Shown here: positions 1 to 64,000 of the stretch, piece by piece
Position numbering within the stretch: position 1 is the stretch's first letter
Layout of the letters: every line of letters starts with the position of its first letter
Source: an uncultured Acidobacteriota bacterium
GTDB taxonomy: Bacteria; Acidobacteriota; Blastocatellia; RBC074
DNA length: 64,000 bases
Direction of reading: 5' to 3'
Assembly: GCA_963796275.1 (NCBI GenBank)
Contig: CAWCKY010000001.1
Location: 608,001-672,000, forward strand
Program-made: the position numbers and the translations under genes
Notes under the pieces: model-generated
What the model was told of the DNA's origin: nothing
The model's input: the letters and a program-made list of their open reading frames with translations, nothing else
Database searches by the model: none

Positions 1-17
1 GGTTTACTACCGACTGC

Positions 18-2222
18 TCAACCGGATTTCACCTTAAAGTTTATCACTCTGAATACCAGGGTTCTGTGATCATTGGGCGGGTAGATTTTCTGCGCATCGC
101 TGACGAATTTGAGCTTATATTTTCCCGGCGGGACATTGAATGACTTGGAGAATGGTGTTGGATCCGGAGAAGTCTTCAATTGCTCGGTAAAGAGCGGACT
201 CTCAATGCGCATAGTGCTTTCTTGGTGAGTTAACAGAGACATCTCGACCGTTATATGGCGCGCATAGGGGGCGGTGTTATGCAAAATGAGTTCACCAGAC
301 GGCCCACACCACCGCCATTCGTCTCCTGGGTTTCCCTCCAGAGCTGAAAACCCGTCGGCCCAGTTGGTAAGCAGGGGATAGATCGCCTTTTCGCGTTTTT
401 GACTGATCTCCTTTTCCGAGTACGTCTCTCGCAATTTCTGCTTATACGACGATAAGGTGAAGAATGATAGCCGGCCATTATTGCTGATCAGCGGTTTTAC
501 GTTCAACAGATTCGCTAAATCATTTTCCAACTCGGCGCCATCATCCCGATAACCGAAACGGTCAATATATATCCCTTCGAAATCGGTGAGCGCGACGGCT
601 TCTACCATTTCGGGAATCGGGTTCGCCGCTACTGAGGCTTGCCAGAGATCGCTCGGGCGCCCCCGCATCGCTCCGTAAGTCCAACGAAGCGATTTCGAAT
701 GTAAATACCCCTTCAGCAAGTCATAATCCGTTACGCGCTCGATCGCGGCTGTCTCCGGAAAACGTTTGACCGGGAGTTGGAAAATCATGCTGCCGGCAGG
801 TACGGAAGCCTCGATCTTTCTGATGAAATCGGCATCGTTTTGATATTCGACAATCGCATTGTCATAAACCGGAACAAATCTTTTGGCGCTTTGATCGATC
901 AATCCCAAGACAGTCAACAAAAGTATCAGCACGCCGAAGAGGACGTGCAGGCCGCGCGATGGGAAAAATCTCTGACGGGCTTTCTCAAGTAGCAGAACGA
1001 TGGTAAAGAGGGCGAAGAAGGAGACGTAAACGCTGATGCGGTTATAACACCTAATCTGTGGCGAGACCAGTAAGTTAAATATAGCGCTGATACCACCAAT
1101 CGTCCCGAGCAACACCGCGGAGATATTGAGCAAACTCAGATGACTCAGCGAGTCCTGGGTAGCTCCCTCTGCGCGAGCGATATTAAATCCCCGGCAAAGC
1201 AGGAAGCCAAGTAACGTAATAAAGCCTATTGCCCCGACAAATCCCAGCGTCGAGTCGTCATTCTCTGTCACCAGGGGATAGCGATTGTAATCATCTTTCA
1301 TTCTCCTCAATGGCCCATACCTGTGCCCTGTGAGAGGTAACACCAATTGTGCGATCTTAAGTCCATAAACTTCCGATTCCGCCGGGATGCGCTGCGCCGT
1401 ATCTGTCTTCCCGTTCTTGTACTGATAGATGATGCTCGGGGCAAGATTGGCGATCATTGTGGCAAAGATGACTGCAGTCAGGAAACCGGGCATCAAGAAA
1501 TAGCGAAGACTCTTAAAAGCAATGGTTTTAATGAGGCCGATAACCAAGAATAAATAGCAGGCGAAAAATGAGAAATAAACACCTCCCGTCGATGCAATGA
1601 GAAGGCAGAATACGATGCTGATGACAAACTTCGGGTTCCTCAGGTTGAAACTTATATCCTGCCGGTCTTCCTGATTGTTATTACTGTTCAGCCGGCAAAC
1701 CCATAGCATCACAAGCACAATCAGTGGAACTGCATAGTAAGCTGAGTACATCAGATGGTGCTCGCTGCGGCTGAGATGATATGGGGTGAATGTATAGAGC
1801 AAACTTCCGAGAATCGCGGGAAAGAGAGAGATATTGAATTGCCGAAAGACGTAGAACGAGGCAATCGTGACGAGTGGGAAGGTCAGTATGAAAAAAATGT
1901 TGAGAATTAAGGCATGATCGTCAGTAAAGAATGTCGCAAACTTTATCAATGATAAATGAAAGGTATCAGGTATTGGGAAATCATGTAACTCTGAGCCATA
2001 TGGCATCCCGATCTTCGGATTATTCAAGTACCATCCATGTTCCCCGATGCCTTTTATTAACATGCCATAAAACATCGTATCGCCAAAATAGATGAACGGT
2101 ACGCGCAAGTCGGCTCGATATAGTTTCAAGTAAAGATAGGTGTATAGGAACGACAGAGATGAGACAAGAAAATAAGGGCTTATGTGCTTCAGTATCGACT
2201 TAATCGGCGCGTTTTCTTTCAT
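18..2222 (-). CDS. Multi-pass membrane protein, putative GT-C-fold (YfhO-like) glycosyltransferase with C-terminal extracytoplasmic domain
   Basis: 734 aa with many TM segments, a GD motif after the first TM, and a C-terminal GFS..E..WRW domain. Lies next to a GT2 and another GT-C-like gene. Confidence 0.6.
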   Translation of the reverse strand: MKENAPIKSILKHISPYFLVSSLSFLYTYLYLKLYRADLRVPFIYFGDTMFYGMLIKGIGEHGWYLNNPKIGMPYGSELHDFPIPDTFHLSLIKFATFFTDDHALILNIFFILTFPLVTIASFYVFRQFNISLFPAILGSLLYTFTPYHLSRSEHHLMYSAYYAVPLIVLVMLWVCRLNSNNNQEDRQDISFNLRNPKFVISIVFCLLIASTGGVYFSFFACYLFLVIGLIKTIAFKSLRYFLMPGFLTAVIFATMIANLAPSIIYQYKNGKTDTAQRIPAESEVYGLKIAQLVLPLTGHRYGPLRRMKDDYNRYPLVTENDDSTLGFVGAIGFITLLGFLLCRGFNIARAEGATQDSLSHLSLLNISAVLLGTIGGISAIFNLLVSPQIRCYNRISVYVSFFALFTIVLLLEKARQRFFPSRGLHVLFGVLILLLTVLGLIDQSAKRFVPVYDNAIVEYQNDADFIRKIEASVPAGSMIFQLPVKRFPETAAIERVTDYDLLKGYLHSKSLRWTYGAMRGRPSDLWQASVAANPIPEMVEAVALTDFEGIYIDRFGYRDDGAELENDLANLLNVKPLISNNGRLSFFTLSSYKQKLRETYSEKEISQKREKAIYPLLTNWADGFSALEGNPGDEWRWCGPSGELILHNTAPYARHITVEMSLLTHQESTMRIESPLFTEQLKTSPDPTPFSKSFNVPPGKYKLKFVSDAQKIYPPNDHRTLVFRVINFKVKSG

Positions 2223-2409
2223 ACAGCTTCTGCTTTTAAATTATGTTTTTGACTAATGATCACTCGGTAAATATGCATCAAATCGAGGGGAGTAAGATTG
2301 ATTCGGGAGCGAGCGAGAGATGAGTTTGACTTTGTTCTGCGTGTATATGGGTGGATTGGGCAGGTGAACTCTATTGCCGTCTTCAATCGAATTATACCTT
2401 CCCCATAAT

Positions 2410-3990
2410 TCACATCTGGACATTTTCAAAATCGCTCTTCCTAACATGGAGGGCTTCGGATGCCGATACCCCTTCCGTCCTCGGCTGAGGGAATGTTTGC
2501 CTCATCAAATCCGCCGGCGAGTCTGTACGTGTACAGACAATCAGAATTTGAAAGGCGAACAGCCCGGGCCACCGCCGCGCAAGCATTGTCAGCGCGCGAT
2601 CAACCAGCCTTATCAAACGCGATCGTTCACCCGCCAGATCGGCAAGGGGAGGGCCGAAACCAATCTCACTGTCGATCCGGAAACCTGCATTCTTAAGCAA
2701 TCTCCGAAAAGAATTGACCGTGAACAGCCGCCGGTGGGCTATGTCGAGAATCCCACGCCCGTAATTAAACCATCCCAGCAGTAGCACAAGGCGGAGAGGG
2801 AAGAAGGCCACGTTGCCCGTGCTCGCATAAAGCTTCCCTCCGCTTTTCAAGTGCTTGAAGATTTCCTCCGCGCATTTCTCCGGCGATCTCAAGTGTTCGA
2901 GTACGTCGAGAGCGATCGCCGTGTCATATTGTCCGGCTTCGAATTGTCGCACCCAGGGGCGATCGAGATCGACGGCGAACTGCCTCATTTCGGGTTCATC
3001 CTGATCAAGCCATTGGTCTATGTGAGTTACTTCGACGCCGCGTTCGGCCATGCCACGGCTGACAGCATCACCGTTCGCGCTGCCCAGATCGATCAGGCTC
3101 GAGCCGGGTACAAGAGGCAGGTTTTTTATAAAATATCTGAGTGTAGTCGGAGCATGGGTGCTCCTGGTTCGAGCGATTGACTCGCTTTCGATATCGAATT
3201 TTGGGTCGTAGAATATATCGAATTGCATGAGCCGGTATTTGGATACCGTTTTGACGCATTGCCAGGCATACCGCAACCCGTTCACGTGGCAGATCTCATC
3301 GCCGTAGTAGGTCGGGATCGGTACTTCGGTAATGCGAAAACCGGCGGCGTGTAGCTGTACGATTATATCGGCATCGAAATCAAACCCCAGGCTATTGCTG
3401 GTGAAAGGAACCTGCCTGAGAACCGAGGTGCGATATGAGCGATAGCCGCTGTGCATTTCGGTCATCCGGGCGCCCAAAATCAAATTTTGTGTCCTCGTTA
3501 AAATGCGGTTGCCGATCCATTTGTAAAGCGGCATTCCGCCTTTGATTGCATCTTTGGGGTTGATGAAGCGGCTGCCAAAAACCGCATCCGCCCCTTCGGC
3601 ATAGGGCGCCAGGATGTGGGGTAGAGCTTCGGGCGCATACTGGCCATCGCCGTGCAGGAGTACGACGATATCGATCCCCTGTTCGATGGCATAGAGGTAG
3701 CCCAATCGTTGATTACCGCCGTAACCTTGATTATAGGGAGTGCGAAAGATATTCAGGGGAGCGTATCGACTCGGCCAGTCGACTTGGCCGGCGACTGCGA
3801 CGGTATTATCGCTCGAATGGTCATCGATGATGAATATCTCGGCGAGTCGCTCGGCAATCCAATCGGGGATCCGTTTCAGCACCTTCTCGATATGCCGCTC
3901 AGCATTATAGGCCACGATTAAGATGGCGACCCGATTCTCCTCCAGGGTGCGCCGCGCGAGCTCTTCGATATGATTCGAGTGGCTATTCAA
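2410..3990 (-). CDS. GT2 (polyprenol-phosphate glycosyltransferase-like) fused to a class I SAM methyltransferase
   Basis: N-terminal IVAYNAE, IIDDHSSD, HGDGQY and HSGYRSY (DPM1-like). C-terminal LIDLGSANG and DVLEHL methyltransferase motifs. Confidence 0.85.
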   Translation of the reverse strand: MNSHSNHIEELARRTLEENRVAILIVAYNAERHIEKVLKRIPDWIAERLAEIFIIDDHSSDNTVAVAGQVDWPSRYAPLNIFRTPYNQGYGGNQRLGYLYAIEQGIDIVVLLHGDGQYAPEALPHILAPYAEGADAVFGSRFINPKDAIKGGMPLYKWIGNRILTRTQNLILGARMTEMHSGYRSYRTSVLRQVPFTSNSLGFDFDADIIVQLHAAGFRITEVPIPTYYGDEICHVNGLRYAWQCVKTVSKYRLMQFDIFYDPKFDIESESIARTRSTHAPTTLRYFIKNLPLVPGSSLIDLGSANGDAVSRGMAERGVEVTHIDQWLDQDEPEMRQFAVDLDRPWVRQFEAGQYDTAIALDVLEHLRSPEKCAEEIFKHLKSGGKLYASTGNVAFFPLRLVLLLGWFNYGRGILDIAHRRLFTVNSFRRLLKNAGFRIDSEIGFGPPLADLAGERSRLIRLVDRALTMLARRWPGLFAFQILIVCTRTDSPADLMRQTFPQPRTEGVSASEALHVRKSDFENVQM

Positions 3991-4113
3991 GGTTGTTTGG
4001 TTCGGTTTATGTCTCTGATTTCGGGGTCGAGGGCTTTATTCACTTGAGAAACTCAGATTTTACCCTGCGAACAATCGTTTTGCATAGACTTTAATGGGTA
4101 TTGGAAAAACTGC

Positions 4114-6420
4114 TCAGTTTTTCTCGGATGGTTGCCATCCCAGGAAAAAGATTTGTATTGCGTCAGATTTCGCATCATCGTTGGGTAAAGAGAGCTTCAT
4201 ATCTATTTGCGCGTTGCGGTGCAAGGATTGTGGGACCTCGATCGTTTTTATGAAACTTCTATTCGACGGGTGAAATTGTTCAATGACCGTTCCGGCAACC
4301 TCGATTTTTATATCCCGTTTGGATTCGTCAGGCTGCTCAGGAACATACATCTTGATAAATATCCGCCCATCGCCCGCGATCGCCGGCAGATGGGTGATCG
4401 ATGATCCGCTTGTCCATCGCCAGTATTTGGCTCCGTCATTATCCAATTTGTGCCAGCCTGAGCCGAGGTATTGATCGGGTGACGTATCGATAATCCGGGC
4501 CCCAGGCGCCGGCGTCCATTCGATCCCGAAACATTTAAGACCGTATTCATGCCTACTTTTCGTATTGACTCGCTGATCGATTTCGAGGGAGAGAATAGAC
4601 CAGGTGAGCGACGGATCGGGCTTTATCGTAATTTGGTGGTCCATCTCGGACCCGGTGAAGTTGAAGCGGTCGATCTCGGCGCCATTCAGTTTAAATACGA
4701 GGGTAGGTCTACGACCAGGATCTGGCATATCTACGATGGATCCTCGTACACGCAATGTCATGGAATCTGCCAGGCTGTATAACGCGACTTTGCTCTGGAG
4801 CCGCATCCAACGCCGTATCCCCTCTCGATCGATCTCGATCGGGTACCAGCCCGAGAGAAACGCGATCCCCTGCGGTTTAGATCTGTCGGTTATATGCACG
4901 CCGGAGAAGCGCTCCAGGCTCGGTTTGGACAAACGTTTTGCCCCGACTTCGCTGGACGTCCAAATGAAATGCTCACCCTCCATACCCAGGAGCGGATCGC
5001 CCGTCAGCGTGAGGACGTGCGGTAGATCCGCCGTCGACCAGATCATATTGCTCCAGGGATCCAGAATCTCATCGAGCAAGGCCGTTCTGTGGTCCGGTAG
5101 ATATAAGGAGACAAACGGCGAATAGATATTCCCGTATAAGAGCAGATCGTTTTTCGGATCCAGAGTTTTTTTCAAATGATTGAATGCGCGCACCGGCGGG
5201 CTCACTTCTCGGTGCAACAGGCCGATTATCGGATAGGTCCAGGCGGCGATTACTACTGTCAAGCATACCGCGAGAAATAGCCCCGAATTCCTTAGCGCCG
5301 CATGGCGCCCTGAGCGGAAAAGCCAGCGAGGCGCCCAGATCAGACCACATGCTGCCAGGCCGGTGAAGAAGGGGACATACGGCAGGGAGTAGAGCGGACC
5401 GCCGAGCCGCGTGTTCAACATAAAGGTGAAGATCAAATAGGGCAGGAAGATGATCACCATGAGGCCGATATTCTTCCATTTCCGATTGAGGGCGAGTGCG
5501 ATAAATCCGGTGACGGCGAACACGTATACAGAATACATAATCCACCTCGCTCCCCATATATGCTCGAAAAAACGCCGGAAGCGGTAAAAGAAGGTCTTGA
5601 GAGTCGGAGCCTCGATAAATATTGTGTCCGTCTCGAGGATGTATCGAGATTGGTGATCCACGGCGCGGCGAAATACCGGCAAGGTGAAGTGGTAAACCAG
5701 CGGCACATACCAGACGAGTACGCAAAAGGTTCCAACCGCGAGCGCTGCCATGACGCTGCCCCACTGGCGCCGCCATAACCGGATGAGAAAGACCAGGGCG
5801 ATGGCCGGCACCATAACCGGAAGCACCGACGTTCTAACTCCCAGGGCCAGGCCGAAGACCGCGCACCCGGCAATCAGCAAACGCGGAGATTGAATACCGC
5901 GAAGGACGAGCGCCAACCCGATAATTCCGAGTGAAAAGGCGACGCCGTCGCTGCGCCCCGCGCCGCTGTGCACCCATACATTCGGCGCGAAACTTCCCAG
6001 TAATGCCCCGGCGAGAGCTATTCTCCGATCTTCCAGAACTACGCGATAAAGGTAGTAGAGCGCGGGGGCGACGAGAGAGGCGAAGATAAAGGCAACAGTC
6101 GTCAGCGCGCGATGTTCATCCCCTACCAGCCAGAAAACTACGCGCGTCATCATCACGAGGATAGGAAACCCCGGGGGGTGGGGGCTATGAATAGTGATGT
6201 CGAATTTATGTAAGGCGCGCGCAAACAGAATATCGTCGTATTCCCAAAGTGAGGCGGGAATTGCTATGAATCGCGTGGCAAAGCAGAGGAGGAACAATCC
6301 AAACGCGACCAATTTGTCATTTTTTAAGTCCAGCGTAGATAATCGCGAAAGGAGAGCTGAAACCGAACTCTTCTTAGATATGTTGGTGGGCGCGACAGGC
6401 GAGCCATCACTGAACTTCAA
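4114..6420 (-). CDS. GT-C-fold (ArnT/PMT-like) membrane glycosyltransferase with two C-terminal extracytoplasmic domains
   Basis: WEYDD...HSPHPPG motif after TM1, many TM helices, and two GW..E/D..RW repeats at the C-terminus. Confidence 0.65.
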   Translation of the reverse strand: MKFSDGSPVAPTNISKKSSVSALLSRLSTLDLKNDKLVAFGLFLLCFATRFIAIPASLWEYDDILFARALHKFDITIHSPHPPGFPILVMMTRVVFWLVGDEHRALTTVAFIFASLVAPALYYLYRVVLEDRRIALAGALLGSFAPNVWVHSGAGRSDGVAFSLGIIGLALVLRGIQSPRLLIAGCAVFGLALGVRTSVLPVMVPAIALVFLIRLWRRQWGSVMAALAVGTFCVLVWYVPLVYHFTLPVFRRAVDHQSRYILETDTIFIEAPTLKTFFYRFRRFFEHIWGARWIMYSVYVFAVTGFIALALNRKWKNIGLMVIIFLPYLIFTFMLNTRLGGPLYSLPYVPFFTGLAACGLIWAPRWLFRSGRHAALRNSGLFLAVCLTVVIAAWTYPIIGLLHREVSPPVRAFNHLKKTLDPKNDLLLYGNIYSPFVSLYLPDHRTALLDEILDPWSNMIWSTADLPHVLTLTGDPLLGMEGEHFIWTSSEVGAKRLSKPSLERFSGVHITDRSKPQGIAFLSGWYPIEIDREGIRRWMRLQSKVALYSLADSMTLRVRGSIVDMPDPGRRPTLVFKLNGAEIDRFNFTGSEMDHQITIKPDPSLTWSILSLEIDQRVNTKSRHEYGLKCFGIEWTPAPGARIIDTSPDQYLGSGWHKLDNDGAKYWRWTSGSSITHLPAIAGDGRIFIKMYVPEQPDESKRDIKIEVAGTVIEQFHPSNRSFIKTIEVPQSLHRNAQIDMKLSLPNDDAKSDAIQIFFLGWQPSEKN

Positions 6421-6545
6421 TCGACGTCTTCCTCCCAGATTCCTCGTGAATTAGCATAACAGCCAGGAGAAATTCTACGCCGTTCACCTATCTCAGGCAA
6501 AATTTCCCCGATTAGTGTAGGGTAATTTTAGAGTTGTTCAGCTGC

Positions 6546-7595
6546 TCAGCTTCGCACGCGCCGCTGCGATTCCTCCGGAATGATATCCAGCAACAATCTC
6601 TCATTTCTCCTGATAATAGTAAGTTGCGATTTCACACCGACTTTCTGATCGGTCAGCAGGCGATGCAGATCGTCTATCCCCGCGATCGGCTGATCGTCAT
6701 AACCAATGATCAGATCGCCTTCCTGCAAACCGGATTTCAATGCGGGGCTCTCCTCTTCCAGCGAGACGACCAGTACAGCCGTTTGGAATTGCAAGTTGAA
6801 ATAACGTACCAGGCGCCGATGTAGCGGAACGACCTGACCCGCGACGCCGATATAACTGCGGCGAACTCGTCCTTCTTTGATCAGCTGCCCGGCGACAAAT
6901 TTCGCAGTATTGATCGCGATGGCAAAGCAGATGCCTTGAGCTGGCAGAATGACGGCCGTGTTGACGCCTATCACCTCACCGCGCGAATTGACCAGCGGCC
7001 CGCCCGAGTTCCCCGGGTTCAACGCAGCATCGGTCTGAATAATGTTATCGATCAACCGGCCGGAGGGCGTGCGCAGGCTGCGACTCAACGCGCTGACCAC
7101 ACCGGCAGTCACCGAGTACTGAAATCCATAAGGGTTGCCGATGGCGATAGCCAGCTGGCCGACCCGGATCTTCTGCGAATCACCGAGCGCGACCGGCATC
7201 AAATTGCCCAGATTGATGCGCACCACAGAAAGATCGGTATCCGGATCGTCGCCGATTAATTGCGCGTCGCTACGGCGCCCATCGGCCAGCGTCACACTGA
7301 TTTTCGATGCTCCGTGCGCGACATGGCTATTGGTCAGAATGAAGCCATCGGGAGTGAAAATGAATCCAGAACCACTGCCACCCGCATTGCCGCGCGGGCT
7401 GCTCGGATTGCGCCCCTGACCCTCGTGATTGACTTCGATGTTGACGACCGATGGATTGGCTCTTTCCGCAGCTCCGATTACGGCTTGCGAATATGCGTCG
7501 AGTATCTCGTCATCCGTCTGGGTGACGGATTCCGATATGCGATTCGGATGGATGTTTATGCCGTCGTCTGAAACAAAATGTGAATGATCATTCAT
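6546..7595 (-). CDS. HtrA/DegP-family serine protease with one PDZ domain
   Basis: GSGSGF, TNSHV, D(L)SVV and IQTDAALNPGNSGGPL catalytic motifs, plus a C-terminal PDZ domain. No evident signal peptide. Confidence 0.92.
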   Translation of the reverse strand: MNDHSHFVSDDGINIHPNRISESVTQTDDEILDAYSQAVIGAAERANPSVVNIEVNHEGQGRNPSSPRGNAGGSGSGFIFTPDGFILTNSHVAHGASKISVTLADGRRSDAQLIGDDPDTDLSVVRINLGNLMPVALGDSQKIRVGQLAIAIGNPYGFQYSVTAGVVSALSRSLRTPSGRLIDNIIQTDAALNPGNSGGPLVNSRGEVIGVNTAVILPAQGICFAIAINTAKFVAGQLIKEGRVRRSYIGVAGQVVPLHRRLVRYFNLQFQTAVLVVSLEEESPALKSGLQEGDLIIGYDDQPIAGIDDLHRLLTDQKVGVKSQLTIIRRNERLLLDIIPEESQRRVRS

Positions 7596-7683
7596 ATTTT
7601 TGATATAGCACCTGGAGGCGCTAATGTGAAGTAGGTACCGCGCAGTGTTATACTCACCACGCGGTAACTGGTGGAGGTTTGAT

Positions 7684-8064
7684 GTGAATGTCGCTGTGAA
7701 TAAAGACAGTAAAACTCCGGCGGAGATTACCCTTATCGTGATCGGGGGCCGGTGGAAAATCCCAATCCTCTATCACTTATTCCAGGGCGTGAAGCGCTTC
7801 TCCGAGTTGCAACATTCATTGGATGGGATCTCGCAAAAAGTCCTGACGCAGCAATTGCGCGAGATGGAGCGTCACGGTGTCGTCCATCGTAAGGTCTATC
7901 CTGAGGTGCCGCCCAAGGTCGAGTACTCACTGACCCCGCTCGGCGAGACGTTGAAGCCCGTTATCGAAGAGTTATGCAAATGGGGGACAAAGTTCGAAAT
8001 CGGCGAATTCGAAGCCGAAAAGATTGAATCGTACACAATGAACGTATCTCCGAAAGAAGATTAG
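7684..8064 (+). CDS. HxlR-family winged-helix transcriptional regulator
   Basis: IGGRWK, RFSEL, ISQKVLTQQLREME and PPKVEYSLT motifs. GTG at 7684 follows a GGAGGT RBS. Confidence 0.92.
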   Translation: MNVAVNKDSKTPAEITLIVIGGRWKIPILYHLFQGVKRFSELQHSLDGISQKVLTQQLREMERHGVVHRKVYPEVPPKVEYSLTPLGETLKPVIEELCKWGTKFEIGEFEAEKIESYTMNVSPKED

Positions 8065-8130
8065 CGCTGACACTTTGACTGCGATCGTTTAACTATGGGG
8101 GATTGCAGATCGGTCCCAATCCGCGATCAC

Positions 8131-9210
8131 TTACCATCGCTTGAAATTAAATCTGTCGAGTGTGATGCCGAGCCCGGTGGTAATCAGCAGGTCGTTATTC
8201 CTCGAGCCGAAGACCTGATTGCTGATGTAGCGATCGCTGACGATGATATCCCAGGTAAGCCACTTCGACATCTTTGTGATAACTGCCGAATCGAATGTGA
8301 TCCGATATTCTCCCGTATTACTCATATTCGGAAAGAGTTGAAAGCGCTGCTGTATTGAAACGCGATCTGAGAGTTTGAAAGTAAGCTCCTCTCCAACCAG
8401 CAACTCGCCGGAATTGCGAGTCACCCCGGTCGAGTATTTCTCCCGGTCGTACGCGCCGCCGCCGAAGACCTGAAATTGTGTCCGATCATTCTTGATGAAG
8501 TAATATCCGATGCCTCCGCCCGGTACGGCTCGTAAGTCCAGAAGCTGAATCTCATTGTAGTCGAAATCGGCGAAGCCGAAGGCCACCCATCTATCGGTGA
8601 GATTGTGTTCGTAGCGGCCACCCCCGTGGATTGTGTTGGCTGTCGTCTCGGTCACGCCGCCGCTGTTGTTCTTCGATTTGACGTAAGCCGCATAGAGGGT
8701 TGTCTTGTCCCGGTTCGTCTGGCGGCTCATAATTGTGTCAAATGATAATGTGGTGTCTCGGATAGTCCCCGTTGTCAGGCTGTAGCCAAGATTCATATCG
8801 GTATCCCATAAATCCAACCAGCTCGGGTGGAGATGCCGTTCGTATTCCTCCTGCTCGGGTTTTGATCGGATCGCCTGGACTTTGCCGGGCTCGAGCGAAA
8901 CCAATGCGGCGTCCCTGGTTTCAACCTCGTAGTTACCTCCTCTGGTCGCGACCCTTCCAGCTACCGTCTTTCCATCATCGAGCGCAAACCAGAGCGTTTG
9001 TTCAGATGTGATCTGCGTTACTACATCGGCCGATATATTGATCTCGCCGGCATAATCGGTCTTGATTGTCAGCGTTTTTCCATCTGATTTGACGATCATG
9101 CCCGAGATTCGATCGCCATTTTTCAACGTTACCTCGTCGGCTAGAATTCGCGCCCCCAATCCCGGCCAGAGCATACATATCGCCGCTAAAATTACTATTT
9201 TACAAGGCAT
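8131..9210 (-). CDS. DUF481/YdiY-like outer-membrane beta-barrel protein
   Basis: Signal peptide, DEVTLKNGDRISG N-terminal domain and alternating beta-strand pattern. ATG 9210 follows GGAGG. Confidence 0.75.
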   Translation of the reverse strand: MPCKIVILAAICMLWPGLGARILADEVTLKNGDRISGMIVKSDGKTLTIKTDYAGEINISADVVTQITSEQTLWFALDDGKTVAGRVATRGGNYEVETRDAALVSLEPGKVQAIRSKPEQEEYERHLHPSWLDLWDTDMNLGYSLTTGTIRDTTLSFDTIMSRQTNRDKTTLYAAYVKSKNNSGGVTETTANTIHGGGRYEHNLTDRWVAFGFADFDYNEIQLLDLRAVPGGGIGYYFIKNDRTQFQVFGGGAYDREKYSTGVTRNSGELLVGEELTFKLSDRVSIQQRFQLFPNMSNTGEYRITFDSAVITKMSKWLTWDIIVSDRYISNQVFGSRNNDLLITTGLGITLDRFNFKRW

Positions 9211-9371
9211 TGCCCCTCCCTTCATTAACAGAAAAACCGAGAATTATGGAAGGAAATTTTCAGTTCGGCCGGAGGATAGTGCGAGATATAGATATTAACC
9301 GTCAGATTCATATCTGTCTATCGGTCGGCATAAGCAGATTTTTCGGATTGCAAGCCCACTTTATCTAAAAA

Positions 9372-9413
9372 GACAAAAATGTTATCTTTCACGCTCCTGG
9401 AGACATTTTTGTC
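9372..9413. promoter_or_regulatory. Pair of ACA-W4-TGT palindromic boxes, 30 bp apart, upstream of the NifA-like activator
   Basis: GACAAAAATGTT (9372-9383) and GACATTTTTGTC (9402-9413). Confidence 0.6.
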
Positions 9414-9516
9414 CAAGACGTTAAGCGGCGAAAGATATCGATAGCAGTGATGTTCGGGTGCCAGTATTGGCAGACATAACCGATGCTGAATAAAAGCACG
9501 AGGAGACAAAGCGGGC

Positions 9517-9530
9517 GAACAATATTGTTC
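9517..9530. promoter_or_regulatory. Third ACA-W4-TGT box (perfect 14-bp palindrome), possible autoregulatory operator
   Basis: GAACAATATTGTTC, about 45 bp before the activator start codon. Confidence 0.55.
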
Positions 9531-9574
9531 TTTACTTTCTCTTCTTCTTTTTCCTGGTTCTAGCGGCAGAGGAG

Positions 9575-11107
9575 ATGATGATGGATGAATCGGCACAGAT
9601 AAGGAAGTTGACGGCGCTGCTCGACGTGAGCCAGGCGCTCGGTTCCACCTTAAATTTAAGCGAGGCTCTTGAAAACATTCTGGAAATTCTCGACCGAGAA
9701 CTCGGGATGAAGCGCGGCGCTATCGTAATGCTGGAAGCGAAAGGGGAGCTGAAGATCCAGTATGCTCATGGGATGAGCGAGGGTGAACGGCAACGCGGTC
9801 GCTATCGTCTCGACGAAGGCATAACGGGCAAGGTCGTATCATCAGGCAAACCTGTGGTTGTTCCACAGGTGAGCAGGGAGCCGCTGTTCCTCAACCGGAC
9901 GCGCAAACGCGATCCCAAACAGGAAGAATCCTTCATCTGTGTTCCGATCAAAAACCACCGCAAGACGATCGGCGCGCTTTCGATCATTTATCCGTTCAAA
10001 CAAAACAGGAGCTTCGATGATGCGGTTAAACTCCTCACGATCATAGCTTCGATGATTTCGCAGAGCCTCCGAATGGCGCAGATGGTTGAGCAGGAGAAAG
10101 CACAGCTGGTTGATGAGAATGCGCTGCTTAAGCGCGAACTGCAACAGAAATATGATTTCCGCAACATCATCGGTACGAGCAAAGAGATGCGCGAGATCTA
10201 TGATCAGATCGCGCAGGTCGCGCATACCAATACTACCGTGTTGATTCGGGGAGAGTCGGGCACGGGCAAAGAGCTGGTCGCGCACGCGATCCACTACAAC
10301 AGCCCGCGTTCAGCCAAACCTTTCGTTAAGGTTAATTGCGCGGCGCTCCCCGAATCATTGATAGAGTCGGAGCTCTTCGGTCACGAGAAAGGAGCTTTCA
10401 CCGGCGCCGTTGCGCGCAAAAGAGGGCGTTTCGAGCTGGCTGAAAGCGGAACGATGTTTCTGGACGAAATCGGTGATCTTTCGCCGGCATTACAAGTCAA
10501 ATTGCTGCGCGTTCTGCAGGAGCGCGAATTCGAGCGGGTCGGAGGTACCGAGACGATCCGCGTCAATGTCAGGATGATAACGGCGACGAATGTAGACCTG
10601 GAACAGGGGGTGCAGGATGGGCGTTTCCGCTCCGACCTGTATTACCGACTGAATGTCTTTTCGATATATTTACCGACATTGCGCGAGAGAAAGACCGACA
10701 TCTTATTGCTCGCCGATCATTTCCTCGAAAAATACGCTCGTCAAAACGGTAAACGTATCAAGCGTATTTCGACGCCCGCCATCGATATGCTGATGAGCTA
10801 TCACTGGCCAGGCAATGTGCGTGAACTCGAGAATGTCATAGAACGGGCGGCGCTCGTCTGCGAAGGAAACGTCATTCACGGGTATCATCTGCCCCCCACC
10901 CTCCAGACCGCTGAAGGCTCTGGAACAGTTACAAAGATGAGCCTGGATCAGGCGGTCAGCGCATTTGAAAAGGACCTGATTCAGGATGCTTTGAAAACAG
11001 CGCGCGGCAACCGTGCGCGCGCTGCCAGAATGCTCGATACGACCGAACGCATTCTCGGTTATAAGGTCAAGAAATACGAGATTGATTCCAGACGCTTCAA
11101 AGGATGA
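9575..11107 (+). CDS. NifA-like sigma54-dependent activator (GAF-AAA+-Fis HTH)
   Basis: N-terminal GAF domain, GESGTGKE Walker [33 protein letters not shown], and C-terminal [13 protein letters not shown]. Confidence 0.92.
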
Positions 11108-11222
11108 AGTCAGCTCATTCTGCGTACCAACTCTGAACATTCACTATGAGCTCGCATAAATGCTGAAGTATTAATCGGGACCGCCTTTGTTTCATAAATA
11201 AATTCCCGGCACTGATGAAAAG

Positions 11223-11266
11223 CGACAATAATGTTGGGAAAATCGAGCGAGGCTACATTTTTGATG
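11223..11266. promoter_or_regulatory. Putative upstream activator sequence: two ACA-W4-TG boxes 30 bp apart
   Basis: cGACAATAATGTTg (11224-11235) and cTACATTTTTGATg (11254-11265), about 95-135 bp upstream of the -24 element. Confidence 0.6.
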
Positions 11267-11357
11267 TGGGCTAAAAAATCGTTATCGCGCCTGGGCTTGT
11301 CTATTTTCCGCTGTTTTTGCTGACATTTAATGGACCAAACCGGGGAAACGCTCGGAC

Positions 11358-11373
11358 TGGCAAGCCAGTTGCT
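11358..11373 (+). promoter_or_regulatory. Sigma54 (-24/-12) promoter for the small ORF-glnA unit
   Basis: TGGCAA-GCCAG-TTGCT matches TGGCAC-N5-TTGCW with exact GG-N10-GC spacing. Confidence 0.85.
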
Positions 11374-11444
11374 ATAAAACATGTTTACGTATCGTTCAGG
11401 AAGAAGATTTTAGAGGGAGGGGGCACTACTATAAGTGTGAATAC

Positions 11445-11669
11445 ATGAGTGGAAATTACAGACAAAAAAACAACAGTTATGGACAGCTCATGGAATTTTT
11501 GTTGAGCGAACGCCATCGTTATGAATCCGAAGAGGAATTCAGAGCATACGCTCTTGGGGAGGTTCGACGTTTCATCAGCGAGTTGCGACGGCTTGATATA
11601 GAGCTGACGATGCGGCCGAATTTTCTTGAGAAATCACCATTGGATTTCAACGCACCTGATAAGCCATAA
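11445..11669 (+). CDS. Small uncharacterised protein (74 aa), paralog 1, upstream of glnA
   Basis: Ungapped 46-aa core shares 30 identities with ORF 18673-18933. Lies between the sigma54 promoter and glnA. Confidence 0.8.
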   Translation: MSGNYRQKNNSYGQLMEFLLSERHRYESEEEFRAYALGEVRRFISELRRLDIELTMRPNFLEKSPLDFNAPDKP

Positions 11670-11788
11670 AAGCTTACGGTGACGAAGAAGCCCTGCTGGA
11701 TTTCTTCAGGCTTTTCCGAAGAGTTTCTTTCCAATCCCAATAATTTAATTTTGGCCTGGGAGAGTCCCAGCGCCCAAGGAGGCAATGA

Positions 11789-13213
11789 ATGACCCCAAAA
11801 GATGTAATAAAGCTAGCCAAAGAGAAGGGCATACAAATTGTAGACCTACGATTTATTGATATGCCCGGGACATGGCAGCACTTCTCGATTTCGGTTGGAG
11901 AATTGTCTGAAAACCTCTTCTCGGAGGGGATTGGTTTTGACGGTTCATCAATTCGAGGATTCCAGGCGATCAATGAATCGGATATGCTGCTCTTTCCGGA
12001 TCCGACAACCGCCACCATCGATCCCTTCACCGAGCATCCGACGTTGGTACTGATCTGCGATGTGAAAGACCCGATTACCGGCGCGAATTACACGCGCGAT
12101 CCGCGATTTGTAGCCAAGAAAGCCGAGGAGTATGTCAAGAAGACAGGTCTGGCCGATACGGTATACATTGGGCCAGAGCTGGAATTCTTCATCCTCGATA
12201 ATGTCCGCTTCGACCAGAGTTACAACTACGGTTTTTATTATCTCGACTCAGAAGCAGCGGCCTGGAATTCGGGAAGAGAAGGAACGCCCGAGAGGCCGAA
12301 CCTGGGCAATCGTCCGCGCTATAAGCAGGGTTATTTCCCCGTGCCGCCCGATGACCATATGCAGGACATACGCTCTGCGATGCTGCTGGCGCTCGAAAGC
12401 GTCGGCGTGAGAATCGAAGTACACCACCACGAGGTGGCGACCGGCGGTCAGACCGAAATCGACATGCGGTTCGACACATTAACCCGGATGGCTGACAAGG
12501 TGCTCTGGTACAAGTACTGCACCAAGAACGTTGCGAAGAGATACGGTAAGACGGTGACATTCATGCCCAAACCGCTCTTCCAGGATAACGGTTCCGGCAT
12601 GCATACGCACCAGTCGCTGTGGAAGGGTGAGAAGAATATCTTTTACGAGAAGGGGGGGTATGCCGATCTCTCGCAAACCTGTCTTTACTACATCGGCGGC
12701 ATTCTCAAGCACGCGCCGGCTCTGTGCGCATTGATCGCGCCGACCACCAACTCCTATCGCCGTCTGGTGCCCGGCTACGAAGCACCGATCAACCTGGCCT
12801 ACAGCCAACGAAACCGATCGGCGGCTGTGCGCATTCCGACCTACTCGAAAGCCGAGAGAGCCAAACGCATCGAGTTTCGTACTCCGGACCCGACCTGCAA
12901 TCCGTATCTCTCCTTCGCCGCTTGCGTAATGGCGGGGCTGGATGGGATTGCCAACAAAATCGATCCGGGCGATCCGATGGACAAGGACCTCTATGAATTG
13001 CCGCCGGAAGAGGCCGCGGAGATCAAGCAGCTTCCGGGATCGCTCGATGAGGTGCTCAATGCATTGGAGACTGATCATGCCTTCCTGCTGAAGGGCGATG
13101 TCTTCACTAAAGATTTGATCGAGACCTGGATCGAGTACAAACGGAAGAACGAAGTGGATCCGATCCGTCTGCGTCCACATCCCTGGGAATTCGCGCTCTA
13201 TTTCAACGTCTGA
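11789..13213 (+). CDS. glnA: Glutamine synthetase type I
   Basis: [33 protein letters not shown] and RIEFR motifs. Adenylylation Tyr in [17 protein letters not shown]. Confidence 0.98.
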
Positions 13214-13217
13214 AGCT

Positions 13218-13294
13218 GCACAAACTGGAAGCAAGAACGGCAAAATGAAGTAGAAAAGTTTGCTTCCTTTTGCCCTTTTGCTTCCAGTTTTTGC
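13218..13294. terminator. Long imperfect inverted repeat between convergent glnA and GlnE-removase genes, probable bidirectional terminator
   Basis: AAACTGGAAGCAA (13222-13234) pairs with TTGCTTCCAGTTT (13278-13290). Confidence 0.6.
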
Positions 13295-13296
13295 GC

Positions 13297-14895
13297 TTAT
13301 TTCGTCTCTTTCGTTTCCTCCTCGCTTCTCCTCTTCAGGCGCGAAGATTCTGGCGCCCCGATGATAATTTCGAATATTCCATTCACATGGTTGGTATGAA
13401 GTTGATAGTCGCGTAGGAATTGCTCGCTTGCGCTCAATTGATCGTCATCGCAATAACCGAGCATACGGGAGAGAGCATTCAAGGGGCCCGCTTTTACCGG
13501 TATCGAATGCGTCTGCGCATCATCGACCATCTGCAGCTTATTCTCCACATCCCGCAGGAAAATGTAGGCCGCAGTCAGCCTGATCATCTCGTCAGCCGAG
13601 ATCAGCGCTTGAGCGCAGAGCGCATCGAGGGCTTTCAGCGTGCTGCGTCCGCAAATCTCCTGGTAGCTGCTCCCGAATGTTAGTTGAAGCGCCTGTACGA
13701 TGAGTTCGATCTCGCGGATTCCCCCGAATCCCAATTTGACGTTTCGGTCCCGCTCGCGGCTGGCAGTCATCTTTCTGTCGATCTTTTTCTTCATAGCGCG
13801 GACCTCGTTGAGGGGTTCGAGGCCGAAAGGGCGTTCATAAACAAAAGGAGCGACCATGGCCAGAAATTGCCGGCCGAGCCGGGCGTCGCCAGCCACCGGA
13901 TATGCCTTGAGCAAAGCTAATCTCTCCCACGTCTCACCCCGCGCATAATAATATCGCCGGAATCCATCGAGCGAATATGCGATGTTTCCCATTCGGCCAT
14001 CGGGCCGTAACCTCAAATCGACGCGATACAAATAGCCTTCGTTTGTGATGTCGCTTAAAGCCAGGGTGACTCTTTGCGAGAGCTGGCGATAGTACTCGGT
14101 GCTCGAGATGGGTGCGGTCTGATTCGAGTCATCATCGTCAGCTGCGTGTAGATAGATCAGGTCGACATCGGAGCTGAAGTTGAGCTCACCTCCGCCGAGT
14201 TTCCCCATTCCCAGGATGGTGAACCCCCCCAAACTTCTTCTGGAGATTCCGGATTCTCGAAACAGCGCGCCTTCACAAATCCGCAGGGCGGCCGAGATCA
14301 GCGCTTCAGCGAGTAGCGAGAGAGCAGACAGCGTTTCTTCAACCGGGCAAAGACGCATGAGATCGCGCACTCCGATGTGCAGCATTTCCCTACGTTTGAA
14401 AGCGCGCAGGAAATCCAATTGCTTCTTTTCTGACGCGATACTCTGCAGTCCGCGCAAGACATCGCGGGCGATCTCCCGCTTTTTACGTTTCTGGTAGAGC
14501 GTCTGAGGATCAGTCAGCCAGTAGAGATAGACCGGATCCCTGATGAGAATTTCGGCCATATGCTGGCTGCCTCCGAAAGTCTTGGCGAGAATTTCCAGGC
14601 TGCGCGGGGATTCATTAAGGTAGGAAAACAAGCGCGTTTTGTTGACGGCGGAGCGCGCGAATCTTTCGAAATGATTGAGCGCCTGGTCCGGGTCGGCCGA
14701 TTGCGACGCGCACAGGAGCAAATCTTCCAGGATATTGGCCAGTAGCTGGCGCGCCGTGGGATCATCCGCCATCGCCTGCAGATTGGCGTCAGCTTTAGTT
14801 GGCTCTTTAAATCCGTAAGGACCCAGCAAAGCTTCCGCCTGCTGCGGATCGAGGCGTGGCGCCAGCAGTAGATCCTTTAAGTTCTTGGGCGACAT
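13297..14895 (-). CDS. glnE: Stand-alone GlnE N-terminal half (adenylyl-removase-type nucleotidyltransferase)
   Basis: One NT domain: GMGKLGGGELNFSSDVDLI, YRVDLRLRPDG, WERLALLKA and NVKLGFGGIREIE. Start taken at MSPKN (ATG 14895). Confidence 0.85.
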   Translation of the reverse strand: MSPKNLKDLLLAPRLDPQQAEALLGPYGFKEPTKADANLQAMADDPTARQLLANILEDLLLCASQSADPDQALNHFERFARSAVNKTRLFSYLNESPRSLEILAKTFGGSQHMAEILIRDPVYLYWLTDPQTLYQKRKKREIARDVLRGLQSIASEKKQLDFLRAFKRREMLHIGVRDLMRLCPVEETLSALSLLAEALISAALRICEGALFRESGISRRSLGGFTILGMGKLGGGELNFSSDVDLIYLHAADDDDSNQTAPISSTEYYRQLSQRVTLALSDITNEGYLYRVDLRLRPDGRMGNIAYSLDGFRRYYYARGETWERLALLKAYPVAGDARLGRQFLAMVAPFVYERPFGLEPLNEVRAMKKKIDRKMTASRERDRNVKLGFGGIREIELIVQALQLTFGSSYQEICGRSTLKALDALCAQALISADEMIRLTAAYIFLRDVENKLQMVDDAQTHSIPVKAGPLNALSRMLGYCDDDQLSASEQFLRDYQLHTNHVNGIFEIIIGAPESSRLKRRSEEETKETK

Positions 14896-15062
14896 ACTGT
14901 CTGATAAGATAATGAAGTTTGGAAGACGAAACAAATAATAATTATATGGAGGAATGAATCACGACAAAAATCACAAATGTTGCCTGTAACCGCAAATATT
15001 ATCTTTGGCATCGGTTTTTTGTCCTGTTGTGAGACTTCTTCCTCGAATACTATAGAACACGA

Positions 15063-17312
15063 ATGGTGAACGCTGAAATCAAGAGAGTGATCGAAACATT
15101 CTGTCCGGAAATCGACAAAGATTTTGTCGGGGAATTCTTTGCTCGCATGGATGAAGATTATTTTGCCACTTTCTCTCCGGAAGAGATCGCCACCCATATA
15201 CGTATGTCGCGCGGGCTCGATCCGGAGCATCCGGTGCGATGCCTGATTACGCCGCGCGGTGACGGCGAATTCGATATCATCATCGTCGGTTTCGACTACC
15301 TTTCCGAGTTTTCCATCTTCTGCGGCTTAATGTCGGCGTTCGGTCTCGCGATTCAATCCGGCAATAGCTATTCGTTTGCCAGGAATACGTCCGATGCCAC
15401 AAGCGCGCGAACGGCCCACCGATCTCCTAGAAGGAAGCGGCCATCGTCGAGCCGGATCGTAGATGTCTTCACCGTCAGCCTGGACCAGGATGAGGTATTC
15501 GATGAATCCACACAATCCCGCTTCGCGGAGCAACTGCAAGCGCTCGTCCGGCAGCTCGCTACAGGATCGTCCGACCAGGTTAGGGATCGTCTCAATCGCC
15601 TTCTGACCGATCGTCTTGAGAAGATGGATGGGCAATTGAGCGGTCTGCTCTCTCCCATCGATGTCCAATTCGATAACCTGGCTTCGCCGGACTGGACCCT
15701 GATGAACGTGCGCTCCGAGGATGCCTACGCCTTCCTCTATGCTTTCTCGAATGCGCTCGCGATGCGCGGAATTTACATACACAAAGTCAGGATCGAAAGC
15801 GTCCGGAACGAAGTGAGAGATCAGTTTTTCATCGCCGACAGATGGGGACGCAAAATCGAAAGTGAACGAGAGCAGGAGCAACTGCGCACGGCGGTAGTGC
15901 TGATCGAGCAATTCACACGGTTCTTGCCGTCAGCGCCGGACCCGGCTCGGGCGATGCGCCACTTCGATCAGTTTCTGGATAAGATCGCGGAGGAGCAGAT
16001 TTCCGACGAGTCCGTAGCCTTTTTCACCGGCGATGAGGGAATGAACCTGCTGGCGCATCTGCTGGGCAGCAGCGATTTCCTCTGGGACGAGTTCCTGCGC
16101 TTCAAAGAAATACAACCGATCCTGCCGATTCTGAGAGACTTCTCTCGCATTGAACTGGATCCCGGTAAACAATCGCTGTTCTATCACCTCGACGCACAGC
16201 TTGCCCGTGCCGCCACTTTTGAGGAGAAGAAGAAGGGCGTCAACCAATTCAAGGACCGCCAGGTCTTCCTGATCGATATAAAGCACCTACTGGATCCGCA
16301 GACAACCCTGGTGGATTTCTCTCAAGCGCTGACCCACCTGGCCGAGGTGATTCTGCATAAAGCTGCTGAACTTTGCCTCTCGCAACTGGTCGAAGAGTAC
16401 GGAGAGCCCGTGTTGATAAACGGAACCAAGTGCAGGTTTACGATCTGCGGGCTGGGCAAGTTCGGCGGGTGCGAAATGGGATATGCATCCGATCTTGAGA
16501 CGTTGTTTGTTTACGAAGGACCGGGGCAGACGCGCGGAGATAAGGCGATAGATAATGGGATTTTCTTTGAGCTATTGGTGCAAAAGATCGCAGAGTTCAT
16601 CGAAGCCCGTGAGAAAGGGGTCTTTCACATCGATCTCAGGCTCAGACCGCACGGAAAAGCCGGCGCGCTGGCGAGCCCGTACGAACAGTTGGCGGCTTAT
16701 TACAGTTCAACAGGCGAAGCTGCCCCTTTTGAGAGGCAGTCGCTCATCAAGCTGCGGTGGGTCGCCGGAGATGAAGCTCTCGGACGTAGAGTGGAAGCCC
16801 ATCGGGACAGTTACAGCTATAGTGGGGAGACATGGGATTGGGAGTACGCCCTCCATCTGCGCGGCAGGCAAGAGCGTGAACTGGTCAGGGCCGGTGAGGT
16901 GAATGTGAAATATAGTCCCGGTGGAATCATCGATATAGAGTACACCGCTCAGTATCTGCAAATCATCTTTGGGAAAGATCAGGGCCTCAGGACGGCCAAC
17001 ACGATGGAGGCGTTGGACGAGCTCAACCGTTTGCAAATCATCGCTCGAAGCGATCACGGTGAATTACAGACCGCCTATATTTTCTTGCGCCGGCTAATCG
17101 ATGCGCTCAGGCTGGTGCGCGGCGATGCCAGCGACCTCGTGCTGCCGCACGAGTCTTCAGAGGAATATAAATCGCTCGCTCGAAGAATGGGCTACCAGGA
17201 GCGAGACCGAAGAAAGAGCGCCGAGCGATTGGCCGCGGATATCAGACAGTTAATGAAAAAAGTCCGGTCACATTATCTGAAATGCATACAAATTAAGGCG
17301 CAGCCGGGTTAG
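15063..17312 (+). CDS. glnE: GlnE C-terminal half (adenylyltransferase-type) fused to N-terminal GlnD-like tandem ACT domains
   Basis: GLGKFGGCEMGYASDLE, IDLRLRPHG, FERQSLIK and VKYSPGGIIDIEY. The N-terminus has EDYFATFSPEEIATH and VQFDNLASPDWTLMNVRSED...DQFFIADRWGRKI, resembling GlnD ACT repeats. Confidence 0.85.
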   Translation: MVNAEIKRVIETFCPEIDKDFVGEFFARMDEDYFATFSPEEIATHIRMSRGLDPEHPVRCLITPRGDGEFDIIIVGFDYLSEFSIFCGLMSAFGLAIQSGNSYSFARNTSDATSARTAHRSPRRKRPSSSRIVDVFTVSLDQDEVFDESTQSRFAEQLQALVRQLATGSSDQVRDRLNRLLTDRLEKMDGQLSGLLSPIDVQFDNLASPDWTLMNVRSEDAYAFLYAFSNALAMRGIYIHKVRIESVRNEVRDQFFIADRWGRKIESEREQEQLRTAVVLIEQFTRFLPSAPDPARAMRHFDQFLDKIAEEQISDESVAFFTGDEGMNLLAHLLGSSDFLWDEFLRFKEIQPILPILRDFSRIELDPGKQSLFYHLDAQLARAATFEEKKKGVNQFKDRQVFLIDIKHLLDPQTTLVDFSQALTHLAEVILHKAAELCLSQLVEEYGEPVLINGTKCRFTICGLGKFGGCEMGYASDLETLFVYEGPGQTRGDKAIDNGIFFELLVQKIAEFIEAREKGVFHIDLRLRPHGKAGALASPYEQLAAYYSSTGEAAPFERQSLIKLRWVAGDEALGRRVEAHRDSYSYSGETWDWEYALHLRGRQERELVRAGEVNVKYSPGGIIDIEYTAQYLQIIFGKDQGLRTANTMEALDELNRLQIIARSDHGELQTAYIFLRRLIDALRLVRGDASDLVLPHESSEEYKSLARRMGYQERDRRKSAERLAADIRQLMKKVRSHYLKCIQIKAQPG

Positions 17313-17359
17313 ATGTTCGGTCGCCGGAAATCAATCGAGAACAAATTTTTGTGCCCTTC

Positions 17360-18397
17360 CTACCATTCGCCAGCATCGACCACATCGACCTCCACGGCGT
17401 TCGAACTGTGACCCTCGCAATAGACCTGCACTGTGTTGGAGCCGATATCGAGCCCGGGTGGGACAGCGATATTGATCTGTGCCGAGCCGGCCTGATCGAT
17501 CTCACTGACAAAACAGGGGCGCACACCATAACCTCCGATCACAACCTTCACGTTTGTGCGAGTCGCCGTTTCTGGCATTCTCTTCGCCCAGATCGCGAAA
17601 ATCGCATTTCTGCCGCGGCGCGGGAAGTAATGCTTGAAAGTACATGCATTATTCACATCATCGATAAAGATCGAGGGCGCGGGTTGAGCCGGTAGGTCGG
17701 TGAATTGGCGGTGAGCCTTTAAGGTCGATCGCGTCTTTTCGCGGTGTATCACATCTATCTGCGCGAACCCGGCGGTATCGGCCATATTTACGAGGCACTG
17801 CGTATTTGGCCCCCACCAATTATCGTATTGCCCGCCCAATTCATCGAACGGATAGAACTCCATGACCGGCGACGTTGCATCGAGCATACCATCGATAACG
17901 TATGATTGAATTATCGCTACATCGCGCGTAACTTCACAGACGCGCTGCAGACCCAGCAATGGATGTTGCAGATGGTAGAGCACGCCCAGGAAAATGACGA
18001 TATCGAAAACGCCGAGATTCTCGCGGCTGACTTCATAGACGCTCAGCTCGCGAAATTCAACGCGCGATTTGAGCTCGCTATGCGCCTCGAAGAATTTGGC
18101 GGGGCGGACGCAGTCGACTGCCACCACCTCGGCACCGTGCCGTTCAGCCGTGAACGAATAAAAACCATCCCAACAGCCAATGTCGAGCACACGCTTCCCG
18201 GTAAGGTCATCCGGTAATTTGAAATTGTCATAATGAGATTGAAGTTCATCGAGTTTGCGCGCGCCCGGAGTGATTCGGCCGCCTCCGAGATCGATGCTGT
18301 GCCACCAACCGGTTTTCGCCAGTTCTTCGGTATTTTCTCCCGCTACTTTTTCATGTGCTTCCCGCATCGCGAGATCGTCTTTTAATTGTGTCGCCAT
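17360..18397 (-). CDS. Class I SAM methyltransferase (CmoB/DUF1698-like) with C-terminal IPT/TIGR03437-like tail
   Basis: WWHSIDL, VLDIGCWDG, FLGVLYHL and NWWGPN motifs. Tail is QINIAVPPGL...SSNAVEVDV. Confidence 0.75.
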   Translation of the reverse strand: MATQLKDDLAMREAHEKVAGENTEELAKTGWWHSIDLGGGRITPGARKLDELQSHYDNFKLPDDLTGKRVLDIGCWDGFYSFTAERHGAEVVAVDCVRPAKFFEAHSELKSRVEFRELSVYEVSRENLGVFDIVIFLGVLYHLQHPLLGLQRVCEVTRDVAIIQSYVIDGMLDATSPVMEFYPFDELGGQYDNWWGPNTQCLVNMADTAGFAQIDVIHREKTRSTLKAHRQFTDLPAQPAPSIFIDDVNNACTFKHYFPRRGRNAIFAIWAKRMPETATRTNVKVVIGGYGVRPCFVSEIDQAGSAQINIAVPPGLDIGSNTVQVYCEGHSSNAVEVDVVDAGEW

Positions 18398-18514
18398 AAT
18401 GTTTCTCGTGTGGATGATGTCTGATAAAGAAAGCTAATTTACCTCAACGGTTAAGTCGAATCAATTCCGCAGCGGTGCCGAGTTATTGTAAAAGGCTGGC
18501 GTTTAGATGGCAGA

Positions 18515-18526
18515 TACATTATTGTT
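18515..18526. promoter_or_regulatory. ACA-W4-TGT box upstream of small ORF paralog 2 and ilvD
   Basis: TACATTATTGTT, with half-sites at 18483-18490 and 18543-18550. Confidence 0.45.
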
Positions 18527-18593
18527 GCCGGAGAGAACGGAGTACATAAAAAACTGAAAAGAAGTGATATCAAGACTAGACCGTGCAGGGCAA

Positions 18594-18608
18594 GGGCACT
18601 AACGTCGC
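18594..18608 (+). promoter_or_regulatory. Possible degenerate sigma54 promoter for small ORF 2-ilvD
   Basis: GGGCAC-TAACG-TCGC keeps GG-N10-GC spacing. An alternative, TGGCGT-TTAGA-TGGCA, lies at 18497-18512. Confidence 0.4.
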
Positions 18609-18672
18609 GGAGAGTGATGTCTGCAACTCATTCGACGCTCTCTTAAACCCATGAACATTATTTTAGGAGGAC

Positions 18673-18933
18673 TTGATGCACGACTACGAAAATGAAAAGA
18701 GTGAAACTACTGAACCTAAGGACCAAAGCGAGTTGATGAGCTTATTGCTGAAAGAGCGTTCGAAATTTTCGTCTGAGGAGGAATTTAAGGCGTACGCGGT
18801 AGATGAAGTGCGGCGCTTCATCAATGATCTGCGTTCGATCAATATCGAGCTTACGATGCGGCCAACCTTCAATAAGATTCCGCTCTCGCGGCATAGCGTC
18901 ACCGAAAAATTGAGCTCACATCGAGAAAACTGA
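18673..18933 (+). CDS. Small uncharacterised protein (85-86 aa), paralog 2, upstream of ilvD
   Basis: AGGAGG RBS at 18665-18670. Core SEEEF.AYA..EVRRFI..LR...IELTMRP.F is shared with 11445-11669. Stop lies 9 nt before the ilvD ORF. Confidence 0.85.
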   Translation: MMHDYENEKSETTEPKDQSELMSLLLKERSKFSSEEEFKAYAVDEVRRFINDLRSINIELTMRPTFNKIPLSRHSVTEKLSSHREN

Positions 18934-18942
18934 CTTAAAAAT

Positions 18943-20715
18943 ATGGCTTTTGATCCAGAAGATAATAATAACAACATCACTAACGGATCGGAGCGGGCGC
19001 CGGCGCGTTCTTATATAAAAGAAAAAAGTGATTTAAACATGTCATTCGATCCCAAACATCGCAGTCACATAATCACGAATGGCCGTGATCGGGCGCCGGC
19101 GCGCTCGATGTTCAAGGCCATAGGGTTTACCGATGAAGACCTGGCCAAACCGATTATCGGTGTCGCCCATATGTGGATTGAGACGATGCCCTGCAACTTC
19201 AATCACCGCGATCTGGCAGTAAAGGTCAAGGAGGGCATCCGCGCAGCCGGCGCCACGCCGATGGAGTTCAACACGATTTCGATCAGTGACGCGGTGACGA
19301 TGGGCACTGAAGGTATGAAGGCTTCGCTGGTCAGTCGTGACCTGATAGCCGATTCGATCGAACTTGTCGGGCGCGGTTATATGTTCGATGCCGTGATAGC
19401 GATTGTCGGCTGCGACAAGACGATTCCGGGCGCGGCGATGGGGCTGATCCGTTTGAACGTGCCGGGGCTGATCTTATATTGCGGTTCGATAGCTCCGGGA
19501 AATTTTCGCGGTCGCGACATAACAATTCAGGATGTCTTCGAGGCAGTCGGCGCTAATGCGGCGGGCAAGATCACAGACGCGGATCTTTTTGAGATCGAGA
19601 ACGTCGCTTGTCCCGGAACGGGCGCCTGCGGCGGTCAGTATACTGCCAACACAATGGCGATGGTGATGGAGTTCATCGGCTTGTCTGTCATGGGAACGGG
19701 CAGCGTTTCGGCGACCGACCCGCTCAAAGAGAAGACCGCGATTGAGTCGGGCAAGTTCATTGTCGACCTTCTGCGTCGAGGCGTCAGGCCTAGCGATATA
19801 CTGACTCGCATATCATTCGAGAACGCGATAGCCGGAGTCGCAGCCACCGGCGGTTCGACAAATGCTGTGTTGCATCTGCTCGCTATGGCGCGCGAAGCGG
19901 GGATCGATCTGACGATCGACGATTTCGACGCGATCAGCAAGCGTACGCCGCTCATAGCCGACCTGAAGCCGGGCGGAAAGTACACGGCGATCGATCTGGG
20001 GAAAGCGGGCGGCATCGGGCTCGTAGCGCGGCGCCTGGTCGAAGCCGGTTGTATCGATGGGAATCAGGTCACCGTGAGCGGGCTGACCATCGCACAGGAG
20101 ACCGAACTGGCAGACGAAACGCCCGGCCAGACCGTCGTTTTCTCTGTCGATAAACCTCTCAAACCCAACGGCGGGCTGGTAATCTTGAAAGGCAATCTCG
20201 CGCCGGAAGGCGCCGTCGTCAAAGTTGCCGGCCACGAACGCCCGTATCATCGCGGTCCTGCGCGCATCTTCGAGCGCGAAGAGGATGCGATGGAGGCGGT
20301 GACGGGCAAGCAGATCAAATCCGGAGATGTCGTCGTCATAAGATACGAAGGTCCGAGAGGCGGCCCGGGTATGCGTGAGATGCTCGGTGTAACGGCGGCG
20401 ATAGTGGGCGAGGGGCTGGGCGAAGAAGTAGCTTTGATGACCGACGGGCGTTTCAGCGGCGCCACCCGCGGGTTGATGGTCGGCCACGTAGCCCCTGAAG
20501 CGGCAACCGGCGGGCCAATCGCCGCGCTACGCGAGGGCGATATGATCGTATTCGATATCGAAGCCCGCAAGCTCGAAGTCGAACTCTCTGATGAGGAGAT
20601 CAAGCGAAGGTTGTTAGAATGGAAACCGCCCGCGCCGCGTTATAGGTCAGGAGTTTTTCAAAAGTACGCCGCGCTTGTTTCATCGGCCTCGGAAGGGGCG
20701 ATCACGAGAGGATGA
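18943..20715 (+). CDS. ilvD: Dihydroxy-acid dehydratase, with a duplicated 32-aa N-terminal extension (conventional start 19039)
   Basis: PCNF, GCDKT, ACGGQYTANTM, GGSTNAVLHL, EGPRGGPGMREM and TDGRFSG motifs. Confidence 0.97.
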   Translation: MAFDPEDNNNNITNGSERAPARSYIKEKSDLNMSFDPKHRSHIITNGRDRAPARSMFKAIGFTDEDLAKPIIGVAHMWIETMPCNFNHRDLAVKVKEGIRAAGATPMEFNTISISDAVTMGTEGMKASLVSRDLIADSIELVGRGYMFDAVIAIVGCDKTIPGAAMGLIRLNVPGLILYCGSIAPGNFRGRDITIQDVFEAVGANAAGKITDADLFEIENVACPGTGACGGQYTANTMAMVMEFIGLSVMGTGSVSATDPLKEKTAIESGKFIVDLLRRGVRPSDILTRISFENAIAGVAATGGSTNAVLHLLAMAREAGIDLTIDDFDAISKRTPLIADLKPGGKYTAIDLGKAGGIGLVARRLVEAGCIDGNQVTVSGLTIAQETELADETPGQTVVFSVDKPLKPNGGLVILKGNLAPEGAVVKVAGHERPYHRGPARIFEREEDAMEAVTGKQIKSGDVVVIRYEGPRGGPGMREMLGVTAAIVGEGLGEEVALMTDGRFSGATRGLMVGHVAPEAATGGPIAALREGDMIVFDIEARKLEVELSDEEIKRRLLEWKPPAPRYRSGVFQKYAALVSSASEGAITRG

Positions 20716-20838
20716 GGGAGTGCGGGTGCGCGCTCTCTCCCACTTATCAAACTCGGCTTCCATCGGTTCAGCGAGCCTGTCAGGGTCAATCCGGATAACG
20801 GGAGGACGCGCGCTATATTTATGGGCGCGTTCGGTGAT

Positions 20839-21945
20839 TTACTCCTGGTTTAATGCATCGACCGGATCCTGGCTGGCCGCCCGCAATGCGGGATAGATCG
20901 CTCCAACCAACCCGCTCATCAACCCGCCCGCTATCGCAAAAAAAATATAACCGGCTTCGAGCACAATTTGTGTTCCGATTGTTTTGAGAAGGATGGTCCG
21001 GGCGATCAGGGAGACCGTTAATCCACTGGCTACGCCGATCGTGCTTATCATCAGGGATTCTTTGATGAAGACTCCGGCGATGAATTTTTTAGATGCGCCC
21101 AGCGATTTGAGTATTCCGATTTGCCGTGTTCGTTCCATAACCGAGGAGTACATCGTCAGCGAGATGACGAGTAGACTGATGATAATGGCGAGTCCCGCCA
21201 CGACGTCGAGAAATATATTGAAGCTCTGATAACCGTTGGCGAAGAGCTTCGGCAGATCGCGGGTAAAGATTATGCGGAGATCCGGAAAACGCTCGATGAT
21301 CCGGCGTGCAACCGCTTCCTGCTCATTTTCGTTCCTGCATTTCACCATGAACATAGAGCATTTACCTTCGGCGCCCAGTTCCTCCTGCATCGTCGACAAG
21401 GGTATCATCGTTCGCGCTCCGGTCTCCGGTTCGTAGATACCCGCGACCTTGAACTGCCGGTTGAATATGCTGATGCAGTCTCCCGGGGTCGTATGGTGGA
21501 GGGCAGCGTACTTTATATCGACGATCACGGCATCTCCAGACTCAGGTAGAGCGCGGCCTTCCACGACGCGGATCTTCGTCGCATTGGTATAATCCGCAAA
21601 ATTCACACCGTCGATTTGACGTAAACCGAGTCCGTTATCGCCTTTCATCTCGAGATGTTGCCCGACGGGCGTGATCGCCGCGATGCCGGGCACTTCTCCT
21701 ATCCGGTCCATCAATTCGATCGGCAGCGATAACGGCAGCGAAGCCGCCGAAATGCCGAACTGCTGATGATGATAGACGAGTAATTCGACTCCGGTATTGG
21801 TATCCCGCTCTCCTCTGTTACGCAGCATACCGCGCACCAGCCCGACAGTGAGGATGACGAGGATGATTCCGACTGCGACACCGATAATGCTTGCTGCCGT
21901 TCGTCCCGGGTGATGCGTGAGATTGGCAGTAATCAAGGATTTCAT
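20839..21945 (-). CDS. ABC transporter permease, MacB/FtsX family
   Basis: TM-periplasmic-3TM layout, ERTRQIGILKSLGA, and YPALRAASQDPVDAL. Start overlaps the upstream GT stop. Confidence 0.88.
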   Translation of the reverse strand: MKSLITANLTHHPGRTAASIIGVAVGIILVILTVGLVRGMLRNRGERDTNTGVELLVYHHQQFGISAASLPLSLPIELMDRIGEVPGIAAITPVGQHLEMKGDNGLGLRQIDGVNFADYTNATKIRVVEGRALPESGDAVIVDIKYAALHHTTPGDCISIFNRQFKVAGIYEPETGARTMIPLSTMQEELGAEGKCSMFMVKCRNENEQEAVARRIIERFPDLRIIFTRDLPKLFANGYQSFNIFLDVVAGLAIIISLLVISLTMYSSVMERTRQIGILKSLGASKKFIAGVFIKESLMISTIGVASGLTVSLIARTILLKTIGTQIVLEAGYIFFAIAGGLMSGLVGAIYPALRAASQDPVDALNQE

Positions 21946-23235
21946 AATTTTTCGTGTGCCATCTTTTTCGAAGACTTGTTCGATTGGTGAAGGTTGATCT
22001 TGCGCGCAATACGCGTCGCGGGAAATTCTGCGTGAAGTTCGTCGTAGAGATCAAAGAATTGTGCGGTTACCGCCTCCCAAGTATATCGCCGTGAAGTCCA
22101 GAACGCACGAGCCAACCTGTCTTTGCGGACGGCGGGATCAGCGAAGACTGAATGCACGGCGGCGACATAGGCCTCTCCGTTGGCTTCTGCCAACCAGCTA
22201 TTATTTTCGTCAGCGTAAGAGAGCACGCCGCCCGATCTGGGCGCGACGAGCGGCAATCCGGCGGCCATCGCTTCGAGAGGTGCGATCCCGAATGGCTCGC
22301 GCGGATTGGGATGAACGAAAGCATCGCAGTTAGCATATAGATCTACCAATGCGGCGCGATTACGTATATGGCCGAGAGAATAGACGCGTCCCGGCGCGCG
22401 GAGCCGCGCCTCATCGGCGAACCAATCGGCGAGCGGGCCGTCGCCCGCAATAATCAGCCGGTAATCACCCGTGCGTTCACGCGCGAGCTTCTCCATCATT
22501 TCAAGAAGGAGAGCGATATTTTTCTCTTGCGATAAACGACCGGCATAGAGCAGAAGCTTGGTTCGCCGGTCGCCCTGAAACAACGAAATGAGCTTTTGTC
22601 TGCTCGTTTCGGACCTGCGGCCTGAGACGTAGTCGGCCACATCTGCGCCCATCGGACGAACATGGACGTCCCTTTTCATGGCGGGCGACCATCGCTTCGC
22701 GCAATTCATCCGCGGTGTATTGTGAGTTGGCTATGTGATAATCGAAGAGCGGAATGTATAAATTGCCGAGATATAGCCTGGAAAGGCGTTTGCCCAATCT
22801 GTTGTCTGTGAGAAATGCGCTGACATTATCGTCCATCCGTTCGCAGCTCATCCCGACGAGCACCGGTCGGCGCAAGCCGGAGATCCAACGCTCGCGCAGA
22901 AACCCGGCGAGCCAGCACAGAGCATACTTATCGCAAACTTCAACCAGATCAGGTGTTTCATCGCGCAGGATACTGTTAAGTTCTCCGTTAAAGGCATAAG
23001 TATGAGGCAACAGAAGACGGTACCGACGGTCGAAGATGGGTGCCCGCGGCGCTTTGATATGATAGATAGCTCCGTGCTCGCCGATTTTTTCCATCCTTGT
23101 CCGATCGCCCGGCACGACCAGCCGCATCGAGCGACCATGACGATTGGCCGCATTGAGCAACGCACGATAGAACGTGCTGATGCCACCCGAGGTGGTGTGG
23201 TAGGCGTTGGTAATGTGAAGCGTTTTTATGGACAT
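21942..23235 (-). pseudogene. GT4-family glycosyltransferase interrupted by a 1-nt frameshift (possibly a sequencing error)
   Basis: The N-half (22501-23235; YHTTSGGI) and C-half (21942-22709; YAGRLSQEKN, EPFGIAPLEAMAAG) join if one base is removed from GAAAAGGG at about 22670-22676. Confidence 0.75.
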
Positions 23236-23240
23236 CGGAA

Positions 23241-23680
23241 GATAATTGATAATTGATAGTTGATAGTTGATAGTTGATAGTTGATAGTTGATAGTTAGTA
23301 ATTTGTAGCTGATAATCAGTAGTTGATAGTTAGCTATTGATAGTTAATTGATAGTTATATGAAGAGTGTTGCATGTAAATAAAAGATTCCTTGAAATCAA
23401 CGTTATCGATTCTGAGCGCCAGAGGCGCGGGGATGTTTATAGAACTCGTTCAATCACATTTGCAAGCTCCGGAGGAGCGACATATAGGCATTCATTTGTC
23501 GCTCCTCCGGAGCTTGTGAGACTTGGGTAATCGAATGCTATATACATCGGGCTCCTCCGGATCCAATCAGAAACTGTTGATAATGACCGGCTTTAAGTTA
23601 CACCGCCCTTAGTTTAATAACCGAGATAACAAATTATACGTACTATCAACTATCAATTATCAACTATCAACTATCAACTG
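23241..23680. repeat. Composite repeat: (TTGATAG)n array and its inverted (CTATCAA)n array enclosing a REP-like palindrome
   Basis: Heptamer arrays at about 23241-23357 and 23643-23679. Perfect 20-bp stem CAAGCTCCGGAGGAGCGACA/TGTCGCTCCTCCGGAGCTTG at 23463-23516. Confidence 0.9.
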
Positions 23681-23684
23681 CTTT

Positions 23685-24221
23685 TTACCTTCGTCGCCAA
23701 ATTGCCCGTGGTATAGCTGTGATAAATTCACGAATGATTAAAGGCATTTGGTGTAAATCATCGATTAACGATTTACGTTCCTCCCCTACGATCAAAGCTC
23801 CTCGCCGCATAGCGAATAGATTGAAAATAGCCGATAACAATGAAAAACAGATTGATGCCGTTATACTCCTCGCAAGTTTCTCTGTACCGCCTATCCAGTG
23901 GAGAGAGAGTTCGAGTGAGTGGTTAGTGATTGGCAGCAGGACCATCACGGCCAGTGTCGCAGCCCAGGGTGGTTGTGCCTGTCGAAAGGCTTGTGTCATC
24001 GCGCCATAAAATCCGGCCGTGGAGATATAGAAGACCGATTCGAGGCTCATCGCGCTCAGCGCCGCAGTCATCCCTGCGCTGATGTTAGTTATGAAAAAGA
24101 GTGTACCTCTAAAACAACCGCTCATCATAGCTGACTTCCAATTCCAGCGGCGAATTAGGTGATCAACCGGATGACGAACAAGTCCAGTAAGCACAACTCC
24201 GACTGTTAGTTTGTTATCCAT
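23685..24221 (-). CDS. Hypothetical membrane protein (about 4 TM)
   Basis: 178-aa hydrophobic ORF with RRWNWKSA motif, co-oriented within the GT4 cluster. Confidence 0.7.
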   Translation of the reverse strand: MDNKLTVGVVLTGLVRHPVDHLIRRWNWKSAMMSGCFRGTLFFITNISAGMTAALSAMSLESVFYISTAGFYGAMTQAFRQAQPPWAATLAVMVLLPITNHSLELSLHWIGGTEKLARSITASICFSLLSAIFNLFAMRRGALIVGEERKSLIDDLHQMPLIIREFITAIPRAIWRRR

Positions 24222-24349
24222 CCTGTTAAATAGTTGAAAGCTGCGTAGGAAGCAAAAAGGGCAATAATGGACAGAAGAAATAGTGTAATGATTCTTTTTG
24301 TCATTTACTTTTGCCTCTCTCTGTAATTAGCAGGTTCGAAAACTTTCGT

Positions 24350-25573
24350 CTAGATCTCTTCCGGGCTCGCTATGGAAACCCTGGCGGCCAACTGTTGTTT
24401 ATCCGTAACGTGCTGCAGGCTGAAAGCATATGCCCGGAGCACCTGCTCGAAGATTTTATCCCAAGACTCTGCCAGGGCCAGGTCGCGCGCCTCTTCGCCC
24501 ATCTTCACCAGCTTTTCCGATTGCGACATGAGAGCGAGCGTCGCGGCGAAAAAGTCCCGTCTATCATTGGCGATGTAACCGGTGACGCCGTCGCGGATGA
24601 TGAACTTCGGTCCGCCATCTGCGCTGACGATCGCCGGGATGCCCGAGGCCTGCGCTTCCAGCACGACGTTGCCGAAGGTGTCGGTTTGCGAAGGGAAGAT
24701 GAAGAGGTCCATATTGGCGTATGCTCTCGCCAATGGTTCGTTTTTCAGTACTCCGGTGAATTCGGCCCGGCGCATATTTTGTTTCAACCAGCCCAGTTCA
24801 CTGCCCGTGCCCACAATCAGGAAACGAAATTCGTCTCTCCCGGAGGCCAATAGCTGCTTCTCCAATTCGGCAAGGAATCGCACGTTCTTCTCCGGCGTCA
24901 GTCGGCCGACATAGCCGAGCGTGAAGTCGCCGTTGCGCCGGTCGCGTTTAGCCGGAGAAAAAATACTCGTGTCTACTCCGCGTCGCATCAGAAAAACCGT
25001 TTTGCCGCAGCCTCGCTTGAGGAGTTCGCCCAGCTCCTCATTGGGAGCCAGTACCACGCGCCCGATCTTGTAGAATTTCATCAGGGCGCGGAGACTTTGG
25101 CTTTCGGCGAATTTGACGAGCGCCGTACGCGCAAAACTGGGCAGGAAGGGAATGATGTTGTTCAACCGTCTGCCGGCATATTCGTGCAGATTCGTATGCC
25201 ACGAAATGACTACCGGCAGACGCAGCTTGCTCGCGACATAGGCTCCGAGCTGTCCGATGTCGCTCGGCCCCGTGATGTGGATGAGATCGGGGTTGAACTC
25301 CCGCAGCTTTTCGAGTACGAGCTTCGTGTGGCGCCACGCGAGCATGTCGTATCGTTGATCGGACTCGATTCTGAAGCCCACCGATGTGCGCTTGAGCGAG
25401 AGCCGCGTGACGCTTCCATCGTCGGTCATTTCAGTTTTCGGTCCGGCGTGAACGCAGAACATCGGCAGGCAGCGCCGTTTTGCGAATGCCGCAAATTGGC
25501 GGCTCGTCTGAGCAACCCCATTTACTTCCAGGTAAGAGTCGGTGAAGAACGCGACACGCGGCTCAGCTCTCAT
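24350..25573 (-). CDS. GT4 glycosyltransferase (PimB/MgtA/Agt-like, possible glycolipid synthase)
   Basis: FFTDSYLEVNGVA, SWHTNLHEY, RGVD, YVGRLTPEKN and DTFGNVVLEAQASG motifs. Confidence 0.88.
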   Translation of the reverse strand: MRAEPRVAFFTDSYLEVNGVAQTSRQFAAFAKRRCLPMFCVHAGPKTEMTDDGSVTRLSLKRTSVGFRIESDQRYDMLAWRHTKLVLEKLREFNPDLIHITGPSDIGQLGAYVASKLRLPVVISWHTNLHEYAGRRLNNIIPFLPSFARTALVKFAESQSLRALMKFYKIGRVVLAPNEELGELLKRGCGKTVFLMRRGVDTSIFSPAKRDRRNGDFTLGYVGRLTPEKNVRFLAELEKQLLASGRDEFRFLIVGTGSELGWLKQNMRRAEFTGVLKNEPLARAYANMDLFIFPSQTDTFGNVVLEAQASGIPAIVSADGGPKFIIRDGVTGYIANDRRDFFAATLALMSQSEKLVKMGEEARDLALAESWDKIFEQVLRAYAFSLQHVTDKQQLAARVSIASPEEI

Positions 25574-26729
25574 AACCCATCCTTTCGGTTACTACTTTTT
25601 CATTGGCCAGCGCCAATCGCAGCGCGGCCTGCATTCTGCTATTGCCCAGCAACCGCATGCACCATAAGGTTGCGCGCAACCAGGCCGGACCGCCGTTTTG
25701 CCAAAACCTTGAGATGGGTAAGACCCCTTGCCCATCGCTTATGTCGGCGAAGACGCGATCGACCCACCTGGTTTGACCGAGCGAATGGTTGGGATAGGAA
25801 CGCAGGACATCGGCAATCGCTTCAAACGTCCGGGCGAGCATGGGTGCGCGATATTCCGGCATGAGCAGAATTTCGCTATGCGCATCTTCGCGTATCTCGG
25901 CAACCAGATCGTTAAACGAACAGGACCTGGTCAAATTCAACACACTGTTGGGCTGGCATCCGTGACGATCGCCGCCGGCTACCGCGGGCAAACCACATTC
26001 TTCCGCTAGCAGCATGACTGAATTGTTTTCGCGCCAGGAGCGGAACCCGTTTACTTCGAGAGCATGGATCCACTGGCTGTGCTCTGAGAGGAAAGCATAG
26101 AGATTTTCCGTATGATCCTGTTCCCCGATGCATTCTATGTCCCACAGCGGATGGTTAACGACGGTCAAAGTCTCAGAGTCTTCGTCGATCAAGGACAGCA
26201 GCTCGGTGAGACTCATCGCGTCAGGGTCTCGATTTGTGTGTTTCATCAACTCACGAACAACTTCTGTGGCCGTTTCGTGCGGCAGGTTGTGAACGCCGAG
26301 ATGAAATAGCCCTCTGCCATAAGGCACGGTCCATTCCAGTGAAATCGGGATGCGATGAACGCCGTTAAGAAGCTGAAGTTGCTTACCGGCTTCAATATCA
26401 TCATGGTCGGTAATCGAGACGAGAGCGGGCAGACCTAGCTCTTTCTCAATTTGCAAAGTTTCTATCTCGATCACCTGACGGGGCGAAACGGGTGGCGTCC
26501 AGTAGGTTTTCGAGAAGTCTAACGTTCGGCCGTAGATCGAGAGATGATGCTCCATCCCCTTTCTAAACCGGCCGGAAATGTAAGGAATCATCTCCGCATA
26601 GCGCGGGATGAAGGTTAATAATTCTTTCGAGTGATAGGTGTGGCAATGTAAGGATGCTGCTGCACGAAATCCGCGTGGGAAGACGTCTTTACGATCGTAG
26701 ACGTGCATCTGCGTAAATGCTGAGCCCAT
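25563..26729 (-). CDS. PHP-domain metallophosphoesterase
   Basis: LHCHTYHS, ITDHD, EWT..H, NHP, LEVNG and GGDRH metal-binding motifs. Overlaps the GT4 start. Confidence 0.8.
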   Translation of the reverse strand: MGSAFTQMHVYDRKDVFPRGFRAAASLHCHTYHSKELLTFIPRYAEMIPYISGRFRKGMEHHLSIYGRTLDFSKTYWTPPVSPRQVIEIETLQIEKELGLPALVSITDHDDIEAGKQLQLLNGVHRIPISLEWTVPYGRGLFHLGVHNLPHETATEVVRELMKHTNRDPDAMSLTELLSLIDEDSETLTVVNHPLWDIECIGEQDHTENLYAFLSEHSQWIHALEVNGFRSWRENNSVMLLAEECGLPAVAGGDRHGCQPNSVLNLTRSCSFNDLVAEIREDAHSEILLMPEYRAPMLARTFEAIADVLRSYPNHSLGQTRWVDRVFADISDGQGVLPISRFWQNGGPAWLRATLWCMRLLGNSRMQAALRLALANEKVVTERMGYES

Positions 26730-26826
26730 TTTTCGCCTCCTGATAAGCGCCTGGCGCAGTCTTACCGCGCAAACGCGTTTGACGTGACCCGTGAACCGTA
26801 AGGAATTCGACGGCTCAGAATGATGG

Positions 26827-26953
26827 TGTGAAGAGGAGCTTAACCAAGTTATGTAACGGCAGCATAAATGGAGGAATAAATCATCATTAGCTAATTACTA
26901 AATCTTTATTAGCTGTACGCTACTCCAATCTCAGATTTAACAGAGCTTTTACA
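26827..26953. promoter_or_regulatory. Putative Pho boxes (11-bp-spaced direct repeats) in the PHP/phoX divergent region
   Basis: Plus strand: TTAACA-N5-TTTACA (26937-26953) and TTACTA-N5-TTATTA (26895-26911). Minus strand: TTTATG-N5-GTTACA and TTAAGC-N5-TTCACA (26827-26868). Confidence 0.5.
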
Positions 26954-27168
26954 CTGTGCTGAGCTTTATTTAAGGCAGAACCTCTATTCTTTATAGTCAT
27001 TCTTTTAGCGGATAACTTTTAGCGGATAAACTGATAGAACGCCGTCCGAAGATCGATAGCGGTCATGTGGCCGGAGGTCTACTCGGTTATCTTCGCCGAT
27101 AATATTTCCCTGAAATGTCGACAACTGTAGTAAGCGCAGGCGCACCCTGCAGTTGCAGAGGAGAGAAA

Positions 27169-29166
27169 ATGGATCTGAACCAAGGAGTTTGCTCTGATCA
27201 AGAAATACTCGACCAAGGGGTGAGTAACAATAGCAATAATGAAAGTTTTGAGCAAGTACTCGCACGGCGCACCTTCATGAAAGGAGCCGCTGTAGCGGCC
27301 GGGATGCTTGTGATCAATCCATCATCGCTGGCTGGGAGCTCGCACGAGAACTTTCCACCGCCAATGACCTTCGTGCCGATCCAGGGTCCCAATGCTGATA
27401 CAGTGACTGTTCCATCCGGTTATGACTCGCAGGTGGTCATTCGCTGGGGCGACCCTCTCTTCCGCGGCGTCCCGGATTTAGACATTGATAATCAAACTCC
27501 GCAATCGCAAGCGCGCCAGTTCGGATATAACTGTGATTTCGTCGGCTTCTTTCCATTCCCGGAGTCATCCAAGAGAGATCATAATCACGATCGTAATGAT
27601 CGCCATGATGATGATGATAGAAAGGGGCGGCGCGATAAGCGCTTGTCGAAAGGTTTGCTGGTGGTTAATCACGAGTATACCGATCCGAGGATGATGTTCC
27701 GTAATTATATAAGCGGCCAGCCGACGCGAGAGCAGGTCGACATCGAGCTTGCGGCGCATGGCGTTACGGTGGTCGAGATCAAATACGGCAAGATCTCGCA
27801 CGTTCCCCGGGTTTATGGGTGGTCATATGAATTCTCTCGCTATAACCGGCGTGTCACTGCTGAAACCGCGATTCTCCTAACCGGTCCGGCCGCCGGGCAC
27901 GACATGCTAAAGACATCCAGCGATCCGACAGGTAGACGCGTTCGCGGCACTCTCAACAATTGCGCCGCCGGGAAGACGCCTTGGGGAACGGTTCTGACGT
28001 GCGAGGAGAACTTCAATCAATATTTCGCCAACAACGCTAATCTTCCGGATGATGATCCGCGCAAGACGATTCACGCGCGCTATGGTTTGACGAGTGGTGC
28101 CAGCGAGCGAGCATGGGAGCAACACCACGATCGCTTCGATATCTCGAAGGAGCCGAACGAGCCTTTCCGCTTCGGTTGGGTCGTAGAGATCGATCCCTTC
28201 GATCCATATTCGATTCCCAAGAAACGGACGGCGTTGGGGCGCACCAAGCACGAAGCGGCGACTGTGGTGATCTCGAAACGCGGCCATGCCGTCGTTTATT
28301 CCGGCGATGACGAACGATTCGACTATATGTACAAATTCATTAGTGAGGAGAAGTACAACGACAGGAATTGCAAAGCGAATTTCGACTTGCTCGATAGGGG
28401 CACGCTCTATGTCGCGAAATTCAATGACGACGGCACAGGCCGGTGGATTCCGCTCGTCGCGGGCCAGGGCGCGCTGGCGGAGTGGTCGCGGGCTGAAATC
28501 TGCATAAATACGCGCGGCGCGGCTGATCTGGTGGGAGCGACCAAGATGGATCGGCCCGAGGACATAGAAACGAATCCGGTCAATGGCAAACTATATTGCG
28601 CGATGACCAACAATACGCAGAGGGGGACTGCCGGCAGGCCGGGCACCGACAATGCCAACCCGCGAGCGAACAACCGTCACGGCCATATAATCGAACTGTC
28701 TGAAAGCGATGACGATTCGGCGGCGGCGACGTTTAACTGGGATATTTTCTGCCTTTGCGGCGATCCGAACAATCCGGCGGATGGAACATTCTTTGCGGGA
28801 TGGCAGGGATTCGTCAGCCCGATCTCTTCACCCGACAATATAACGTTCGATGGCGAAGGCAATTTGTGGATTGCGACCGATGGGCAGCCGGGAACGCTTC
28901 AGAAGGCCGATGGGATTTATGCCGTTCCGGTCGAGGGCCCGCAGCGCGGGTTCCTGCGCCAGTTTCTGAGCTCGCCGAACGCCTCCGAGGTCTGCGGCCC
29001 TGAGTTCACGCCGGACAACCGGACGTTATTCTGCGCGATTCAACATCCGGGTGAAGGAGGCACGATCAACACTCCCGTGAGCATCTGGCCGGACGGCGTT
29101 TCACCCGCGAGGCCGAGCGTAGTTGCGATTCAAAATGACGGCGGCAATCGCGTGATCGGGCGTTAA
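27169..29166 (+). CDS. phoX: PhoX-family alkaline phosphatase, Tat-exported
   Basis: RRTFMKG Tat motif plus GYNCDF, VNHEY, NCAAGKTPWGTVLTCEEN, GRTKHE, MDRPED, PDNI and IQHPG. ORF-track start is 27115; ATG 27169 follows GAGGAG. Confidence 0.93.
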   Translation: MDLNQGVCSDQEILDQGVSNNSNNESFEQVLARRTFMKGAAVAAGMLVINPSSLAGSSHENFPPPMTFVPIQGPNADTVTVPSGYDSQVVIRWGDPLFRGVPDLDIDNQTPQSQARQFGYNCDFVGFFPFPESSKRDHNHDRNDRHDDDDRKGRRDKRLSKGLLVVNHEYTDPRMMFRNYISGQPTREQVDIELAAHGVTVVEIKYGKISHVPRVYGWSYEFSRYNRRVTAETAILLTGPAAGHDMLKTSSDPTGRRVRGTLNNCAAGKTPWGTVLTCEENFNQYFANNANLPDDDPRKTIHARYGLTSGASERAWEQHHDRFDISKEPNEPFRFGWVVEIDPFDPYSIPKKRTALGRTKHEAATVVISKRGHAVVYSGDDERFDYMYKFISEEKYNDRNCKANFDLLDRGTLYVAKFNDDGTGRWIPLVAGQGALAEWSRAEICINTRGAADLVGATKMDRPEDIETNPVNGKLYCAMTNNTQRGTAGRPGTDNANPRANNRHGHIIELSESDDDSAAATFNWDIFCLCGDPNNPADGTFFAGWQGFVSPISSPDNITFDGEGNLWIATDGQPGTLQKADGIYAVPVEGPQRGFLRQFLSSPNASEVCGPEFTPDNRTLFCAIQHPGEGGTINTPVSIWPDGVSPARPSVVAIQNDGGNRVIGR

Positions 29167-29179
29167 AGGAGCCGTGAAT

Positions 29180-29282
29180 GATATAGACGGGATTTACGGG
29201 ATTTTTTCAAGATTCTCAGGATTTAAACCGTTTATCGAAGCTATCCACAAAATCCTAAAAATCCTGACAATCCGTCTATATC
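29180..29282. repeat. Imperfect inverted repeat of GGATT/AATCC units after phoX (terminator/REP-like)
   Basis: GATATAGACGG (29180-29190) pairs with CCGTCTATATC (29272-29282), with repeated GGATTT and AAATCC units inside. Confidence 0.7.
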
Positions 29283-29662
29283 TTCATCTTCTGATACAAT
29301 AACTCTCGCGCTTTCAACAACTTCTTATACCATTTGCTCATTCACCGATTATTACCCCTATATTCAGAATTGTTCTGCATATCGATCCGGCCACAAAGGA
29401 TAAACAGCATTAAAGAAAAATCGGCTAGTCGCGAGAGTCATTTATTGATCGAGTGGAAAATGATATTAAAATCTTATCGGAATAAATCTTTGACCTCCCG
29501 ATCGGTTGGAATATAATTCGCCCTGGTCACCCCTAAACTGATCAGTCGATCCTCACACTCACTAAGCTAAACCTTGCCGTGGGGAAATAGCGCGGATCAG
29601 CAATTATTGTCATTCCTGCGACCAGAAATAGGGGTTCGCATATCCAGTCTCAAGGAGAATCC

Positions 29663-31543
29663 ATGCGCAAGCTTATTTTTCGTCTATTTTTCGTCTCGGC
29701 GGCGCTGAGCGTGATCGCTCTGGTGGTCAGTCATTCCCGGGTCGGGTCCGAATGGGGAATCAAGACAGTCTCAGCGCAGGCGAACACTCGGCTCATACCA
29801 ATAGCCAATGGGCTAACATCACCGCTCTACCTGACCAACGCGCGTGACGGCAGCGGCCGGCTCTTCATCCTCGAGCGACCGGGCAGGATAAGAGTGATAC
29901 GACGCGGGGAGACTGCGCCCATCACGAGTCCGTTTCTCGATATCAGCGCGAAAGTCATCCTGGGCGGGGAACGCGGCCTGCTCGGTCTGGCTTTCCATCC
30001 GCAATACAAGTCCAATCGGCGTTTCTTCGTCAACTACACCCGGATGCCTGACGGCGCAACGGTGATCTCAGAGTTCAAGGTGTCGGCAGCGAATCCATAT
30101 GTCGCCGAGACCGATGAAAAGGTCCTCCTTACGATGCCCCAGCCGTTCGATAACCATAATGGGGGGATGATCGAATTCGGCCCTGACGGTTATCTCTATA
30201 TCGGAATGGGCGACGGCGGCTCGGCCTTCGATCCCGGCAATCGCGCTCAGAACATAGAAGAGCTGCTCGGAAAGATGCTGCGCATCGATGTTGATAACGC
30301 GGACGGTACCGCGCCTTATTCATCGCCCTCGGACAACCCGTTCTTCGGTTCGACTCCCGGTCGCGATGAGATATATGCCGTCGGATTGCGCAATCCGTTT
30401 CGCTGGTCGTTCGATCGATCGACAGGAGAGCTCTATCTCGGTGATGTCGGTCAGAATGTTATCGAAGAGATCGACATCATCGCGCGCGGCGGAAATTACG
30501 GATGGAGGGTGTTCGAGGGGACGCAATGTACCGCGCTCGATCCCTGCGATGCTGGCTCGTTCACTCCGCCGATATATGAATACAATCACACTGGTGGCCG
30601 CTGTTCGGTGACTGGGGGCTACGTCTACCGCGGTTCGCGCGGAACATTTCCTGACGGCAGCTACCTCTTCGGCGATTTCTGCACCGGCGAGATATTCATC
30701 CGCCACAACAATTCGGTGAGCATGCTGCTCGATACCGATATGCTCATTGCGTCATTCGGCGAAGACGAATATGGGGAGATTTATGTGGCCGATTTGCGTG
30801 GAAGCGTATTTCGTCTAGCTACTCCCGGTATGGCGTCAACCGTATCGGCAGCCAGCTTTGCCGGCGGCCAACTCGCGCTCTCGTCCCTGGCCGTCGGGCT
30901 GGGAAGCGGGTTTTCGAACACGACGGAGATAGGATCTAAATCCGAGGGATCGATAATCATGGCAGGGGCGACTGTGACGATCATAGATTGGTTTGGCATA
31001 TCCACGCCGGCCAGGATCTTTAGCGTATCGCCGACTCAGATTGCCCACGAAATCCCACCGAATGCAGGGATGGGTCCTGCGACAGTCCTTTATACCAATA
31101 TGATAACCGGTGAGGTCTCCACCAGCCATATCGATATATCCAACGTCTCACCCGGGATAATGAGCGCAGATGGGAGTGGGACTTGGATCGCAAATGCTTC
31201 AGTGGATCGTCTGAGTTTTGACCGCCCATCGACTATCGAGCCGGTTTTCGGAATCATTAAAGGCCAGATCGTGCCCATCCCGATCGATGTTTCATCTGAT
31301 AGAGAGCTTGTTTTTCTCAATATCGCCTGCACCGGGATTCGCTTCGGACCATTTACCAGCGTTTCAGTGACGATCGGAGGAACTCCGGTTTCGGTCTTCT
31401 CCGCTGGCCCTATGGGCACTAGTATAGGCCTCGATCGATTGTTTGTTCTTTTGCCGCAAAGTCTGGAAGGGCTCGGTCTGGCTGATGTCGTTCTCACTGT
31501 GGGCGGACGAACGTCGAACACGGTGCAACTCAGTATTAAATGA
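29663..31543 (+). CDS. PQQ-dependent glucose/sorbosone dehydrogenase-family protein with TIGR03437-like C-terminal domain
   Basis: Signal peptide, GERGLLGLAFHP, NHNGG..FGPDG.LYIG.GDGG and GLRNP. C-terminus TVSAASF...VVLTVGGRTSNTVQLSIK. Confidence 0.88.
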   Translation: MRKLIFRLFFVSAALSVIALVVSHSRVGSEWGIKTVSAQANTRLIPIANGLTSPLYLTNARDGSGRLFILERPGRIRVIRRGETAPITSPFLDISAKVILGGERGLLGLAFHPQYKSNRRFFVNYTRMPDGATVISEFKVSAANPYVAETDEKVLLTMPQPFDNHNGGMIEFGPDGYLYIGMGDGGSAFDPGNRAQNIEELLGKMLRIDVDNADGTAPYSSPSDNPFFGSTPGRDEIYAVGLRNPFRWSFDRSTGELYLGDVGQNVIEEIDIIARGGNYGWRVFEGTQCTALDPCDAGSFTPPIYEYNHTGGRCSVTGGYVYRGSRGTFPDGSYLFGDFCTGEIFIRHNNSVSMLLDTDMLIASFGEDEYGEIYVADLRGSVFRLATPGMASTVSAASFAGGQLALSSLAVGLGSGFSNTTEIGSKSEGSIIMAGATVTIIDWFGISTPARIFSVSPTQIAHEIPPNAGMGPATVLYTNMITGEVSTSHIDISNVSPGIMSADGSGTWIANASVDRLSFDRPSTIEPVFGIIKGQIVPIPIDVSSDRELVFLNIACTGIRFGPFTSVSVTIGGTPVSVFSAGPMGTSIGLDRLFVLLPQSLEGLGLADVVLTVGGRTSNTVQLSIK

Positions 31544-31706
31544 ATGTGCAGCGATCCCATGCTATAATTTTTAGTTTGAATCGTTAGATCACTTGAATTC
31601 ATGAGATGCTTCATAGAATGCATAGAAGTGCATAGAAGCGATGAAAATACAGGCGGGATTTACAGTATCTAGGTAAATCCCGTCTGAGTTTCTTGGGAGA
31701 GGAATT

Positions 31707-33176
31707 GTGAAGGAAGGTTGGGAGGCCGTCATCGGCCTGGAAGTTCACGCGCAACTCAAGACTGATTCAAAGATCTTCTGCGGTTGTTCGACTTCGTTCG
31801 GAGACGAGCCCAATAAAAACACGTGTCCGGTTTGCCTCGGCTTGCCTGGCGCACTGCCGGTGCTCAATCGACAGGCAGTCAATTACGCCGGTAAAGCTGC
31901 GCTCGCGCTCAATCTGGCGATCAATACCGATTCAATCTTCGCGCGCAAAAATTATTTTTATCCCGATCTGCCGAAGGGCTATCAGATATCTCAGTTTAAC
32001 CGGCCTTTTTCGGAGCACGGTCATGTCGAGATAATGACCAGCGAGCGTGACGATGGCGGGCGTCCCGTTGAATGGATTCTCAAGCGTTTCGGCATAACGC
32101 GTGCGCATATCGAGGAAGACGCCGGCAAGTCGGTGCACGACATGGGCGACCCCACCAAGTCTTACGTCAATCTCAATCGCTCGGGCACTCCGCTGCTCGA
32201 GATCGTCAGCGAGCCCGATTTCCGTTCCAGCTGGGAGGCATACGATTACGTCAACTTCCTGCGCCGCACGCTGCAATATATCGGCGTCTGTGACGGGAAT
32301 ATGGAAGAAGGCAATTTGCGCTGCGACGCAAACGTGTCGGTCAGGCGAACTGGCGAGGCGAAACTCGGCACGAAGGCCGAGATCAAAAACGTCAATTCGC
32401 TGCGCTTTCTGCAGAAGGCGATCGAGTACGAGGTCGATAGACAAATCGCGGTGCTCGAAATGGGGGGCAGAATCGTGCAGGAGACTCGTTTGTGGAACGA
32501 GAAGGAGAACAAGACCTACACGATGCGATCGAAGGAGGATGCGCACGATTACCGCTATTTCCCCGAGCCAGACCTGCCGCCGCTCGAAGTGAGCGAGGCG
32601 TGGATCGAACATTTGCGCGGAGAGTTGCCCGAACTTCCCGAGGCCCGGCGGCAACGCTTCATTCGCGAATATGCCCTGACTGCCGACGAGGCCTTCACTC
32701 TCACCAGCCAGCGCGAATTGGCGATTTATTTCGAGGCCGCCGCACAAGCTGCGAATAACGCTCGCTCGGCGGCCAATTGGGTATTGTCCGAATTGCTGCG
32801 TGAACTGAAGAACGCCGGCATTGAGATCGACTCGTGCCGGATCAAAGCGGAAGATATGGGCGCGCTGATCCGCTTGATCGATGACAAGACCATTTCGGGT
32901 AAGATTGCTAAGGACGTATTCGCTGAAATGTTTGCGACCGGAAATGCCCCGGCCTTTATAGTCAAAGAGAGAGGCCTGGTGCAGATCACCGATACATCGG
33001 CTATTGAAAAGATCGTCGATGAAGTCATAGCGGCAAATCCGGCGGAGCTCAAGCAATATCGTTCGGGCAAGACGGCGCTGCTCGGGTTTTTTGTGGGCCG
33101 AGTGATCAAAGCGAGCGGAGGCAAAGCCAATCCGCAAGCGGTCAATGATATTTTGAAAAAGAGGTTGGAAAGCTGA
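31707..33176 (+). CDS. gatB: Asp-tRNA(Asn)/Glu-tRNA(Gln) amidotransferase subunit B
   Basis: IGLEVHAQL, RKNYFYPDLPKGYQISQ, HIEEDAGKS and DYRYFPEPDL motifs. Confidence 0.98.
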   Translation: MKEGWEAVIGLEVHAQLKTDSKIFCGCSTSFGDEPNKNTCPVCLGLPGALPVLNRQAVNYAGKAALALNLAINTDSIFARKNYFYPDLPKGYQISQFNRPFSEHGHVEIMTSERDDGGRPVEWILKRFGITRAHIEEDAGKSVHDMGDPTKSYVNLNRSGTPLLEIVSEPDFRSSWEAYDYVNFLRRTLQYIGVCDGNMEEGNLRCDANVSVRRTGEAKLGTKAEIKNVNSLRFLQKAIEYEVDRQIAVLEMGGRIVQETRLWNEKENKTYTMRSKEDAHDYRYFPEPDLPPLEVSEAWIEHLRGELPELPEARRQRFIREYALTADEAFTLTSQRELAIYFEAAAQAANNARSAANWVLSELLRELKNAGIEIDSCRIKAEDMGALIRLIDDKTISGKIAKDVFAEMFATGNAPAFIVKERGLVQITDTSAIEKIVDEVIAANPAELKQYRSGKTALLGFFVGRVIKASGGKANPQAVNDILKKRLES

Positions 33177-33800
33177 ATGATCAAGTCCTTTACCAAAACA
33201 TTTTCGACTTACTCAATCCTTGGTTTATTTTTGTTTTCAGGCATTGTCGCTTTGTCTTGTAAATCGACGCCGGAGTCTGCGGAGAACACCGCTCTGACAT
33301 CGAGTCTGGCAGGAAAGGTCGCCGTGATCGAGACGGATTACGGCAACATCAAGATAAAGTTCGCTCCGGAAATTGCGCCAAAGCATGTTGAACACTTCAT
33401 CAAGCTTACGAGCGAGGGCTTTTATGATGGCCTCGCATTCCATCGTGCCGATCCCGGATTGCTCATTCAGGGTGGTGATCCGCAGACGCGTAACGGCGAT
33501 CCCAGCATGTGGGGGATGGGGATACCCGGGCAAGAGACCGTGCCGGCAGAATTCAGCTCAAAGCCTTACGTGCGCGGCACAGTTGGGATGGCGCGTACGA
33601 CTGAAGTCAACACCGCTACCAGTCAATTCTTCATCTGCCTGAGGGATATGCCGATGTGGAATGGCCAATATACGGTATTCGGTGATGTGATCGAGGGGAT
33701 CGATATAGTGGATCGTATCTCGAGATTGCCGACGAGCGATCCCAGTTTAGGAAAATTGCTTGAAAAAGTCGTGATAAAGAAAGTCTCTATAGAAAACTGA
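33177..33800 (+). CDS. Cyclophilin-type peptidyl-prolyl isomerase, probable lipoprotein
   Basis: ALSC lipobox-like motif, FYDGLAFHR, IQGGDP, SQFFI and YTVFG. Confidence 0.92.
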   Translation: MIKSFTKTFSTYSILGLFLFSGIVALSCKSTPESAENTALTSSLAGKVAVIETDYGNIKIKFAPEIAPKHVEHFIKLTSEGFYDGLAFHRADPGLLIQGGDPQTRNGDPSMWGMGIPGQETVPAEFSSKPYVRGTVGMARTTEVNTATSQFFICLRDMPMWNGQYTVFGDVIEGIDIVDRISRLPTSDPSLGKLLEKVVIKKVSIEN

Positions 33801-33949
33801 ATTTCCGTTTGATCGTTCAACCAATAGTTTCCGCCAATACACTTCACCAGAACCTATCAGAGAAATGGGTTGCTGATCATCCGCCCACTTCGAGAACCTC
33901 GATGCCCGAAAAAGATGGTAGAGACAACGGCGATTAACCCAAGAGAGCG

Positions 33950-35176
33950 ATGAATTTTTTAGAATCACTGAAACTGGCGATCGATGCGATCTGGGCGCAC
34001 AAACTGCGCTCATTTTTGACTTTGCTCGGTGTGATCTTCGGAGTGGCGACGGTCATCGTCGTCGTCTCATTGATAGAGGGCTTCAACAAATATGTCGATG
34101 AAAAGATAGCGAATATCGGAACCAATGCTTTCAGCATACAGAAGTTTTCGATTGAGGATTTTGCGAGCCTCCAGGCGTACGAGAATGCGCGTCGGAGGAA
34201 CAAGGATGTAATTCTGGATGACCTCCTCGCCTTGCGGGCGAGCGCCGGGTACATAAAAGAGGTCGGCGCGCAGGAGCAGCAGGAGTGTGAATTGAAGCAT
34301 GGCACAGGTGTGCTTCAGGGCGTCAGCCTGCTCGCCATTACGGGGAACATGATCGACATCCAGAACAAGGACATAGCGGAAGGCCGATCATTCACGCCCG
34401 CGGAAGAGTCGGCATATCGTACCGTCTGTTTCATCGGCGCGGATGTCGCCGAACGGTTCTTTCCGACGAAGAGCCCCATAGGCGAGAAGATCAAGATCGA
34501 CGGGCGGTCTTTCGAGGTACTAGGGGTTGCAGATGCGACGGGGTCGGTCTTCGGACAATCGCGCGACAAGTTCGTCTCAATACCGCTCACGACTTTTATG
34601 AACATTTACGGTTCGCGCCGCTCGATCCAGCTCTTCGTGAGCTCGACGAGCGAAGCGACCTACCTCGATGCTCTCGATGAAGCGCGCGTCGTGATGCGGA
34701 CCCGGCGTAAACTGGCGCCCAGCGAGAAGGACAATTTCGGTGTAATAACGCCGAGCGCGATCAATAACCTGCGCGAGAATATATTCGGCACAATCCAGAC
34801 GGTCGCCATTGGTGTCACATCGATCGCGCTGGTCGTCGGCGGTATCGTCATTATGAATATTATGCTGGTGAGCGTGACTGAGCGGACCAAGGAGATAGGG
34901 ATTCGCAAGAGTCTGGGGGCGCGTCGGTCCGACATCATCCGGCAATTTCTGGCGGAATCGACGACGCTCGCCCTGGTCGGCGGCGCAATCGGCGTCACTA
35001 TCGCTTATGCAATCAGCAAGCTAGTGTCCGCGCTGACGGAGGTTCCTACCGCCTTGCCATTGATCGCAGTTGCGGTAGCATTGTTCGTGTCAGGAAGCGT
35101 CGGCTTGATTGCCGGCGTCTATCCGGCGTGGAGGGCCGCGCGGCTCGATCCGATCGTAGCCCTGCGGGCCGACTGA
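33950..35176 (+). CDS. ABC transporter permease, MacB family
   Basis: HKLRSFLTLLG, GIVIMNIMLVSVTERTKEIGIRK and AARLDPIVALR motifs. Confidence 0.93.
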   Translation: MNFLESLKLAIDAIWAHKLRSFLTLLGVIFGVATVIVVVSLIEGFNKYVDEKIANIGTNAFSIQKFSIEDFASLQAYENARRRNKDVILDDLLALRASAGYIKEVGAQEQQECELKHGTGVLQGVSLLAITGNMIDIQNKDIAEGRSFTPAEESAYRTVCFIGADVAERFFPTKSPIGEKIKIDGRSFEVLGVADATGSVFGQSRDKFVSIPLTTFMNIYGSRRSIQLFVSSTSEATYLDALDEARVVMRTRRKLAPSEKDNFGVITPSAINNLRENIFGTIQTVAIGVTSIALVVGGIVIMNIMLVSVTERTKEIGIRKSLGARRSDIIRQFLAESTTLALVGGAIGVTIAYAISKLVSALTEVPTALPLIAVAVALFVSGSVGLIAGVYPAWRAARLDPIVALRAD

Positions 35177-35226
35177 GGCTTCAAATTCGAGATTCACATC
35201 TGTGTGAATCTGCGGACATTTTTCTT

Positions 35227-35637
35227 ATGAAAAATCGACCGAAGCGCGTACCATTCAACTTCGTTATTGAAGAGCTGGCATCGCTCGATCCGGTCGTTAA
35301 GCCAATGTTCGGCTGTTTCTCGGTCTATCTTGGGGATAAAATAGTCTTTTTTCTCTATAACCTTGAGAAACAAACTTATCGGAAAGGCGTCTGGGTAGCT
35401 ACAAAACCTGAACACTACATTAGCCTCGCTCAGGAGTTTTCATCGACGCGTTCTGTCGAGAACCCGAAGATCGGTAAATCGCCGTGGCTTCTTCTTCCGG
35501 CTGCCGCGGTGGATTTCGAAGAGCAGGCTTTGCGGGCTTGTGAATTGATCTTGATGGGCGACCCGAGGATCGGAAGAGCTACGAAAATGAAGAGAATGAA
35601 ACCCGCTAAAAACAGAGAGGGAAATACCGGAAAATAA
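35227..35637 (+). CDS. TfoX N-terminal-like hypothetical protein
   Basis: KPMFGCFSVYLGDKI and a C-terminal GDPRIGR. ATG at 35227. Confidence 0.65.
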   Translation: MKNRPKRVPFNFVIEELASLDPVVKPMFGCFSVYLGDKIVFFLYNLEKQTYRKGVWVATKPEHYISLAQEFSSTRSVENPKIGKSPWLLLPAAAVDFEEQALRACELILMGDPRIGRATKMKRMKPAKNREGNTGK

Positions 35638-35665
35638 GGCCTGCTGTAGAACGCTAGCTAAAGTT

Positions 35666-36928
35666 ATGAATCGTAATGATCTTCGTGAAAATATATTGAT
35701 GGCGCTCGACACGTTATGGGCGCACAAGCTTCGTTCATTCCTGACCATTCTCGGCGTGGTCGTGGGAACGATGACGGTTATTGTGATTGCCGCTTTTGTT
35801 TCCGGCATCGATTCACGCGTGGCGGGGGAGATCGAATCGTTCGGGACGAACTCGATTTATGTCTTCAAATTCGAGCCCGGGTTCAATTTTAATCCATCGG
35901 CGGAAGAGCGTATGCGGAAACCGATGAGCGCAGATGATGCCATTGCCATCGGCGAAGAGTGTCCATCCGTCGTCAACGTCACGGCGTTTATGTCACCGGT
36001 CGATTTCCTGCAAGGTCCCATGGCCGAACGCATCAAGATCCGTTACCAGGATACCGAAATGATCAATGCGACTGTACAGGGCCTTTTCCCATCTTACTTC
36101 CGCATGGGAGTGAGCGAAGTCATCGAGGGCCGATCGTTCACTGAAGGGGAGAATACCGCGCGCGCTGATGTCTGCGTCATCGGCCGCGATGTGGCGAACA
36201 CGCTCTTTCCGAATATCAATGCGCTCGAAAAAGAGATCATAATCAATGGCCGTAGCTATCGAGTGATCGGTGTGCTCAAAGAGCGGGACAACTTCATCAC
36301 TCCGGCTGAAGACCCGGGAAATGAGAACAAAGCGGTTTATATTCCTTATGAGTCAATCCGGAAGGTCTATCCGAATGTGAAGGAGAATTTCGTCATGGCG
36401 CAGGCGGCTCCGGGCAAGCTCGATGATGCCGTAGATGAAATAAGGCATCTACTTCGTAAGCGGCGTAATGTCTCTTACAATCAGCCCGACAATTTCGGTA
36501 TTCAGACATCAGAAGGTATCGTCCAGCAGTTCAAAGCGATCACGGGCGGCGTCTTTCTTTTGATGGTAGCGATCTCGAGCGTCGGATTGCTGATCGGCGG
36601 GATCGGCGTCATGAACATTATGCTGGTGAGCGTGACCGAACGGACCAAGGAGATCGGCGTACGAAAAGCAATCGGAGCCAAAAGGCGCGATATCATATTG
36701 CAATTTCTGGTAGAAGCCGCGACACTGACTGGGCTTGGGGGTATCATCGGCATTCTGCTTGGCTGGGTCGTCGCTGAAATAATCAAATTGGTTTTACCGA
36801 CATTTGTACCGCTCTGGGCGCCGATCGTCGGGTTCGGCGTTTCTGTGGGACTAGGCATTGGTTTTGGATTATGGCCGGCATGGAAGGCCGCGCGGCTCGA
36901 TCCGATCGAAGCATTGCGCTATGAGTGA
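35666..36928 (+). CDS. ABC transporter permease, MacB family
   Basis: HKLRSFLTILG, GIGVMNIMLVSVTERTKEIGVRK and AARLDPIEALRYE motifs. Confidence 0.93.
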   Translation: MNRNDLRENILMALDTLWAHKLRSFLTILGVVVGTMTVIVIAAFVSGIDSRVAGEIESFGTNSIYVFKFEPGFNFNPSAEERMRKPMSADDAIAIGEECPSVVNVTAFMSPVDFLQGPMAERIKIRYQDTEMINATVQGLFPSYFRMGVSEVIEGRSFTEGENTARADVCVIGRDVANTLFPNINALEKEIIINGRSYRVIGVLKERDNFITPAEDPGNENKAVYIPYESIRKVYPNVKENFVMAQAAPGKLDDAVDEIRHLLRKRRNVSYNQPDNFGIQTSEGIVQQFKAITGGVFLLMVAISSVGLLIGGIGVMNIMLVSVTERTKEIGVRKAIGAKRRDIILQFLVEAATLTGLGGIIGILLGWVVAEIIKLVLPTFVPLWAPIVGFGVSVGLGIGFGLWPAWKAARLDPIEALRYE

Positions 36929-37015
36929 AAAGGGAAGCAAGAAGTGAAAAGGGCTAAGAGCCAGAATACCCGACCTTTTTTGCCGTTCTTGTTTCCAGAA
37001 TGGAATTGCATCGAG

Positions 37016-38899
37016 ATGAAGAAACAACTATTTGTCACTGTCATTCAAATCCTGGCTATCACGATAGCATTGTCCGCCGGCGTTTCAGCGCAAGAGAAGA
37101 AACAAGAGAAGAAAAAAGAACAGGCCGCCCAGCCGCCAGCCTCCAGTCCGCAGTCTCCGAAAACCCTGGTAGTCGACCGCAGCAAGATTCCCCTCGCGCA
37201 GCGGTCGAACCTGACGCTGGCAGACGTGAATACCTGGATAGGTATCGACAGGCGCATCATCGTGATGATGGCTGCGCTCAATCTCGCGGGCTTCGATTAT
37301 GAACCAGGTAACCGCCCGCTGCCGGCATTGCGTCGGCAAATACGCGAGGACTTGAAGAACACCAAGCCGGAACTGATTCAGCGAATGCGCGATCACTTGA
37401 AGTCTCATAGCAAAGGAAGGACTGATGCGGTGGCAGTCGCCCCTTACCTCAGTCTGGCGTTATCCTTAACCGACCCACCGGGCTTCACCATCGATGTTCC
37501 CGCCGATCGACTGCCCGAGGATGTACGCGAGATAACGGACTTCGCTCTCTTGCTGGAAGAGTTTTATCGCGAATCCGGATTTTCGAAGCTAATGACCAAA
37601 TACATAGAGAGCTATCTGAAGATTGCGCAAACCTATCCGACGGCGGCCGGTCTTGCGCTGGGAACCGTGCTTACGTATTTGCATACGGAACCGATACTGG
37701 TATTGCCGCCTTTTTATGCTGCGCAACGCGCTGCGGCTGCGAGCAGACAGGAAGCCAGGAAATCCAATAAAAAAGAGAAGAAGGGCCAACCAATTGAGCA
37801 GCCGAAGGAAGAAGAGGTTCCCAATCGCATCCGACAGTTTGTGGTCGTGCCAGATCTGTTCAACTCTACCGGATCCGCGAACCTGCGAGTCATACGAGAT
37901 ACTTATTACCTTCTGTTGGGCCCGACTAGCGAGCCGAACGTTGACGCGATGCGGCGCGGGTTTTTGAGTTTCGTCATCGATCCGTTGACAGATAAGCAGG
38001 TGAAAGAGGTCGCGGCCATCAGCGCTCCGCTCAAGAAACTTATGGAAACGCGTGGCGACCAACTCGATCAGGAGTACGCACAGCGAACTGCATACTATCT
38101 GATAACCGATTCTCTGGTGCGCGCGACAGATGCGCGGATGGATGTGCTCGGCCTGGCCACCCGCCGCAAATTATCGGAGGACGAGGCGATCTATGAATTG
38201 AGCCTGGGATATGAACGCGGGGCAGTGCTGGTCTACCATTTTTACGATCTGATGAAGGCATTTGAAACGGTCGGCGTCAATGTGCGCGACTACTATCCCA
38301 GCCTGCTGCAGAATATCGACTTCGAACGGGAGTCGACGCGACTCAAGGAAAATATGGATCGTCTGACGCGTATTAAGCAGCTTCGTACGGAAGCGACGCT
38401 TGCGCCTGCGCCCGCCTCACCGCCAACGACGATATCGAATGCTGACGAGAAGATCGTCGCGCGCATCGTTGAGGTCGATCAATTACTGAAGGCGCGCAGA
38501 TATCCAGATGCCAAGGCGGTTCTCGAAGAGACGTTGAAAGAGCGGCCGGACAACGCACGCCTGTTATTCGGCCTCGGCGACGTCATGAGCAAACAGGCGT
38601 CCACCCTGGAAGATTCCGATCGTGTAGAGGAAGCTCTTTACGCTGCTGTCGAATATTACAGGCTGGCGGCGAAGAACGCGTCTCCCGAAAATGAGAAATG
38701 GCTGGCGCAGCGCAGTTATGTGGCGGCGGCGAAGATTCTCGATTTCATAGCCGAAAACAGCCCGCCTGTGGCTGAAAAAATGTCGGCGGAAGCTACGATA
38801 GCCTATGAGCTGGCCCTTAAATTGGGCAAGGTCGAAGGCGGCGCTTATGAAGAGGCGGAGAAAGCCATACAGCAGCGAGGTCAGAAGTCCAAGCAATAA
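37016..38899 (+). CDS. Secreted hypothetical protein with C-terminal TPR-like region
   Basis: Signal peptide from MKKQLF (ATG 37016) and a helical C-terminus with PDNARLLFGLG. Confidence 0.7.
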   Translation: MKKQLFVTVIQILAITIALSAGVSAQEKKQEKKKEQAAQPPASSPQSPKTLVVDRSKIPLAQRSNLTLADVNTWIGIDRRIIVMMAALNLAGFDYEPGNRPLPALRRQIREDLKNTKPELIQRMRDHLKSHSKGRTDAVAVAPYLSLALSLTDPPGFTIDVPADRLPEDVREITDFALLLEEFYRESGFSKLMTKYIESYLKIAQTYPTAAGLALGTVLTYLHTEPILVLPPFYAAQRAAAASRQEARKSNKKEKKGQPIEQPKEEEVPNRIRQFVVVPDLFNSTGSANLRVIRDTYYLLLGPTSEPNVDAMRRGFLSFVIDPLTDKQVKEVAAISAPLKKLMETRGDQLDQEYAQRTAYYLITDSLVRATDARMDVLGLATRRKLSEDEAIYELSLGYERGAVLVYHFYDLMKAFETVGVNVRDYYPSLLQNIDFERESTRLKENMDRLTRIKQLRTEATLAPAPASPPTTISNADEKIVARIVEVDQLLKARRYPDAKAVLEETLKERPDNARLLFGLGDVMSKQASTLEDSDRVEEALYAAVEYYRLAAKNASPENEKWLAQRSYVAAAKILDFIAENSPPVAEKMSAEATIAYELALKLGKVEGGAYEEAEKAIQQRGQKSKQ

Positions 38900-38904
38900 T
38901 GTCG

Positions 38905-38960
38905 ATAGTTTTCAGCTTTCACCTGGAATATCTCGTCTGAAAGCTAACACTGAAAACTAT
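38905..38960. terminator. Inverted repeat of TTTTCAG/CTGAAAA units between convergent genes
   Basis: ATAGTTTTCAG (38905-38915) pairs with CTGAAAACTAT (38950-38960). Confidence 0.6.
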
Positions 38961-39666
38961 TTCAGTAGACCAGATAACCAGTGCATTATATTGAGCGCCA
39001 GTTGTTTGTTGTCGTTTCCTGCTCGATTCATTCCGAATTTGAATTTTTCTGTACCCTCCGCCTGGGCGGAGATCATCGCTGCCTCACCGAGAATCACAAG
39101 TCTACCTTTGCCTAGCTGGTGCGCTATCCCTTGAGCGCGCCCTGCGGCTGAGACCTCTTTCTTCGTTTTTCGATCGACATCCACCGCTGTGCTCGCCAAC
39201 TTAAGAAAAGCCGTGCTTCCTTCCGGACCTTTGAGGGATTGTCCGGTGAACGTCGTTACTGAGTCTATTCTCTCCGATTCGCTTCGCCCTCGCGTGATCG
39301 GATGATCTCCTAAAAGACCGTTCTTGCGAGAGTAGACGATCCAGCCGGGGTTGTTTTTGTTTGTCGGATCGAGATGCTCCGGGTCGTGTGTATGGACTTT
39401 GCTCATATCCACACCGAACCTCCGAGCGAGAATTCATTAGCTTCACCGAGAGGCGCATGATCGGCAATAAAAAGCAGAGAACCGCCATCGCGCACCCAAT
39501 CACGAACAGCGTCACATTCCGCATCGGTGAAAGCGGGGTTAGCCAGTTTAGCCATGTCAGCAGGTTGTAAAATTCCGGCTCCTAAAGCATTGGCGATCAC
39601 CAAAATATCAACACCTTTAAGAGTGGACTGCTGAAACTTCTCCTTGTTTGGAAGAACCTGAGACAA
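38957..39666 (-). pseudogene. DUF4350/GATase-like domain gene fragment, frameshifted and apparently 5'-truncated
   Basis: DILVIANA..WVRDGGSLLFIADH continues as ILARRFGVDMS if one A is restored near 39432. C-terminus GKGRLVILGEAAM..DNKQLALNIMHWLS. No signal peptide or N-terminal part upstream. Confidence 0.7.
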
Positions 39667-39802
39667 GCGTCCGGTGGAAATAGTTCCATCGTTATGACAG
39701 TTTTATTTCTCCGAAAGTTGGATGTGCTGCGTTGGAATGAACAGGAATATCCTGAGGATTCAAAATTTGAAAGATGATCTTTGGGGCTTCGGTACTTCGG
39801 TG

Positions 39803-40639
39803 CTAAGGATTTGAGCAATTATCTCTATTGTGTTGTAGCTCGGGGATCGCCATCGCTCCAGCTTCTTGACGCATAATAGCTCGTTTTTGCGATTCTGCCG
39901 CATATTCAGCCTCTTTCATTGACTCCGCGCCTTCTTCTTTGCATTCCATACTCGTGAAGATCGACCGTTCAACTTTCACCCAGTCGAACCTCAGTCTCTC
40001 TTTCTTTCGCTCGACAAAAGCGATCAATTTTGTCTGCTTACCATTGAATTTATCGCATCCTGATCTCTTCGGCTCATAGATCGTCCTGGGCGTCCTGATA
40101 TGAAACATTTCTACGCTGATCGGTTGGATATTCTTCAGCAGAGCGCATTCCAGATTCAACCGTAGCAACGGCAACGCGGTGGGCATGGGAGCGGTAGTGA
40201 AATTGTCGTCAGCCTCTGCTGCGATGAAAGAACCTGTCATATCAATCGGACCGGTTTCTTCTGTCGCAACCGCGTTAACTCCACGCTTCTTAGATGGCCT
40301 CGCTGCTTTGATAGTCACACTCTCACGTGATGAGAAATCTGCTGTGATATCAGCCATCGGCTTAGTGTTCATTGCAAACCGATTTGAGTTTGCATCACTC
40401 CGTTTCGTCCAGAGGAGGCTCGTACCTTCATTAGAAAATAGACTGTTGCTCAACGTCAGGGCTAGCTTATTGGCGTGATCGAAGCCGGAGCGCGCTGAAT
40501 CCGGCAGGATGAAGGCTAGCGACCTCGATGAATAGAGAAAATGCGATGTGATATTTTTGACCGAGAATGGTTTGATCGCATGCGCCGTTACGATCAATGT
40601 AGTGACGACCAATATCCGCGCAACGGTTTGACCAAGCAT
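39803..40639 (-). CDS. Hypothetical protein with N-terminal hydrophobic segment
   Basis: 278-aa ORF, GGAG upstream, no recognisable motif. Confidence 0.6.
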   Translation of the reverse strand: MLGQTVARILVVTTLIVTAHAIKPFSVKNITSHFLYSSRSLAFILPDSARSGFDHANKLALTLSNSLFSNEGTSLLWTKRSDANSNRFAMNTKPMADITADFSSRESVTIKAARPSKKRGVNAVATEETGPIDMTGSFIAAEADDNFTTAPMPTALPLLRLNLECALLKNIQPISVEMFHIRTPRTIYEPKRSGCDKFNGKQTKLIAFVERKKERLRFDWVKVERSIFTSMECKEEGAESMKEAEYAAESQKRAIMRQEAGAMAIPELQHNRDNCSNP

Positions 40640-41124
40640 GAGGGGACTCCGGGTTTTACTGTCAATAATATTCCAGGCTTGACTAACCTTCGATTACTCA
40701 AATTTTTTGACAAGCGATAATGATAAATCTTCAATTAGCTTTGCCCTGATAACTCAACCTTCTTTTTTAGGTTCGCCTAAGGTTTGTGACCAAACCGGAT
40801 TCAAAGTTTCAAAGGCAATCAATGAATTTTTTGCCTAGTACAAGAGAGGGCTATTATGCCCTATTCCGGTCAACCAGATGTTAACTGGGTGTAAATATAT
40901 TGTAAAAAGCAAGCAGGTTAGTGTCCGTTTTCGAGAAGTCTCGTGCCAAACACGAACACTGAACGCCATTTTTGAAAGAACTTGCAAAACAAATCTGATT
41001 TTTTTACCGCACGTGGATAGATACGAACGATTGGGGGAAGAGGATGCATTATGATGGGTGCCGGTGATAGAAAAGTACTAAGTCAGCCTTGAATTCTCCA
41101 GGTTGCCGCCTTCAGTTCTTGATC

Positions 41125-42063
41125 TCATTGATAAACATCGACATCATCCCGTTTGACCATTTCCAACTTTCCATCTGCCACAGCCTGATCCAGATTCGCC
41201 ACAGCTTCAGAGACCGCCAAAAAGCGGTTGATATTTTCAACTTTCGGAAACATCAGCAACGACAATTCCCAGGCGGTGATGCCCTGTTTCGGAATTAAAC
41301 CGATTACTTTCGCCTGGCGCTGCTGGATATGCCGCACGAGACGATGAAAATGTTCCTCGTAATCGGTCACATCGTCTCCGTGAGATGTCTTGAGCAGTGT
41401 AGGGGCGAGCGCGCGTATGCGGGCGAGCGAGACCAGATATTCGCTGAGCGAAGGGAATCGCCGCTGCGGATCGATCGGATCGGGATTGAGAACCGGATTA
41501 GGCGTTATGGTTTTGAGGATTGTATCGCCCGTCAACATGAGGCGGTTGCTCGCGCGCAATAAACAGCAACTGCCGGGTGTGTGGCCGGGTGTGTGGATCG
41601 CCCGCAGCGAGCCGCCGGCGAAAACGAATTCATCTTCATCGCGATAGGCCTCGACATCTTCCACGGCATCGGCGTAGTGGTGAATAGTTTGGTAATGGGA
41701 CTCCATCTTCTCCAATATCGCTGGTGGGACGCCGGCCCTTTTGAGCAGGGGGGCATTGACTCTCGTCTGCCGCTGCGGCGAGATGTTCTCGAACTCCCAT
41801 TCGTGAACGTGGACCCGGGCGCCGGATTCGCGCTGAAGCAGCCCGGCCAACCCGCAATGGTCTTCATGCGTGTGGGTGAGAATGATGCGGCGAATGTCAC
41901 CGACGGCGAAACCTAAGTTCCGCAATTGCTCGCGGATCGCGGAGACGGCTTCTTCGGTCTTTGGCCCGGTATCAACCAAGGTGATCGGATCATCGGGAAT
42001 CAGATAGATGTTGATCGGCCCCACCGGGAAGGGGGTAGGTATTACGAGTTTTTCAATACGCAT
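41125..42063 (-). CDS. MBL-fold metallo-hydrolase with C-terminal winged helix
   Basis: VDTG, THTHEDHCG, HTPGHTPG, TGD and SHG motifs. Confidence 0.9.
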   Translation of the reverse strand: MRIEKLVIPTPFPVGPINIYLIPDDPITLVDTGPKTEEAVSAIREQLRNLGFAVGDIRRIILTHTHEDHCGLAGLLQRESGARVHVHEWEFENISPQRQTRVNAPLLKRAGVPPAILEKMESHYQTIHHYADAVEDVEAYRDEDEFVFAGGSLRAIHTPGHTPGSCCLLRASNRLMLTGDTILKTITPNPVLNPDPIDPQRRFPSLSEYLVSLARIRALAPTLLKTSHGDDVTDYEEHFHRLVRHIQQRQAKVIGLIPKQGITAWELSLLMFPKVENINRFLAVSEAVANLDQAVADGKLEMVKRDDVDVYQ

Positions 42064-42064
42064 T

Positions 42065-42123
42065 GGATTGCGGATTGCGGATTCGTAAACACGCGGCCAT
42101 GTTCAATCGCAAATCCGCAATCC
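42065..42123. repeat. Inverted (GGATTGC)n/(GCAATCC)n heptamer repeat
   Basis: GGATTGCGGATTGCGGATT ... AATCCGCAATCC. Confidence 0.75.
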
Positions 42124-42135
42124 GGGATCCTCCAA

Positions 42136-43920
42136 TCAGAAGATATATCCGCCCGCCTCGACCACTTTATCCGCCAGACGCTCGCGGATTGCTGCGGTAT
42201 TTACCGGCTCCTGCTTCGTGAAACGTCGCAGCGCGGCCAGCATCGTGCGCAGTTCGTCGCCATCGGCGATCGCCGCCAGCGCATTTTTCGAAGCGACTTC
42301 GATGCGATTGATCGCATCGTGAGTATAGAGCCTCGTCGCATCGATCGCTGACTGGTGCTTCGCTTCGCCATCGCGCGCAATGAGCTTGGCCGTCCGCCCG
42401 ATTATGCTGTCGACCAGGAAGGCTTCGATGATTACGTCCGCGGTCCAGCTGAGAATCATCTGCTGCTCGGACAGCTTTTCCTGGAACTTCTGCGCCGCCG
42501 AGCCGAGCAGCATCAGCGCGATCTTCTTTGCGTTAGCCGCGAGCTTGCGCTCATTCGCCAGCGGCGAATCGTCCTCGTCGAGATCGAATGAGGGGCCGGC
42601 GAGCAGTTCATCCTGGAGTTTCATCGCGGCGGCGAAGAGCGGCAGCCCTCCCTTCATCGCACGCTTGAGCAACTGTCCTGGAATCAAGAGACGATTGATT
42701 TCGTTGGTCCCTTCGTAAATGCGGTTGACGCGGCAATCGCGATAGACTCCCTCGGCTGGATAGTCTTCGGTGAACCCATTGCCGCCGTGAATCTGCACGT
42801 TTTCGTCGGCGCAGTAGAAAAGAATTTCGGTTCCGGCGACCTTGATGATCGAACACTCGATCGCGTATTCCTCGATCGCTTTCATCAGCTCCTTCGGGTT
42901 CTTCTTGTCGATCGTCTCCTCTTTGGCCTCGATCATGCCGGCTGTGCGGTAGACGGCCGATTCACAGGCGTAAATTTTTGCCACCATCTCAGCGAGCTTG
43001 TACTTGATCGCGCCGAAGCTCGCGATCGGTCGCCCGAATTGGTGCCGTTCGACAGCATACTTTGCCGATTGAGTGAGCACTCGCTTGGAGCCGCCGATCG
43101 AGCCGGCGCCCATTTTGATGCGGCCATAGTTGAGCACGTTGAATGCGATCAGATGGCCCTTCCCGATTTCACCGAGCAGTCGGTCTTTCGGTATCCTGGC
43201 ATCCTGCATGAGAATCGGCGTCGTCGATGATCCGCGCTGCCCGAGTTTGTGCTCCTCGTTGCCGGGGCTGACTCCCGGATCGGTCCTTTCGACTATGAAA
43301 CCGGAGAACTTGTCTCCATCGACTTTCGCGAAGATCGTGAGCACGTCGGCAAATCCGCCGTTTGTAATCCACATCTTTTCGCCGTTGAGTATCCAGTGTT
43401 TCCCGTCTTCGCTCAGGCGTGCGGTCGATTTGGCTGCCAGAGCGTCCGAACCCGACCCTGATTCACTCAAACAATACGCGCCGATCCATTCGGCCGAGCC
43501 GATCTTCGGCAGATATTTCTGTTTTTGTTCATCAGTCCCGAAAAGGACGATGGGCAGCAGGCCGATGCTGCTGGTTGCGCCGAAGCCCGTCGAGAACGAG
43601 GCCTCGCCGGACATATGCTCGGCAATGAGCATATTTGAGACGTGGTCGAGGTCGAGTCCGCCGTACGCTTCCGGGATGCTGGCGTTGATCAGTCCGAGAT
43701 CGGCGCCCCTTTTGATTAAACCGCGCTGGATTTCGTAATCCTTGGTTTCAATCGCATCGCGCTGAGGGATGATCTCTTTCTCGATGAACTCATGCGTCGT
43801 TTGCGCAATCATCTTCTGTTCATCGGTGAAATCTTCCGGTGAAAATACATGCGTGGGCAGTGTTTCGGAAAGCAGAAAGCCGCCCCCTCTGATTACCTCT
43901 TTTTCAAGTGCTGCTGCCAT
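42136..43920 (-). CDS. fadE: Acyl-CoA dehydrogenase (FadE/VLCAD-like)
   Basis: YCLSESGSGSD, NGEKMWITNG, RHQFGRPI, QIHGGNG and RIYEGTNEINR motifs. Confidence 0.93.
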   Translation of the reverse strand: MAAALEKEVIRGGGFLLSETLPTHVFSPEDFTDEQKMIAQTTHEFIEKEIIPQRDAIETKDYEIQRGLIKRGADLGLINASIPEAYGGLDLDHVSNMLIAEHMSGEASFSTGFGATSSIGLLPIVLFGTDEQKQKYLPKIGSAEWIGAYCLSESGSGSDALAAKSTARLSEDGKHWILNGEKMWITNGGFADVLTIFAKVDGDKFSGFIVERTDPGVSPGNEEHKLGQRGSSTTPILMQDARIPKDRLLGEIGKGHLIAFNVLNYGRIKMGAGSIGGSKRVLTQSAKYAVERHQFGRPIASFGAIKYKLAEMVAKIYACESAVYRTAGMIEAKEETIDKKNPKELMKAIEEYAIECSIIKVAGTEILFYCADENVQIHGGNGFTEDYPAEGVYRDCRVNRIYEGTNEINRLLIPGQLLKRAMKGGLPLFAAAMKLQDELLAGPSFDLDEDDSPLANERKLAANAKKIALMLLGSAAQKFQEKLSEQQMILSWTADVIIEAFLVDSIIGRTAKLIARDGEAKHQSAIDATRLYTHDAINRIEVASKNALAAIADGDELRTMLAALRRFTKQEPVNTAAIRERLADKVVEAGGYIF

Positions 43921-43935
43921 ATTTTATGCTTCCTT

Positions 43936-45132
43936 TCATCTCATCAAATTTTCAAATATTCCTGCTGCGCCCATACCGCCGCCGACGCACATAGTGACCA
44001 GGCCGTAGCGCGCCTTCCGACGCTTCATCTCGTAAAGCAGCGTCGCGGTCAGCTTCGCTCCAGTGCAACCGAGCGGATGGCCCAGAGCGACTGCGCCACC
44101 GTTGACGTTCAATCGCTCGAGATCTAGGTTGAGTTCTTTGATCACCGAGAGCGCCTGTACGGCGAATGCTTCGTTGAGCTCGATCAGGTCGATGTCCTCG
44201 AGCTTGAGACCTGCTACCTTGAGTGCCTTCGGGATAGCGAGGACGGGACCGATTCCCATTTCTTCGGGCGATACTCCTGCGGTCGCGAATGCCACGAAAC
44301 GGGCCATCGGCTTCAGTCCGAGCTTCTCTGCCCGTTCGCGCGACATGATGAGCGCCGCTGCACCCCCGTCTGAGGTTTGCGATGAGTTTCCCGCTGTCAC
44401 CGTACCTTTAACATGGAATGCGGGTTTGATCTTCGCCAGTCCTTCCAGCGAAGTATCGCGTCGCACCCCTTCATCGACCTCAAATACGGTCTCCTTTGTG
44501 CGGATTTTCCCGCGGCCCTTCTCGTCCGTCTCTAGCTCGCGCGTGACGACCGAAACCGGCACTATCTCATCTCTGAATATCTTTCCATCGATCGCGGCCG
44601 CCGCATTGCGGTGAGAGCGAACCGAAAATTCGTCGGCCTGCTCGCGCGTGACGCCGTATTTGCGGGCGAGATTTTCGGCCGTCAACCCCATGTTTAGATA
44701 AGTATCCGGATAGGTCTCCACGAGCGTGGGGTTCGGCGAAAGATTGTGTCCGCCCATCGGAAGCATCGACATGGATTCGGCGCCTCCACCGATAGCGACT
44801 TCGGAAAAGCCGCACATGATGTGTTCGGCGGCCTGAGCGATCGCCTGCAGACCCGATGAACAGAAACGATTGATTGTAATGGCAGACGATGAATTGGGCA
44901 GACCCGCGAGAAGCGCCGCTTGGCGCGCCATATTCATCCCCTGTTGAGCTTCGGGTGTGGCGCATCCGATGACGACGTCTTCGACATCGGCCGGTTTCAC
45001 CTCCGGCGTGCGCGACATGAGCTCTTTGATGACGTTGGCCACCAGATCGTCCGGCCGCATGTCTTTGAGCGAGCCGCGAGGCGCCTTGCCGATGGCAGTA
45101 CGTAATGCATTGATTATTACTACTTCACGCAT
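43936..45132 (-). CDS. fadA: Acetyl-CoA C-acyltransferase (thiolase)
   Basis: [20 protein letters not shown] and MCVGGGMG motifs. Confidence 0.96.
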
Positions 45133-45197
45133 GATGTGTCTCCTCTGATTATAGTTTTCAGTCGTTCGGTCCCAACAACTGGAAACTGAAAACTATT

Positions 45198-47588
45198 TTA
45201 ATTCCTCAGGGGCTTACCAGTCTTGAGCAAATGAGCCAGACGCTCCTGCGTCGCCTTAGTGCCGCAGAGGCTGACGAAAGCTTCGCGTTCGAGGTCGAGC
45301 AGATACGCTTCAGATACGCGCGTCGGGCGAGTCAGGTTGCCCCCGCTCATGACATTGGCGATCTTCGTCCCGATCAACGCGTCGTGATCGGAGATATAAC
45401 CGCCGCGCTTCATCATATGAATCCCTAGCTTGAACTTCGTCAGAGCAGCCTCGCCCAGCACCAGCACGTCCTGCTTCGGTTGAGGCGGGACATAGCCTTC
45501 GCGCACAAGTCTGAGCACAGTCTGTTTGGCCTCTTCGATGACGCGCCTGTCGTTCATCACGATGCGGTCCCCCTTACGGAGCAGGCCCCAGTGCCTGGCC
45601 TCGACCGCGCTCGTGGCAACTTTGCCCATCGCCGTCATCTCGAAGTTGCGCTTGAGGATTTCGAACTGGTCGAGCGATGGAATATCTTCGATCGCCTCAA
45701 ATGCGCGGACGGCCATCTCTTTTGTTCCCCCTCCGCCAGGTATGAGGCCGACGCCGACCTCTACCAGGCCGATGTAAGTCTCGGCCGCTGCAACGGCTCG
45801 GTCGGCGTGCAGCACCATCTCACAGCCGCCTCCGAGCGTCAGATGGTGCGGGGCAACAACGACCGGCCTGGGCGAATAGCGGAGGCTCATCGTCGTATTC
45901 TGGAATTGGCGGACTGCCAGCGCGAGCTCGTCCCATTCGCCTTCCTGTGCAGCGAGCAGGATCATCATAATGTTGGCGCCAGCGGAAAAATTCTCGCCCT
46001 GATTCCCGATGACCAGGCCGGCGAAATTTTTCTCGACCTCTTTGATGGCGAACTGGATCATCCCGATCTGATCCTGACCGAGAGCGTTCATCTTCGAATG
46101 GAACTCGACGCAGGCCACGCCATCGCCGAGGTCGACCAGGCTAGCCCCGGCATTCTTCTTGATGACTCTGTCCCGGTCCTTGAGCGATTTCAGCAGCGTG
46201 ATGCCGGCGGGTTGTCGTTCAGGTTTGTATTTTCCCGACGCGAAATCGAAGTAATAACGTGCGCCGTCATCGACCTTATAAAAACTTTTGTGCCCCGCCG
46301 CGAGCATCTTCGCGACATTGCCCGGGATCGTGCGTCCCTCCTCGCGCATCCGCGCGACCGACTCTTCGACCCCGATGGCATCCCAGGTTTCGAAGACGCC
46401 GAGCTCGTGGGCGAAGCCCCACTTCATAGCATTGTCGACTTCCACGATGTTGTCGGCGATCTCGGGAATGCGGTTGGCGGAATAGATCAGAGACTCCGAC
46501 GTCGTGCGCCACAAAAACTCGCCGGCGCGGTCCTTCGCGTAAACCAGCGTCTTCAAGCGGTCGGGCAGCTTATCGATCTGCTTCGCCGCATCGAGGGAGG
46601 CGAACTTGGGTTTTTGGCGTTCTCGGTATTCGAAGGTATTGAGGTCGAGCGTCTGAATATCACTGCCGACTTTTCTGAAGAAGCCGCCCTTGGTCTTTTC
46701 GCCCAACAACTTCTTATCGACCATCTTCTGTATCACGTCGGGTAGCCGGAAGGTCTCACGCTTCTCGTCGTTTGTCGATGCCTCGGACAGGTTCTTCGCG
46801 ACGTGGGCGAATGTATCGAGCCCGACGATATCGAGAGTACGGAAAGAAGCGCTCTTGGCGTGGCCGATAACCGGCCCGGTCAACGCATCGACCTCCTCGA
46901 TCGTGTAGCCGCTCTCGAGCATGACTTTGATCGCATCGAGCATCGAGAATGTCCCGATCCGGTTGCCGATGAAGTTCGGCGTGTCTTTGGCATAAACGAT
47001 GCCTTTGCCCAGGGTTTTATCGCAGAAATCGGCGATGAAATCCGAAACCTCCTTATCGGTTTCTTGTGTCGTGATCATCTCGAGCAGATATAGGTAACGC
47101 GGCGGATTGAAGAAGTGCGTTCCCAGGAAACGTTTGCGGAAACGGTCGCCGCGGCCCTCGATCAACGAGGCGATGGGGATGCCCGAGGTATTCGAGCTGA
47201 TGATCGCGTTCGCATGCAAGTGCGGTTCGATGCGTTCATAGAGCGAGCGTTTGATGTTGAGGTTTTCGATAATCGCTTCGATGACCCAATCGCATTCTTT
47301 AAGCTTCGCCAGATCATCTTCCAAATTGCCGGCTGTGACGAGGCTTGCCGCCTCGGATGAAAAGAACGCCGCAGGTTTGGCCTTAGTTGCGTTCTCGAGC
47401 CCAGACTGCGCGATACGGTTGCGCACGCCCCGCGATTCGAGCGTCAATCCCCGGGCCGCTTCTTCCGGCGTCGGTTGTTGCGGGACGATGTCGAGCAGCA
47501 ATGAAGGAATTCCGGCGTTGGCCAGATGTGCGGCGATCTGGGCGCCCATCACTCCCGAACCGAGCACCGCTGCTTTCTTGATCTGCAT
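45198..47588 (-). CDS. fadN: 3-hydroxyacyl-CoA dehydrogenase/enoyl-CoA hydratase (FadN-type)
   Basis: GSGVMG, SNTSG and HFFNPPRY in the N-terminal part. C-terminal crotonase NFSAGAN, GGGCE and GLVEVGVGLIPGGGG, ending GKPLRN. Confidence 0.93.
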   Translation of the reverse strand: MQIKKAAVLGSGVMGAQIAAHLANAGIPSLLLDIVPQQPTPEEAARGLTLESRGVRNRIAQSGLENATKAKPAAFFSSEAASLVTAGNLEDDLAKLKECDWVIEAIIENLNIKRSLYERIEPHLHANAIISSNTSGIPIASLIEGRGDRFRKRFLGTHFFNPPRYLYLLEMITTQETDKEVSDFIADFCDKTLGKGIVYAKDTPNFIGNRIGTFSMLDAIKVMLESGYTIEEVDALTGPVIGHAKSASFRTLDIVGLDTFAHVAKNLSEASTNDEKRETFRLPDVIQKMVDKKLLGEKTKGGFFRKVGSDIQTLDLNTFEYRERQKPKFASLDAAKQIDKLPDRLKTLVYAKDRAGEFLWRTTSESLIYSANRIPEIADNIVEVDNAMKWGFAHELGVFETWDAIGVEESVARMREEGRTIPGNVAKMLAAGHKSFYKVDDGARYYFDFASGKYKPERQPAGITLLKSLKDRDRVIKKNAGASLVDLGDGVACVEFHSKMNALGQDQIGMIQFAIKEVEKNFAGLVIGNQGENFSAGANIMMILLAAQEGEWDELALAVRQFQNTTMSLRYSPRPVVVAPHHLTLGGGCEMVLHADRAVAAAETYIGLVEVGVGLIPGGGGTKEMAVRAFEAIEDIPSLDQFEILKRNFEMTAMGKVATSAVEARHWGLLRKGDRIVMNDRRVIEEAKQTVLRLVREGYVPPQPKQDVLVLGEAALTKFKLGIHMMKRGGYISDHDALIGTKIANVMSGGNLTRPTRVSEAYLLDLEREAFVSLCGTKATQERLAHLLKTGKPLRN

Positions 47589-47612
47589 AGATGATTGTTC
47601 TCCTTCGGAGAA

Positions 47613-47710
47613 CAGTTTTCAGTTTTCAGTTATCAGTTTTCAGTTGTCAGCGCCAATAACGACAAACTGGCAATAACAACTTAAAACTTAAAACTTAAAA
47701 CTTAAAACTG
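47613..47710. repeat. Inverted heptamer arrays (CAGTTTT)n / (AAAACTT)n
   Basis: About 4-5 units on each side of a ~30-nt spacer. A related IR lies at 45151-45196. Confidence 0.8.
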
Positions 47711-47711
47711 C

Positions 47712-48404
47712 TCAATAATTTGTCAAAATATTCTCGGATGGAAATCCGAGATTCTGTAACCGATCGCGCGTCTGGTCGACCATCTCATTCGACCCCGCGA
47801 CGAGGGCGACAGGTTCTTGCAACCCGGGTATCAAATTGTCGAGCAGGCTTTGCACATAACCCGTAGGACCGCCCCAATCGGTCTCCCCCGGGCGGCTGAT
47901 GACCTGACGCAGCTCGATCCTGCTCTCGCTCCATTCTGTTGCCATCTCTTGCGCAAAGCAGAAATCTTCAACCGTACGTACGCCGTAGAGCACGATCAGC
48001 CGGCCGTACTCAACGCGCGATAACAGGATGTGGCGCAATGCTGAACGCAGCGGAGCAACTCCCGTGCCCATCGCTATGAAGACGAGATCGCGTCCCCTGT
48101 GTTCTTCTACCGGAAAGCCTCTACCGACGATATCCTTCAGCTTCACTTGTTTGGCGATGTGTGGATCGAAGAGCGCACCGGTGACGTTACCCGATTGACT
48201 GCGTTTGATCAAAAACTCATATTCGTTTTCTTCAGGCGCAGACGCGAAAGCGATGTATGTCGGGCGGCAATCGGCCATCTCGAGAACCGCGATCTGTCCG
48301 GCCGTGAAACTCGGGCGCTCCGCATTCTGCGGCACCATGAAGAAACTCCATACATTGGGCGTATGTTTATTGACACGGGTGATACTCAGGTTAATCGGAT
48401 TCAT
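47712..48404 (-). CDS. FAD/NAD(P)-binding oxidoreductase (ferredoxin-reductase-like)
   Basis: FTAGQ, GRGFP, AMGTGVAPLRS, LYGVR and GYVQ motifs. Confidence 0.85.
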   Translation of the reverse strand: MNPINLSITRVNKHTPNVWSFFMVPQNAERPSFTAGQIAVLEMADCRPTYIAFASAPEENEYEFLIKRSQSGNVTGALFDPHIAKQVKLKDIVGRGFPVEEHRGRDLVFIAMGTGVAPLRSALRHILLSRVEYGRLIVLYGVRTVEDFCFAQEMATEWSESRIELRQVISRPGETDWGGPTGYVQSLLDNLIPGLQEPVALVAGSNEMVDQTRDRLQNLGFPSENILTNY

Positions 48405-50236
48405 TGTTTTGTCGTGTAATGCGATTCTTTCTCAGCGTAAAGCTGATCGATCGATTTCTTGTACTTATCTACGACGACGCGGCGCTTAACCTTTAGCGTC
48501 GGCGTCAATTCGCCGCTTTCCACAGTCATCTCGCGATCGAGCAGTAAGACGGCTTTGACCTTCTCATAATGCGAAAAATCACCGGTGCATTTATCGACCT
48601 CATTTTCGATCATATTGATGACCTTAGGATTCTTGAGCAGGTCAGCTCCATCGCCGTCCGCGATTCCGATCTGTGTGGCATAGACCCGAAGCGCATCCAT
48701 CTGCGGCACGATCAATGCCGCCGGGAATTTGCGCTGATCTCCGATGACGACCACCTGGTTGACGAATCGGCTTCGCTTGATCGCGTTCTCGATGGGCTGC
48801 GGTGCGATATATTTACCACCGCTCGTTTTGAGCAGGTCTTTCTTGCGGTCGGTGATGAAGAGGAACCCATCAGCGTCGAGGTAACCGATATCGCCGGTAT
48901 GTAGCCAGATGCGCCCCTCTTTATCGGTTGTAAGCGCGCTCTTCGTCTCTTCATCACGGTTGAAGTAACCGAGCATGACGTTCGGGCCCGAGCAGAGAAT
49001 CTCGCCATCTTCCGCGATCTTAACCGCCACCCCTGATATGGCTTGGCCGACGGAGCCGATTCGATTCGCGGATGGACAGTTGGCTGTGATCGTGGGAGAG
49101 CTCTCCGTCAAGCCGTAGCCTTGATAGATGATGAGTCCGGCGCCGTAAAACGTAAGCCCCAGCTCCAGTGAAAGCGGAGCCCCTCCGGATGCCAGCGCGC
49201 GGATGCGGCCGCCCAGAGCGGCGCGCCACTTCGTGAAGACCAGCTTGTCGGCGATGCTATGCTTGAGCCGCAGGAACGCACCGGGTTCCTCCCCGCTCGT
49301 TACTACCCTCGCCCACTCTCTGCCCTGGAACACCGCCCAGCGCGCTATCGCGGCCTTGAGGCGGCCACCTTCCTCCGCTTTTTCCATCGCGCGCGCAAAT
49401 ATTTTTTCGAACAGCCGGGGCACGCTCGTCATAAACTGGGGACGCGCCTCGAGGAGGTCCTGAGCTACGGTATCTATGCTCTGGGCATAGAAGATCGAAA
49501 ACCTCTTGTAGAGGTACATGTAAATGGTGGTCCGTTCGAAGATATGCGAGAAGGGAAGAAAGCTGAGAGAGGTGTCGCCTTCTTGCAACTCCGCGATCTT
49601 CGCGTTGGCGAGCGCGTTCGATACCAGATTTTTATGCGTCAGCATAACGCCCTTGGGATCGCCGGTCGTGCCCGATGTATAGATCAAGGTCGCGATACTG
49701 TCATGCCGTACGGTTGCGCGTAGGGTCTCGTAAAGCTGCGGTTCGGATCGATCAACCTGCCGGCCCAATTCGATGAGGTCTTCAAAGTGTACAACTCTGT
49801 CAGTCGACGATTTGATCGCATCGAAGGCGACGATGACTCGCAGCCGCGGACAAGAAGCCAATGCTTCCCGCACGCGCTCGTATTGCGCTTGATTGGAAAT
49901 AAAGAGCACCTCGACGCTGGCGTCATTCAGGATATATGCGACCTGTTTCGGAGCCTGAGTAGAGTAGATCGGCACGTCGGCCGCGCCGCAGTTGAGGACG
50001 CCGAGGTCGGCTAACGTCCATTCAATGCGATTTTCGGAAAGTAAACCGACGTGATCGCCCGCGCGCACACCCAGATCATAAAGTCCCATCGTCACCAGCC
50101 GGACTTTGCCGTCGAGCTCGCGCGCGGAGACCTGATGCCATTTGCCATCGCGCTTGTAATTGATCAGATTAGGTTTGTCTCTCGCCACTGCGTGGCGGAA
50201 GAGATCGATTACCGTGGTGATTGAGTCACCCTGCAT
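48401..50236 (-). CDS. fadD: Long-chain fatty acid-CoA ligase
   Basis: YTSGTTGDPKG, GYGLTE, LHTGDIG, DRKKDLLKTSGGK and LTPTLK motifs. Confidence 0.93.
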   Translation of the reverse strand: MQGDSITTVIDLFRHAVARDKPNLINYKRDGKWHQVSARELDGKVRLVTMGLYDLGVRAGDHVGLLSENRIEWTLADLGVLNCGAADVPIYSTQAPKQVAYILNDASVEVLFISNQAQYERVREALASCPRLRVIVAFDAIKSSTDRVVHFEDLIELGRQVDRSEPQLYETLRATVRHDSIATLIYTSGTTGDPKGVMLTHKNLVSNALANAKIAELQEGDTSLSFLPFSHIFERTTIYMYLYKRFSIFYAQSIDTVAQDLLEARPQFMTSVPRLFEKIFARAMEKAEEGGRLKAAIARWAVFQGREWARVVTSGEEPGAFLRLKHSIADKLVFTKWRAALGGRIRALASGGAPLSLELGLTFYGAGLIIYQGYGLTESSPTITANCPSANRIGSVGQAISGVAVKIAEDGEILCSGPNVMLGYFNRDEETKSALTTDKEGRIWLHTGDIGYLDADGFLFITDRKKDLLKTSGGKYIAPQPIENAIKRSRFVNQVVVIGDQRKFPAALIVPQMDALRVYATQIGIADGDGADLLKNPKVINMIENEVDKCTGDFSHYEKVKAVLLLDREMTVESGELTPTLKVKRRVVVDKYKKSIDQLYAEKESHYTTKQ

Positions 50237-50867
50237 GGCTTTCACAGACCCCATTAAAGAAGATATCGAGAACAGGCTCGACCATAGCGGTCAGACTGTG
50301 TTTTTTATGACTGAGCACCCAATTGGTAGCCATCTCGTCGAGCATGCCGAAGAGCGCCTTCGTGACTACTTTTGAATTGAGCTGCTTGCGGAAAAATCCC
50401 TGGCGCTGGCCATCTTCCACGATCTCGCGGAGCATCTGCAAGTATTCGGCCAGGTACGTGGTCGAAAATTGCTCCATAAATTTGGTCGATTGACGCAATT
50501 CGATTTGAAAGACGATTGCAATGTCGCGTTCCTGCTCGAGCAAAGAGAAGTGTAGATTGGCGAAGCGCCGGAGCTTCTCTCGCGGTTCGGTAGCATCCTG
50601 TATCTCGGCGCGCGCGCGCCGCAGGAACTCGCCCATCGCCCAACTGAAGATCGATGTCAGTAGATCGTCCTTATTCTTGAAGTATAGATAGACGGTGCCA
50701 TCCGCTACCCCCGCCGTTCGCGCCACGTCGGAGACTTTTGCATTGAAATATCCCGAGCGCGCGAATACCTTGGCTGCCGCAGCCAATATGGCTACGTATT
50801 TTTCATTGCGTAATTTTTCGTCGGGCACCTCGGCGCTGCGAGCAACCAGTTTGTTCTTCATTGGCAT
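50226..50867 (-). CDS. fadR: TetR-family fatty-acid degradation repressor (Bacillus FadR/YsiA-like)
   Basis: AGVADGTVYLYFKNKDDLL HTH and FQIELRQS. Heads the fad operon. Start moved downstream of the operator. Confidence 0.85.
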   Translation of the reverse strand: MPMKNKLVARSAEVPDEKLRNEKYVAILAAAAKVFARSGYFNAKVSDVARTAGVADGTVYLYFKNKDDLLTSIFSWAMGEFLRRARAEIQDATEPREKLRRFANLHFSLLEQERDIAIVFQIELRQSTKFMEQFSTTYLAEYLQMLREIVEDGQRQGFFRKQLNSKVVTKALFGMLDEMATNWVLSHKKHSLTAMVEPVLDIFFNGVCESHAG

Positions 50868-50891
50868 AGTCGGGGGATCGATGATTATTGT

Positions 50892-50909
50892 TGAATGAAC
50901 GCTCATTCA
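50892..50909. promoter_or_regulatory. FadR(YsiA)-type operator
   Basis: TGAATGA-ACGC-TCATTCA with perfect palindromic arms, like the B. subtilis FadR box. A weaker copy lies at about 51001-51017. Confidence 0.85.
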
Positions 50910-50917
50910 GTTGATAA

Positions 50918-50946
50918 ATCTTATCGGAAATCGCAGAAGCGAGCAA
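50918..50946 (-). promoter_or_regulatory. Sigma70-type promoter of the fad operon
   Basis: TTGCTC-N17-TAAGAT on the minus strand, immediately upstream of the operator. Confidence 0.6.
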
Positions 50947-51059
50947 TACGATCTGAGGTCCCGGGGTTGATTCAGGATTGAAAAATTTGAGGCGCGCAAT
51001 TGAATGATGGGCATTCGCAATATCTTTGATATATTTTTCAAGAAGAAAACTTCAGGCAG

Positions 51060-51131
51060 AAATGCGACGGGCCTGCATGAAAGCTGGGAGCTAACATGCA
51101 GGCCCTTAATCCAACTCAGTTATTTGTTATT
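51060..51131 (-). ncRNA. Candidate small RNA (promoter plus terminal hairpin)
   Basis: TTGACT-N16-(TGc)TATGAT at 51165-51138, followed by an 11-bp perfect stem GGGCCTGCATG/CATGCAGGCCC (51069-51105). Confidence 0.35.
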
Positions 51132-51297
51132 GCGGTGATCATAGCACTCTCGACGCGTAAGTCAACTCACTTGACACAGGGTATATCATTAAATTGTAGC
51201 CTCATTCTTCCCGCTGACCTGCCCCCTTCGGTTTGCGACTCCACGGTAGTGTTGTAGGCTTCATATTGGATTCTATAAGAAAAAAACATCGCTCTCT

Positions 51298-52405
51298 ATG
51301 GGTATTCAAAGCAGTAACGAACCAAGGAAAATAGGTGTTGTCACAGGAGGCGGTGATTGCCCCGGTCTCAATGCTGTAGTCCGCGCCGTCGTCATCGGCG
51401 CGATCAATCGCAGATGGGAAGTCTACGGTATCGAACGCGGATTCGAAGGCTTGTTATCACCGAGTCGCGTACATCTGCTCAACACACACGACGTGCGGGG
51501 CATCATTCACACGGGCGGTACGATTCTGGGAACGACCAACCGCGGCAACCCATTCAAACTCAAAGTCGAAGAGCACGGTGAGACGAATATCTATCGATAT
51601 CTCGGACCAGGTCGTGGCGGCATTTCATCATCTCGGTCTCGATTCACTCATCGTCATCGGCGGAGATGGGACGCTCAAGATCGCCAGCGATCTGGCACAG
51701 AAGGGGATTTCGGTCATAGGCGTGCCGAAAACGATCGATAACGACATCATGGCCACCGAGATGACCTTCGGCTTCAGCACAGCGGTAACGACGGCGACGG
51801 ATGCCATCGATAAACTGCATGCCACGGCCGAATCGCACGAGCGCGTCATGATAGTCGAAGTCATGGGGCGCTATGCCGGATGGATCGCACTCTACTCGGG
51901 TGTGGCTGGGGGAGCGGACGTGATCCTGCTTCCCGAGATCCCATTCAATCTCGAATCGATAGCGCGCAAGCTGGACGATCGCTGGCGCCGCAAGCGCAAC
52001 TTCGCGATCATCGTCGCGGCAGAAGGTGCCCGCCCTGTCGGCGGCGAGATGATCTTTAAGGCATTCGAAGTAGGCCGTGAACCTCGGTTAGGTGGGATAG
52101 CAGACCGGCTGGCGGAAGACCTGCATCGGATCACCGGTTATGAAACGCGCTCTCTGGTTCTGGGCCATCTTCAGCGTGGCGGGCAACCGACCCCGGCCGA
52201 CCGTCTGCTCGCGACGCGATTCGGCGCCGCTGCCGTTCGCGCGATCGAATGCGGCGAACGAAATATGATGGTCGCCTACCAGTCTTCAACTATTATCACG
52301 GTCCCGCTCGAACGCGCGATCAACGAGATCAAATGCGTTCCGCTCGATCATGATTTAATCCAATCCGCGCGCGACCTCGGTATTTCGCTGGGCGACGAAA
52401 GATAA
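51298..52405 (+). pseudogene. pfkA: 6-phosphofructokinase (group III type) with a 1-nt frameshift, probably intact in vivo
   Basis: TGGGDCPGLN and GTTNRG in the first frame; GGDG, PKTIDND, EVMGR and LGHLQRGG in the +1 frame. Frames join at about 51583-51590 (ACG-A-ATA). Confidence 0.85.
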
Positions 52406-52502
52406 GCTTCAACAAAAAATTCAGCTGAAAGTCAGAAAGTCGGAATCAGAGAATTCTGAAGAGCTTTATGTAAACTAAGTTAATTGATGTTTAAATGGCG
52501 AT

Positions 52503-52587
52503 CGAATCAGTACCGCGAGCGGTAGCGAGCGTGTCTCAATCATCTAGATCGTGTACAACGCTCGCTACCGCTCGCGGTACTGATTCG
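52503..52587. repeat. REP-like palindrome between convergent genes
   Basis: 30-bp perfect stem CGAATCAGTACCGCGAGCGGTAGCGAGCGT and its complement. Outer ACTAAGTT/AACTTAGT arms extend it. Confidence 0.9.
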
Positions 52588-52678
52588 TCGATCATCAAGA
52601 AACTTAGTCTTAGTTAACCGTGTATTTATTCTGTCGCCCGGATTTTCTTCAGTTAGGATTTTTGTCGCGAAACTTCCT

Positions 52679-53710
52679 CTAAATCAGCCCATGCTTGGCC
52701 AGCAATCTGAGGAGCACAGGCTCCACTTCGGTCCGGATCGCCTGGTTGGCATATCCGATCCAGGAAACATCGGTTGTCGTATCGAGCGGCACATCGAGCA
52801 GCCCGCCCCGCCCGTCAGTGATCTCCACTCCCGCTTCCTGAGCGATCAAAACCGTGCAAACGTCGTATGGATGGCAGGCGTGGCCTCCGTGCATCCCATT
52901 GCGGCGAAACATTTGGTAAAGCAATCCGCGGACATCGACCAGCATGCGGTCGTGCCCTGTGATCAATTCGTAAAGCTGTCCGCCAGTTGAAAGATATTGG
53001 TCATCGAACAATGCGGTCTTACTCTGATCGAGCCCTCCGATCAATTCGCGCACCAGCTCTTCTTCGATGGCTGCGAATACCTCTTTGCCGCCAGGCATCG
53101 CATGGAAGATCGATGCAAAACCGCCGCTGATTGTCGTGGCGCGCGATGGCTCCGGGTGAAATTGCTTAAGCTCATGCGTGATGAGATTCGATGTCAGCCC
53201 AAATGCCCCTGTACCGCGTACAGCCCAGATCACATCGGCCACTGCCGCGCGCGTCGTGGGTATCTCGATTTGCACGGCCACATCGATGTCTGTCAGCGAG
53301 GTCTCTTCACCGCGGTTTGGTGCGATCCCGGCGAGCCACCACGCGCTCCGCTTGTTGTACATAATCGGGCGCGTGCCGTCTATCGGGTCAACGATCAAGC
53401 GCGCCTGACACTGATCGATCGGTATGTGGGAGGGAAACGCCAGCGGCTTTTCGTCATTGACGCCTTCACATATCAATGCGAAAGAGAGCGCCGGCTGAAG
53501 CTCCTCTGCCAATGCCGGCAAGAGAATCGTCTCGACCGAACGGTCGATGACATAGATTTTGTCGGCAGCCGATTCGAAAGCAACGGCCGAGAGCGATTCG
53601 GCTGATTCCTGTCGCAATTGGTTCAAGACGTGCTCGCGGACGCGCTCGCCGATACGGATGAGCCGTTCCGTGATCTCGATGGTATTGTACGGAGTCTGCA
53701 ATGAGTTCAT
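52679..53710 (-). CDS. Inositol-monophosphatase/FIG-superfamily phosphatase
   Basis: ADKIYVIDR..E, IVDPIDGT and HPYDV..IAQEAG..ITD motifs. Confidence 0.8.
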   Translation of the reverse strand: MNSLQTPYNTIEITERLIRIGERVREHVLNQLRQESAESLSAVAFESAADKIYVIDRSVETILLPALAEELQPALSFALICEGVNDEKPLAFPSHIPIDQCQARLIVDPIDGTRPIMYNKRSAWWLAGIAPNRGEETSLTDIDVAVQIEIPTTRAAVADVIWAVRGTGAFGLTSNLITHELKQFHPEPSRATTISGGFASIFHAMPGGKEVFAAIEEELVRELIGGLDQSKTALFDDQYLSTGGQLYELITGHDRMLVDVRGLLYQMFRRNGMHGGHACHPYDVCTVLIAQEAGVEITDGRGGLLDVPLDTTTDVSWIGYANQAIRTEVEPVLLRLLAKHGLI

Positions 53711-53858
53711 TTCTATTGTTGCATTGTATTCGCCCGGCCTTTCGCCGCCTCAGTCGCGCTTGAATTCAGCCGCAGCTATTATTCGGTTTTTAATCCGGTT
53801 AAAAACCACTCGGCGAATTTCAGCGCCACAACCGCGGTTAGTAGCACGGGCAGTTACG

Positions 53859-56138
53859 TCACATCTTCTTAACCGCGCCATCGATTTTCAAACGGAATTT
53901 TTCGAGCGAATCGGGAGGGCTTGCGCTGAGTCGCATGAGCAGATTCTCCTCGCGCTCCAGCGTGATCTCGCTCCTCTTCTTCTCTCTCTTACCGTCGGAA
54001 AAGAGCGAAGATACGGGTGAGTCATCGTTGAAGCGCAATCGCTTCGATTTGCTATCGAAGAGCTCGACCCTGAGTGTCGATCCGTTTCCCTGAACTTCGA
54101 GGTTCAGACTCAAGTTTCCCGGACCGGCAGCGAATGTGAAATAGCTCTCTCTTCCGATACTGCGATCGGATATTTCCTTCGACGTGAGCGCTTCCGGACT
54201 GTCTCTCGGAGCGAAGAGCGCTTTGATCTCCTCAGATGCTTCGGTGGCTGATTTCGCCTCATCACGATTTATCGATGCCACGGGCCCATCGATCCGCACA
54301 CGAAAAGCCTGAATCTTCTGAGGGGCAGCGTTGTAAATACGCAACAGGAATTTTCCCTGGCGATCGACGGAAAGGCGAGCGGTGTCTTCTTCATTGGTCT
54401 GCTGGCTCGCCGAGACCGCGAATCTCTTCGAGCCGCCCTCGAAGGGCAGACGTTCAGCTTCATCGTTGAAGATTTCCGCGGATATCGTTGCGCCATCTCC
54501 GATGACATTCAAGGTTAACTTGATCTCTCCCGGTCCCGCGGTAAAATCATAGTAAGTCTCTCTCTTGCCGCTTTGGCCGGCGAAGACAGCGTTTGGACCC
54601 AGCGGCAATGGACGGTCGCGATTCGCGAATAACGCGCCCAGAGCCGATTTTTCAGGGCTCGTGGCTGCCTCATCCGTCAGTTTTGCGCGGCCGTCGATAC
54701 GCAGACGAAAGGCTCTCAGATTTTTGCCACTCCGCACGCGCAGCCGCAAGGGTTGTTCGCGCTCGACGACCAGCCTCGCTATCTCCTCTTCGTGTTCGCC
54801 GCCTGATGTTAGGGAAAGGTTTGGTTTATCCCCGACAAACTTCATCAGCGTCTTTTGTTCATCGAGCGCTTCGACAGTGACGCTCGATCCATTGCCCAAT
54901 ACATCTAGCGCCAGTTTCAGTACCCCTGCCTCGGCGATGAAATTGTAATCGTGTTCCGCTTCCGTTCCGTCCTCAATGATCACGGTCACGCGGGAAGAGA
55001 GCAAAGGACCCTTGGTGGCTTCGGGTGTCGGATCGGGATTGATCTTAGTCGATACCACTCGAGTTGTTTCGTTCGTCCGGTTCCATGAAAAATAAGTGAT
55101 CGATGAAATCGCAGCAATGACGGCCGCGACTGCGCAGGCGATCCAGACCCACCTTCCCCTCTTTCGGGGGTCGCTGAACTTTAGATCGAAATTTTGCGCT
55201 GGAGCTGCGGTCGCATCCCAATCCGTTTGTATTACGGAGGCGACAGTCACCGGCAAAGTTTTATTGACAGCCGGTTGCACGCGGGTCTGGGCCGACGATG
55301 CTTGAAAAGCTGCGACGCGCGCTGATTGTCGCAATTCGGCTCGCAGCGCTGCGGCGCTCGCAGGACGATTGTTGCGGTCCAGCGTCAGAGCCCGCTCCAG
55401 CGCGGCAGAGACGGCAGGGGATACCTGAGCATTAACTTCGTGCGCGGGGCGCAGCGGATCATTGCGTCTTTCTATGAGCGCAGTCGCGCGCGTCACCGCA
55501 TTCGGCGGGATGACGCCGGTCATGAGGTGATAGAAGCTCGCTGCCAGGCTGTAGATATCGCTGCGGGGATCGGTCCCGGTGCCCTGTATCTGTTCGAGCG
55601 GAGCATAGTTTAAAGTGTATCCGCGCACGCTGCGGTGTGGGCGCATTGTGTCAATGGAGGCTTCTTTGGCCAGGCCGAAATCGAGCAGGATCACCTCGCC
55701 GCGTTCGTTCAGTTTGAGGTTCTGCGGTTTGATGTCGCGATGAATGACCGGAGGTCGTTGCGAGTGGAGGTATTCGAGCGCTACGAGCGCCTGGTCGGCC
55801 CACGCCAGCGCATCGGCCTGCGGAATGGGTCCTCCATTTAACCGCAGTATCATCGACAGGTCTTCGCCGCGGATATATTCCATGACGAGGAATTGGCCTT
55901 CCCCTTCGGTGAAATGATCGATCACTTTCGGAAGAGCCTGGTGGCGCAGGGTCGCCAGTATGCTCGCTTCGCGGTGAAAGGCCATCCGCATCGCTTCATC
56001 GACGAATAACGTCTCTTTTAAAGCTACGATATTACCTAACCGTTCATCGCGCGCCTCGTAGACCGCGCCCATACCTCCTCGGGCGAGCAATTTCAGAATC
56101 AGATAACGGTTTTGTAACAGGGTGTCGGGACTGAGCAT
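53859..56138 (-). CDS. Hanks-type Ser/Thr kinase with TM and three extracytoplasmic repeats
   Basis: GGMGAVY, VALKE, HRDIKPQN, DFGLAK and YAPLEQ motifs. TM WVWIACAVAAVIAAI, followed by three F.A..G...F(R)LRIDG repeats. Confidence 0.92.
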   Translation of the reverse strand: MLSPDTLLQNRYLILKLLARGGMGAVYEARDERLGNIVALKETLFVDEAMRMAFHREASILATLRHQALPKVIDHFTEGEGQFLVMEYIRGEDLSMILRLNGGPIPQADALAWADQALVALEYLHSQRPPVIHRDIKPQNLKLNERGEVILLDFGLAKEASIDTMRPHRSVRGYTLNYAPLEQIQGTGTDPRSDIYSLAASFYHLMTGVIPPNAVTRATALIERRNDPLRPAHEVNAQVSPAVSAALERALTLDRNNRPASAAALRAELRQSARVAAFQASSAQTRVQPAVNKTLPVTVASVIQTDWDATAAPAQNFDLKFSDPRKRGRWVWIACAVAAVIAAISSITYFSWNRTNETTRVVSTKINPDPTPEATKGPLLSSRVTVIIEDGTEAEHDYNFIAEAGVLKLALDVLGNGSSVTVEALDEQKTLMKFVGDKPNLSLTSGGEHEEEIARLVVEREQPLRLRVRSGKNLRAFRLRIDGRAKLTDEAATSPEKSALGALFANRDRPLPLGPNAVFAGQSGKRETYYDFTAGPGEIKLTLNVIGDGATISAEIFNDEAERLPFEGGSKRFAVSASQQTNEEDTARLSVDRQGKFLLRIYNAAPQKIQAFRVRIDGPVASINRDEAKSATEASEEIKALFAPRDSPEALTSKEISDRSIGRESYFTFAAGPGNLSLNLEVQGNGSTLRVELFDSKSKRLRFNDDSPVSSLFSDGKREKKRSEITLEREENLLMRLSASPPDSLEKFRLKIDGAVKKM

Positions 56139-56276
56139 ATAGATAAATCTTTTATCGTTTCAGGGGGGCGCCTGCTACCGTAGTCTATCACTGCCCGGAA
56201 AAATACGAGAGTAATTTCCCGTCTTAAATTCCCCATTCCCGCCTATTTCGATTTAGAATGGCGATGGTAAAGCATC

Positions 56277-57458
56277 ATGAAAAATACGTGGTATTTCGCT
56301 AGTTCTATCGTCTACTTATTTCTGATCCCTTTCATCTCTTCAGCCTCGGCGCAACAGGTTCCGGCGAAGGATTACCTCGTCTACGTCGTATCTGAATCGG
56401 CCGATAAAATCTCGCTTATTCGATACGGCCCCAAGGGGGCTCGGATCGAACGCGAGCTCGCGACTGGGTTGATGGAGCCTGATATTGATGGGCCGCACGG
56501 TATCGCTCTCTCTCCTGACAGGGAGCATTACTTCGTCTCTCTCGGTCACGGGAGACCATATGGCTCGGTGTGGAAGTATGATGTCAAAACCGACCAGGCG
56601 GTAGGAAAAGTCGGCCTCGGCTTTTTCCCGGCGACCATGGAAGTTTCTCCCGACGGGAATTTCTTGTATGTCGTCAACTTCAATCTCCATGGCGATATGG
56701 TGCCATCGTCCGTGTCGGTGGTGCTGGCGAATGAGATGCTCGAGATCAAGCGCATCCCTACCTGCACCATGCCTCACGGATCGCGCTTCAATCCGCAAGG
56801 CACCAGGCACTATTCCGCTTGTATGATGGACGATATGCTCGTCGAGATCGACACCGAGACGTTGAAAGTGTCCCGCCATTATTTATTGACGCAGGGAAAG
56901 GAAGCCGGCGGTGAGGGAGAGCCGCCCCAGCGAACGAAAGATCATTCGGGAACCGGCCGGCGTGAGAGCGCGGGGCATGCAGGACATGGTCTCGAGCCGC
57001 CGAAACCAGGTGACATCGCCTGTTCCCCGACCTGGGCGCAGCCTTCAAGCGATGGATCGATGGTTTATGTTGCCTGTAACAAATCGAGTGAGATCGTAGA
57101 GGTGGATGCCAAGACGTGGAGGATCACGCGCAGGATTGCGGCCGGCCCGGGCGTTTACAATCTGGCTGTAACTAAAGACGGGCGAATGATCGCCACCAAC
57201 AAGCGCGGGCCATCAGTCTCGGTCTTCGATCTTAGATCCGGTAAGGAGCTCGCTCGCATTCCGACAAGACGCAAGGTCGTCCACGGCGCGGCCGTCTCCC
57301 CGGATAACCGCTATGCCTTCATTTCAGTCGAGGGCATCGGCAGCGAACCCGGAACGGTTGAAGTGATAGAGCTGGAGACTCTTCGTACGGTTGCGACTGT
57401 CGATGTTGCGCAACAGGCAGCCGGAATCGATTTCTTTCGGATTGAATCGGTGAAGTGA
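56277..57458 (+). CDS. Secreted YncE/YVTN beta-propeller protein
   Basis: Signal peptide and repeated PHG/SPDG..YV blades. Confidence 0.8.
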   Translation: MKNTWYFASSIVYLFLIPFISSASAQQVPAKDYLVYVVSESADKISLIRYGPKGARIERELATGLMEPDIDGPHGIALSPDREHYFVSLGHGRPYGSVWKYDVKTDQAVGKVGLGFFPATMEVSPDGNFLYVVNFNLHGDMVPSSVSVVLANEMLEIKRIPTCTMPHGSRFNPQGTRHYSACMMDDMLVEIDTETLKVSRHYLLTQGKEAGGEGEPPQRTKDHSGTGRRESAGHAGHGLEPPKPGDIACSPTWAQPSSDGSMVYVACNKSSEIVEVDAKTWRITRRIAAGPGVYNLAVTKDGRMIATNKRGPSVSVFDLRSGKELARIPTRRKVVHGAAVSPDNRYAFISVEGIGSEPGTVEVIELETLRTVATVDVAQQAAGIDFFRIESVK

Positions 57459-57528
57459 TCGGAATGAGTCAAAAGAGACGAACGCTAGGAAGAGAATCGC
57501 ACATGCGCGTCGTCTCTTTGTTTTAGCT

Positions 57529-59541
57529 TCAATCGCCAGGTGCGGTGCTCGAGCCTTTCTGCTTCGGGTCTCCGAGCTTCATAATCCAGATGCCGGAGTT
57601 TATATCGTTGAAAAATATGTATTCTCCGTGCTGCCGCGCGCCCCACGCGAATGGCAGGTTCGGCCGGAAGCCCTGCTCATCGCCCGTCCATAAACGAGAT
57701 ATTTCACGGCCTTGCCGATACAAATCTCCGCGCAGTTCCCCCGAGACGTCCAACACACGGCCTCCGCCGCCGTAAAAACCCATCACCAGAATATCATCCT
57801 GCACCCACACATTATGGGCGCCTCCTTCGGGAACCCCATATTCGGCTACCTTGCGCGGGTTGGCGATGTCCGAGACGTCGACGACGTGTAGCACGCCGCG
57901 CGCAGGAATTCTTTTTTTACTGTATATTTCGAATTGCGCCGGGAAGACTTCGTCGCCTACGAAGACATAGTTCTTGTAGCGATAGACTTCGTGAGTTCCC
58001 GCGATCCATCCGTCGCCGTAAAGCTCATTATGATTGAAACGTAGCTGGCTTACGAGTTGCGGCTTCTCAGGGCTCCCGCCTTTGATGCCATTGCCGACGT
58101 CCAGTATAACCAGGCCATCGCGCCAGTACGCGAGATATGCCAGGCCATCTTTCACTTGCACGTCGTGCAGATATCGGCCTTCAGTGAATTGCCCGCCGGT
58201 GGCGCCGACGGCGACCTTCGGTCCGCGAGGCTCGGTCTGCCAGCGTGCGACTTCCCGCGGATTCTTCACGTCATTGAAATCGATCACACGCAAAGAGCCG
58301 GTCGCGTCATCGGTCAGGTAAACGTAGTGTTTATCTATATAGGCGCTGTGGACTCCGCCAGTCACCGATTCCGTGAATTCGGAGACGATTTTCGGATGCG
58401 CCGGATCTGATGTGTCGAGGAATACGATCCCGTTCTTCCTGCTCGATGCGCCTTCACGGGTAAGGACGCCGATCTTACCGTCAGCGGTCACGCTGACATC
58501 ATTTATTATGCGCGCGTCGACCTTGATCGTGTCGGTGAGCTTCGGATTTTTCGGGTTAGAGATGTCATAGACCTGAATCTGGTCCCAGATGGTCGAGATA
58601 TAAATGTGATTGCCGAACAGCCACTGCTCGGATACCTGCAGGTCTTTGAGTCTGATTCTTCCGATCAGATCGAGAGATCGCTCGGAATCCCGCGGTGCGA
58701 CTACGACTGTGGCGATGGTCGAAAGATCGCCGGCGGAAGCGGTGACGACATATGTGCCGGGCCGTTCTGCTACGAACCCGCCGTCCCTCTCGATTGTTGC
58801 GCTATCGCCGTTCACTGACCATCGTACCGCGGCATTTTTTATCGCTTTTCCGTTTACATCTTTTGTCTGTGCGGCGAAGCGAATTACATCACCGGTCCGC
58901 GCTTGAGTCGTACGAGGGTCGATTGTCAGGCTGCGAATATTGTTTTTGATGACCTCGACCGTTATTTCGGCGCTTGCATCCTCGGACTTTGCCGTCAATC
59001 TAACTTTGCCGGGGGCCACGCCCGTTACAAGTCCGGCCGCATCTATGACAGCGGCCCCCTGATTTTCGGACGACCAGGAGAACTTCACATCCTCACGCGG
59101 ATCCCCGTTCGCACCAACCGCCCGGGCATCGAGCTTGACGGTGCCTCCCGGGACCAAGGGAGCGCTGAGTCTGGAGATGTCGATGCGAACCACGCGCGAA
59201 GGTTTGATCCTGATCCTGGCCAGACCCGGTTTCCCGCCAATCAACGCAATGACGCGGACTTCGCCGGGCCCGAAGAGCGATACTTTACCGTTCGAATCTG
59301 CTGCGGCAAGGTCATGCGGCAGGGCAATCCACAGGTTCGCTTTCGCGCTGACCGGCTTACCATCAGCATCCAAGGCTTCAAAATTGAATTGCACTTGCTG
59401 CCCGACCTCCGCTTCCGCGATCTCCGGCGTTACCTTGACTGTTTTCACGGGAGCAGTCGTTTGCGCCAGAACACTCGATCCCAGCGTTATTATGGCAAGA
59501 GATGCAATGGTGTGAATCAAATGTTGAATTATGTCCGACAT
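57529..59541 (-). CDS. Secreted Ig-like (Big_2) plus LVIVD-repeat protein
   Basis: WSS..AAVIDAAGLVTG Ig repeats, and YDISNPKNP, LDTSDPAHP and VDVSDIANP LVIVD repeats. Confidence 0.82.
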   Translation of the reverse strand: MSDIIQHLIHTIASLAIITLGSSVLAQTTAPVKTVKVTPEIAEAEVGQQVQFNFEALDADGKPVSAKANLWIALPHDLAAADSNGKVSLFGPGEVRVIALIGGKPGLARIRIKPSRVVRIDISRLSAPLVPGGTVKLDARAVGANGDPREDVKFSWSSENQGAAVIDAAGLVTGVAPGKVRLTAKSEDASAEITVEVIKNNIRSLTIDPRTTQARTGDVIRFAAQTKDVNGKAIKNAAVRWSVNGDSATIERDGGFVAERPGTYVVTASAGDLSTIATVVVAPRDSERSLDLIGRIRLKDLQVSEQWLFGNHIYISTIWDQIQVYDISNPKNPKLTDTIKVDARIINDVSVTADGKIGVLTREGASSRKNGIVFLDTSDPAHPKIVSEFTESVTGGVHSAYIDKHYVYLTDDATGSLRVIDFNDVKNPREVARWQTEPRGPKVAVGATGGQFTEGRYLHDVQVKDGLAYLAYWRDGLVILDVGNGIKGGSPEKPQLVSQLRFNHNELYGDGWIAGTHEVYRYKNYVFVGDEVFPAQFEIYSKKRIPARGVLHVVDVSDIANPRKVAEYGVPEGGAHNVWVQDDILVMGFYGGGGRVLDVSGELRGDLYRQGREISRLWTGDEQGFRPNLPFAWGARQHGEYIFFNDINSGIWIMKLGDPKQKGSSTAPGD

Positions 59542-59697
59542 CTTATAGAGGTCTCCTCTAGGCTAACGACATTGGGTAGGTTGAAACGCGCGAGACTTTA
59601 GCATTAGAGAGCTAAGGAGACAAGAGGAGAGCAGGAGCGGGTGAGAGGGAGAATACCTTGATGTGGGTCTCCCTGTCTCCCAGGCTTCCGCCGATTT

Positions 59698-60486
59698 TTA
59701 GCGCGCTGCCGCCAGGTTCGAGTCGAACTGCCGTGTCAACCCAATGCCGCGGCTCTCTTCGTCATAAAGAGCTGTGTTGACGCTGTCCCAAGGTTTGATC
59801 TCTCTCGCTGAGCCTCCGGAATTGAAGCTGATGTTTGGGACTTTTTGAATGTAAGTTTTGCTAACCCGTTCCTCCCGGACACGCCACTCGCCGGAGATGG
59901 CACGTCGCAAAGTCTCTCCGTAATAAGCCGTCAGTTCCTGAAAAAGACTGGGATTGGTCTGTGCCGTCGTGTGCGACCTGTGAAAGCCGCTGATGTAACT
60001 ATCGAGACGCCTCAGGCTGGCGCGCGAGTAGTCCAGCGAACCTGCGCGGAGACGGAGTCGTTTCTCCAGCCTGGCCACGAGTTCCGGAACGTTCTCGATG
60101 AGCGCCTGCCCGTCAGGTATCAGGTCTTCCAGCATATGTCGCGCCCGTTTTTCGTCATCGAAAGCCGCTTCGGATACATAGAGAACGCCATAACCGGCGA
60201 CAGATGTAGGCTTCGCTTTTCCTACCCGTTTGACCAAAAGAGGATAATAGACTTCCAGCACGCGCCCGTCGCTCAAACGAGTGCTCGAGAACCTGTTTGG
60301 CTGTTTGTTGAGGTTCCCTTCATTCTCGCTGGCGAGTAGCCGCTGCGCTTCGGTGAAGCTGATACGTTGAGATTTGGTGGATTTACCTTTTCGTGATGGC
60401 TGTTGCCCTTTTATAGTGGAGCAGATTGCTAAAACCGTAATTAAGATCGGGAGAGTGGTTTTTAAAACAATACTATAATTCCGCAA
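59698..60486 (-). CDS. Secreted hypothetical protein
   Basis: Signal peptide-like N-terminus. LDYSRASLRRLD..AYYGE..GEW resembles DUF3806-like helical domains. Confidence 0.65.
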   Translation of the reverse strand: MRNYSIVLKTTLPILITVLAICSTIKGQQPSRKGKSTKSQRISFTEAQRLLASENEGNLNKQPNRFSSTRLSDGRVLEVYYPLLVKRVGKAKPTSVAGYGVLYVSEAAFDDEKRARHMLEDLIPDGQALIENVPELVARLEKRLRLRAGSLDYSRASLRRLDSYISGFHRSHTTAQTNPSLFQELTAYYGETLRRAISGEWRVREERVSKTYIQKVPNISFNSGGSAREIKPWDSVNTALYDEESRGIGLTRQFDSNLAAAR

Positions 60487-61284
60487 GCATTACCCCTTTG
60501 TTAATTGTTATTTGTCGTTACCCGGTAACCGTTCGATGAACAGCTACTTATTCGTTCTCTTCACACCGTCACCAATTTCACCTATCAGATTAGTCTATCA
60601 GACGATCGTGCTAGAGCCATTGCAGTTCATTTCCCGGTTCTTCACCTTTTTGATCACCCCCCTATTTTACCCGATGAGAGTTTCCCGTCTACACGCTCAC
60701 CCAGTGTAAGCTCGTTTTTTGATTATGCGTCTGACTGCTTGGCGTCCCATCTCGAAATCACTTTGTAAAAATCAGTCCTGAATACATCTGTGATGGCGGA
60801 GTGGATATCCGCACGATCATTCAAAAGCCCGCTCTTTTCGCGGCATCCATTCCTTTGATTCGCAGATCGAAGATTGTTCGCACTATCAATACCACGGGGC
60901 TTGTAGATGTAAAGTTTTGCGTCTTCACCTATGCGATACACATAGAAGCAGTGTCCGTTGCTGATCTTGCCTTCCCACAGTTTTCGCTTCATCCCCGCGT
61001 GAATCCGCCCGAAAGTTCGACCCCTGTCTGCCGTTTAGGCTTTACTGGTTTGAAGTTTTAGACGGCTATAAGAACTTTATTTTAGATCGTGATTTTCGTT
61101 AAGTTGGGTTGACTGGCTGAATTTTCAGGTAACTATCAGAATCAAGAGAACCAAACAGGCTCCCAATGATTATCGATAATTCTCTATAAATCCCGCCAAA
61201 TGCCGCCTAAGTACCCAAGGCTATTGACTAAAGCAGGCACTTGAAGTAAAGCTTCCCCGTCTCACAATCGAAGGAAAGGGAATT

Positions 61285-61470
61285 ATGAACCGCATTATCG
61301 AAAAGATTCTCTCTACGCTTTGGAAACCTTCTAAAAATACGCTAAAGGTAAACATGCCTGCTCCGCCTGAGCAGCAGGCCGTAGTCAAAGAAGAGACGCC
61401 AACCAAGGTCGATCTCCGAGCGACACGGCAAATAGACCCTCGCTATACGAGACCAATCGGCAAGCTTTGA
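61285..61470 (+). CDS. Small hypothetical protein (61 aa)
   Basis: AAGGAAAGGG before ATG and a TTGACT-N17-TAAAGC promoter-like element at 61224-61252. Confidence 0.45.
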   Translation: MNRIIEKILSTLWKPSKNTLKVNMPAPPEQQAVVKEETPTKVDLRATRQIDPRYTRPIGKL

Positions 61471-61582
61471 TTAGTCAGGCCCCTATGGGTTTGAGCGGAT
61501 TTAATAATCTCTGTGCCCCGCGTGTCCCGCTCACAGCCTCGCGTATAAAAAATATGCGCGTAAAGTAGCTCGCCTCTGAGCC

Positions 61583-61767
61583 GCTCCCCCCACTTTTTAA
61601 ACCGGGTGTACGGACGATTCAATCAATCCGATGAACGTGCCGTAAGGATGCCGCGGACTGGTGTCCGAATCCAGAACGACCTTCTCATTAAAATCATATC
61701 GAATCTTCTATGACCGAGAGTGTCGCAATGCGCCACTCGATCTGCCGTATAAACGGAAAAGGGGAGC
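61583..61767. ncRNA. Candidate ~185-nt structured RNA upstream of ftcd
   Basis: Nested end-to-end pairing GCTCCCC/GGGGAGC, TTTT/AAAA, CCG/CGG and TGTACGG/CCGTATA, plus internal hairpins. Confidence 0.4.
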
Positions 61768-61868
61768 AAATATCGCGGGTTTCTGATAGGTTATGTAGTC
61801 GCTAAATAGGAAAAGCTTGTATTTGCAAAATCACGCAGATAGTTTGCAATATGCTGAGCGCAATAACT

Positions 61869-63479
61869 ATGAACAAGATTGTCGAATGCGTCCCCAATAT
61901 CAGCGAAGGGCGTGACCAGAAGAAATTGGAGTTGATAGTTTCGGCCATCGCCTCAGTAACCGATGCAATTCTCCTCGATTGCGAGATGGACGGCGATCAT
62001 AACCGTTCAGTGATCACATTTGCCGGAGAACCCGAAGACGTTGTCGAAGCGGCCTTTCGCGCGGCTGCCACCGCAGCGGAGTTGATCGACCTCAACCACC
62101 ATGAGGGAGAACATCCGCGGATGGGCGCACTCGATGTCTTACCCTTCGTGCCGATCGAAGGCGTCACCTTAGATGATTGTATTGCGCTAGCGCGACGCGC
62201 CGGCGAGCGGATCGCGCGTGAATTAAGAATCCCCGTGTATCTTTACGAGTTTGCCGCATTTCGTCCGGAACGCGTCGACCTGGCCGAGGTGCGCCGCGGG
62301 GAATTCGAAGGATTACGCCGGGAGATCGAGACCGATCCCGCGCGCAAACCCGATTTCGGCGAGGCTAAAATTCATCCGACCGCGGGGGCGATGGCGGTCG
62401 GCGCGCGCCTGCCGCTGATCGCATATAACATCAACCTGGCGTCTCAGGACCTATCCATCGCCAAGAAGATCGCGAAGGCTGTCCGCGCTCGGGATGGGGG
62501 GCTACAGAATGTCAAGGCTCTCGGATTTGAGCTAAAAAATCGCGGCCAGATACAGGTCTCTATGAATCTGGTAAAACACCATGAGACGCCCATATTTCGC
62601 GTCTTCGAAATGGTCAGGCGCGAGGCTGAGAGACACGGCGTCTCCATCGCCGGCAGCGAATTTGTAGGGCTCGTGCCGCAGTCGGCGCTCAACGCGTGTA
62701 GCGATTATTATCTGCGGATCGAAAATTTCAGCGAAGACATCATCTTCGAACATCGATTGCAAACCGAACTGGCGAAGCGCGGAAAAAGCATGCGTCCCAT
62801 TCTCCGCGCTGATAACCGGATCGAGCTCGACCAGCTAATGGATGGATTCCCAGCGGGAGCGGATTGTCCTACTATCGATAAATTCGCAGAAGATGTTGCG
62901 CTCGGCACACTTGCGCCTGATGGTGGCGTCGTCGCCACCTACACCGGAGTTCTCGCTGCGTCATTGGCCATCATGGTCTGCAACCTGACGATCGGGCATA
63001 AAGCGGAGGTCGAGAGCGAAGTGCGCGGCGTGCTCTATCAGCTCGAGCGATTGAAAGAAGATTTACGAATGGCCATGAACGAAGAGGATGATGTCGGCGT
63101 TCTCCTCATCGAGGCTATGTCTCTGCCGCGGGACACAGATGCCGAACGTCTGGCGCGCACGACCGCGATCGAAGAGGCAACCAAAAGCGCCGTCGCGGTT
63201 CCGCTGCGCGTGGCGCAAGGGACTATGGAAGTTCTCGAGTTGCTCAGTGAGCTCTCCGAAATCGGAAATCCCAGCGCATTCGCGAATCTCGCTGTCGGCG
63301 CACAGCTCGCTATGTCGGCGATGCGCGGAGCTGCCTATGACATTTTGAGCCAGTTGTTCTCGATCAACGATGAAGAGTTCAACCGGTATCGTCGCGCCGA
63401 TCTAACCGAACTCATCACTCGTGGACAGGAGAGGGCGGACGAGATCGAGGCGCTATTCTTCCGTCTCTATCCTCGATAG
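61869..63479 (+). CDS. ftcd: Glutamate formimidoyltransferase fused to a cyclodeaminase-like domain
   Basis: VECVPNISEGR, DHNRSV, HPRMGA.DV.PF, HPTAGA and QVSMNL motifs. C-terminal APDGG..AA...MVCNLTIG cyclodeaminase-like domain. Confidence 0.92.
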   Translation: MNKIVECVPNISEGRDQKKLELIVSAIASVTDAILLDCEMDGDHNRSVITFAGEPEDVVEAAFRAAATAAELIDLNHHEGEHPRMGALDVLPFVPIEGVTLDDCIALARRAGERIARELRIPVYLYEFAAFRPERVDLAEVRRGEFEGLRREIETDPARKPDFGEAKIHPTAGAMAVGARLPLIAYNINLASQDLSIAKKIAKAVRARDGGLQNVKALGFELKNRGQIQVSMNLVKHHETPIFRVFEMVRREAERHGVSIAGSEFVGLVPQSALNACSDYYLRIENFSEDIIFEHRLQTELAKRGKSMRPILRADNRIELDQLMDGFPAGADCPTIDKFAEDVALGTLAPDGGVVATYTGVLAASLAIMVCNLTIGHKAEVESEVRGVLYQLERLKEDLRMAMNEEDDVGVLLIEAMSLPRDTDAERLARTTAIEEATKSAVAVPLRVAQGTMEVLELLSELSEIGNPSAFANLAVGAQLAMSAMRGAAYDILSQLFSINDEEFNRYRRADLTELITRGQERADEIEALFFRLYPR

Positions 63480-63664
63480 AATGCGATACGCAACAAACAC
63501 GCGAAAACAGGGATAGAAGCAAACATTTTTGTCATCTTCACCGCTCGGGCGGAGCGAATCCTGAGACGTCGCAGAGGATATTTTACCTGCGTCTCCATAA
63601 GCATTCTCTACGTCCAGACGGTGGTAACCGCAACTATAAAATTGCAGCTAAACTCAAATATAAG

Positions 63665-64000
63665 ATGAGAACGAACAAGCTGATTGCCATCTCACTGATC
63701 TTCGCCCTGCTGATATCATTAACGTCGATATTTCCCGCAGTGCCATCTGTGCTCTCCGCATCGCGCCCGCCTGTCCGCGGAAAGCATGGGATGGTTGCGT
63801 CAGTCAGCGAAATCGCCTCGCAGATAGGAGTTGACATTTTGAAACGCGGCGGCAATGCGGTGGATGCCGCAGTTGCCGTCGGGCTGGCGCTCGCGGTCGT
63901 GTGGCCTTCGGCGGGCAACCTGGGGGGCGGCGGGTTTATGGTAATCCGACTGGCTGATGGCAAAACGACGGCAATCGATTACCGCGAGATGGCGCCTGCC
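63665..64000 (+). CDS. ggt: Gamma-glutamyltransferase (5' part, runs off the window; missing from the ORF track)
   Basis: My translation gives MRTNKLIAISL...HGMVAS..ASQIGVDILKRGGNAVDAAVAVG.ALAVVWPSAGNLGGGGF..IDYREMAP. Confidence 0.93.
   Translation, partial: MRTNKLIAISLIFALLISLTSIFPAVPSVLSASRPPVRGKHGMVASVSEIASQIGVDILKRGGNAVDAAVAVGLALAVVWPSAGNLGGGGFMVIRLADGKTTAIDYREMAPA

Follow-up and report, generated by a model that had tools for sequence, protein, structure and literature searches.

What does a NifA-family activator control when its gene lies beside glutamine synthetase (GS) and no nif genes accompany it, and how might such an activator sense nitrogen status? In the window, the whole 64,000-nt stretch of DNA analysed here, the activator gene is followed in order by two GACA-W4-TGTC boxes, a sigma-54 promoter, a 74-aa ORF, glnA, two single-module GlnE genes, an 86-aa ORF and ilvD, and every gene that an earlier note had named in this island was recovered at its position. 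Model searches of the window found no PII, nifH or second sigma-54 activator, in agreement with the earlier description of an activator whose window lacks nif, PII and ntrBC genes. Judged from sequence, this region of a soil acidobacterium is probably the core of a Blastocatellia (Acidobacteriota) nitrogen-assimilation regulon that depends on sigma-54, in which the NifA-family activator is likely the master switch for nitrogen uptake and the neighbouring genes are its probable targets.

The activator gene (9575..11107, plus strand) encodes a protein of 510 aa with GAF, Sigma54_activat, AAA_lid and HTH_8 domains and a GAFTGA motif, i.e., the GAF, AAA+ and Fis-type HTH architecture of NifA. It scores 562.7 bits on the NCBIfam nifA model (TIGR01817; cut-off 528.85) and is the sole protein of the genome above that cut-off, whereas on the NtrC model (TIGR01818) it stays below the cut-off, with 357.7 bits versus 558.6, and its N-terminus is a GAF and not an NtrC-type receiver domain. 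The activator thus shares domain order and family membership with the NifA proteins of diazotrophs, yet differs from them in its setting: nifH was not found genome-wide (best match 23.6 bits versus a cut-off of 394), and its predicted targets are assimilation genes. The motif TGT-N10-ACA, which we take to be the NifA upstream activator consensus, has four matches in the window versus 6.1 expected, none of them in the intergenic DNA of the island. A “NifA-like protein” has reportedly been described in another non-diazotroph, Aquifex aeolicus (Studholme et al. 2000). The genome also encodes rpoN and about 45 further sigma-54 activators, one of which could act as an NtrC.

The DNA 5′ of the activator gene carries two boxes in tandem (9372..9413), GACAAAAATGTT and GACATTTTTGTC, spaced 30 bp apart, and a box scan adds a third, weaker one at 9518-9529. 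Between the activator gene and the 74-aa ORF (small ORF A), two predicted activator boxes (11224..11265), GACAATAATGTT at -134 and the weaker TACATTTTTGAT at -104 relative to the promoter TGGC, precede a -24/-12-type sigma-54 promoter on the plus strand, TGGCAAGCCAGTTGCT (11358..11373, with TGGCAAGCCAGTTGC at 11358-11372), a pattern match that agrees with the promoter proposed earlier. Searches of the window revealed no such promoter 5′ of the activator gene, of either glnE gene or of the 86-aa ORF (small ORF B). A look through RNA runs turned up none that contains the stretch. The pattern ACAWWWWTGT occurs seven times in the window versus 0.46 expected, a count reached by none of 100 shuffles; five of the seven boxes are intergenic within the island (9373, 9403, 9519, 11225 and 18516), one lies within an ORF (34086) and one is 5′ of a gamma-glutamyltranspeptidase gene (63523). 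Clusters of at least two such boxes are found at only two places in the 9.46-Mb genome, one 5′ of the activator gene and the other 5′ of glnD, and the pairs at both places share the 30-bp spacing. Genome-wide, five of ten box pairs are spaced by exactly 30 bp, and because three of these five are weak matches in coding sequence, the spacing signal rests here on two loci.

The arrangement recurs in relatives. Of 16 loci scanned, 13 have the promoter pattern TGGCAAGC.A.TTGC 3′ of the activator gene, and the other three do not match the strict pattern; a distal box at about -130 is present in all 13 promoter-matching loci, and nine of them carry a second box 30 bp downstream of it. The shared operator boxes proposed earlier are confirmed, with some limits: the proximal box before small ORF A has three mismatches, the palindrome before small ORF B (18516) is not kept in relatives, and the spacer between the two glnE genes has only weak, non-conserved boxes with two and three mismatches. 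In Blastocatellia, where the activator is 83–88% identical across loci, the activator gene, boxes and promoter are retained, and the usual downstream unit is a type III glutamine synthetase gene (glnN) followed by the small ORF. Orthologues of the activator (E ≤ 1e-140) were present in 35 of the 201 genomes of the phylum sample. Within flanks of 1.5 kb, 13 of 29 foreign orthologue loci have AmtB, PII, GlnA, GSIII, GlnE or GltB next door, and 14 of the 29 carry a box with at most one mismatch, versus about 3.5 expected from the genome-wide rate. Could housekeeping genes have come together by chance here, with the boxes being AT-rich noise? The boxes are indeed short and AT-rich, and the 30-bp pairs in coding DNA would fit such noise, yet the excess over expectation in the window, the constant position and spacing with respect to the conserved promoter of 13 loci, the placement of the only other cluster before glnD and the enrichment beside orthologues across the phylum make this reading barely credible. 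The nitrogen-control island recognised earlier is thus upheld, its unit of activator, promoter, GS gene and small ORF being syntenic in relatives.

Two further genes belong to this neighbourhood. Divergent from the activator gene is a DUF481 gene for a predicted outer-membrane protein (8131..9225, minus strand; Pfam DUF481, E 3e-31); such a divergent neighbour appears in 12 of 23 locus rows, and we infer that the gene may be a regulon member. Inside the island, profile matches identify a SAM-methyltransferase gene (17360..18397, minus strand), which is absent from the corresponding place in relatives; in L035 and L046 the gene for the ACT-domain GlnE directly adjoins small ORF B.

It had been suggested that the island forms a self-contained circuit replacing NtrBC, GlnD and PII, in which all sensing is left to GAF and ACT domains and GS is tied to ilvD by a small protein. 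The absence of PII, glnD and ntrBC from the window, the fusion of ACT domains to a GlnE module and the adjacency of small ORF B to the ilvD ORF speak for such a circuit, as does the search for NtrC, where even the best NtrC-like pair, with 460 versus 558.6 for NtrC and 81.9 versus 240 for NtrB, falls short and nothing in the genome passes the curated NtrC cut-off. However, another contig (C3) carries one full glnD (679.5 bits), amtB and a single PII gene side by side, the PII protein having the T-loop YRGSEY, and this glnD-amtB-glnK-porin series is preceded by a sigma-54-like promoter, TGGCATGAGGTTTGCTT, and by boxes of the island type. The genome-wide check for ntrBC, glnD and glnB found glnD and a PII gene but no protein over the NtrC cut-off, and the idea of a circuit devoid of PII and GlnD is not supported, since these genes lie behind the same kind of boxes and promoter.

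The ilvD part of that suggestion fares no better. The ilvD gene, encoding dihydroxy-acid dehydratase (19039..20715, plus strand; PRK00911, 805.9 bits versus a cut-off of 644), begins at the start MSFDPKH... shared with orthologues; in the longer ORF 18943-20715, the first 96 nt (18943..19038, plus strand) are by sequence comparison a degenerate in-frame duplicate of this real 5′ end. In the three relatives that have ilvD nearby (L035, L047 and L049), two FtsX-type permease genes separate it from the small ORF. The junction of small ORF B and ilvD in the window is, judging from this duplication, a rearrangement scar; the ilvD adjacency looks like a by-product of local rearrangement and the ilvD link secondary, so that the proposed small-protein link between GS and the synthesis of branched-chain amino acids is not supported. 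With the box before small ORF B also unconserved, we consider the self-contained circuit quite improbable. The preferred reading, a regulon that reaches the glnD-amtB-glnK genes, resembles the NtrBC system of Proteobacteria in its sigma-54 promoter, its activator sites about 100–130 bp 5′, its GS and glnK-amtB targets and the PII and GlnD of the genome, whereas it differs in an activator with a GAF instead of a receiver domain and without a partner kinase, and in the GACA-W4-TGTC box.

Within the island, glnA (11789..13213, plus strand) encodes a type I glutamine synthetase (TIGR00653, 674 bits) with a DLYELPPEE loop, whose Tyr402 is presumably the adenylylation site, by comparison with E. coli Tyr397. 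It is followed by two GlnE genes on opposite strands, each with one module and each under the PRK11072 cut-off of 487 bits. The first, identified by profile matches and the motif GKLGGGELNFSSDVDL, encodes a 545-aa GlnE (13297..14934, minus strand) whose single module is of the N-half (adenylyl-removing) type; a tree places it among the N-half modules of five fused GlnE proteins with support 97/95, and it matches 1v4a with 199.7 bits versus 177.1 for 3k7d. By this placement, the 545-aa protein is a member of the removase (N-half) clade. The second encodes a 749-aa protein, ACT-GlnE (15063..17312, plus strand), in which profile matches outline N-terminal helices, two ACT-like modules and one GlnE nucleotidyltransferase module. 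Its N-terminus resembles the C-terminal ACT region of GlnD (TIGR01693 positions 615-844), and in its AlphaFold model (pLDDT 81.5) beta-beta-alpha-beta-beta-alpha modules are seen at about 58-166 and 200-286. The earlier note had called the pair separate removase and ACT-transferase genes; the two genes and the removase label stand, whereas the transferase label finds no backing in similarity, because the ACT-GlnE module is closer to the N-halves than to the C-halves of the five fused GlnE proteins in all five BLAST comparisons and scores 111.4 versus 106.1 bits against the two solved E. coli GlnE halves. NCBIfam models place its match in the C-half in two of three cases, and in the tree it forms a separate long branch (1.79), so that ACT-GlnE can be proposed as the adenylyltransferase only by elimination. 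Compared with bifunctional GlnE and the ACT domains of GlnD, the island has the same GlnE nucleotidyltransferase and GlnD_UR_UTase modules, a comparable ACT pair and the GS tyrosine loop, but distributes the modules over two genes, one of them ACT-fused. In the phylum sample, two single-module GlnE genes were seen in G000 only, the other cases with two strong modules being one frame or broken contigs. In the literature searched, we found no description of an ACT-GlnE fusion, and a 2026 GlnE preprint does not mention it.

The remaining components are the two small ORFs. Small ORF A (11445..11669, plus strand; 74 aa) has no Pfam or NCBIfam match, and its stored annotation begins at the second ATG (11490), giving 59 aa; the N-terminal extension is kept in homologues. 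Small ORF B (18673..18933, plus strand) has 86 aa from TTG 18673, or 85 aa from ATG 18676 after AGGAGG, and its C-terminal tail HS.T.KL matches that of the copies 3′ of glnN in relatives. The two are true paralogues, as proposed earlier (61% identity over 54 aa, E 9e-22). Mismatches by codon position of 0.28/0.17/0.49 among 18 sequences and a structure model in which residues 21-60 form a confident two-helix core (pLDDT above 90) mark them as members of a real and conserved family of 60–85-aa helical hairpins. This family has 50 representatives among 1.84 billion and members in 4 of 401 genomes. The family as a whole has no Pfam or NCBIfam match, no PDB sequence match better than E 0.14 in a profile search, no fold match with E ≤ 0.001 and no Atlas match.

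Four sources (PMC6316151, PMC8092223, PMC7760959 and bioRxiv 10.1101/2020.05.06.080432) describe IF7/IF17, PirA, PirC, PipX and sP26 as proteins of fewer than 100 aa that are encoded in nitrogen regulons and act by protein binding. The island proteins share this size and regulon membership and, by analogy, may share the binding role, but they come from another phylum, are predicted to be co-transcribed with GS, GOGAT or AmtB genes, and have no sequence relation to these proteins in the Pfam, NCBIfam, PDB and Atlas searches; as far as database searches can set them apart from IF7, IF17, PirA, PipX and sP26, they are a new family.

What might these proteins bind? They may be dedicated modulators that bind GS directly, like cyanobacterial IF7/IF17 or Methanosarcina sP26. 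The small ORF adjoins a GS gene in most loci: it follows a NifA-like gene and glnN in 15, stands in the window-type context in L046, and is next to GS in L032/L061, L052 and L053 as well as in the window itself. L035 shows the window-type context in part, and in L052 and L061 the small ORF lies between glnA and gltB behind a NifA-like gene. However, in L062 it lies 3′ of amtB, behind a NifA-like gene and a sigma-54 promoter, and in L054-L058 it heads gltB with neither a GS gene nor a NifA-like gene within 8 kb, a sigma-54 promoter preceding it in L054, L055 and L057. Moreover, GSI and GSIII share only about 25% identity, and the profile search gave no sequence relative among PDB chains. Direct binding to GS is doubtful. 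Somewhat better, though still tentative, is the view that the small proteins modulate regulators, either as a feedback partner of the activator (PspA/PspF-like) or as a PII-binding adaptor (like PipX, PirA or PirC). They are encoded in operons predicted to be activator-driven whichever enzyme is present, they lie beside the activator gene in most loci, and more distant members occur in sigma-54 operons that also carry glnA, gltB or amtB; glnA and amtB contexts are typical of PII genes. Against this, the activator is far commoner than the small family by the genome counts given above, so that across most of the phylum the activator does without the small family. In L037 and L040, the small ORF has none of the neighbours named here.

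Taken together, these observations suggest the following mechanism. The NifA-family activator, with GAF sensor, AAA+ motor and HTH, would occupy the place held by NtrC in Proteobacteria and most likely binds the paired GACA-W4-TGTC palindromes, 30 bp apart and about 130 and 100 bp 5′ of the sigma-54 promoter. Its targets would be small ORF A with glnA in the window, glnN with the small ORF in most of the relatives and, on the other contig, glnD-amtB-glnK. The GAF domain of known NifA proteins responds to 2-oxoglutarate or PII; by analogy, nitrogen status may reach the activator GAF domain through 2-oxoglutarate or the single PII of the genome. The type I GS would be adenylylated at its tyrosine loop, the usual two-module GlnE being replaced in this lineage by two one-module genes, with ACT-GlnE as the putative transferase and its ACT pair as a possible glutamine sensor. 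A sensing role for the GAF and ACT domains is plausible. The small proteins, made together with GS, GOGAT or AmtB, most likely bind an assimilation or signalling protein. Conceivably, and we put this forward as a speculative possibility, the helical-hairpin proteins are a new class of nitrogen-signalling adaptor restricted to Blastocatellia-type Acidobacteriota, induced by a NifA-type master regulator along with GS, GOGAT or AmtB and tuning ammonium assimilation by binding one shared component (PII, the activator or GS), and ACT-GlnE is a glutamine-gated GS modifier that needs no PII. If so, the small proteins would represent an independent invention of the small-protein control known so far from cyanobacteria and methanogens.

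The open reading frames and Pfam/NCBIfam matches between 8.1 and 20.7 kb of the window confirm both the list of parts in the earlier note and the nitrogen-control island observed there, a coherent core of a nitrogen regulon in a host genome (G000) of 9.46 Mb in seven contigs, on which the window spans C1:608001-672000. The first long ORF, a DUF481 gene on the reverse strand, is followed by the gene of a 510-aa activator with GAF, Sigma54_activat, AAA_lid and HTH_8 domains, which scores 562.7 bits with the NCBIfam nifA model (cut-off 528.85). Small ORF A (74 aa) lies between the activator gene and glnA, which encodes a type I glutamine synthetase (GS); then come a reverse-strand gene for a 545-aa protein with GlnE and GlnD_UR_UTase domains, the gene for a 749-aa protein in which a GlnD-like ACT region precedes GlnE and GlnD_UR_UTase domains (ACT-GlnE), a reverse-strand methyltransferase gene, small ORF B (86 aa) and, as the last long ORF, ilvD. 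The 83-nt spacer between convergent glnA and glnE (window 13217-13296) holds a hairpin, probably a two-way terminator, which reaches 31.5 bits with microRNA models against a gathering score of 59. Rfam over window 8000-22000 returned sub-threshold miRNA and snoRNA look-alikes and no glutamine riboswitch, and scans for sigma-70 promoters and terminators gave matches at chance level. A search of sequencing runs listed no RNA run containing the stretch, and the best DNA run shares 0.23 of its words.

A -24/-12 promoter, TGGCAAGCCAGTTGC, is located at window 11358, about 70 bp 5' of small ORF A. Of the 16 loci scanned, 13 have a promoter of the form TGGCAAGC.A.TTGC 3' of the orthologous activator gene, and the remaining three lack a match to the strict pattern. 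All 13 promoter-matching loci carry a box (the palindrome GACA-W4-TGTC, ≤2 mismatches) 130-149 bp upstream of the promoter TGGC, and nine of them a second box exactly 30 bp downstream of the first; the window pair before small ORF A departs from the palindrome at one position (distal box) and at three (proximal box). The core ACAWWWWTGT occurs seven times in the window versus 0.46 expected and 107 times in the whole genome, where just two clusters of at least two cores exist, one before the activator gene (window 9373/9403/9519) and the other before glnD on contig C3 (C3:1107417/1107447). A genome-wide search for box pairs (summed mismatches ≤3, spacing 19-42 bp) yielded 10 pairs, five with the exact 30-bp spacing, two of these five being the two clusters; the 30-bp pairs at C1:1292278, C3:460075 and C6:1379405, weak matches within ORFs, were dropped as chance. 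The intergenic DNA of the island has no match to TGT-N10-ACA, the canonical NifA site consensus. A lone box, AACATTTTTGTC, also lies in intergenic DNA at window 63522-63533, between a formiminotransferase-cyclodeaminase gene and a gamma-glutamyltranspeptidase gene (63665-64000), with no sigma-54 promoter seen between the box and the latter.

The C3 cluster marks a second nitrogen island (G000:C3:1100461-1114400, locus L060), which reads gltB-like gene, TPR protein gene (reverse strand), four box-like sites, sigma-54-like promoter, glnD, amtB, the PII gene glnK and a BBP2 porin gene, the gltB-like gene lying just upstream of the other parts. The cluster precedes the promoter TGGCATGAGGTTTGCTT (C3:1107918), and two further box-like sites lie 115-140 bp upstream of that promoter. 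The glnD product scores 679.5 bits, above the cut-off, and glnK is the sole PII gene of the genome; its product has the T-loop YRGSEY, which we take to be the uridylylation site. This glnD-amtB-PII unit, with the same boxes and a sigma-54-like promoter, refutes the PII-free circuit proposed earlier. The genome contains rpoN, and a model search found no nifH. No protein attains the cut-off of the NtrC model, the best receiver-type activator scoring 460.5 against 558.6 and its kinase 81.9 against the NtrB cut-off of 240. Of the genes sought outside the window, glnD and a PII gene are thus present and recognisable NtrBC is missing, GlnD and PII apparently being retained within the same regulon as the window island. 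The AAA+ core of sigma-54 activators is recognised in about 45 open frames of the genome, a very large complement that may include an unrecognised functional NtrC analogue.

Of 201 sampled Acidobacteriota genomes, 35, the host included, encode an orthologue of the activator (49-85% identity at E≤1e-140). At the 29 foreign activator loci surveyed, with flanks of 1.5 kb each and genome G049 (locus L073) counted in, a gene for AmtB, PII, GlnA, GSIII, GlnE or GltB adjoins the activator gene in 13, and a box with ≤1 mismatch lies beside it in 14; the frequency of such sites in the host genome (276 per 9.46 Mb) predicts about 3.5. These neighbours and the excess of boxes support a general role of the NifA-family activator in nitrogen assimilation in Acidobacteriota. 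In glnN-type relatives, a sigma-54-like promoter, TGGCCAGC.AGTTGC, precedes the activator gene itself and is followed by two boxes (L026 3734-3860; L028 3699-3830; L063 9931-10030), which suggests autoregulation in these relatives; no comparable sigma-54 promoter was found upstream of the activator gene in the window. The host also encodes a second NifA-like paralogue (G000:C3:1004830-1006197), 60% identical over residues 54-509, with a nifA score of 470 bits (below the cut-off) and a sigma-54-like promoter upstream. A 'NifA-like protein' of Aquifex aeolicus is reportedly in print, from Studholme et al. in 2000. Our literature search found no description of the present activator, including by term search of PMC12316311.

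The products of small ORFs A and B share 61% identity over 54 residues (E 9e-22). Neither has a Pfam or NCBIfam match, and both belong to a rare family: a word search gave 21 clusters, 50 representatives fall at E≤1e-3 among 1.84 billion (28 at E≤1e-10), nearly all of 54-106 aa, and 4 of 401 phylum-sample genomes, the host included, carry a member. The family is coding, with codon-position mismatches of 0.28/0.17/0.49 among 18 different core sequences. AlphaFold confidently predicts a two-helix hairpin with flexible ends (pLDDT >90 at residues 21-60), for which we found no PDB sequence match, no Foldseek match at E≤0.001 and no Atlas match. One subgroup (alignment A2, rows P0052-P0073; alignment A3) has a conserved C-terminal DWN.LK[IV]GCE tail. 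Gene contexts were compiled from 23 locus rows and additional loci, using alignment subsets A1 and A4 for the locus searches, in place of the 40-row A2. In 15 loci the order is DUF481 (reverse strand), NifA-like, glnN, small gene. The window order, NifA-like, small, glnA, glnE (reverse strand), ACT-glnE, small, recurs in L046 and in part in L035; NifA-like, glnA, small, gltB is found in L052 and L061, and glnA followed by the small gene in L053. In L062, gltB (reverse strand), NifA-like and a sigma-54 promoter precede amtB and the small gene, and in L054, L055 and L057 a sigma-54 promoter precedes the small gene and gltB, the pair that also occurs in L058 without a match to the promoter pattern. 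The small ORF of L037 and L040 stands without the nitrogen-gene neighbours of the other loci; a Bdellovibrionaceae contig (L059) was excluded as a relative, with 13 matching residues. As judged from these gene orders, the shared trait of the family is a place in a putative sigma-54 ammonium-assimilation operon and no single enzyme. Four contigs labelled 'uncultured Heliomicrobium sp.' (L027, L041, L042, L047) have the DUF481, NifA-like, glnN, small order of Blastocatellia MAGs with 83-84% activator identity, and their label may not be true to kinship.

Small ORF B has the C-terminal tail of copies located 3' of glnN, and the tail of small ORF A differs; these tails suggest that, in the window lineage, glnN gave way to a small-glnA-glnE-glnE module, placed downstream of the conserved promoter and ahead of the original small gene. 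A genome of the same family (G016) has the glnN form, and the GlnE model matches nothing in it except its GlnD. Near the other end, ilvD lies close to a small ORF in three relatives (L035, L047, L049), and in each two FtsX-type permease genes intervene. In the window, the 5' end of ilvD is tandemly duplicated over about 96 nt (18943-19134): the first copy, degenerate and in frame, lengthens the 'ilvD' ORF by 32 codons to 590 aa, and the start codon shared with orthologues is at 19039. This duplication at the junction argues that the adjacency of small ORF B and ilvD is a local rearrangement. L035 shares the DNA 5' of small ORF B with the window, though not the box palindrome there; a sigma-54 reading of TGGCGTTTAGATGGCA at this site was ruled out because its -12 part is not conserved in L035. 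With intervening FtsX genes, a rearranged junction and no conserved box, coupling of GS to branched-chain synthesis through a small protein is unsupported, and the earlier interpretation stands as to the nitrogen regulon core, without PII independence or the ilvD link.

The GlnE model is matched by 55 of 201 phylum-sample genomes (G049 and G152 counted in). Where two strong GlnE modules are present, they form one frame of 858-1706 aa, except in the host and in G193, whose modules lie on two short contigs; contig ends truncate them in G090 and G162. Among relatives, L046 and L035 share the split, divergent arrangement. With the first 330 residues of ACT-GlnE as query, 991 protein clusters were retrieved, possibly including other ACT-bearing proteins; nearly all of the best 120 are 700-795 aa with a GlnE domain, and the named sources among these 120 are Blastocatellia or Chloracidobacterium metagenome records. 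The AlphaFold model of ACT-GlnE (pLDDT 81.5) places two beta-beta-alpha-beta-beta-alpha modules ahead of the transferase fold, and both the 545-aa and 749-aa proteins keep the G-x-G-K-[LF]-G-G ... S-D-[VL]-[DE] motif. In a tree with five fused GlnE proteins, the 545-aa protein clusters with their N-halves (support 97/95), and the module of the ACT protein forms a separate long branch. By sequence match, this module is closer to N-halves than to C-halves in 5/5 comparisons and about equidistant from both solved E. coli halves. ACT-GlnE is provisionally taken as the transferase by need, since GS carries the Tyr402 loop and the 545-aa protein already supplies a removase-type module. [quoted passage not shown] Within a single family of the host's class (L094, L096, G077, G113, G125, G191), a NifA-like gene lies directly 5' of a fused full-length glnE, arguing that the activator-GlnE link predates the split.

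The DNA architecture and synteny observed here make it likely that the paired boxes are sites for the activator, which would bind there and switch on sigma-54 transcription of GS and glnD-amtB-glnK when nitrogen is limiting, binding and signal being what we infer. Its GAF domain would read 2-oxoglutarate and/or PII, and we give an even chance, by analogy, to its sensing one or the other. We slightly favour a role of the small proteins in binding a protein of nitrogen assimilation or signalling, and more tentatively suggest that the ACT pair might sense glutamine on a transferase. Acidobacteriota rank with the most numerous bacteria of soils, yet we found no paper on their nitrogen-assimilation regulation, and PMC12316311 has 0 mentions of the phylum. 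The result is a testable regulon, consisting of an activator that annotation pipelines would call 'nif-specific NifA' despite a genome without nitrogenase, a DNA box, a promoter and target operons. Its two uncharacterised parts, the small family tied to GS/GOGAT/AmtB operons and the ACT-fused GlnE, are worth bench work, and either could uncover new modes of glutamine synthetase control.

Follow-up and report, generated by a model that had tools for sequence, protein, structure and literature searches.

Control of glutamine synthetase (GS) is a textbook example of metabolic regulation that has been detailed for only a few phyla, and each newly studied phylum (cyanobacteria, Firmicutes, methanogens) has revealed a different small protein in GS control. 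PII, IF7/IF17, the tails of GlnR and TnrA, sP26, and GlnK are all small proteins that act on GS in lineages other than the one considered here, the Acidobacteria, which are among the most abundant bacteria in soil. IF7 is a basic protein whose arginines bind GS, and cells express the gif genes when GS has to be shut down. Published accounts describe IF7 and IF17 as the cyanobacterial GS inactivating factors, encoded by gifA and gifB (PMC6316151, PMC6212724). For the glnRA operon of Firmicutes, GS itself is described as the sensor that is bound by the tail of the regulator (PMC9249791), and the sP26 protein of Methanosarcina mazei is reported to interact with GS and to increase GS activity when nitrogen is limiting (bioRxiv 10.1101/2020.05.06.080432).

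Here we describe two paralogous small genes, sp1 and sp2, in a 64-kb window (the whole stretch of DNA that was analysed, 64,000 nucleotides) of a 1.32-Mb contig from an uncultured Acidobacteriota bacterium, where they lie in a nitrogen locus together with a NifA-like activator gene, a type I GS gene, and two genes that each encode one half of GlnE (Table 1). The encoded proteins belong to a new, undescribed family that has no curated counterpart, solved structure, or fold match, and they are best read as a non-homologous variation on the theme of a small protein attached to GS control. An earlier note on this DNA, made from the letters alone, had proposed a new modulator of GS, GlnE, or the activator that possibly stands in for PII, with IlvD among the proteins to be modelled with it. 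Its novel family and its link to nitrogen metabolism have held up, the latter recurring in all six genomes with DNA examined, while the association with IlvD is not conserved.

Table 1. Features of the window discussed in the text, with positions counted from its first nucleotide.
Feature	Position	Strand	Remarks
ACAWTWWTGT, three sites (9373, 9403, 9519)	9373..9528		5′ of the activator gene
Activator gene (GAF, sigma-54 AAA+, HTH_8)	9575..11107	+	NCBIfam NifA score 562.7, cut-off 528.85
ACAWTWWTGT pair, 30 bp apart, second with 1 mismatch	11225..11264		about 100-130 bp 5′ of the sigma-54 promoter; same pair in L004
Sigma-54 promoter, GG-N10-GC, TGGCAAGCCAGTTGCT	11358..11373	+	72 nt 5′ of the sp1 ATG
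sp1	11445..11669	+	ATG ORF, 74 aa; position includes the stop codon
glnA, type I GS	11789..13213	+	
GlnE half	13297..14934	-	matches the N-terminal (adenylyl-removing) part of full-length GlnE
GlnE half	15063..17312	+	matches the C-terminal (adenylyltransferase) part, behind a GlnD-like ACT region
Methyltransferase gene	17360..18397	-	absent from L002 and L004
ACAWTWWTGT	18516..18525		160 nt 5′ of sp2; perfect in the window only, not in L002 or L004
Weak sigma-54-like candidate	18594..18609	+	5′ of sp2; score 17 of 20.5
sp2, paralogue of sp1	18676..18933	+	85 aa from ATG; 86 aa from the in-frame TTG at 18673
ilvD	18943..20715	+	
Gamma-glutamyltranspeptidase gene	63665..64000		cut by the window end
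ACAWTWWTGT, all six window sites	9373-9382, 9403-9412, 9519-9528, 11225-11234, 18516-18525, 63523-63532		

The relationship between the two genes is clear at the protein level. Both ORFs are present as first described, and the ungapped match between their 46-residue cores (11487-11624 in sp1, 18733-18870 in sp2) was reproduced at 30 identities, with 86 of 138 identical positions in the underlying DNA; the best ungapped match obtained from 5000 shuffles of the sp2 protein was 13/46. BLASTP aligns the two proteins over 54 positions, 33 of them identical and 42 positive (E 8e-22). A search of all six stop-to-stop frames of the window with tblastn and the family HMM found no third copy. The start of sp2 is preceded by AGGAGG 6 nt before the ATG. 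For sp1, the public gene call (P0010) gives a protein of 59 aa that begins at 11490, which is Met16 of the ORF used here, and position 11445 is the first in-frame start codon. The motif just before Met16 is YGQLM, which corresponds to a YGELM consensus common to the family and therefore favors the start at 11445, but about 21 nt separate this ATG from the closest Shine-Dalgarno-like run 5′ of it, so the start remains provisional.

To ask whether these genes encode proteins, eight copies from six genomes were collected with the family HMM: the two in the window and those in five related loci (L001-L005). The differences between sp1 and sp2 fall 13/10/29 on codon positions 1/2/3, but the third codon positions of the forward frame coincide with those of one antisense frame, so that periodicity by itself is not decisive and all six frames were scored. 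The forward frame contains a stop in none of the eight copies, the antisense frame that shares its third positions is broken in five, and each of the remaining four frames is broken in six to eight. Mean pN/pS is lowest in the forward frame (0.29, compared with 0.41-2.4 in the other five), and between copies pN is 0.08-0.29 while pS, at 0.6-0.95, is near saturation. The forward frame is thus the sole frame open throughout, with low pN against saturated synonymous sites, and both sp1 and sp2 are real protein-coding genes, as the earlier note had supposed. An antisense ORF that overlaps both window copies and seemed conserved at first sight was rejected on the frame breaks given above. That the site instead represents a conserved RNA leader or a chance ORF is scarcely credible; artefacts are frequent among small ORFs and the ribosome-binding context of sp1 is weak, but against this stand the frame and pN/pS results, the strong ribosome-binding site of sp2, the absence of an Rfam family match at the site, and the recovery of 244 protein clusters. 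Rfam searches at E≤1 over positions 11000-19100 returned sub-threshold miRNA-model matches only, all on a hairpin at 13217-13296.

Database searches placed neither protein in a described family. Up to E 10, sp1 matches nothing in Pfam or NCBIfam and sp2 yields sub-threshold noise only, and 48 family members have no meaningful Pfam match (best E 0.025, scattered across nine unrelated families). No match was returned by PADLOC for the family, by the ESM Atlas for sp1 or for a member of the type ending in LKIGCE, or by tblastn against a plasmid collection; the family profile reaches a best E of 0.34 against all PDB sequences, with none at E≤0.1, and Foldseek against the PDB found no fold match (best E 6.6). 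None of these searches connects the proteins to a known family of unrelated function. Among titles and the starts of abstracts, nothing was found on this family, on GS or nitrogen regulation in Blastocatellia or Acidobacteria, or on PII in the Acidobacteria phylum.

When 1.84 billion representative proteins were searched exhaustively with the profile in HMMER, 46 scored E≤1e-3; 44 of these are 54-149 aa long, and no fusion to a known domain occurs. In general, members of the family have about 55-100 residues. Two repeat proteins matched in several stretches, P0055 (598 aa) and P0067 (244 aa), were judged to be spurious and do not enter alignments A2 and A6; A2 also leaves out P0036 and P0044, which have long unaligned N-termini. 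A word-indexed profile search recovered the 244 clusters, and among the matches listed those with names are all called ‘hypothetical protein’. Organism names are attached to five of the 120 clusters listed out of 244 (four Blastocatellia and one Acidobacteriota), and loci L001-L005 come from Blastocatellia, Acidobacteria, or Acidobacteriota metagenome-assembled genomes. As far as the named sources show, the family is restricted to Acidobacteriota, mainly Blastocatellia.

AlphaFold2 models built on family alignments agree for the two paralogues (mean pLDDT 76 for sp1 and 74 for sp2). A short helix (residues 14-21 in sp1, 19-26 in sp2) and a long helix (29-49 and 34-53) form a core predicted with pLDDT above 90 in both proteins, the conserved IELTMRP stretch is a confidently placed extended segment, the N-terminus and the variable tail are predicted to be disordered, and neither model contains strands. 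The isoelectric points are 5.82 for sp1 and 5.62 for sp2, with a median of 5.88 over 48 members, and this mild acidity argues against DNA binding by either protein. These properties can be set against those of the small regulators that the family resembles in size or setting. PII proteins (GlnB/GlnK) are likewise small signal proteins, acting on GS, GlnE, and nitrogen activators, but sp1 and sp2 (74 and 85 aa) have no Pfam match to P-II, which is about 112 residues long (E 10 for the pair, E 0.1 for the 48 members), and the predicted two helices and extended segment differ from the trimeric β–α–β ferredoxin-like fold with its T-loop. Like IF7 and IF17, sp1 and sp2 are small, lineage-restricted, and linked to GS, and direct protein-protein binding is the mode proposed for them; unlike the basic IF7 they are acidic, and the search for a sequence relation, which covered curated families and PDB chains, gave no match. 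They also lack the MerR-type winged helix DNA-binding domain of GlnR and TnrA in Pfam searches, a further difference from those regulators besides their acidity. sP26 offers the precedent of a small GS-interacting protein, a role for which sp1 and sp2 are only candidates, and is distinguished from them by description (23 residues, archaeal) rather than by sequence.

The gene neighborhood ties the family to nitrogen assimilation, with all eight copies inside the same nitrogen locus in six of six genomes. L004 reproduces the order of the window (activator, sp1, type I GS, both GlnE halves, sp2), and in L002, whose sequence opens partway through the first GlnE half, the second half comes next and then sp2, a pair of FtsX-type permease genes, and ilvD. 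In L001, L003, and L005 the flanks (a DUF481 gene and the activator) are kept and a type III GS replaces the type I cassette, with the small gene directly after the type III GS (GSIII_N, Gln-synt_C, and C-terminal domains). A same-strand GS gene directly adjoins five of the eight copies, type I in the window and L004 and type III in L001, L003, and L005; two further copies, the sp2-type genes of L002 and L004, directly follow the GlnE adenylyltransferase half, and the last, sp2 of the window, is separated from that half by one opposite-strand methyltransferase gene. Depending on the genome, the sp2-type copy follows either the type III GS or GlnE, and so tracks the position in the locus rather than one enzyme. 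The adjacency of sp2 to ilvD in the window is not conserved, the two permease genes lying between them in L002, and IlvD was rejected as a partner. In metagenomes, clusters of the small protein and of GS occur on contigs of equal size (8086, 5451, 9104, and 1858 bases), which is only a hint of more small-protein/GS gene pairs.

Because a single bacterial class is the source of every locus, part of the shared gene order is inheritance, and the six genomes do not count as independent. It is thus conceivable, though rather improbable, that the small genes have a function unrelated to nitrogen and are passengers held in place by inherited synteny within the class. Besides the single lineage, the variable immediate neighbors of sp2 (ilvD, FtsX-type permeases, a terminator) fit such a reading, as does the fact that gene context covers few family members and leaves the LKIGCE majority outside it. 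On the other hand, synonymous sites are saturated between loci, and the locus has been rebuilt, with either type I GS and GlnE or type III GS, and yet the small gene stays in the GS unit behind sigma-54.

That unit is defined by its promoter. The bare GG-N10-GC pattern is not rare (2 matches, 0.96 expected), but a weighted scan, which gives only 0-3 matches per sequence overall, places a near-consensus sigma-54 promoter at the head of the unit of GS and small gene in five of five loci that cover the region: before sp1 in the window and L004, and before the type III GS gene in L001, L003, and L005. In each of these five the activator gene lies immediately 5′ of the promoter. The claim that the sigma-54 promoter preceding glnA has sp1 as its first gene is borne out by conservation of the promoter in L004 and by the 119-nt spacer between sp1 and glnA, which has no terminator-like site and whose RNA fold is not better than that of shuffles (z 0.12). 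A strong terminator comes immediately after the small gene in L001 and L005 and after sp2 in L004. Just 5′ of the ribosome-binding site of glnA, at about 11752-11770, is a hairpin that shares its stem (CTGGG/CCCAG) but not its loop with L004. The long hairpin at 13217-13296 separates the stop codons of glnA and the first GlnE-half gene, which converge on it, and is probably a two-way terminator.

A 10-bp palindrome-like motif, ACAWTWWTGT, provides a possible link between the activator and this unit. The window contains nine matches at six sites where 0.45 are expected, a count reached by none of 100 shuffles, and the related loci contain 13 matches in equivalent places in four of five, usually as pairs 30-31 bp apart. 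Pairs equivalent to the motifs upstream of the activator gene, with that same spacing, occur in L001, L003, L004, and L005. The site at 11225-11234 ends 124 bp before the start of the sigma-54 promoter, and that at 63523-63532 lies 5′ of the gamma-glutamyltranspeptidase gene. Judged from their sequence and placement, these are probable candidate binding sites of the GAF activator, sp1 and glnA would form one activator- and sigma-54-dependent unit, and the sites may mark a small nitrogen regulon. The sigma-54-like site before sp2 is not conserved in L002 or L004 and is therefore uncertain, and the case for sp2 as a target of the activator and sigma-54 is weaker than that for sp1-glnA. In L001, a near-consensus sigma-54 promoter at 3734-3749 also lies 5′ of the activator gene itself, which suggests autoregulation in that locus. 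The activator scores above the NifA cut-off despite the absence of nif genes from the 64-kb window, and its position next to a GS promoter means that an automatic ‘nif-specific’ annotation would mislead.

We hypothesize that sp1 and sp2 are lineage-specific, protein-binding modulators of the GS system, a candidate role to which we give an even chance and whose target is suggested by gene order. Their genes would belong to a nitrogen-assimilation module governed by the NifA-like GAF activator and sigma-54, with sp1 and type I GS sharing one promoter and, in genomes with a type III GS in the locus, the small gene placed after that enzyme and before the terminator. The small protein would then be expressed together with GS under nitrogen limitation, bind another protein of the module, and tune GS output. 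Such co-expression argues for a tuning, stabilizing, or protecting role rather than an IF7-type off-switch, since the gif genes are on when GS is switched off and sp1 is presumably co-transcribed with GS. A small regulatory gene as first cistron of a glnA operon recalls the glnRA arrangement of Firmicutes, with the difference that transcription of sp1-glnA would proceed through sigma-54 and the GAF activator. Counting against the modulator role, 91 of 159 relatives belong to the LKIGCE subfamily and the window pair lies outside it.

Among possible targets, GS itself is placed first because it is the one neighbor common to most copies and because small GS-binding proteins are the rule in the other lineages studied, yet as an assignment from gene order it remains tentative. 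A complex prediction with two GlnA copies (alignment A5) and residues 12-63 of sp1 (A2) scored 0.00 in both runs, below the mark, in a calculation made without controls, and so weighs neither for nor against binding. If the small protein binds GS, GlnE, or the activator, it would represent a new regulatory class, and if it binds none of them, a real protein family absent from the domain databases will still have been identified. In either case the small protein in the GS unit, the adjoining NifA-like activator, the candidate motif, and the split, ACT-bearing GlnE form a testable candidate set.

The activator is placed second, as the most conserved neighbor and because the layout recalls pspF-pspA; gene order makes it an unlikely target, less so than the remaining ones. 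By analogy with PspA and PspF, the small protein may be a feedback partner that attaches to the activator's GAF or AAA+ domain and thereby damps, or else licenses, transcription, an explanation we likewise regard as unlikely. The activator is 79-89% identical across loci (79-85% in L001, L003, and L005) while the GS type is swapped, its gene directly precedes the promoter in all five loci noted above, sp1 heads the activated unit, and a conserved core would fit a conserved partner. As in the PspA-PspF and HrpV-HrpS systems, the first gene of a sigma-54 operon adjoins the activator gene and could feed back on it, a feature that holds for sp1 and its L004 orthologue, the small gene being second in L001, L003, and L005. 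However, the sp2-type copies of L002, L004, and the window follow GlnE far from the activator and lack a conserved sigma-54 promoter, and the sequence and fold searches relate sp1 and sp2 to neither PspA nor any other known anti-activator. They have no PspA/IM30 domain in Pfam, are much smaller, and travel with GS as operon cargo rather than with a stress system.

The split GlnE is an unusual arrangement in its own right. Its halves are encoded by two divergently transcribed genes in the window, a split shared by L002 and L004, and the adenylyltransferase half carries about 280 N-terminal residues that resemble the GlnD ACT region. That the GlnE halves are the target indicated by gene order is improbable, and equally improbable is the more specific proposal that the small protein is an accessory subunit supplying a signal input to the adenylyltransferase or adenylyl-removing half, which puts into concrete terms part of the earlier note's idea of a stand-in for PII. 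The sp2-type genes stand directly after the ACT-adenylyltransferase half in L002 and L004 and one gene away in the window, a terminator follows sp2 in L004, and the GlnE here is unusual in being split and having an ACT region of its own, but in L001, L003, and L005 the small gene sits beside type III GS with no GlnE within the 16-kb loci, and the ACT region is already a sensor that makes an extra factor unneeded.

No PII gene is present in the 64-kb window or in L001-L005, and no AmtB gene in the window; with its GlnD-like ACT region, the GlnE half may sense glutamine without PII. A more far-reaching possibility, which we rate as a long shot, is that PII in Blastocatellia is replaced or accompanied by a small-protein signal transducer that is not homologous to it. 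Synthesized together with GS from the sigma-54 promoter, this protein would use its conserved helical core and its tail to read the state of type I or type III GS, and that state would be passed to the NifA-like activator, to the split, ACT-bearing GlnE, or to both. If true, this would be a third independent solution to feedback control of GS, after PII/GlnE/NtrBC and GlnR/TnrA.

The C-terminal tails vary across the family. In a tally of 159 relatives, from which the two repeat proteins had been dropped, the C-terminus is exactly LKIGCE in 91, an sp1-type end (KKP or similar) occurs in about 20, an sp2-type HSxTxKL motif in about a dozen, and an SPKE end in a few; the tails are conserved within subfamilies, with KKP/DKP, REN, PKE, and GCE among the ends seen, and the window copies carry sp1-type and sp2-type tails rather than LKIGCE. 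The LKIGCE group is the largest subfamily, mostly of 71 aa, with the tail usually following DWN (P0044-P0127 and others). This invariant tail may point to a role independent of GS.

The tails invite one further explanation, that the helical core is a recognition or leader module and the tail (LKIGCE, HSxTxKL, SPKE, or KKP) is the active part, either as a modified peptide or, in loose analogy to Pup and PafA, as a tail that enters or is joined by an enzyme of the GS fold. The action of the neighboring GS enzymes on a glutamate carboxylate would fit this explanation, as would the conservation of tails within subfamilies, the many exact LKIGCE ends, and the predicted disorder. A conserved core with subfamily-specific tails would also suit the form of modified-peptide precursors, a pattern seen in the sequences of the family. 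Even so, the explanation is highly improbable. No radical-SAM, YcaO, lanthipeptide, or similar maturase genes and no PafA/Dop ligase or proteasome genes occur in the window or the five loci, and the neighboring GS genes encode ordinary type I and type III enzymes. Sp1 and sp2 differ from Pup and UBact in having no Pfam Pup domain and no PDB chain at E≤0.1, the tails never end in GGQ or GGE, and LKIGCE is missing from both window copies.

A minor observation concerns the gene downstream of sp2. The true N-terminus of IlvD begins with the ATG at 19039; the 32 codons that precede it in the long ilvD ORF (18943-19038) look like a decayed second copy of this N-terminus, and family models match the ORF only from about residue 38.

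Follow-up and report, generated by a model that had tools for sequence, protein, structure and literature searches.

Organization of the locus

In the 64-kb window, which is the whole stretch of DNA analysed and part of a ~1.3 Mb contig, glnA adjoins the minus-strand gene ORF1, and ORF1 lies head to head with the plus-strand gene ORF2 (Table 1). The window sequence places 167 bp between the two, and a promoter search of this interval gave a single sigma-70-like match, on the minus strand (15025-14998), which was not above chance for the region. Since ORF1 and ORF2 are on opposite strands, head to head, a frameshift artefact is excluded, as an earlier sequence-only reading of this DNA had argued. 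The longest reading frame of ORF1 covers 13297-14934 (545 aa), and the start was placed at Met14 because the alignment of relatives and the 532-aa database form P0121 agree on it.

Table 1. Features of the glnA-ORF1-ORF2 locus (window positions)
Feature	Positions	Strand	Evidence
glnA, type I glutamine synthetase (GS), presumed substrate	11789..13213	+	Pfam Gln-synt_C (E 2.2e-137) and Gln-synt_N; TIGR00653
ORF1, stand-alone GlnE unit of adenylyl-removase (AR) class, 532 aa from Met14	13297..14895	-	Pfam GlnE and GlnD_UR_UTase; start from P0121 and relatives' alignment
ORF1 helical domain, residues 379-524	13363..13800	-	Pfam GlnD_UR_UTase, E 5.7e-30
ORF1 nucleotidyltransferase domain, residues 115-359 of the 545-aa ORF	13858..14592	-	Pfam GlnE, E 9.9e-65
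Divergent intergenic region, A+T-rich, 167 bp, common to ORF1 and ORF2	14896..15062	.	Sequence read
ORF2, ACT-ACT-adenylyltransferase (AT-class GlnE unit), 749 aa	15063..17312	+	Pfam, NCBIfam, AlphaFold2, Foldseek
GlnD-type sensor module, ORF2 residues 1-290	15063..15932	+	TIGR01693, E. coli GlnD BLASTP, Pfam, AlphaFold2, Foldseek
Disordered Arg/Ser/Pro-rich insert in ACT1, residues 109-127	15387..15443	+	pLDDT <50 in both AlphaFold2 models
ORF2 nucleotidyltransferase domain, residues 330-578	16050..16796	+	Pfam GlnE, E 1.2e-42
ORF2 helical domain, residues 610-738; GGIIDIEY just upstream	16890..17276	+	Pfam GlnD_UR_UTase, E 2e-21

The product of glnA scored 674 bits against TIGR00653 (cut-off 429) and is 54% identical to E. 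coli GlnA. Its Tyr402 aligns with Tyr398 of the E. coli precursor, in the E. coli segment MDKNLYDLPPEE, which we take to be Tyr397 of the mature enzyme and the adenylylated tyrosine. The target tyrosine is thus kept, as had been read from the letters, but an equivalent residue is also found in the cyanobacterial GS 3ng0, from a lineage not known to adenylylate GS, so that the retention of Tyr402 is weak evidence.

Class assignment and catalytic residues of the two GlnE units

Pfam found a single GlnE stretch, and thus one nucleotidyltransferase domain, in each ORF, and its matches, together with those of ORF2 to TIGR01693 and E. coli GlnD, have E-values far beyond chance. The ORF1 translation contains ELNFSSDVD and NVKLGFGGIREIE, and its nucleotidyltransferase domain contains GMGKLGGGELNFSSDVDL, with the third acidic residue in YRVDLRLRP. 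The ORF2 translation contains EMGYASDLE and GGIIDIEY, and its nucleotidyltransferase domain contains GLGKFGGCEMGYASDLE (Asp477-x-Glu479) and FHIDLRLRP (Asp524).

We then compared both families with profiles of the N- and C-halves built from 118 two-unit GlnE proteins. The N-half profile scored higher in 120 of 120 ORF1-type sequences (mean +93 bits), and the C-half profile in 119 of 120 ORF2-type sequences (mean +46 bits). The available text of PMC4454073 gives Asn169 in AR and Gly697 in AT as the class-specific residue of E. coli GlnE; the equivalent position is Asn in 120/120 ORF1-type and Gly in 119/120 ORF2-type sequences. This rule is not universal, since the C-halves of 120 longer two-unit GlnE carry Gly in 65 cases, Asn in 18 and another residue in 20, with only the first-half motif matched in the other 17. 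The alternative GGIREIE or GGI(I/V)DIE likewise tracks the N- or C-halves of two-unit GlnE. Against the solved E. coli domains, ORF1 scored 199.7 bits with 1v4a (AR) and 177.1 bits with 3k7d, whereas the scores of ORF2, which is far more diverged from both, were near equal (111.4 bits for AR and 106.1 for AT), and one of three NCBIfam GlnE models even places ORF2 on the AR half; the AT class of ORF2 is therefore taken from its motifs, the differences between profiles and the place it has in fused relatives. Taken together, these three lines support ORF1 as an AR-class and ORF2 as an AT-class unit, in agreement with the original assignment from the motifs ELNFSSDVD in the minus-strand gene and EMGYASDLE and GGIIDIEY in the plus-strand gene.

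The AlphaFold2 model of whole ORF2 (mean pLDDT 88.0, pTM 0.85) matched 1v4a (E 5e-19) and 3k7d (E 1.1e-17) in Foldseek. Residues N239, D245 and D293 (P0121 numbering) are invariant in an alignment of 83 ORF1-type sequences, as are D477, E479 and D524 in 117 ORF2-type sequences. The motif N..SD.D occurs in 120/120 and GGIREIE in 116/120 ORF1-type sequences; G..SD.E occurs in 119/120 and D-x-E in 120/120 ORF2-type sequences; and neither family shows any variation in G-x-GK-x-GG, SD-x-(D/E) or the third Asp. The catalytic carboxylates are thus intact in ORF1 and ORF2; activity is plausible for both, and neither looks inactive.

A GlnD-type ACT module precedes the transferase unit

The N-terminal 290 residues of ORF2 comprise a helical lead-in (2-50), ACT1 (~58-166), a linker helix (170-187) and ACT2 (~200-290). 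Residues 17-277 align with positions 615-844 of the 850-position GlnD model TIGR01693 (E 1.2e-19), and residues 17-272 with E. coli GlnD 655-875 (BLASTP, E 4e-6). Pfam detects only the second ACT domain (ACT_ACR9_3rd at 201-277, 28.4 bits with a cut-off of 27), and ACT1 rests on the GlnD alignment and the predicted model. In the AlphaFold2 model of the module (pLDDT 86.9, pTM 0.85), the beta-alpha-beta-beta-alpha elements appear twice, and its Foldseek neighbours have the ACT fold: the ACT-bearing large glutamate dehydrogenase (7jsr/9hv*, E 7e-6 to 3e-5) came at the top, followed by aspartate kinase, SerB2 and the threonine dehydratase regulatory domain. The insert in ACT1 is gapped and of varying length across the family alignment. 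Among 117 sequences, D78, D134 and F255 are invariant, and F136, D220 and D253 reach 90% conservation or more; at each of these six positions the aligned residue of E. coli GlnD is the same, in both of its ACT domains. These alignments and the predicted fold support the proposal, made at first sight of the sequence, that the module is a GlnD-type linker with tandem ACT domains. As far as the available text of PMC11190351 goes, the glutamine response of GlnD requires its ACT domains, and an N-terminal GlnD-like ACT domain confers glutamine activation on Chlamydomonas AMA2. Glutamine is thus the presumed ligand of the ORF2 module.

Related loci, fused forms and history

Among the best 80 related loci (64 Nitrospirota, 15 Acidobacteriota and 1 Chloroflexota), an AR gene adjoins the ACT-AT gene in 69: 65 head to head, three downstream on the opposite strand and one fused. 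No adjacent AR gene was found in L012, L024, L031 and L057, each with 1.2-3.5 kb of upstream DNA. The fetched DNA contains glnA in at least 19 loci, PII in at least 15 and GlnD in at least three, which are lower bounds because many fetched loci are short. In L005, L016 and L025, the gene that immediately follows AR, in the same orientation, encodes PII (after a gap of 16 nt in L025), with a complete GlnD (nucleotidyltransferase, HD and two ACT domains) alongside, and the T-loop of the Nitrospira-locus PII retains the Y-R-G-x-E-Y segment, presumably the uridylylation site. Neither a PII nor a GlnD gene was found in the 64-kb window; given the length of the contig, the absence of PII there says little.

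Fusions of the ACT-AT unit to an AR unit also occur, as AR-ACT-AT (16) and as ACT-AT-AR (15), among the best 150 module-bearing representatives, counted as single proteins of >1100 aa and confirmed by Pfam on four of them and on L054. These fused forms come from an Anaerolineaceae genome (L054) and from metagenome proteins, and in them the module directly adjoins the AR unit. The arrangement first noticed here as a single locus is real, but it belongs to a large family in which two fused layouts also occur. A literature search found neither a paper describing a two-gene GlnE with an ACT-bearing transferase nor biochemical data for any member of the ACT-AT/stand-alone AR family; this widespread arrangement has apparently never been studied.

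In the tree, all 51 ACT-linked AT units that were sampled fall into a single clade (SH-aLRT 100) on a long stem of 0.78 substitutions per site, and the ORF2-type ACT-AT nests within it. This clade has D-x-E as its metal motif, whereas the second unit of two-unit GlnE has D-x-D wherever the motif was matched (103/120). The long stem and the private D-x-E make a change of substrate or chemistry in ACT-linked AT possible. The stand-alone AR clusters with the N-halves of ordinary bifunctional GlnE, apart from the clade formed by the AR units of ACT-bearing fused forms, and the AU test rejects uniting the two (p 0.0036). The description of the locus as a split GlnE thus fits its layout, but a history of fission is without clear support.

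Proposed adenylylation cycle and alternatives

Most likely, the GS-off enzyme (ACT-AT) and the GS-on enzyme (AR) are two separate proteins encoded beside glnA, and together they form a GS adenylylation cycle in which an amino acid bound to the ACT module, probably glutamine, gates the transferase. We consider this two-protein cycle, with an ACT-gated ORF2 and ORF1 as the removase, to be probable. ORF2 would use ATP to adenylylate Tyr402 of the GlnA encoded next to it and so turn GS down. Its N-terminal module would bind an amino-acid signal, most probably glutamine, and so activate the transferase domain under nitrogen sufficiency. When nitrogen is scarce, ORF1 would remove AMP by phosphorolysis, probably under PII/PII-UMP control as in ordinary GlnE. 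The two would act as a functional pair, and in other phyla both units are fused, in either order. What we infer here is GS as the substrate, glutamine as the ligand of the ACT module, the direction in which regulation acts, any input from PII and any physical contact between ORF1 and ORF2.

The sequence-only reading had instead suggested direct, glutamine-activated adenylylation through the ACT module, possibly without PII, and a removase merely expressed separately. The GlnD-like ACT pair and a window free of PII and GlnD genes would fit, and PII-independent, glutamine-stimulated AMPylation is reported for one ordinary GlnE in the available text of the preprint 10.64898/2026.09.02.748916, so that in at least one system AT can do without PII. 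However, the PII genes of the related loci, above all the three that directly follow AR beside a complete GlnD, and the retained T-loop segment speak against PII independence, which we regard as unlikely. It is possible, though doubtful, that the module binds another amino acid or metabolite, or that it serves mainly in dimerisation or in docking to the AR protein or GS. ACT domains bind many ligands, and the structural neighbours respond to other amino acids or have no known ligand (aspartate kinase; SerB2 with serine; the regulatory domain of threonine dehydratase with isoleucine). The top Foldseek matches are to the N-terminal region of large glutamate dehydrogenase, not a known glutamine sensor, and in fused proteins the module lies right next to the AR unit; the glutamine-responsive site of ordinary GlnE, as the available text of 10.64898/2026.09.02.748916 describes it, is C-terminal and without ACT. 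Nevertheless, the similarity is specifically to GlnD across the linker and both ACT domains, not generically to ACT, the conserved Asp/Phe positions are common to the module and both GlnD ACT domains, and it is GlnD-type ACT domains that are tied to glutamine responses in the available text of PMC11190351.

The order ACT-ACT-nucleotidyltransferase-helical domain also resembles a permuted, HD-less GlnD, and ORF2 could be a GlnD-like writer without an HD eraser that modifies PII or another protein, with ORF1 as the sole GS-directed enzyme or the eraser of that mark. The private D-x-E, the long stem and the presence of glnA near only a minority of loci (19/80) would agree with such a changed target, but the nucleotidyltransferase of ORF2 is of the GlnE type: it scored 146.5 bits with Pfam GlnE and 167-193 bits with the NCBIfam GlnE models, whereas the only GlnD models whose best stretch falls in the nucleotidyltransferase/helical part (560-728 and 610-726) gave 40.2 and 31.4 bits, and TIGR01693 (70.1 bits) matches best within the ACT module. 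Since in different phyla the ORF2 type is moreover either fused to an AR-class unit or encoded as its partner, and a complete GlnD coexists beside the pair in three loci, we find this improbable. Even slimmer is the chance that ORF1 or ORF2 is a catalytically dead regulatory paralogue. The second Asp of ORF2 is replaced by Glu and its divergence from the E. coli domains is much greater than that of ORF1, but in polymerase-beta-type nucleotidyltransferases D-x-E counts as an accepted form of the motif, and in both alignments neither the glycine-rich loop nor any of the three acidic positions varies.

Comparison with known systems

The two-protein cycle that we favour shares with E. coli GlnE (1V4A, AR; 3K7D, AT) the order of a GlnE nucleotidyltransferase and a helical GlnD_UR_UTase domain in each unit, the catalytic motif, the AR/AT class signatures and a GS with the target tyrosine. 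In contrast, E. coli GlnE is one 946-aa protein without ACT domains, whereas here two opposite-strand genes are found, with a 290-aa module before AT and with D-x-E in place of the D-x-D of bifunctional GlnE; neither ORF reaches the cut-off of any of the three NCBIfam models for bifunctional GlnE. GlnD, the PII uridylyltransferase/uridylyl-removing enzyme, has a related nucleotidyltransferase with a helical domain, and its C-terminal linker, ACT1 and ACT2 are homologous to ORF2 17-277. ORF2 differs in its N-terminal ACT pair, its GlnE-type nucleotidyltransferase and its lack of HD, and stays at 70 bits against the TIGR01693 cut-off of 519. Chlamydomonas alpha-amylase AMA2, as described in the available text of PMC11190351, likewise carries a GlnD-like ACT domain N-terminal to the catalytic domain as an amino-acid switch, and the ORF2 Pfam match is to an ACR9-like model of plant ACR proteins; these proteins are eukaryotic, with an unrelated catalytic domain, whereas ligand binding by ORF2 is predicted. 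The fused ACT-bearing GlnE proteins (AR-ACT-AT and ACT-AT-AR, 1160-1290 aa) share the domain inventory, with the same ACT module and the same AT unit with G..SD.E, but in one polypeptide and with AR units in a separate clade from the stand-alone AR.

Two divergent GlnE-family genes beside glnA

The two long open reading frames are divergently oriented, and a Pfam search found in each of them a single GlnE nucleotidyltransferase stretch followed by a single helical GlnD_UR_UTase stretch (E-values 9.9e-65 and 5.7e-30 for ORF1, and 1.2e-42 and 2e-21 for ORF2). The sequence-only reading, which had described two divergent genes with one unit each, was thus confirmed, and the four motif strings on which it relied were all found in the two translations. 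Since the 532-aa database form of ORF1 (P0121) and an alignment of 83 relatives open at the same methionine, we placed the start of ORF1 there, leaving an intergenic region of 167 bp. A frameshift, already excluded in that reading from the head-to-head orientation, or an assembly artefact was ruled out by the opposite strands and by the recurrence of the adjoining pair in 69 of the 80 best related loci (L-numbers below).

Domains and motifs place both predicted proteins in the GlnE family, whereas ORF2 does not qualify as a GlnD. The scores for PF03710 and PF08335 were 218.9 and 104.6 bits for ORF1, and 146.5 and 77 bits for ORF2, against gathering cut-offs of 24 and 21 bits. The NCBIfam models of bifunctional GlnE (NF008292, NF010707 and NF010706, with cut-offs of 487, 625 and 724 bits), whose equivalog is an adenylyl-removase (AR) followed by an adenylyltransferase (AT) in one polypeptide, scored below threshold with both ORF1 (373.8, 330.9 and 327.9 bits) and ORF2 (192.8, 167.6 and 167.1 bits). 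ORF2 also scored only 70.1 bits with the GlnD model TIGR01693, against a cut-off of 519, and lacked an HD match, while the same Pfam scan recorded HD and ACT matches in the genuine GlnD proteins of E. coli and of loci L025 and L016.

The pair adjoins glnA, which is preceded by a gene for a GAF/sigma-54-activator/HTH protein. Despite the NifA-model match of this activator, the window showed no nif genes. The pairing of activator and glnA recurs in L002 and L004 (86-89% identity) and in L023 (49%). A sigma-54-like site with one mismatch lies in 11108-11788, the stretch between the two genes; across the window, sigma-54 promoter matches with at most two mismatches were not enriched (47 found, 50.5 expected), and a scan of 11000-17500 for sigma-70 promoters and terminators gave no excess over shuffles. 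A Pfam scan of 40 further ORFs of the window revealed housekeeping genes, with neither PII nor GlnD among them, and such neighbours gave no reason to consider a phage, plasmid or defence setting. The phosphofructokinase ORF is either truncated or begins further upstream than the first ATG/GTG/TTG, which served as its start here.

Features of the window and of related loci
Feature	Sequence	Position	Strand	Remark
Activator gene (GAF/sigma-54-activator/HTH)	window	9575-11107	+	NifA model 562.7 bits, cut-off 528.85
Sigma-54-like site	window	11358-11372		TGGCAAGCCAGTTGC
glnA	window	11789-13213	+	tail to tail with ORF1, directly adjoining; TIGR00653 674 bits, cut-off 429
ORF1	window	13297-14895	-	longest open frame 13297-14934
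ORF2	window	15063-17312	+	749 aa
ACT1 insert of ORF2	window	15387-15443	+	residues 109-127
Asp477-Leu-Glu479 of ORF2	window	16491-16499	+	
Methyltransferase	window	17360-18397	-	TIGR04290-like, 109.5 bits, under its cut-off; C-terminus matches TIGR03437, "Solibacter uncharacterized C-terminal domain", 29.6 bits, cut-off 29.05; one pointer to an acidobacterial origin of the window
Phosphofructokinase	window	51578-52405	+	covers positions 80-277 of a 277-position Pfam model
glnD, PII, AR and ACT-AT cluster	L025	3573-10130		PII-AR gap 16 nt, co-oriented
PII-like ORFs	L026	11497-15696		three, downstream of ACT-AT; one within a 387-aa ORF
AR homologue in two pieces	L019	6413-7992		overlapping
AR homologue in two pieces	L045	10208-11654		abutting

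Predicted removase and transferase classes

We then compared both proteins with the solved AR (1v4a) and AT (3k7d) domains of E. coli GlnE. As a result, ORF1 proved nearer to the removase domain (199.7 vs 177.1 bits), and ORF2 was almost equally close to the two (111.4 and 106.1 bits). In a Foldseek search, the full ORF2 model likewise matched 1v4a (E 5e-19) and 3k7d (E 1.1e-17) about equally, so that the fold does not discriminate; two of the three NCBIfam GlnE models aligned ORF2 to the AT half and one to the AR half, and a first tree of 57 units, with unresolved deep nodes, assigned it to neither. Since domain and fold scores left the class of ORF2 undecided, we used half-specific profiles, the class residue and a second motif.

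The N-half and C-half profiles were made from 118 two-unit GlnE proteins (120 plus E. coli, less three with three-hit splits). The C-half profile was preferred in 119 of 120 ORF2-type proteins (mean +46 bits), and the N-half profile in all 120 ORF1-type proteins (mean +93 bits), a result that the choice of two-unit proteins by their likeness to ORF1 may inflate, which does not apply to the ORF2 result. According to PMC4454073, Asn169 (AR) and Gly697 (AT) of E. coli form the only class-specific residue pair of GlnE, and Asn169 is required for AR activity. At this position, four residues before the first Asp, Asn was found in 120/120 ORF1-type and Gly in 119/120 ORF2-type proteins. The second motif separates the halves cleanly, as GGIREIE in first halves and GGI(I/V/T)D(I/V)E in second halves, and ORF1 and ORF2 obey this division, as do their relatives (GGIREIE in 116/120 ORF1-type proteins; IID, IVD or LID in 111/120 ORF2-type proteins). 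In fused relatives, furthermore, the ACT module always sits on the ORF2-like unit, and it is the remaining unit that carries the ORF1-like motif. From the profiles, the class residue, the second motif and the fused relatives, we conclude that ORF1 is a predicted AR-class and ORF2 a predicted AT-class protein, in agreement with their initial description as removase and transferase halves.

The class residue itself was less regular in ordinary GlnE. In the second unit of 120 longer two-unit proteins it was Gly in 65, Asn in 18 and another residue in 20, with the first-unit motif alone matched in 17; an alignment showed the second unit to be intact in four two-unit proteins that the tree-labelling pattern had left unlabelled. 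Asn in place of Gly in the second (AT) unit, as in database proteins P0286, P0294, P0303, P0319, P0245 and P0359, is common in non-proteobacterial metagenome lineages. The published Asn169/Gly697 rule is therefore not general, being leaky outside proteobacteria.

Both ORFs carry the catalytic motif G-x-GK-x-GG ... SD-x-(D/E) with a third Asp in (V/I)D-x-RLRP, and the glycine-rich loop, SD-x-(D/E) and the third Asp were invariant in 83 ORF1-type and 117 ORF2-type sequences. The second metal-binding carboxylate of ORF2 is a Glu. This D-x-E was present in 120/120 ORF2-type proteins, and G..SD.E in every ACT-linked AT unit inspected; the second-unit motif of two-unit GlnE was D-x-D wherever it was matched (103 of the 120 examined). 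Because this nucleotidyltransferase superfamily also admits Glu at that position, we read D-x-E as a clean marker of the ACT-linked transferase lineage, rather than as a sign of inactivation.

A GlnD-type ACT module in ORF2

The N-terminal region of ORF2 was compared with GlnD. Residues 17-277 aligned with positions 615-844 of the 850-position model TIGR01693 (E 1.2e-19), and residues 17-272 with E. coli GlnD 655-875 (E 4e-6), an alignment that takes in the linker ahead of the ACT domains as well as the two domains themselves. Pfam called ACT2 (ACT_ACR9_3rd, 28.4 bits, barely over the cut-off of 27) and made no call for ACT1 alone. The AlphaFold2 model of residues 1-300, built from 76 aligned sequences (mean pLDDT 86.9, pTM 0.85), consists of a helical lead-in and two strand-helix-strand-strand-helix units. 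When it was searched against the PDB with Foldseek, the five matches at E <= 0.001 were all to the large glutamate dehydrogenase of Mycobacterium smegmatis, the N-terminal region of which contains ACT-like domains, and the next were aspartate kinase, the tandem-ACT protein 2nyi, SerB2 and the isoleucine-bound regulatory domain of threonine dehydratase. The GlnD alignments, the Pfam ACT2 match, the model and the Foldseek matches thus place the module in the ACT fold, and the ACT assignment of the N-terminus stands.

As to its ligand, D78, D134 and F255 are invariant in the family and F136, D220 and D253 reach at least 90% conservation, with the identical residue aligned in E. coli GlnD's pair of ACT domains. 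The glutamine response of GlnD depends on its ACT domains, and a Chlamydomonas amylase is activated by glutamine via an N-terminal GlnD-like ACT domain, as stated in PMC11190351. The Asp/Phe positions common to the GlnD ACT domains support glutamine as the probable ligand predicted for ORF2. The model of the whole of ORF2 (117 sequences; pLDDT 88.0, pTM 0.85) suggests that its sensor and catalytic parts are fixed relative to each other.

ACT1 is interrupted between two strands by a disordered loop rich in Arg, Ser and Pro. The length of this insert is highly variable across the family, and it is missing in several Terriglobia-type sequences.

Distribution and gene company

When each species was represented by a single genome, scanning gave at least 599 candidate stretches, at least 571 of which encode relatives; the best 80 loci belong to Nitrospirota (64), Acidobacteriota (15) and Chloroflexota (1), and include that of the cultured Nitrospira moscoviensis NSP M-1 (L040). 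An adjoining AR gene was upstream and divergent in 65 of these 80 loci, with a median gap of about 176 nt between the two hits and, in L005, an overlap of 6 nt. In three others (L006, L021 and L045) it was downstream on the opposite strand, and in one (L054) it was fused in frame. Of the 11 loci without an adjoining AR gene, seven offer under 800 nt of sequence upstream, whereas L012, L024, L031 and L057 lack such a gene in 1.2-3.5 kb of upstream DNA.

The fetched DNA of the 80 loci also contained glnA in at least 19, PII in at least 15, GlnD in at least three and a NifA-like activator in at least three, lower bounds because many loci are short. Three loci, L005, L016 and L025, begin with glnD (+), continue with PII (-) and AR (-), PII being the immediate downstream neighbour of AR, and end with ACT-AT (+); Pfam confirmed both P-II and a complete GlnD (NT, HD and ACT). 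This arrangement points to co-transcription of PII and the removase gene in Solibacteraceae-like Acidobacteriota. Since PII and a complete GlnD lie beside the pair, the system coexists with the PII relay there, which speaks against the earlier suggestion of PII-independent control, at least in these lineages.

In L026, from Candidatus Manganitrophaceae, the AR gene does not abut but lies about 2 kb away. The two-piece AR homologues of L019 and L045 point to a frameshift, a pseudogene or an assembly error.

Fused forms and evolutionary history

The fused locus L054, from an Anaerolineaceae genome, encodes a single 1221-aa ORF with GlnE and UR_UTase, ACT, and again GlnE and UR_UTase. We searched residues 1-300 of ORF2 against 1.84 billion representative proteins and obtained 977 matches at E <= 0.001 (412 at <= 1e-10 and 94 at <= 1e-30), and sorted the best 150 according to their length and to the succession of module and motifs along the protein.

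Layouts among the best 150 of the 977 matches to the ACT module
Length (aa)	Layout	Proteins
<600	ACT only, likely fragments	68
<600	ACT-AT, likely fragments	4
600-860	ACT-AT	24
600-860	AR-ACT	6
861-1100	ACT-AT	7
861-1100	AR-ACT	2
861-1100	AR-ACT-AT	1
>1100	AR-ACT-AT	16
>1100	ACT-AT-AR	15
>1100	ACT-AT, motif of other unit unmatched	6
>1100	AR-ACT	1

Pfam found two GlnE and two UR_UTase stretches in each of four long fused proteins, with an ACT match in both AR-ACT-AT examples and in neither ACT-AT-AR example. The taxa of the fused forms rest on L054 and on Atlas cluster summaries, which serve as leads only and in which clusters of 1169-1266 aa are mostly from Planctomycetota, Chloroflexota, Thermodesulfobacteriota and Nitrospirota. 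Among the longer relatives of ORF1, the 120 closest were all without an ACT label in the precomputed Pfam annotation. That AR and ACT-AT units are found fused in either order is a classical sign of joint function.

An unrooted tree of 123 units, from a quick IQ-TREE search under LG+G4 with SH-aLRT as the only support measure, united all 51 ACT-linked AT units, 21 split, 15 AR-ACT-AT and 15 ACT-AT-AR, in one group with a support of 100 and a stem of 0.78 substitutions per site. The stand-alone AR proteins clustered with the N-halves of ordinary two-unit GlnE (support 99), and the AR units from fused ACT proteins made up a separate group of their own (support 92). A tree uniting stand-alone and fused AR units was rejected by the AU test (log-likelihood 63.3 lower, p 0.0036), for a grouping chosen after the first tree was seen and involving long branches. 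The "split GlnE" of the sequence-only reading therefore holds as a two-gene layout, but the separate AR groups and the AU rejection indicate that it probably did not arise by simple fission of an AR-ACT-AT gene. A possible alternative on this unrooted tree is that an ACT-AT gene gained as its partner an AR that came from an ordinary GlnE.

Discussion

The adenylylation of glutamine synthetase (GS) is a textbook covalent-modification cascade. To our knowledge, nearly all understanding of it comes from proteobacteria and actinobacteria, and we know of no settled account of how the opposing activities of GlnE stay reciprocal or of where glutamine acts. With the activities separated and a sensor module on one of them, two small proteins and one truncation would be enough to test which signal governs which activity and whether glutamine has a direct effect. 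The two-gene arrangement of ACT-AT and AR is real, widespread, uncharacterised and experimentally attractive; it is assembled from known parts, plausibly so to a specialist. Since the carriers include nitrite-oxidising Nitrospira and abundant soil Acidobacteriota, the mechanism is relevant to how nitrogen is assimilated in soils and during wastewater treatment.

Within the full-text literature covered, which includes few subscription journals, no account of a split or ACT-bearing GlnE came up, and in databases these proteins go by "glutamate-ammonia-ligase adenylyltransferase" or "hypothetical protein". A Nitrospira genomics paper scores glnE merely as present or absent (PMC9239080); surveys of this kind merge three different architectures.

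The locus is best read as a putative two-protein cycle of GS adenylylation. ORF2, as an ACT-gated transferase, would adenylylate Tyr402 of GlnA when an amino-acid signal, probably glutamine, is high. This tyrosine, which had been noted as retained, indeed aligns with the E. coli site, and the surrounding segment is identical to that of the M. tuberculosis enzyme. ORF1 would reverse the modification, probably under the control of PII-UMP and 2-oxoglutarate, by analogy with ordinary GlnE; such control is established for E. coli, and fits the PII gene co-oriented directly behind AR in three loci.

A more far-reaching proposal, which we consider possible but rather doubtful, is that ACT-AT and AR make up a GS-adenylylation system in its own right, of old age and wide distribution, which occurs in Nitrospirota, Acidobacteriota and Chloroflexota, with Planctomycetota and Thermodesulfobacteriota as Atlas leads. 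The transferase-borne pair of GlnD-type ACT domains would read glutamine, the switch-off would bypass the GlnD-to-PII relay, PII would act on the separate removase only, and AR and ACT-AT would form a complex with regulated assembly. If this is true, the location of the activities on two proteins, together with both fusion orders elsewhere, would imply such a complex.

Ordinary GlnE offers a comparison. According to the recent preprint 10.64898/2026.09.02.748916, glutamine is sensed in its C-terminal part, AMPylation in Herbaspirillum proceeds without a need for unmodified GlnB, and control by GlnB-UMP requires the N-terminal domain. Direct control of the transferase by glutamine is thus normal, and the two halves depend on cross-talk, for which separate proteins would have to form a complex.
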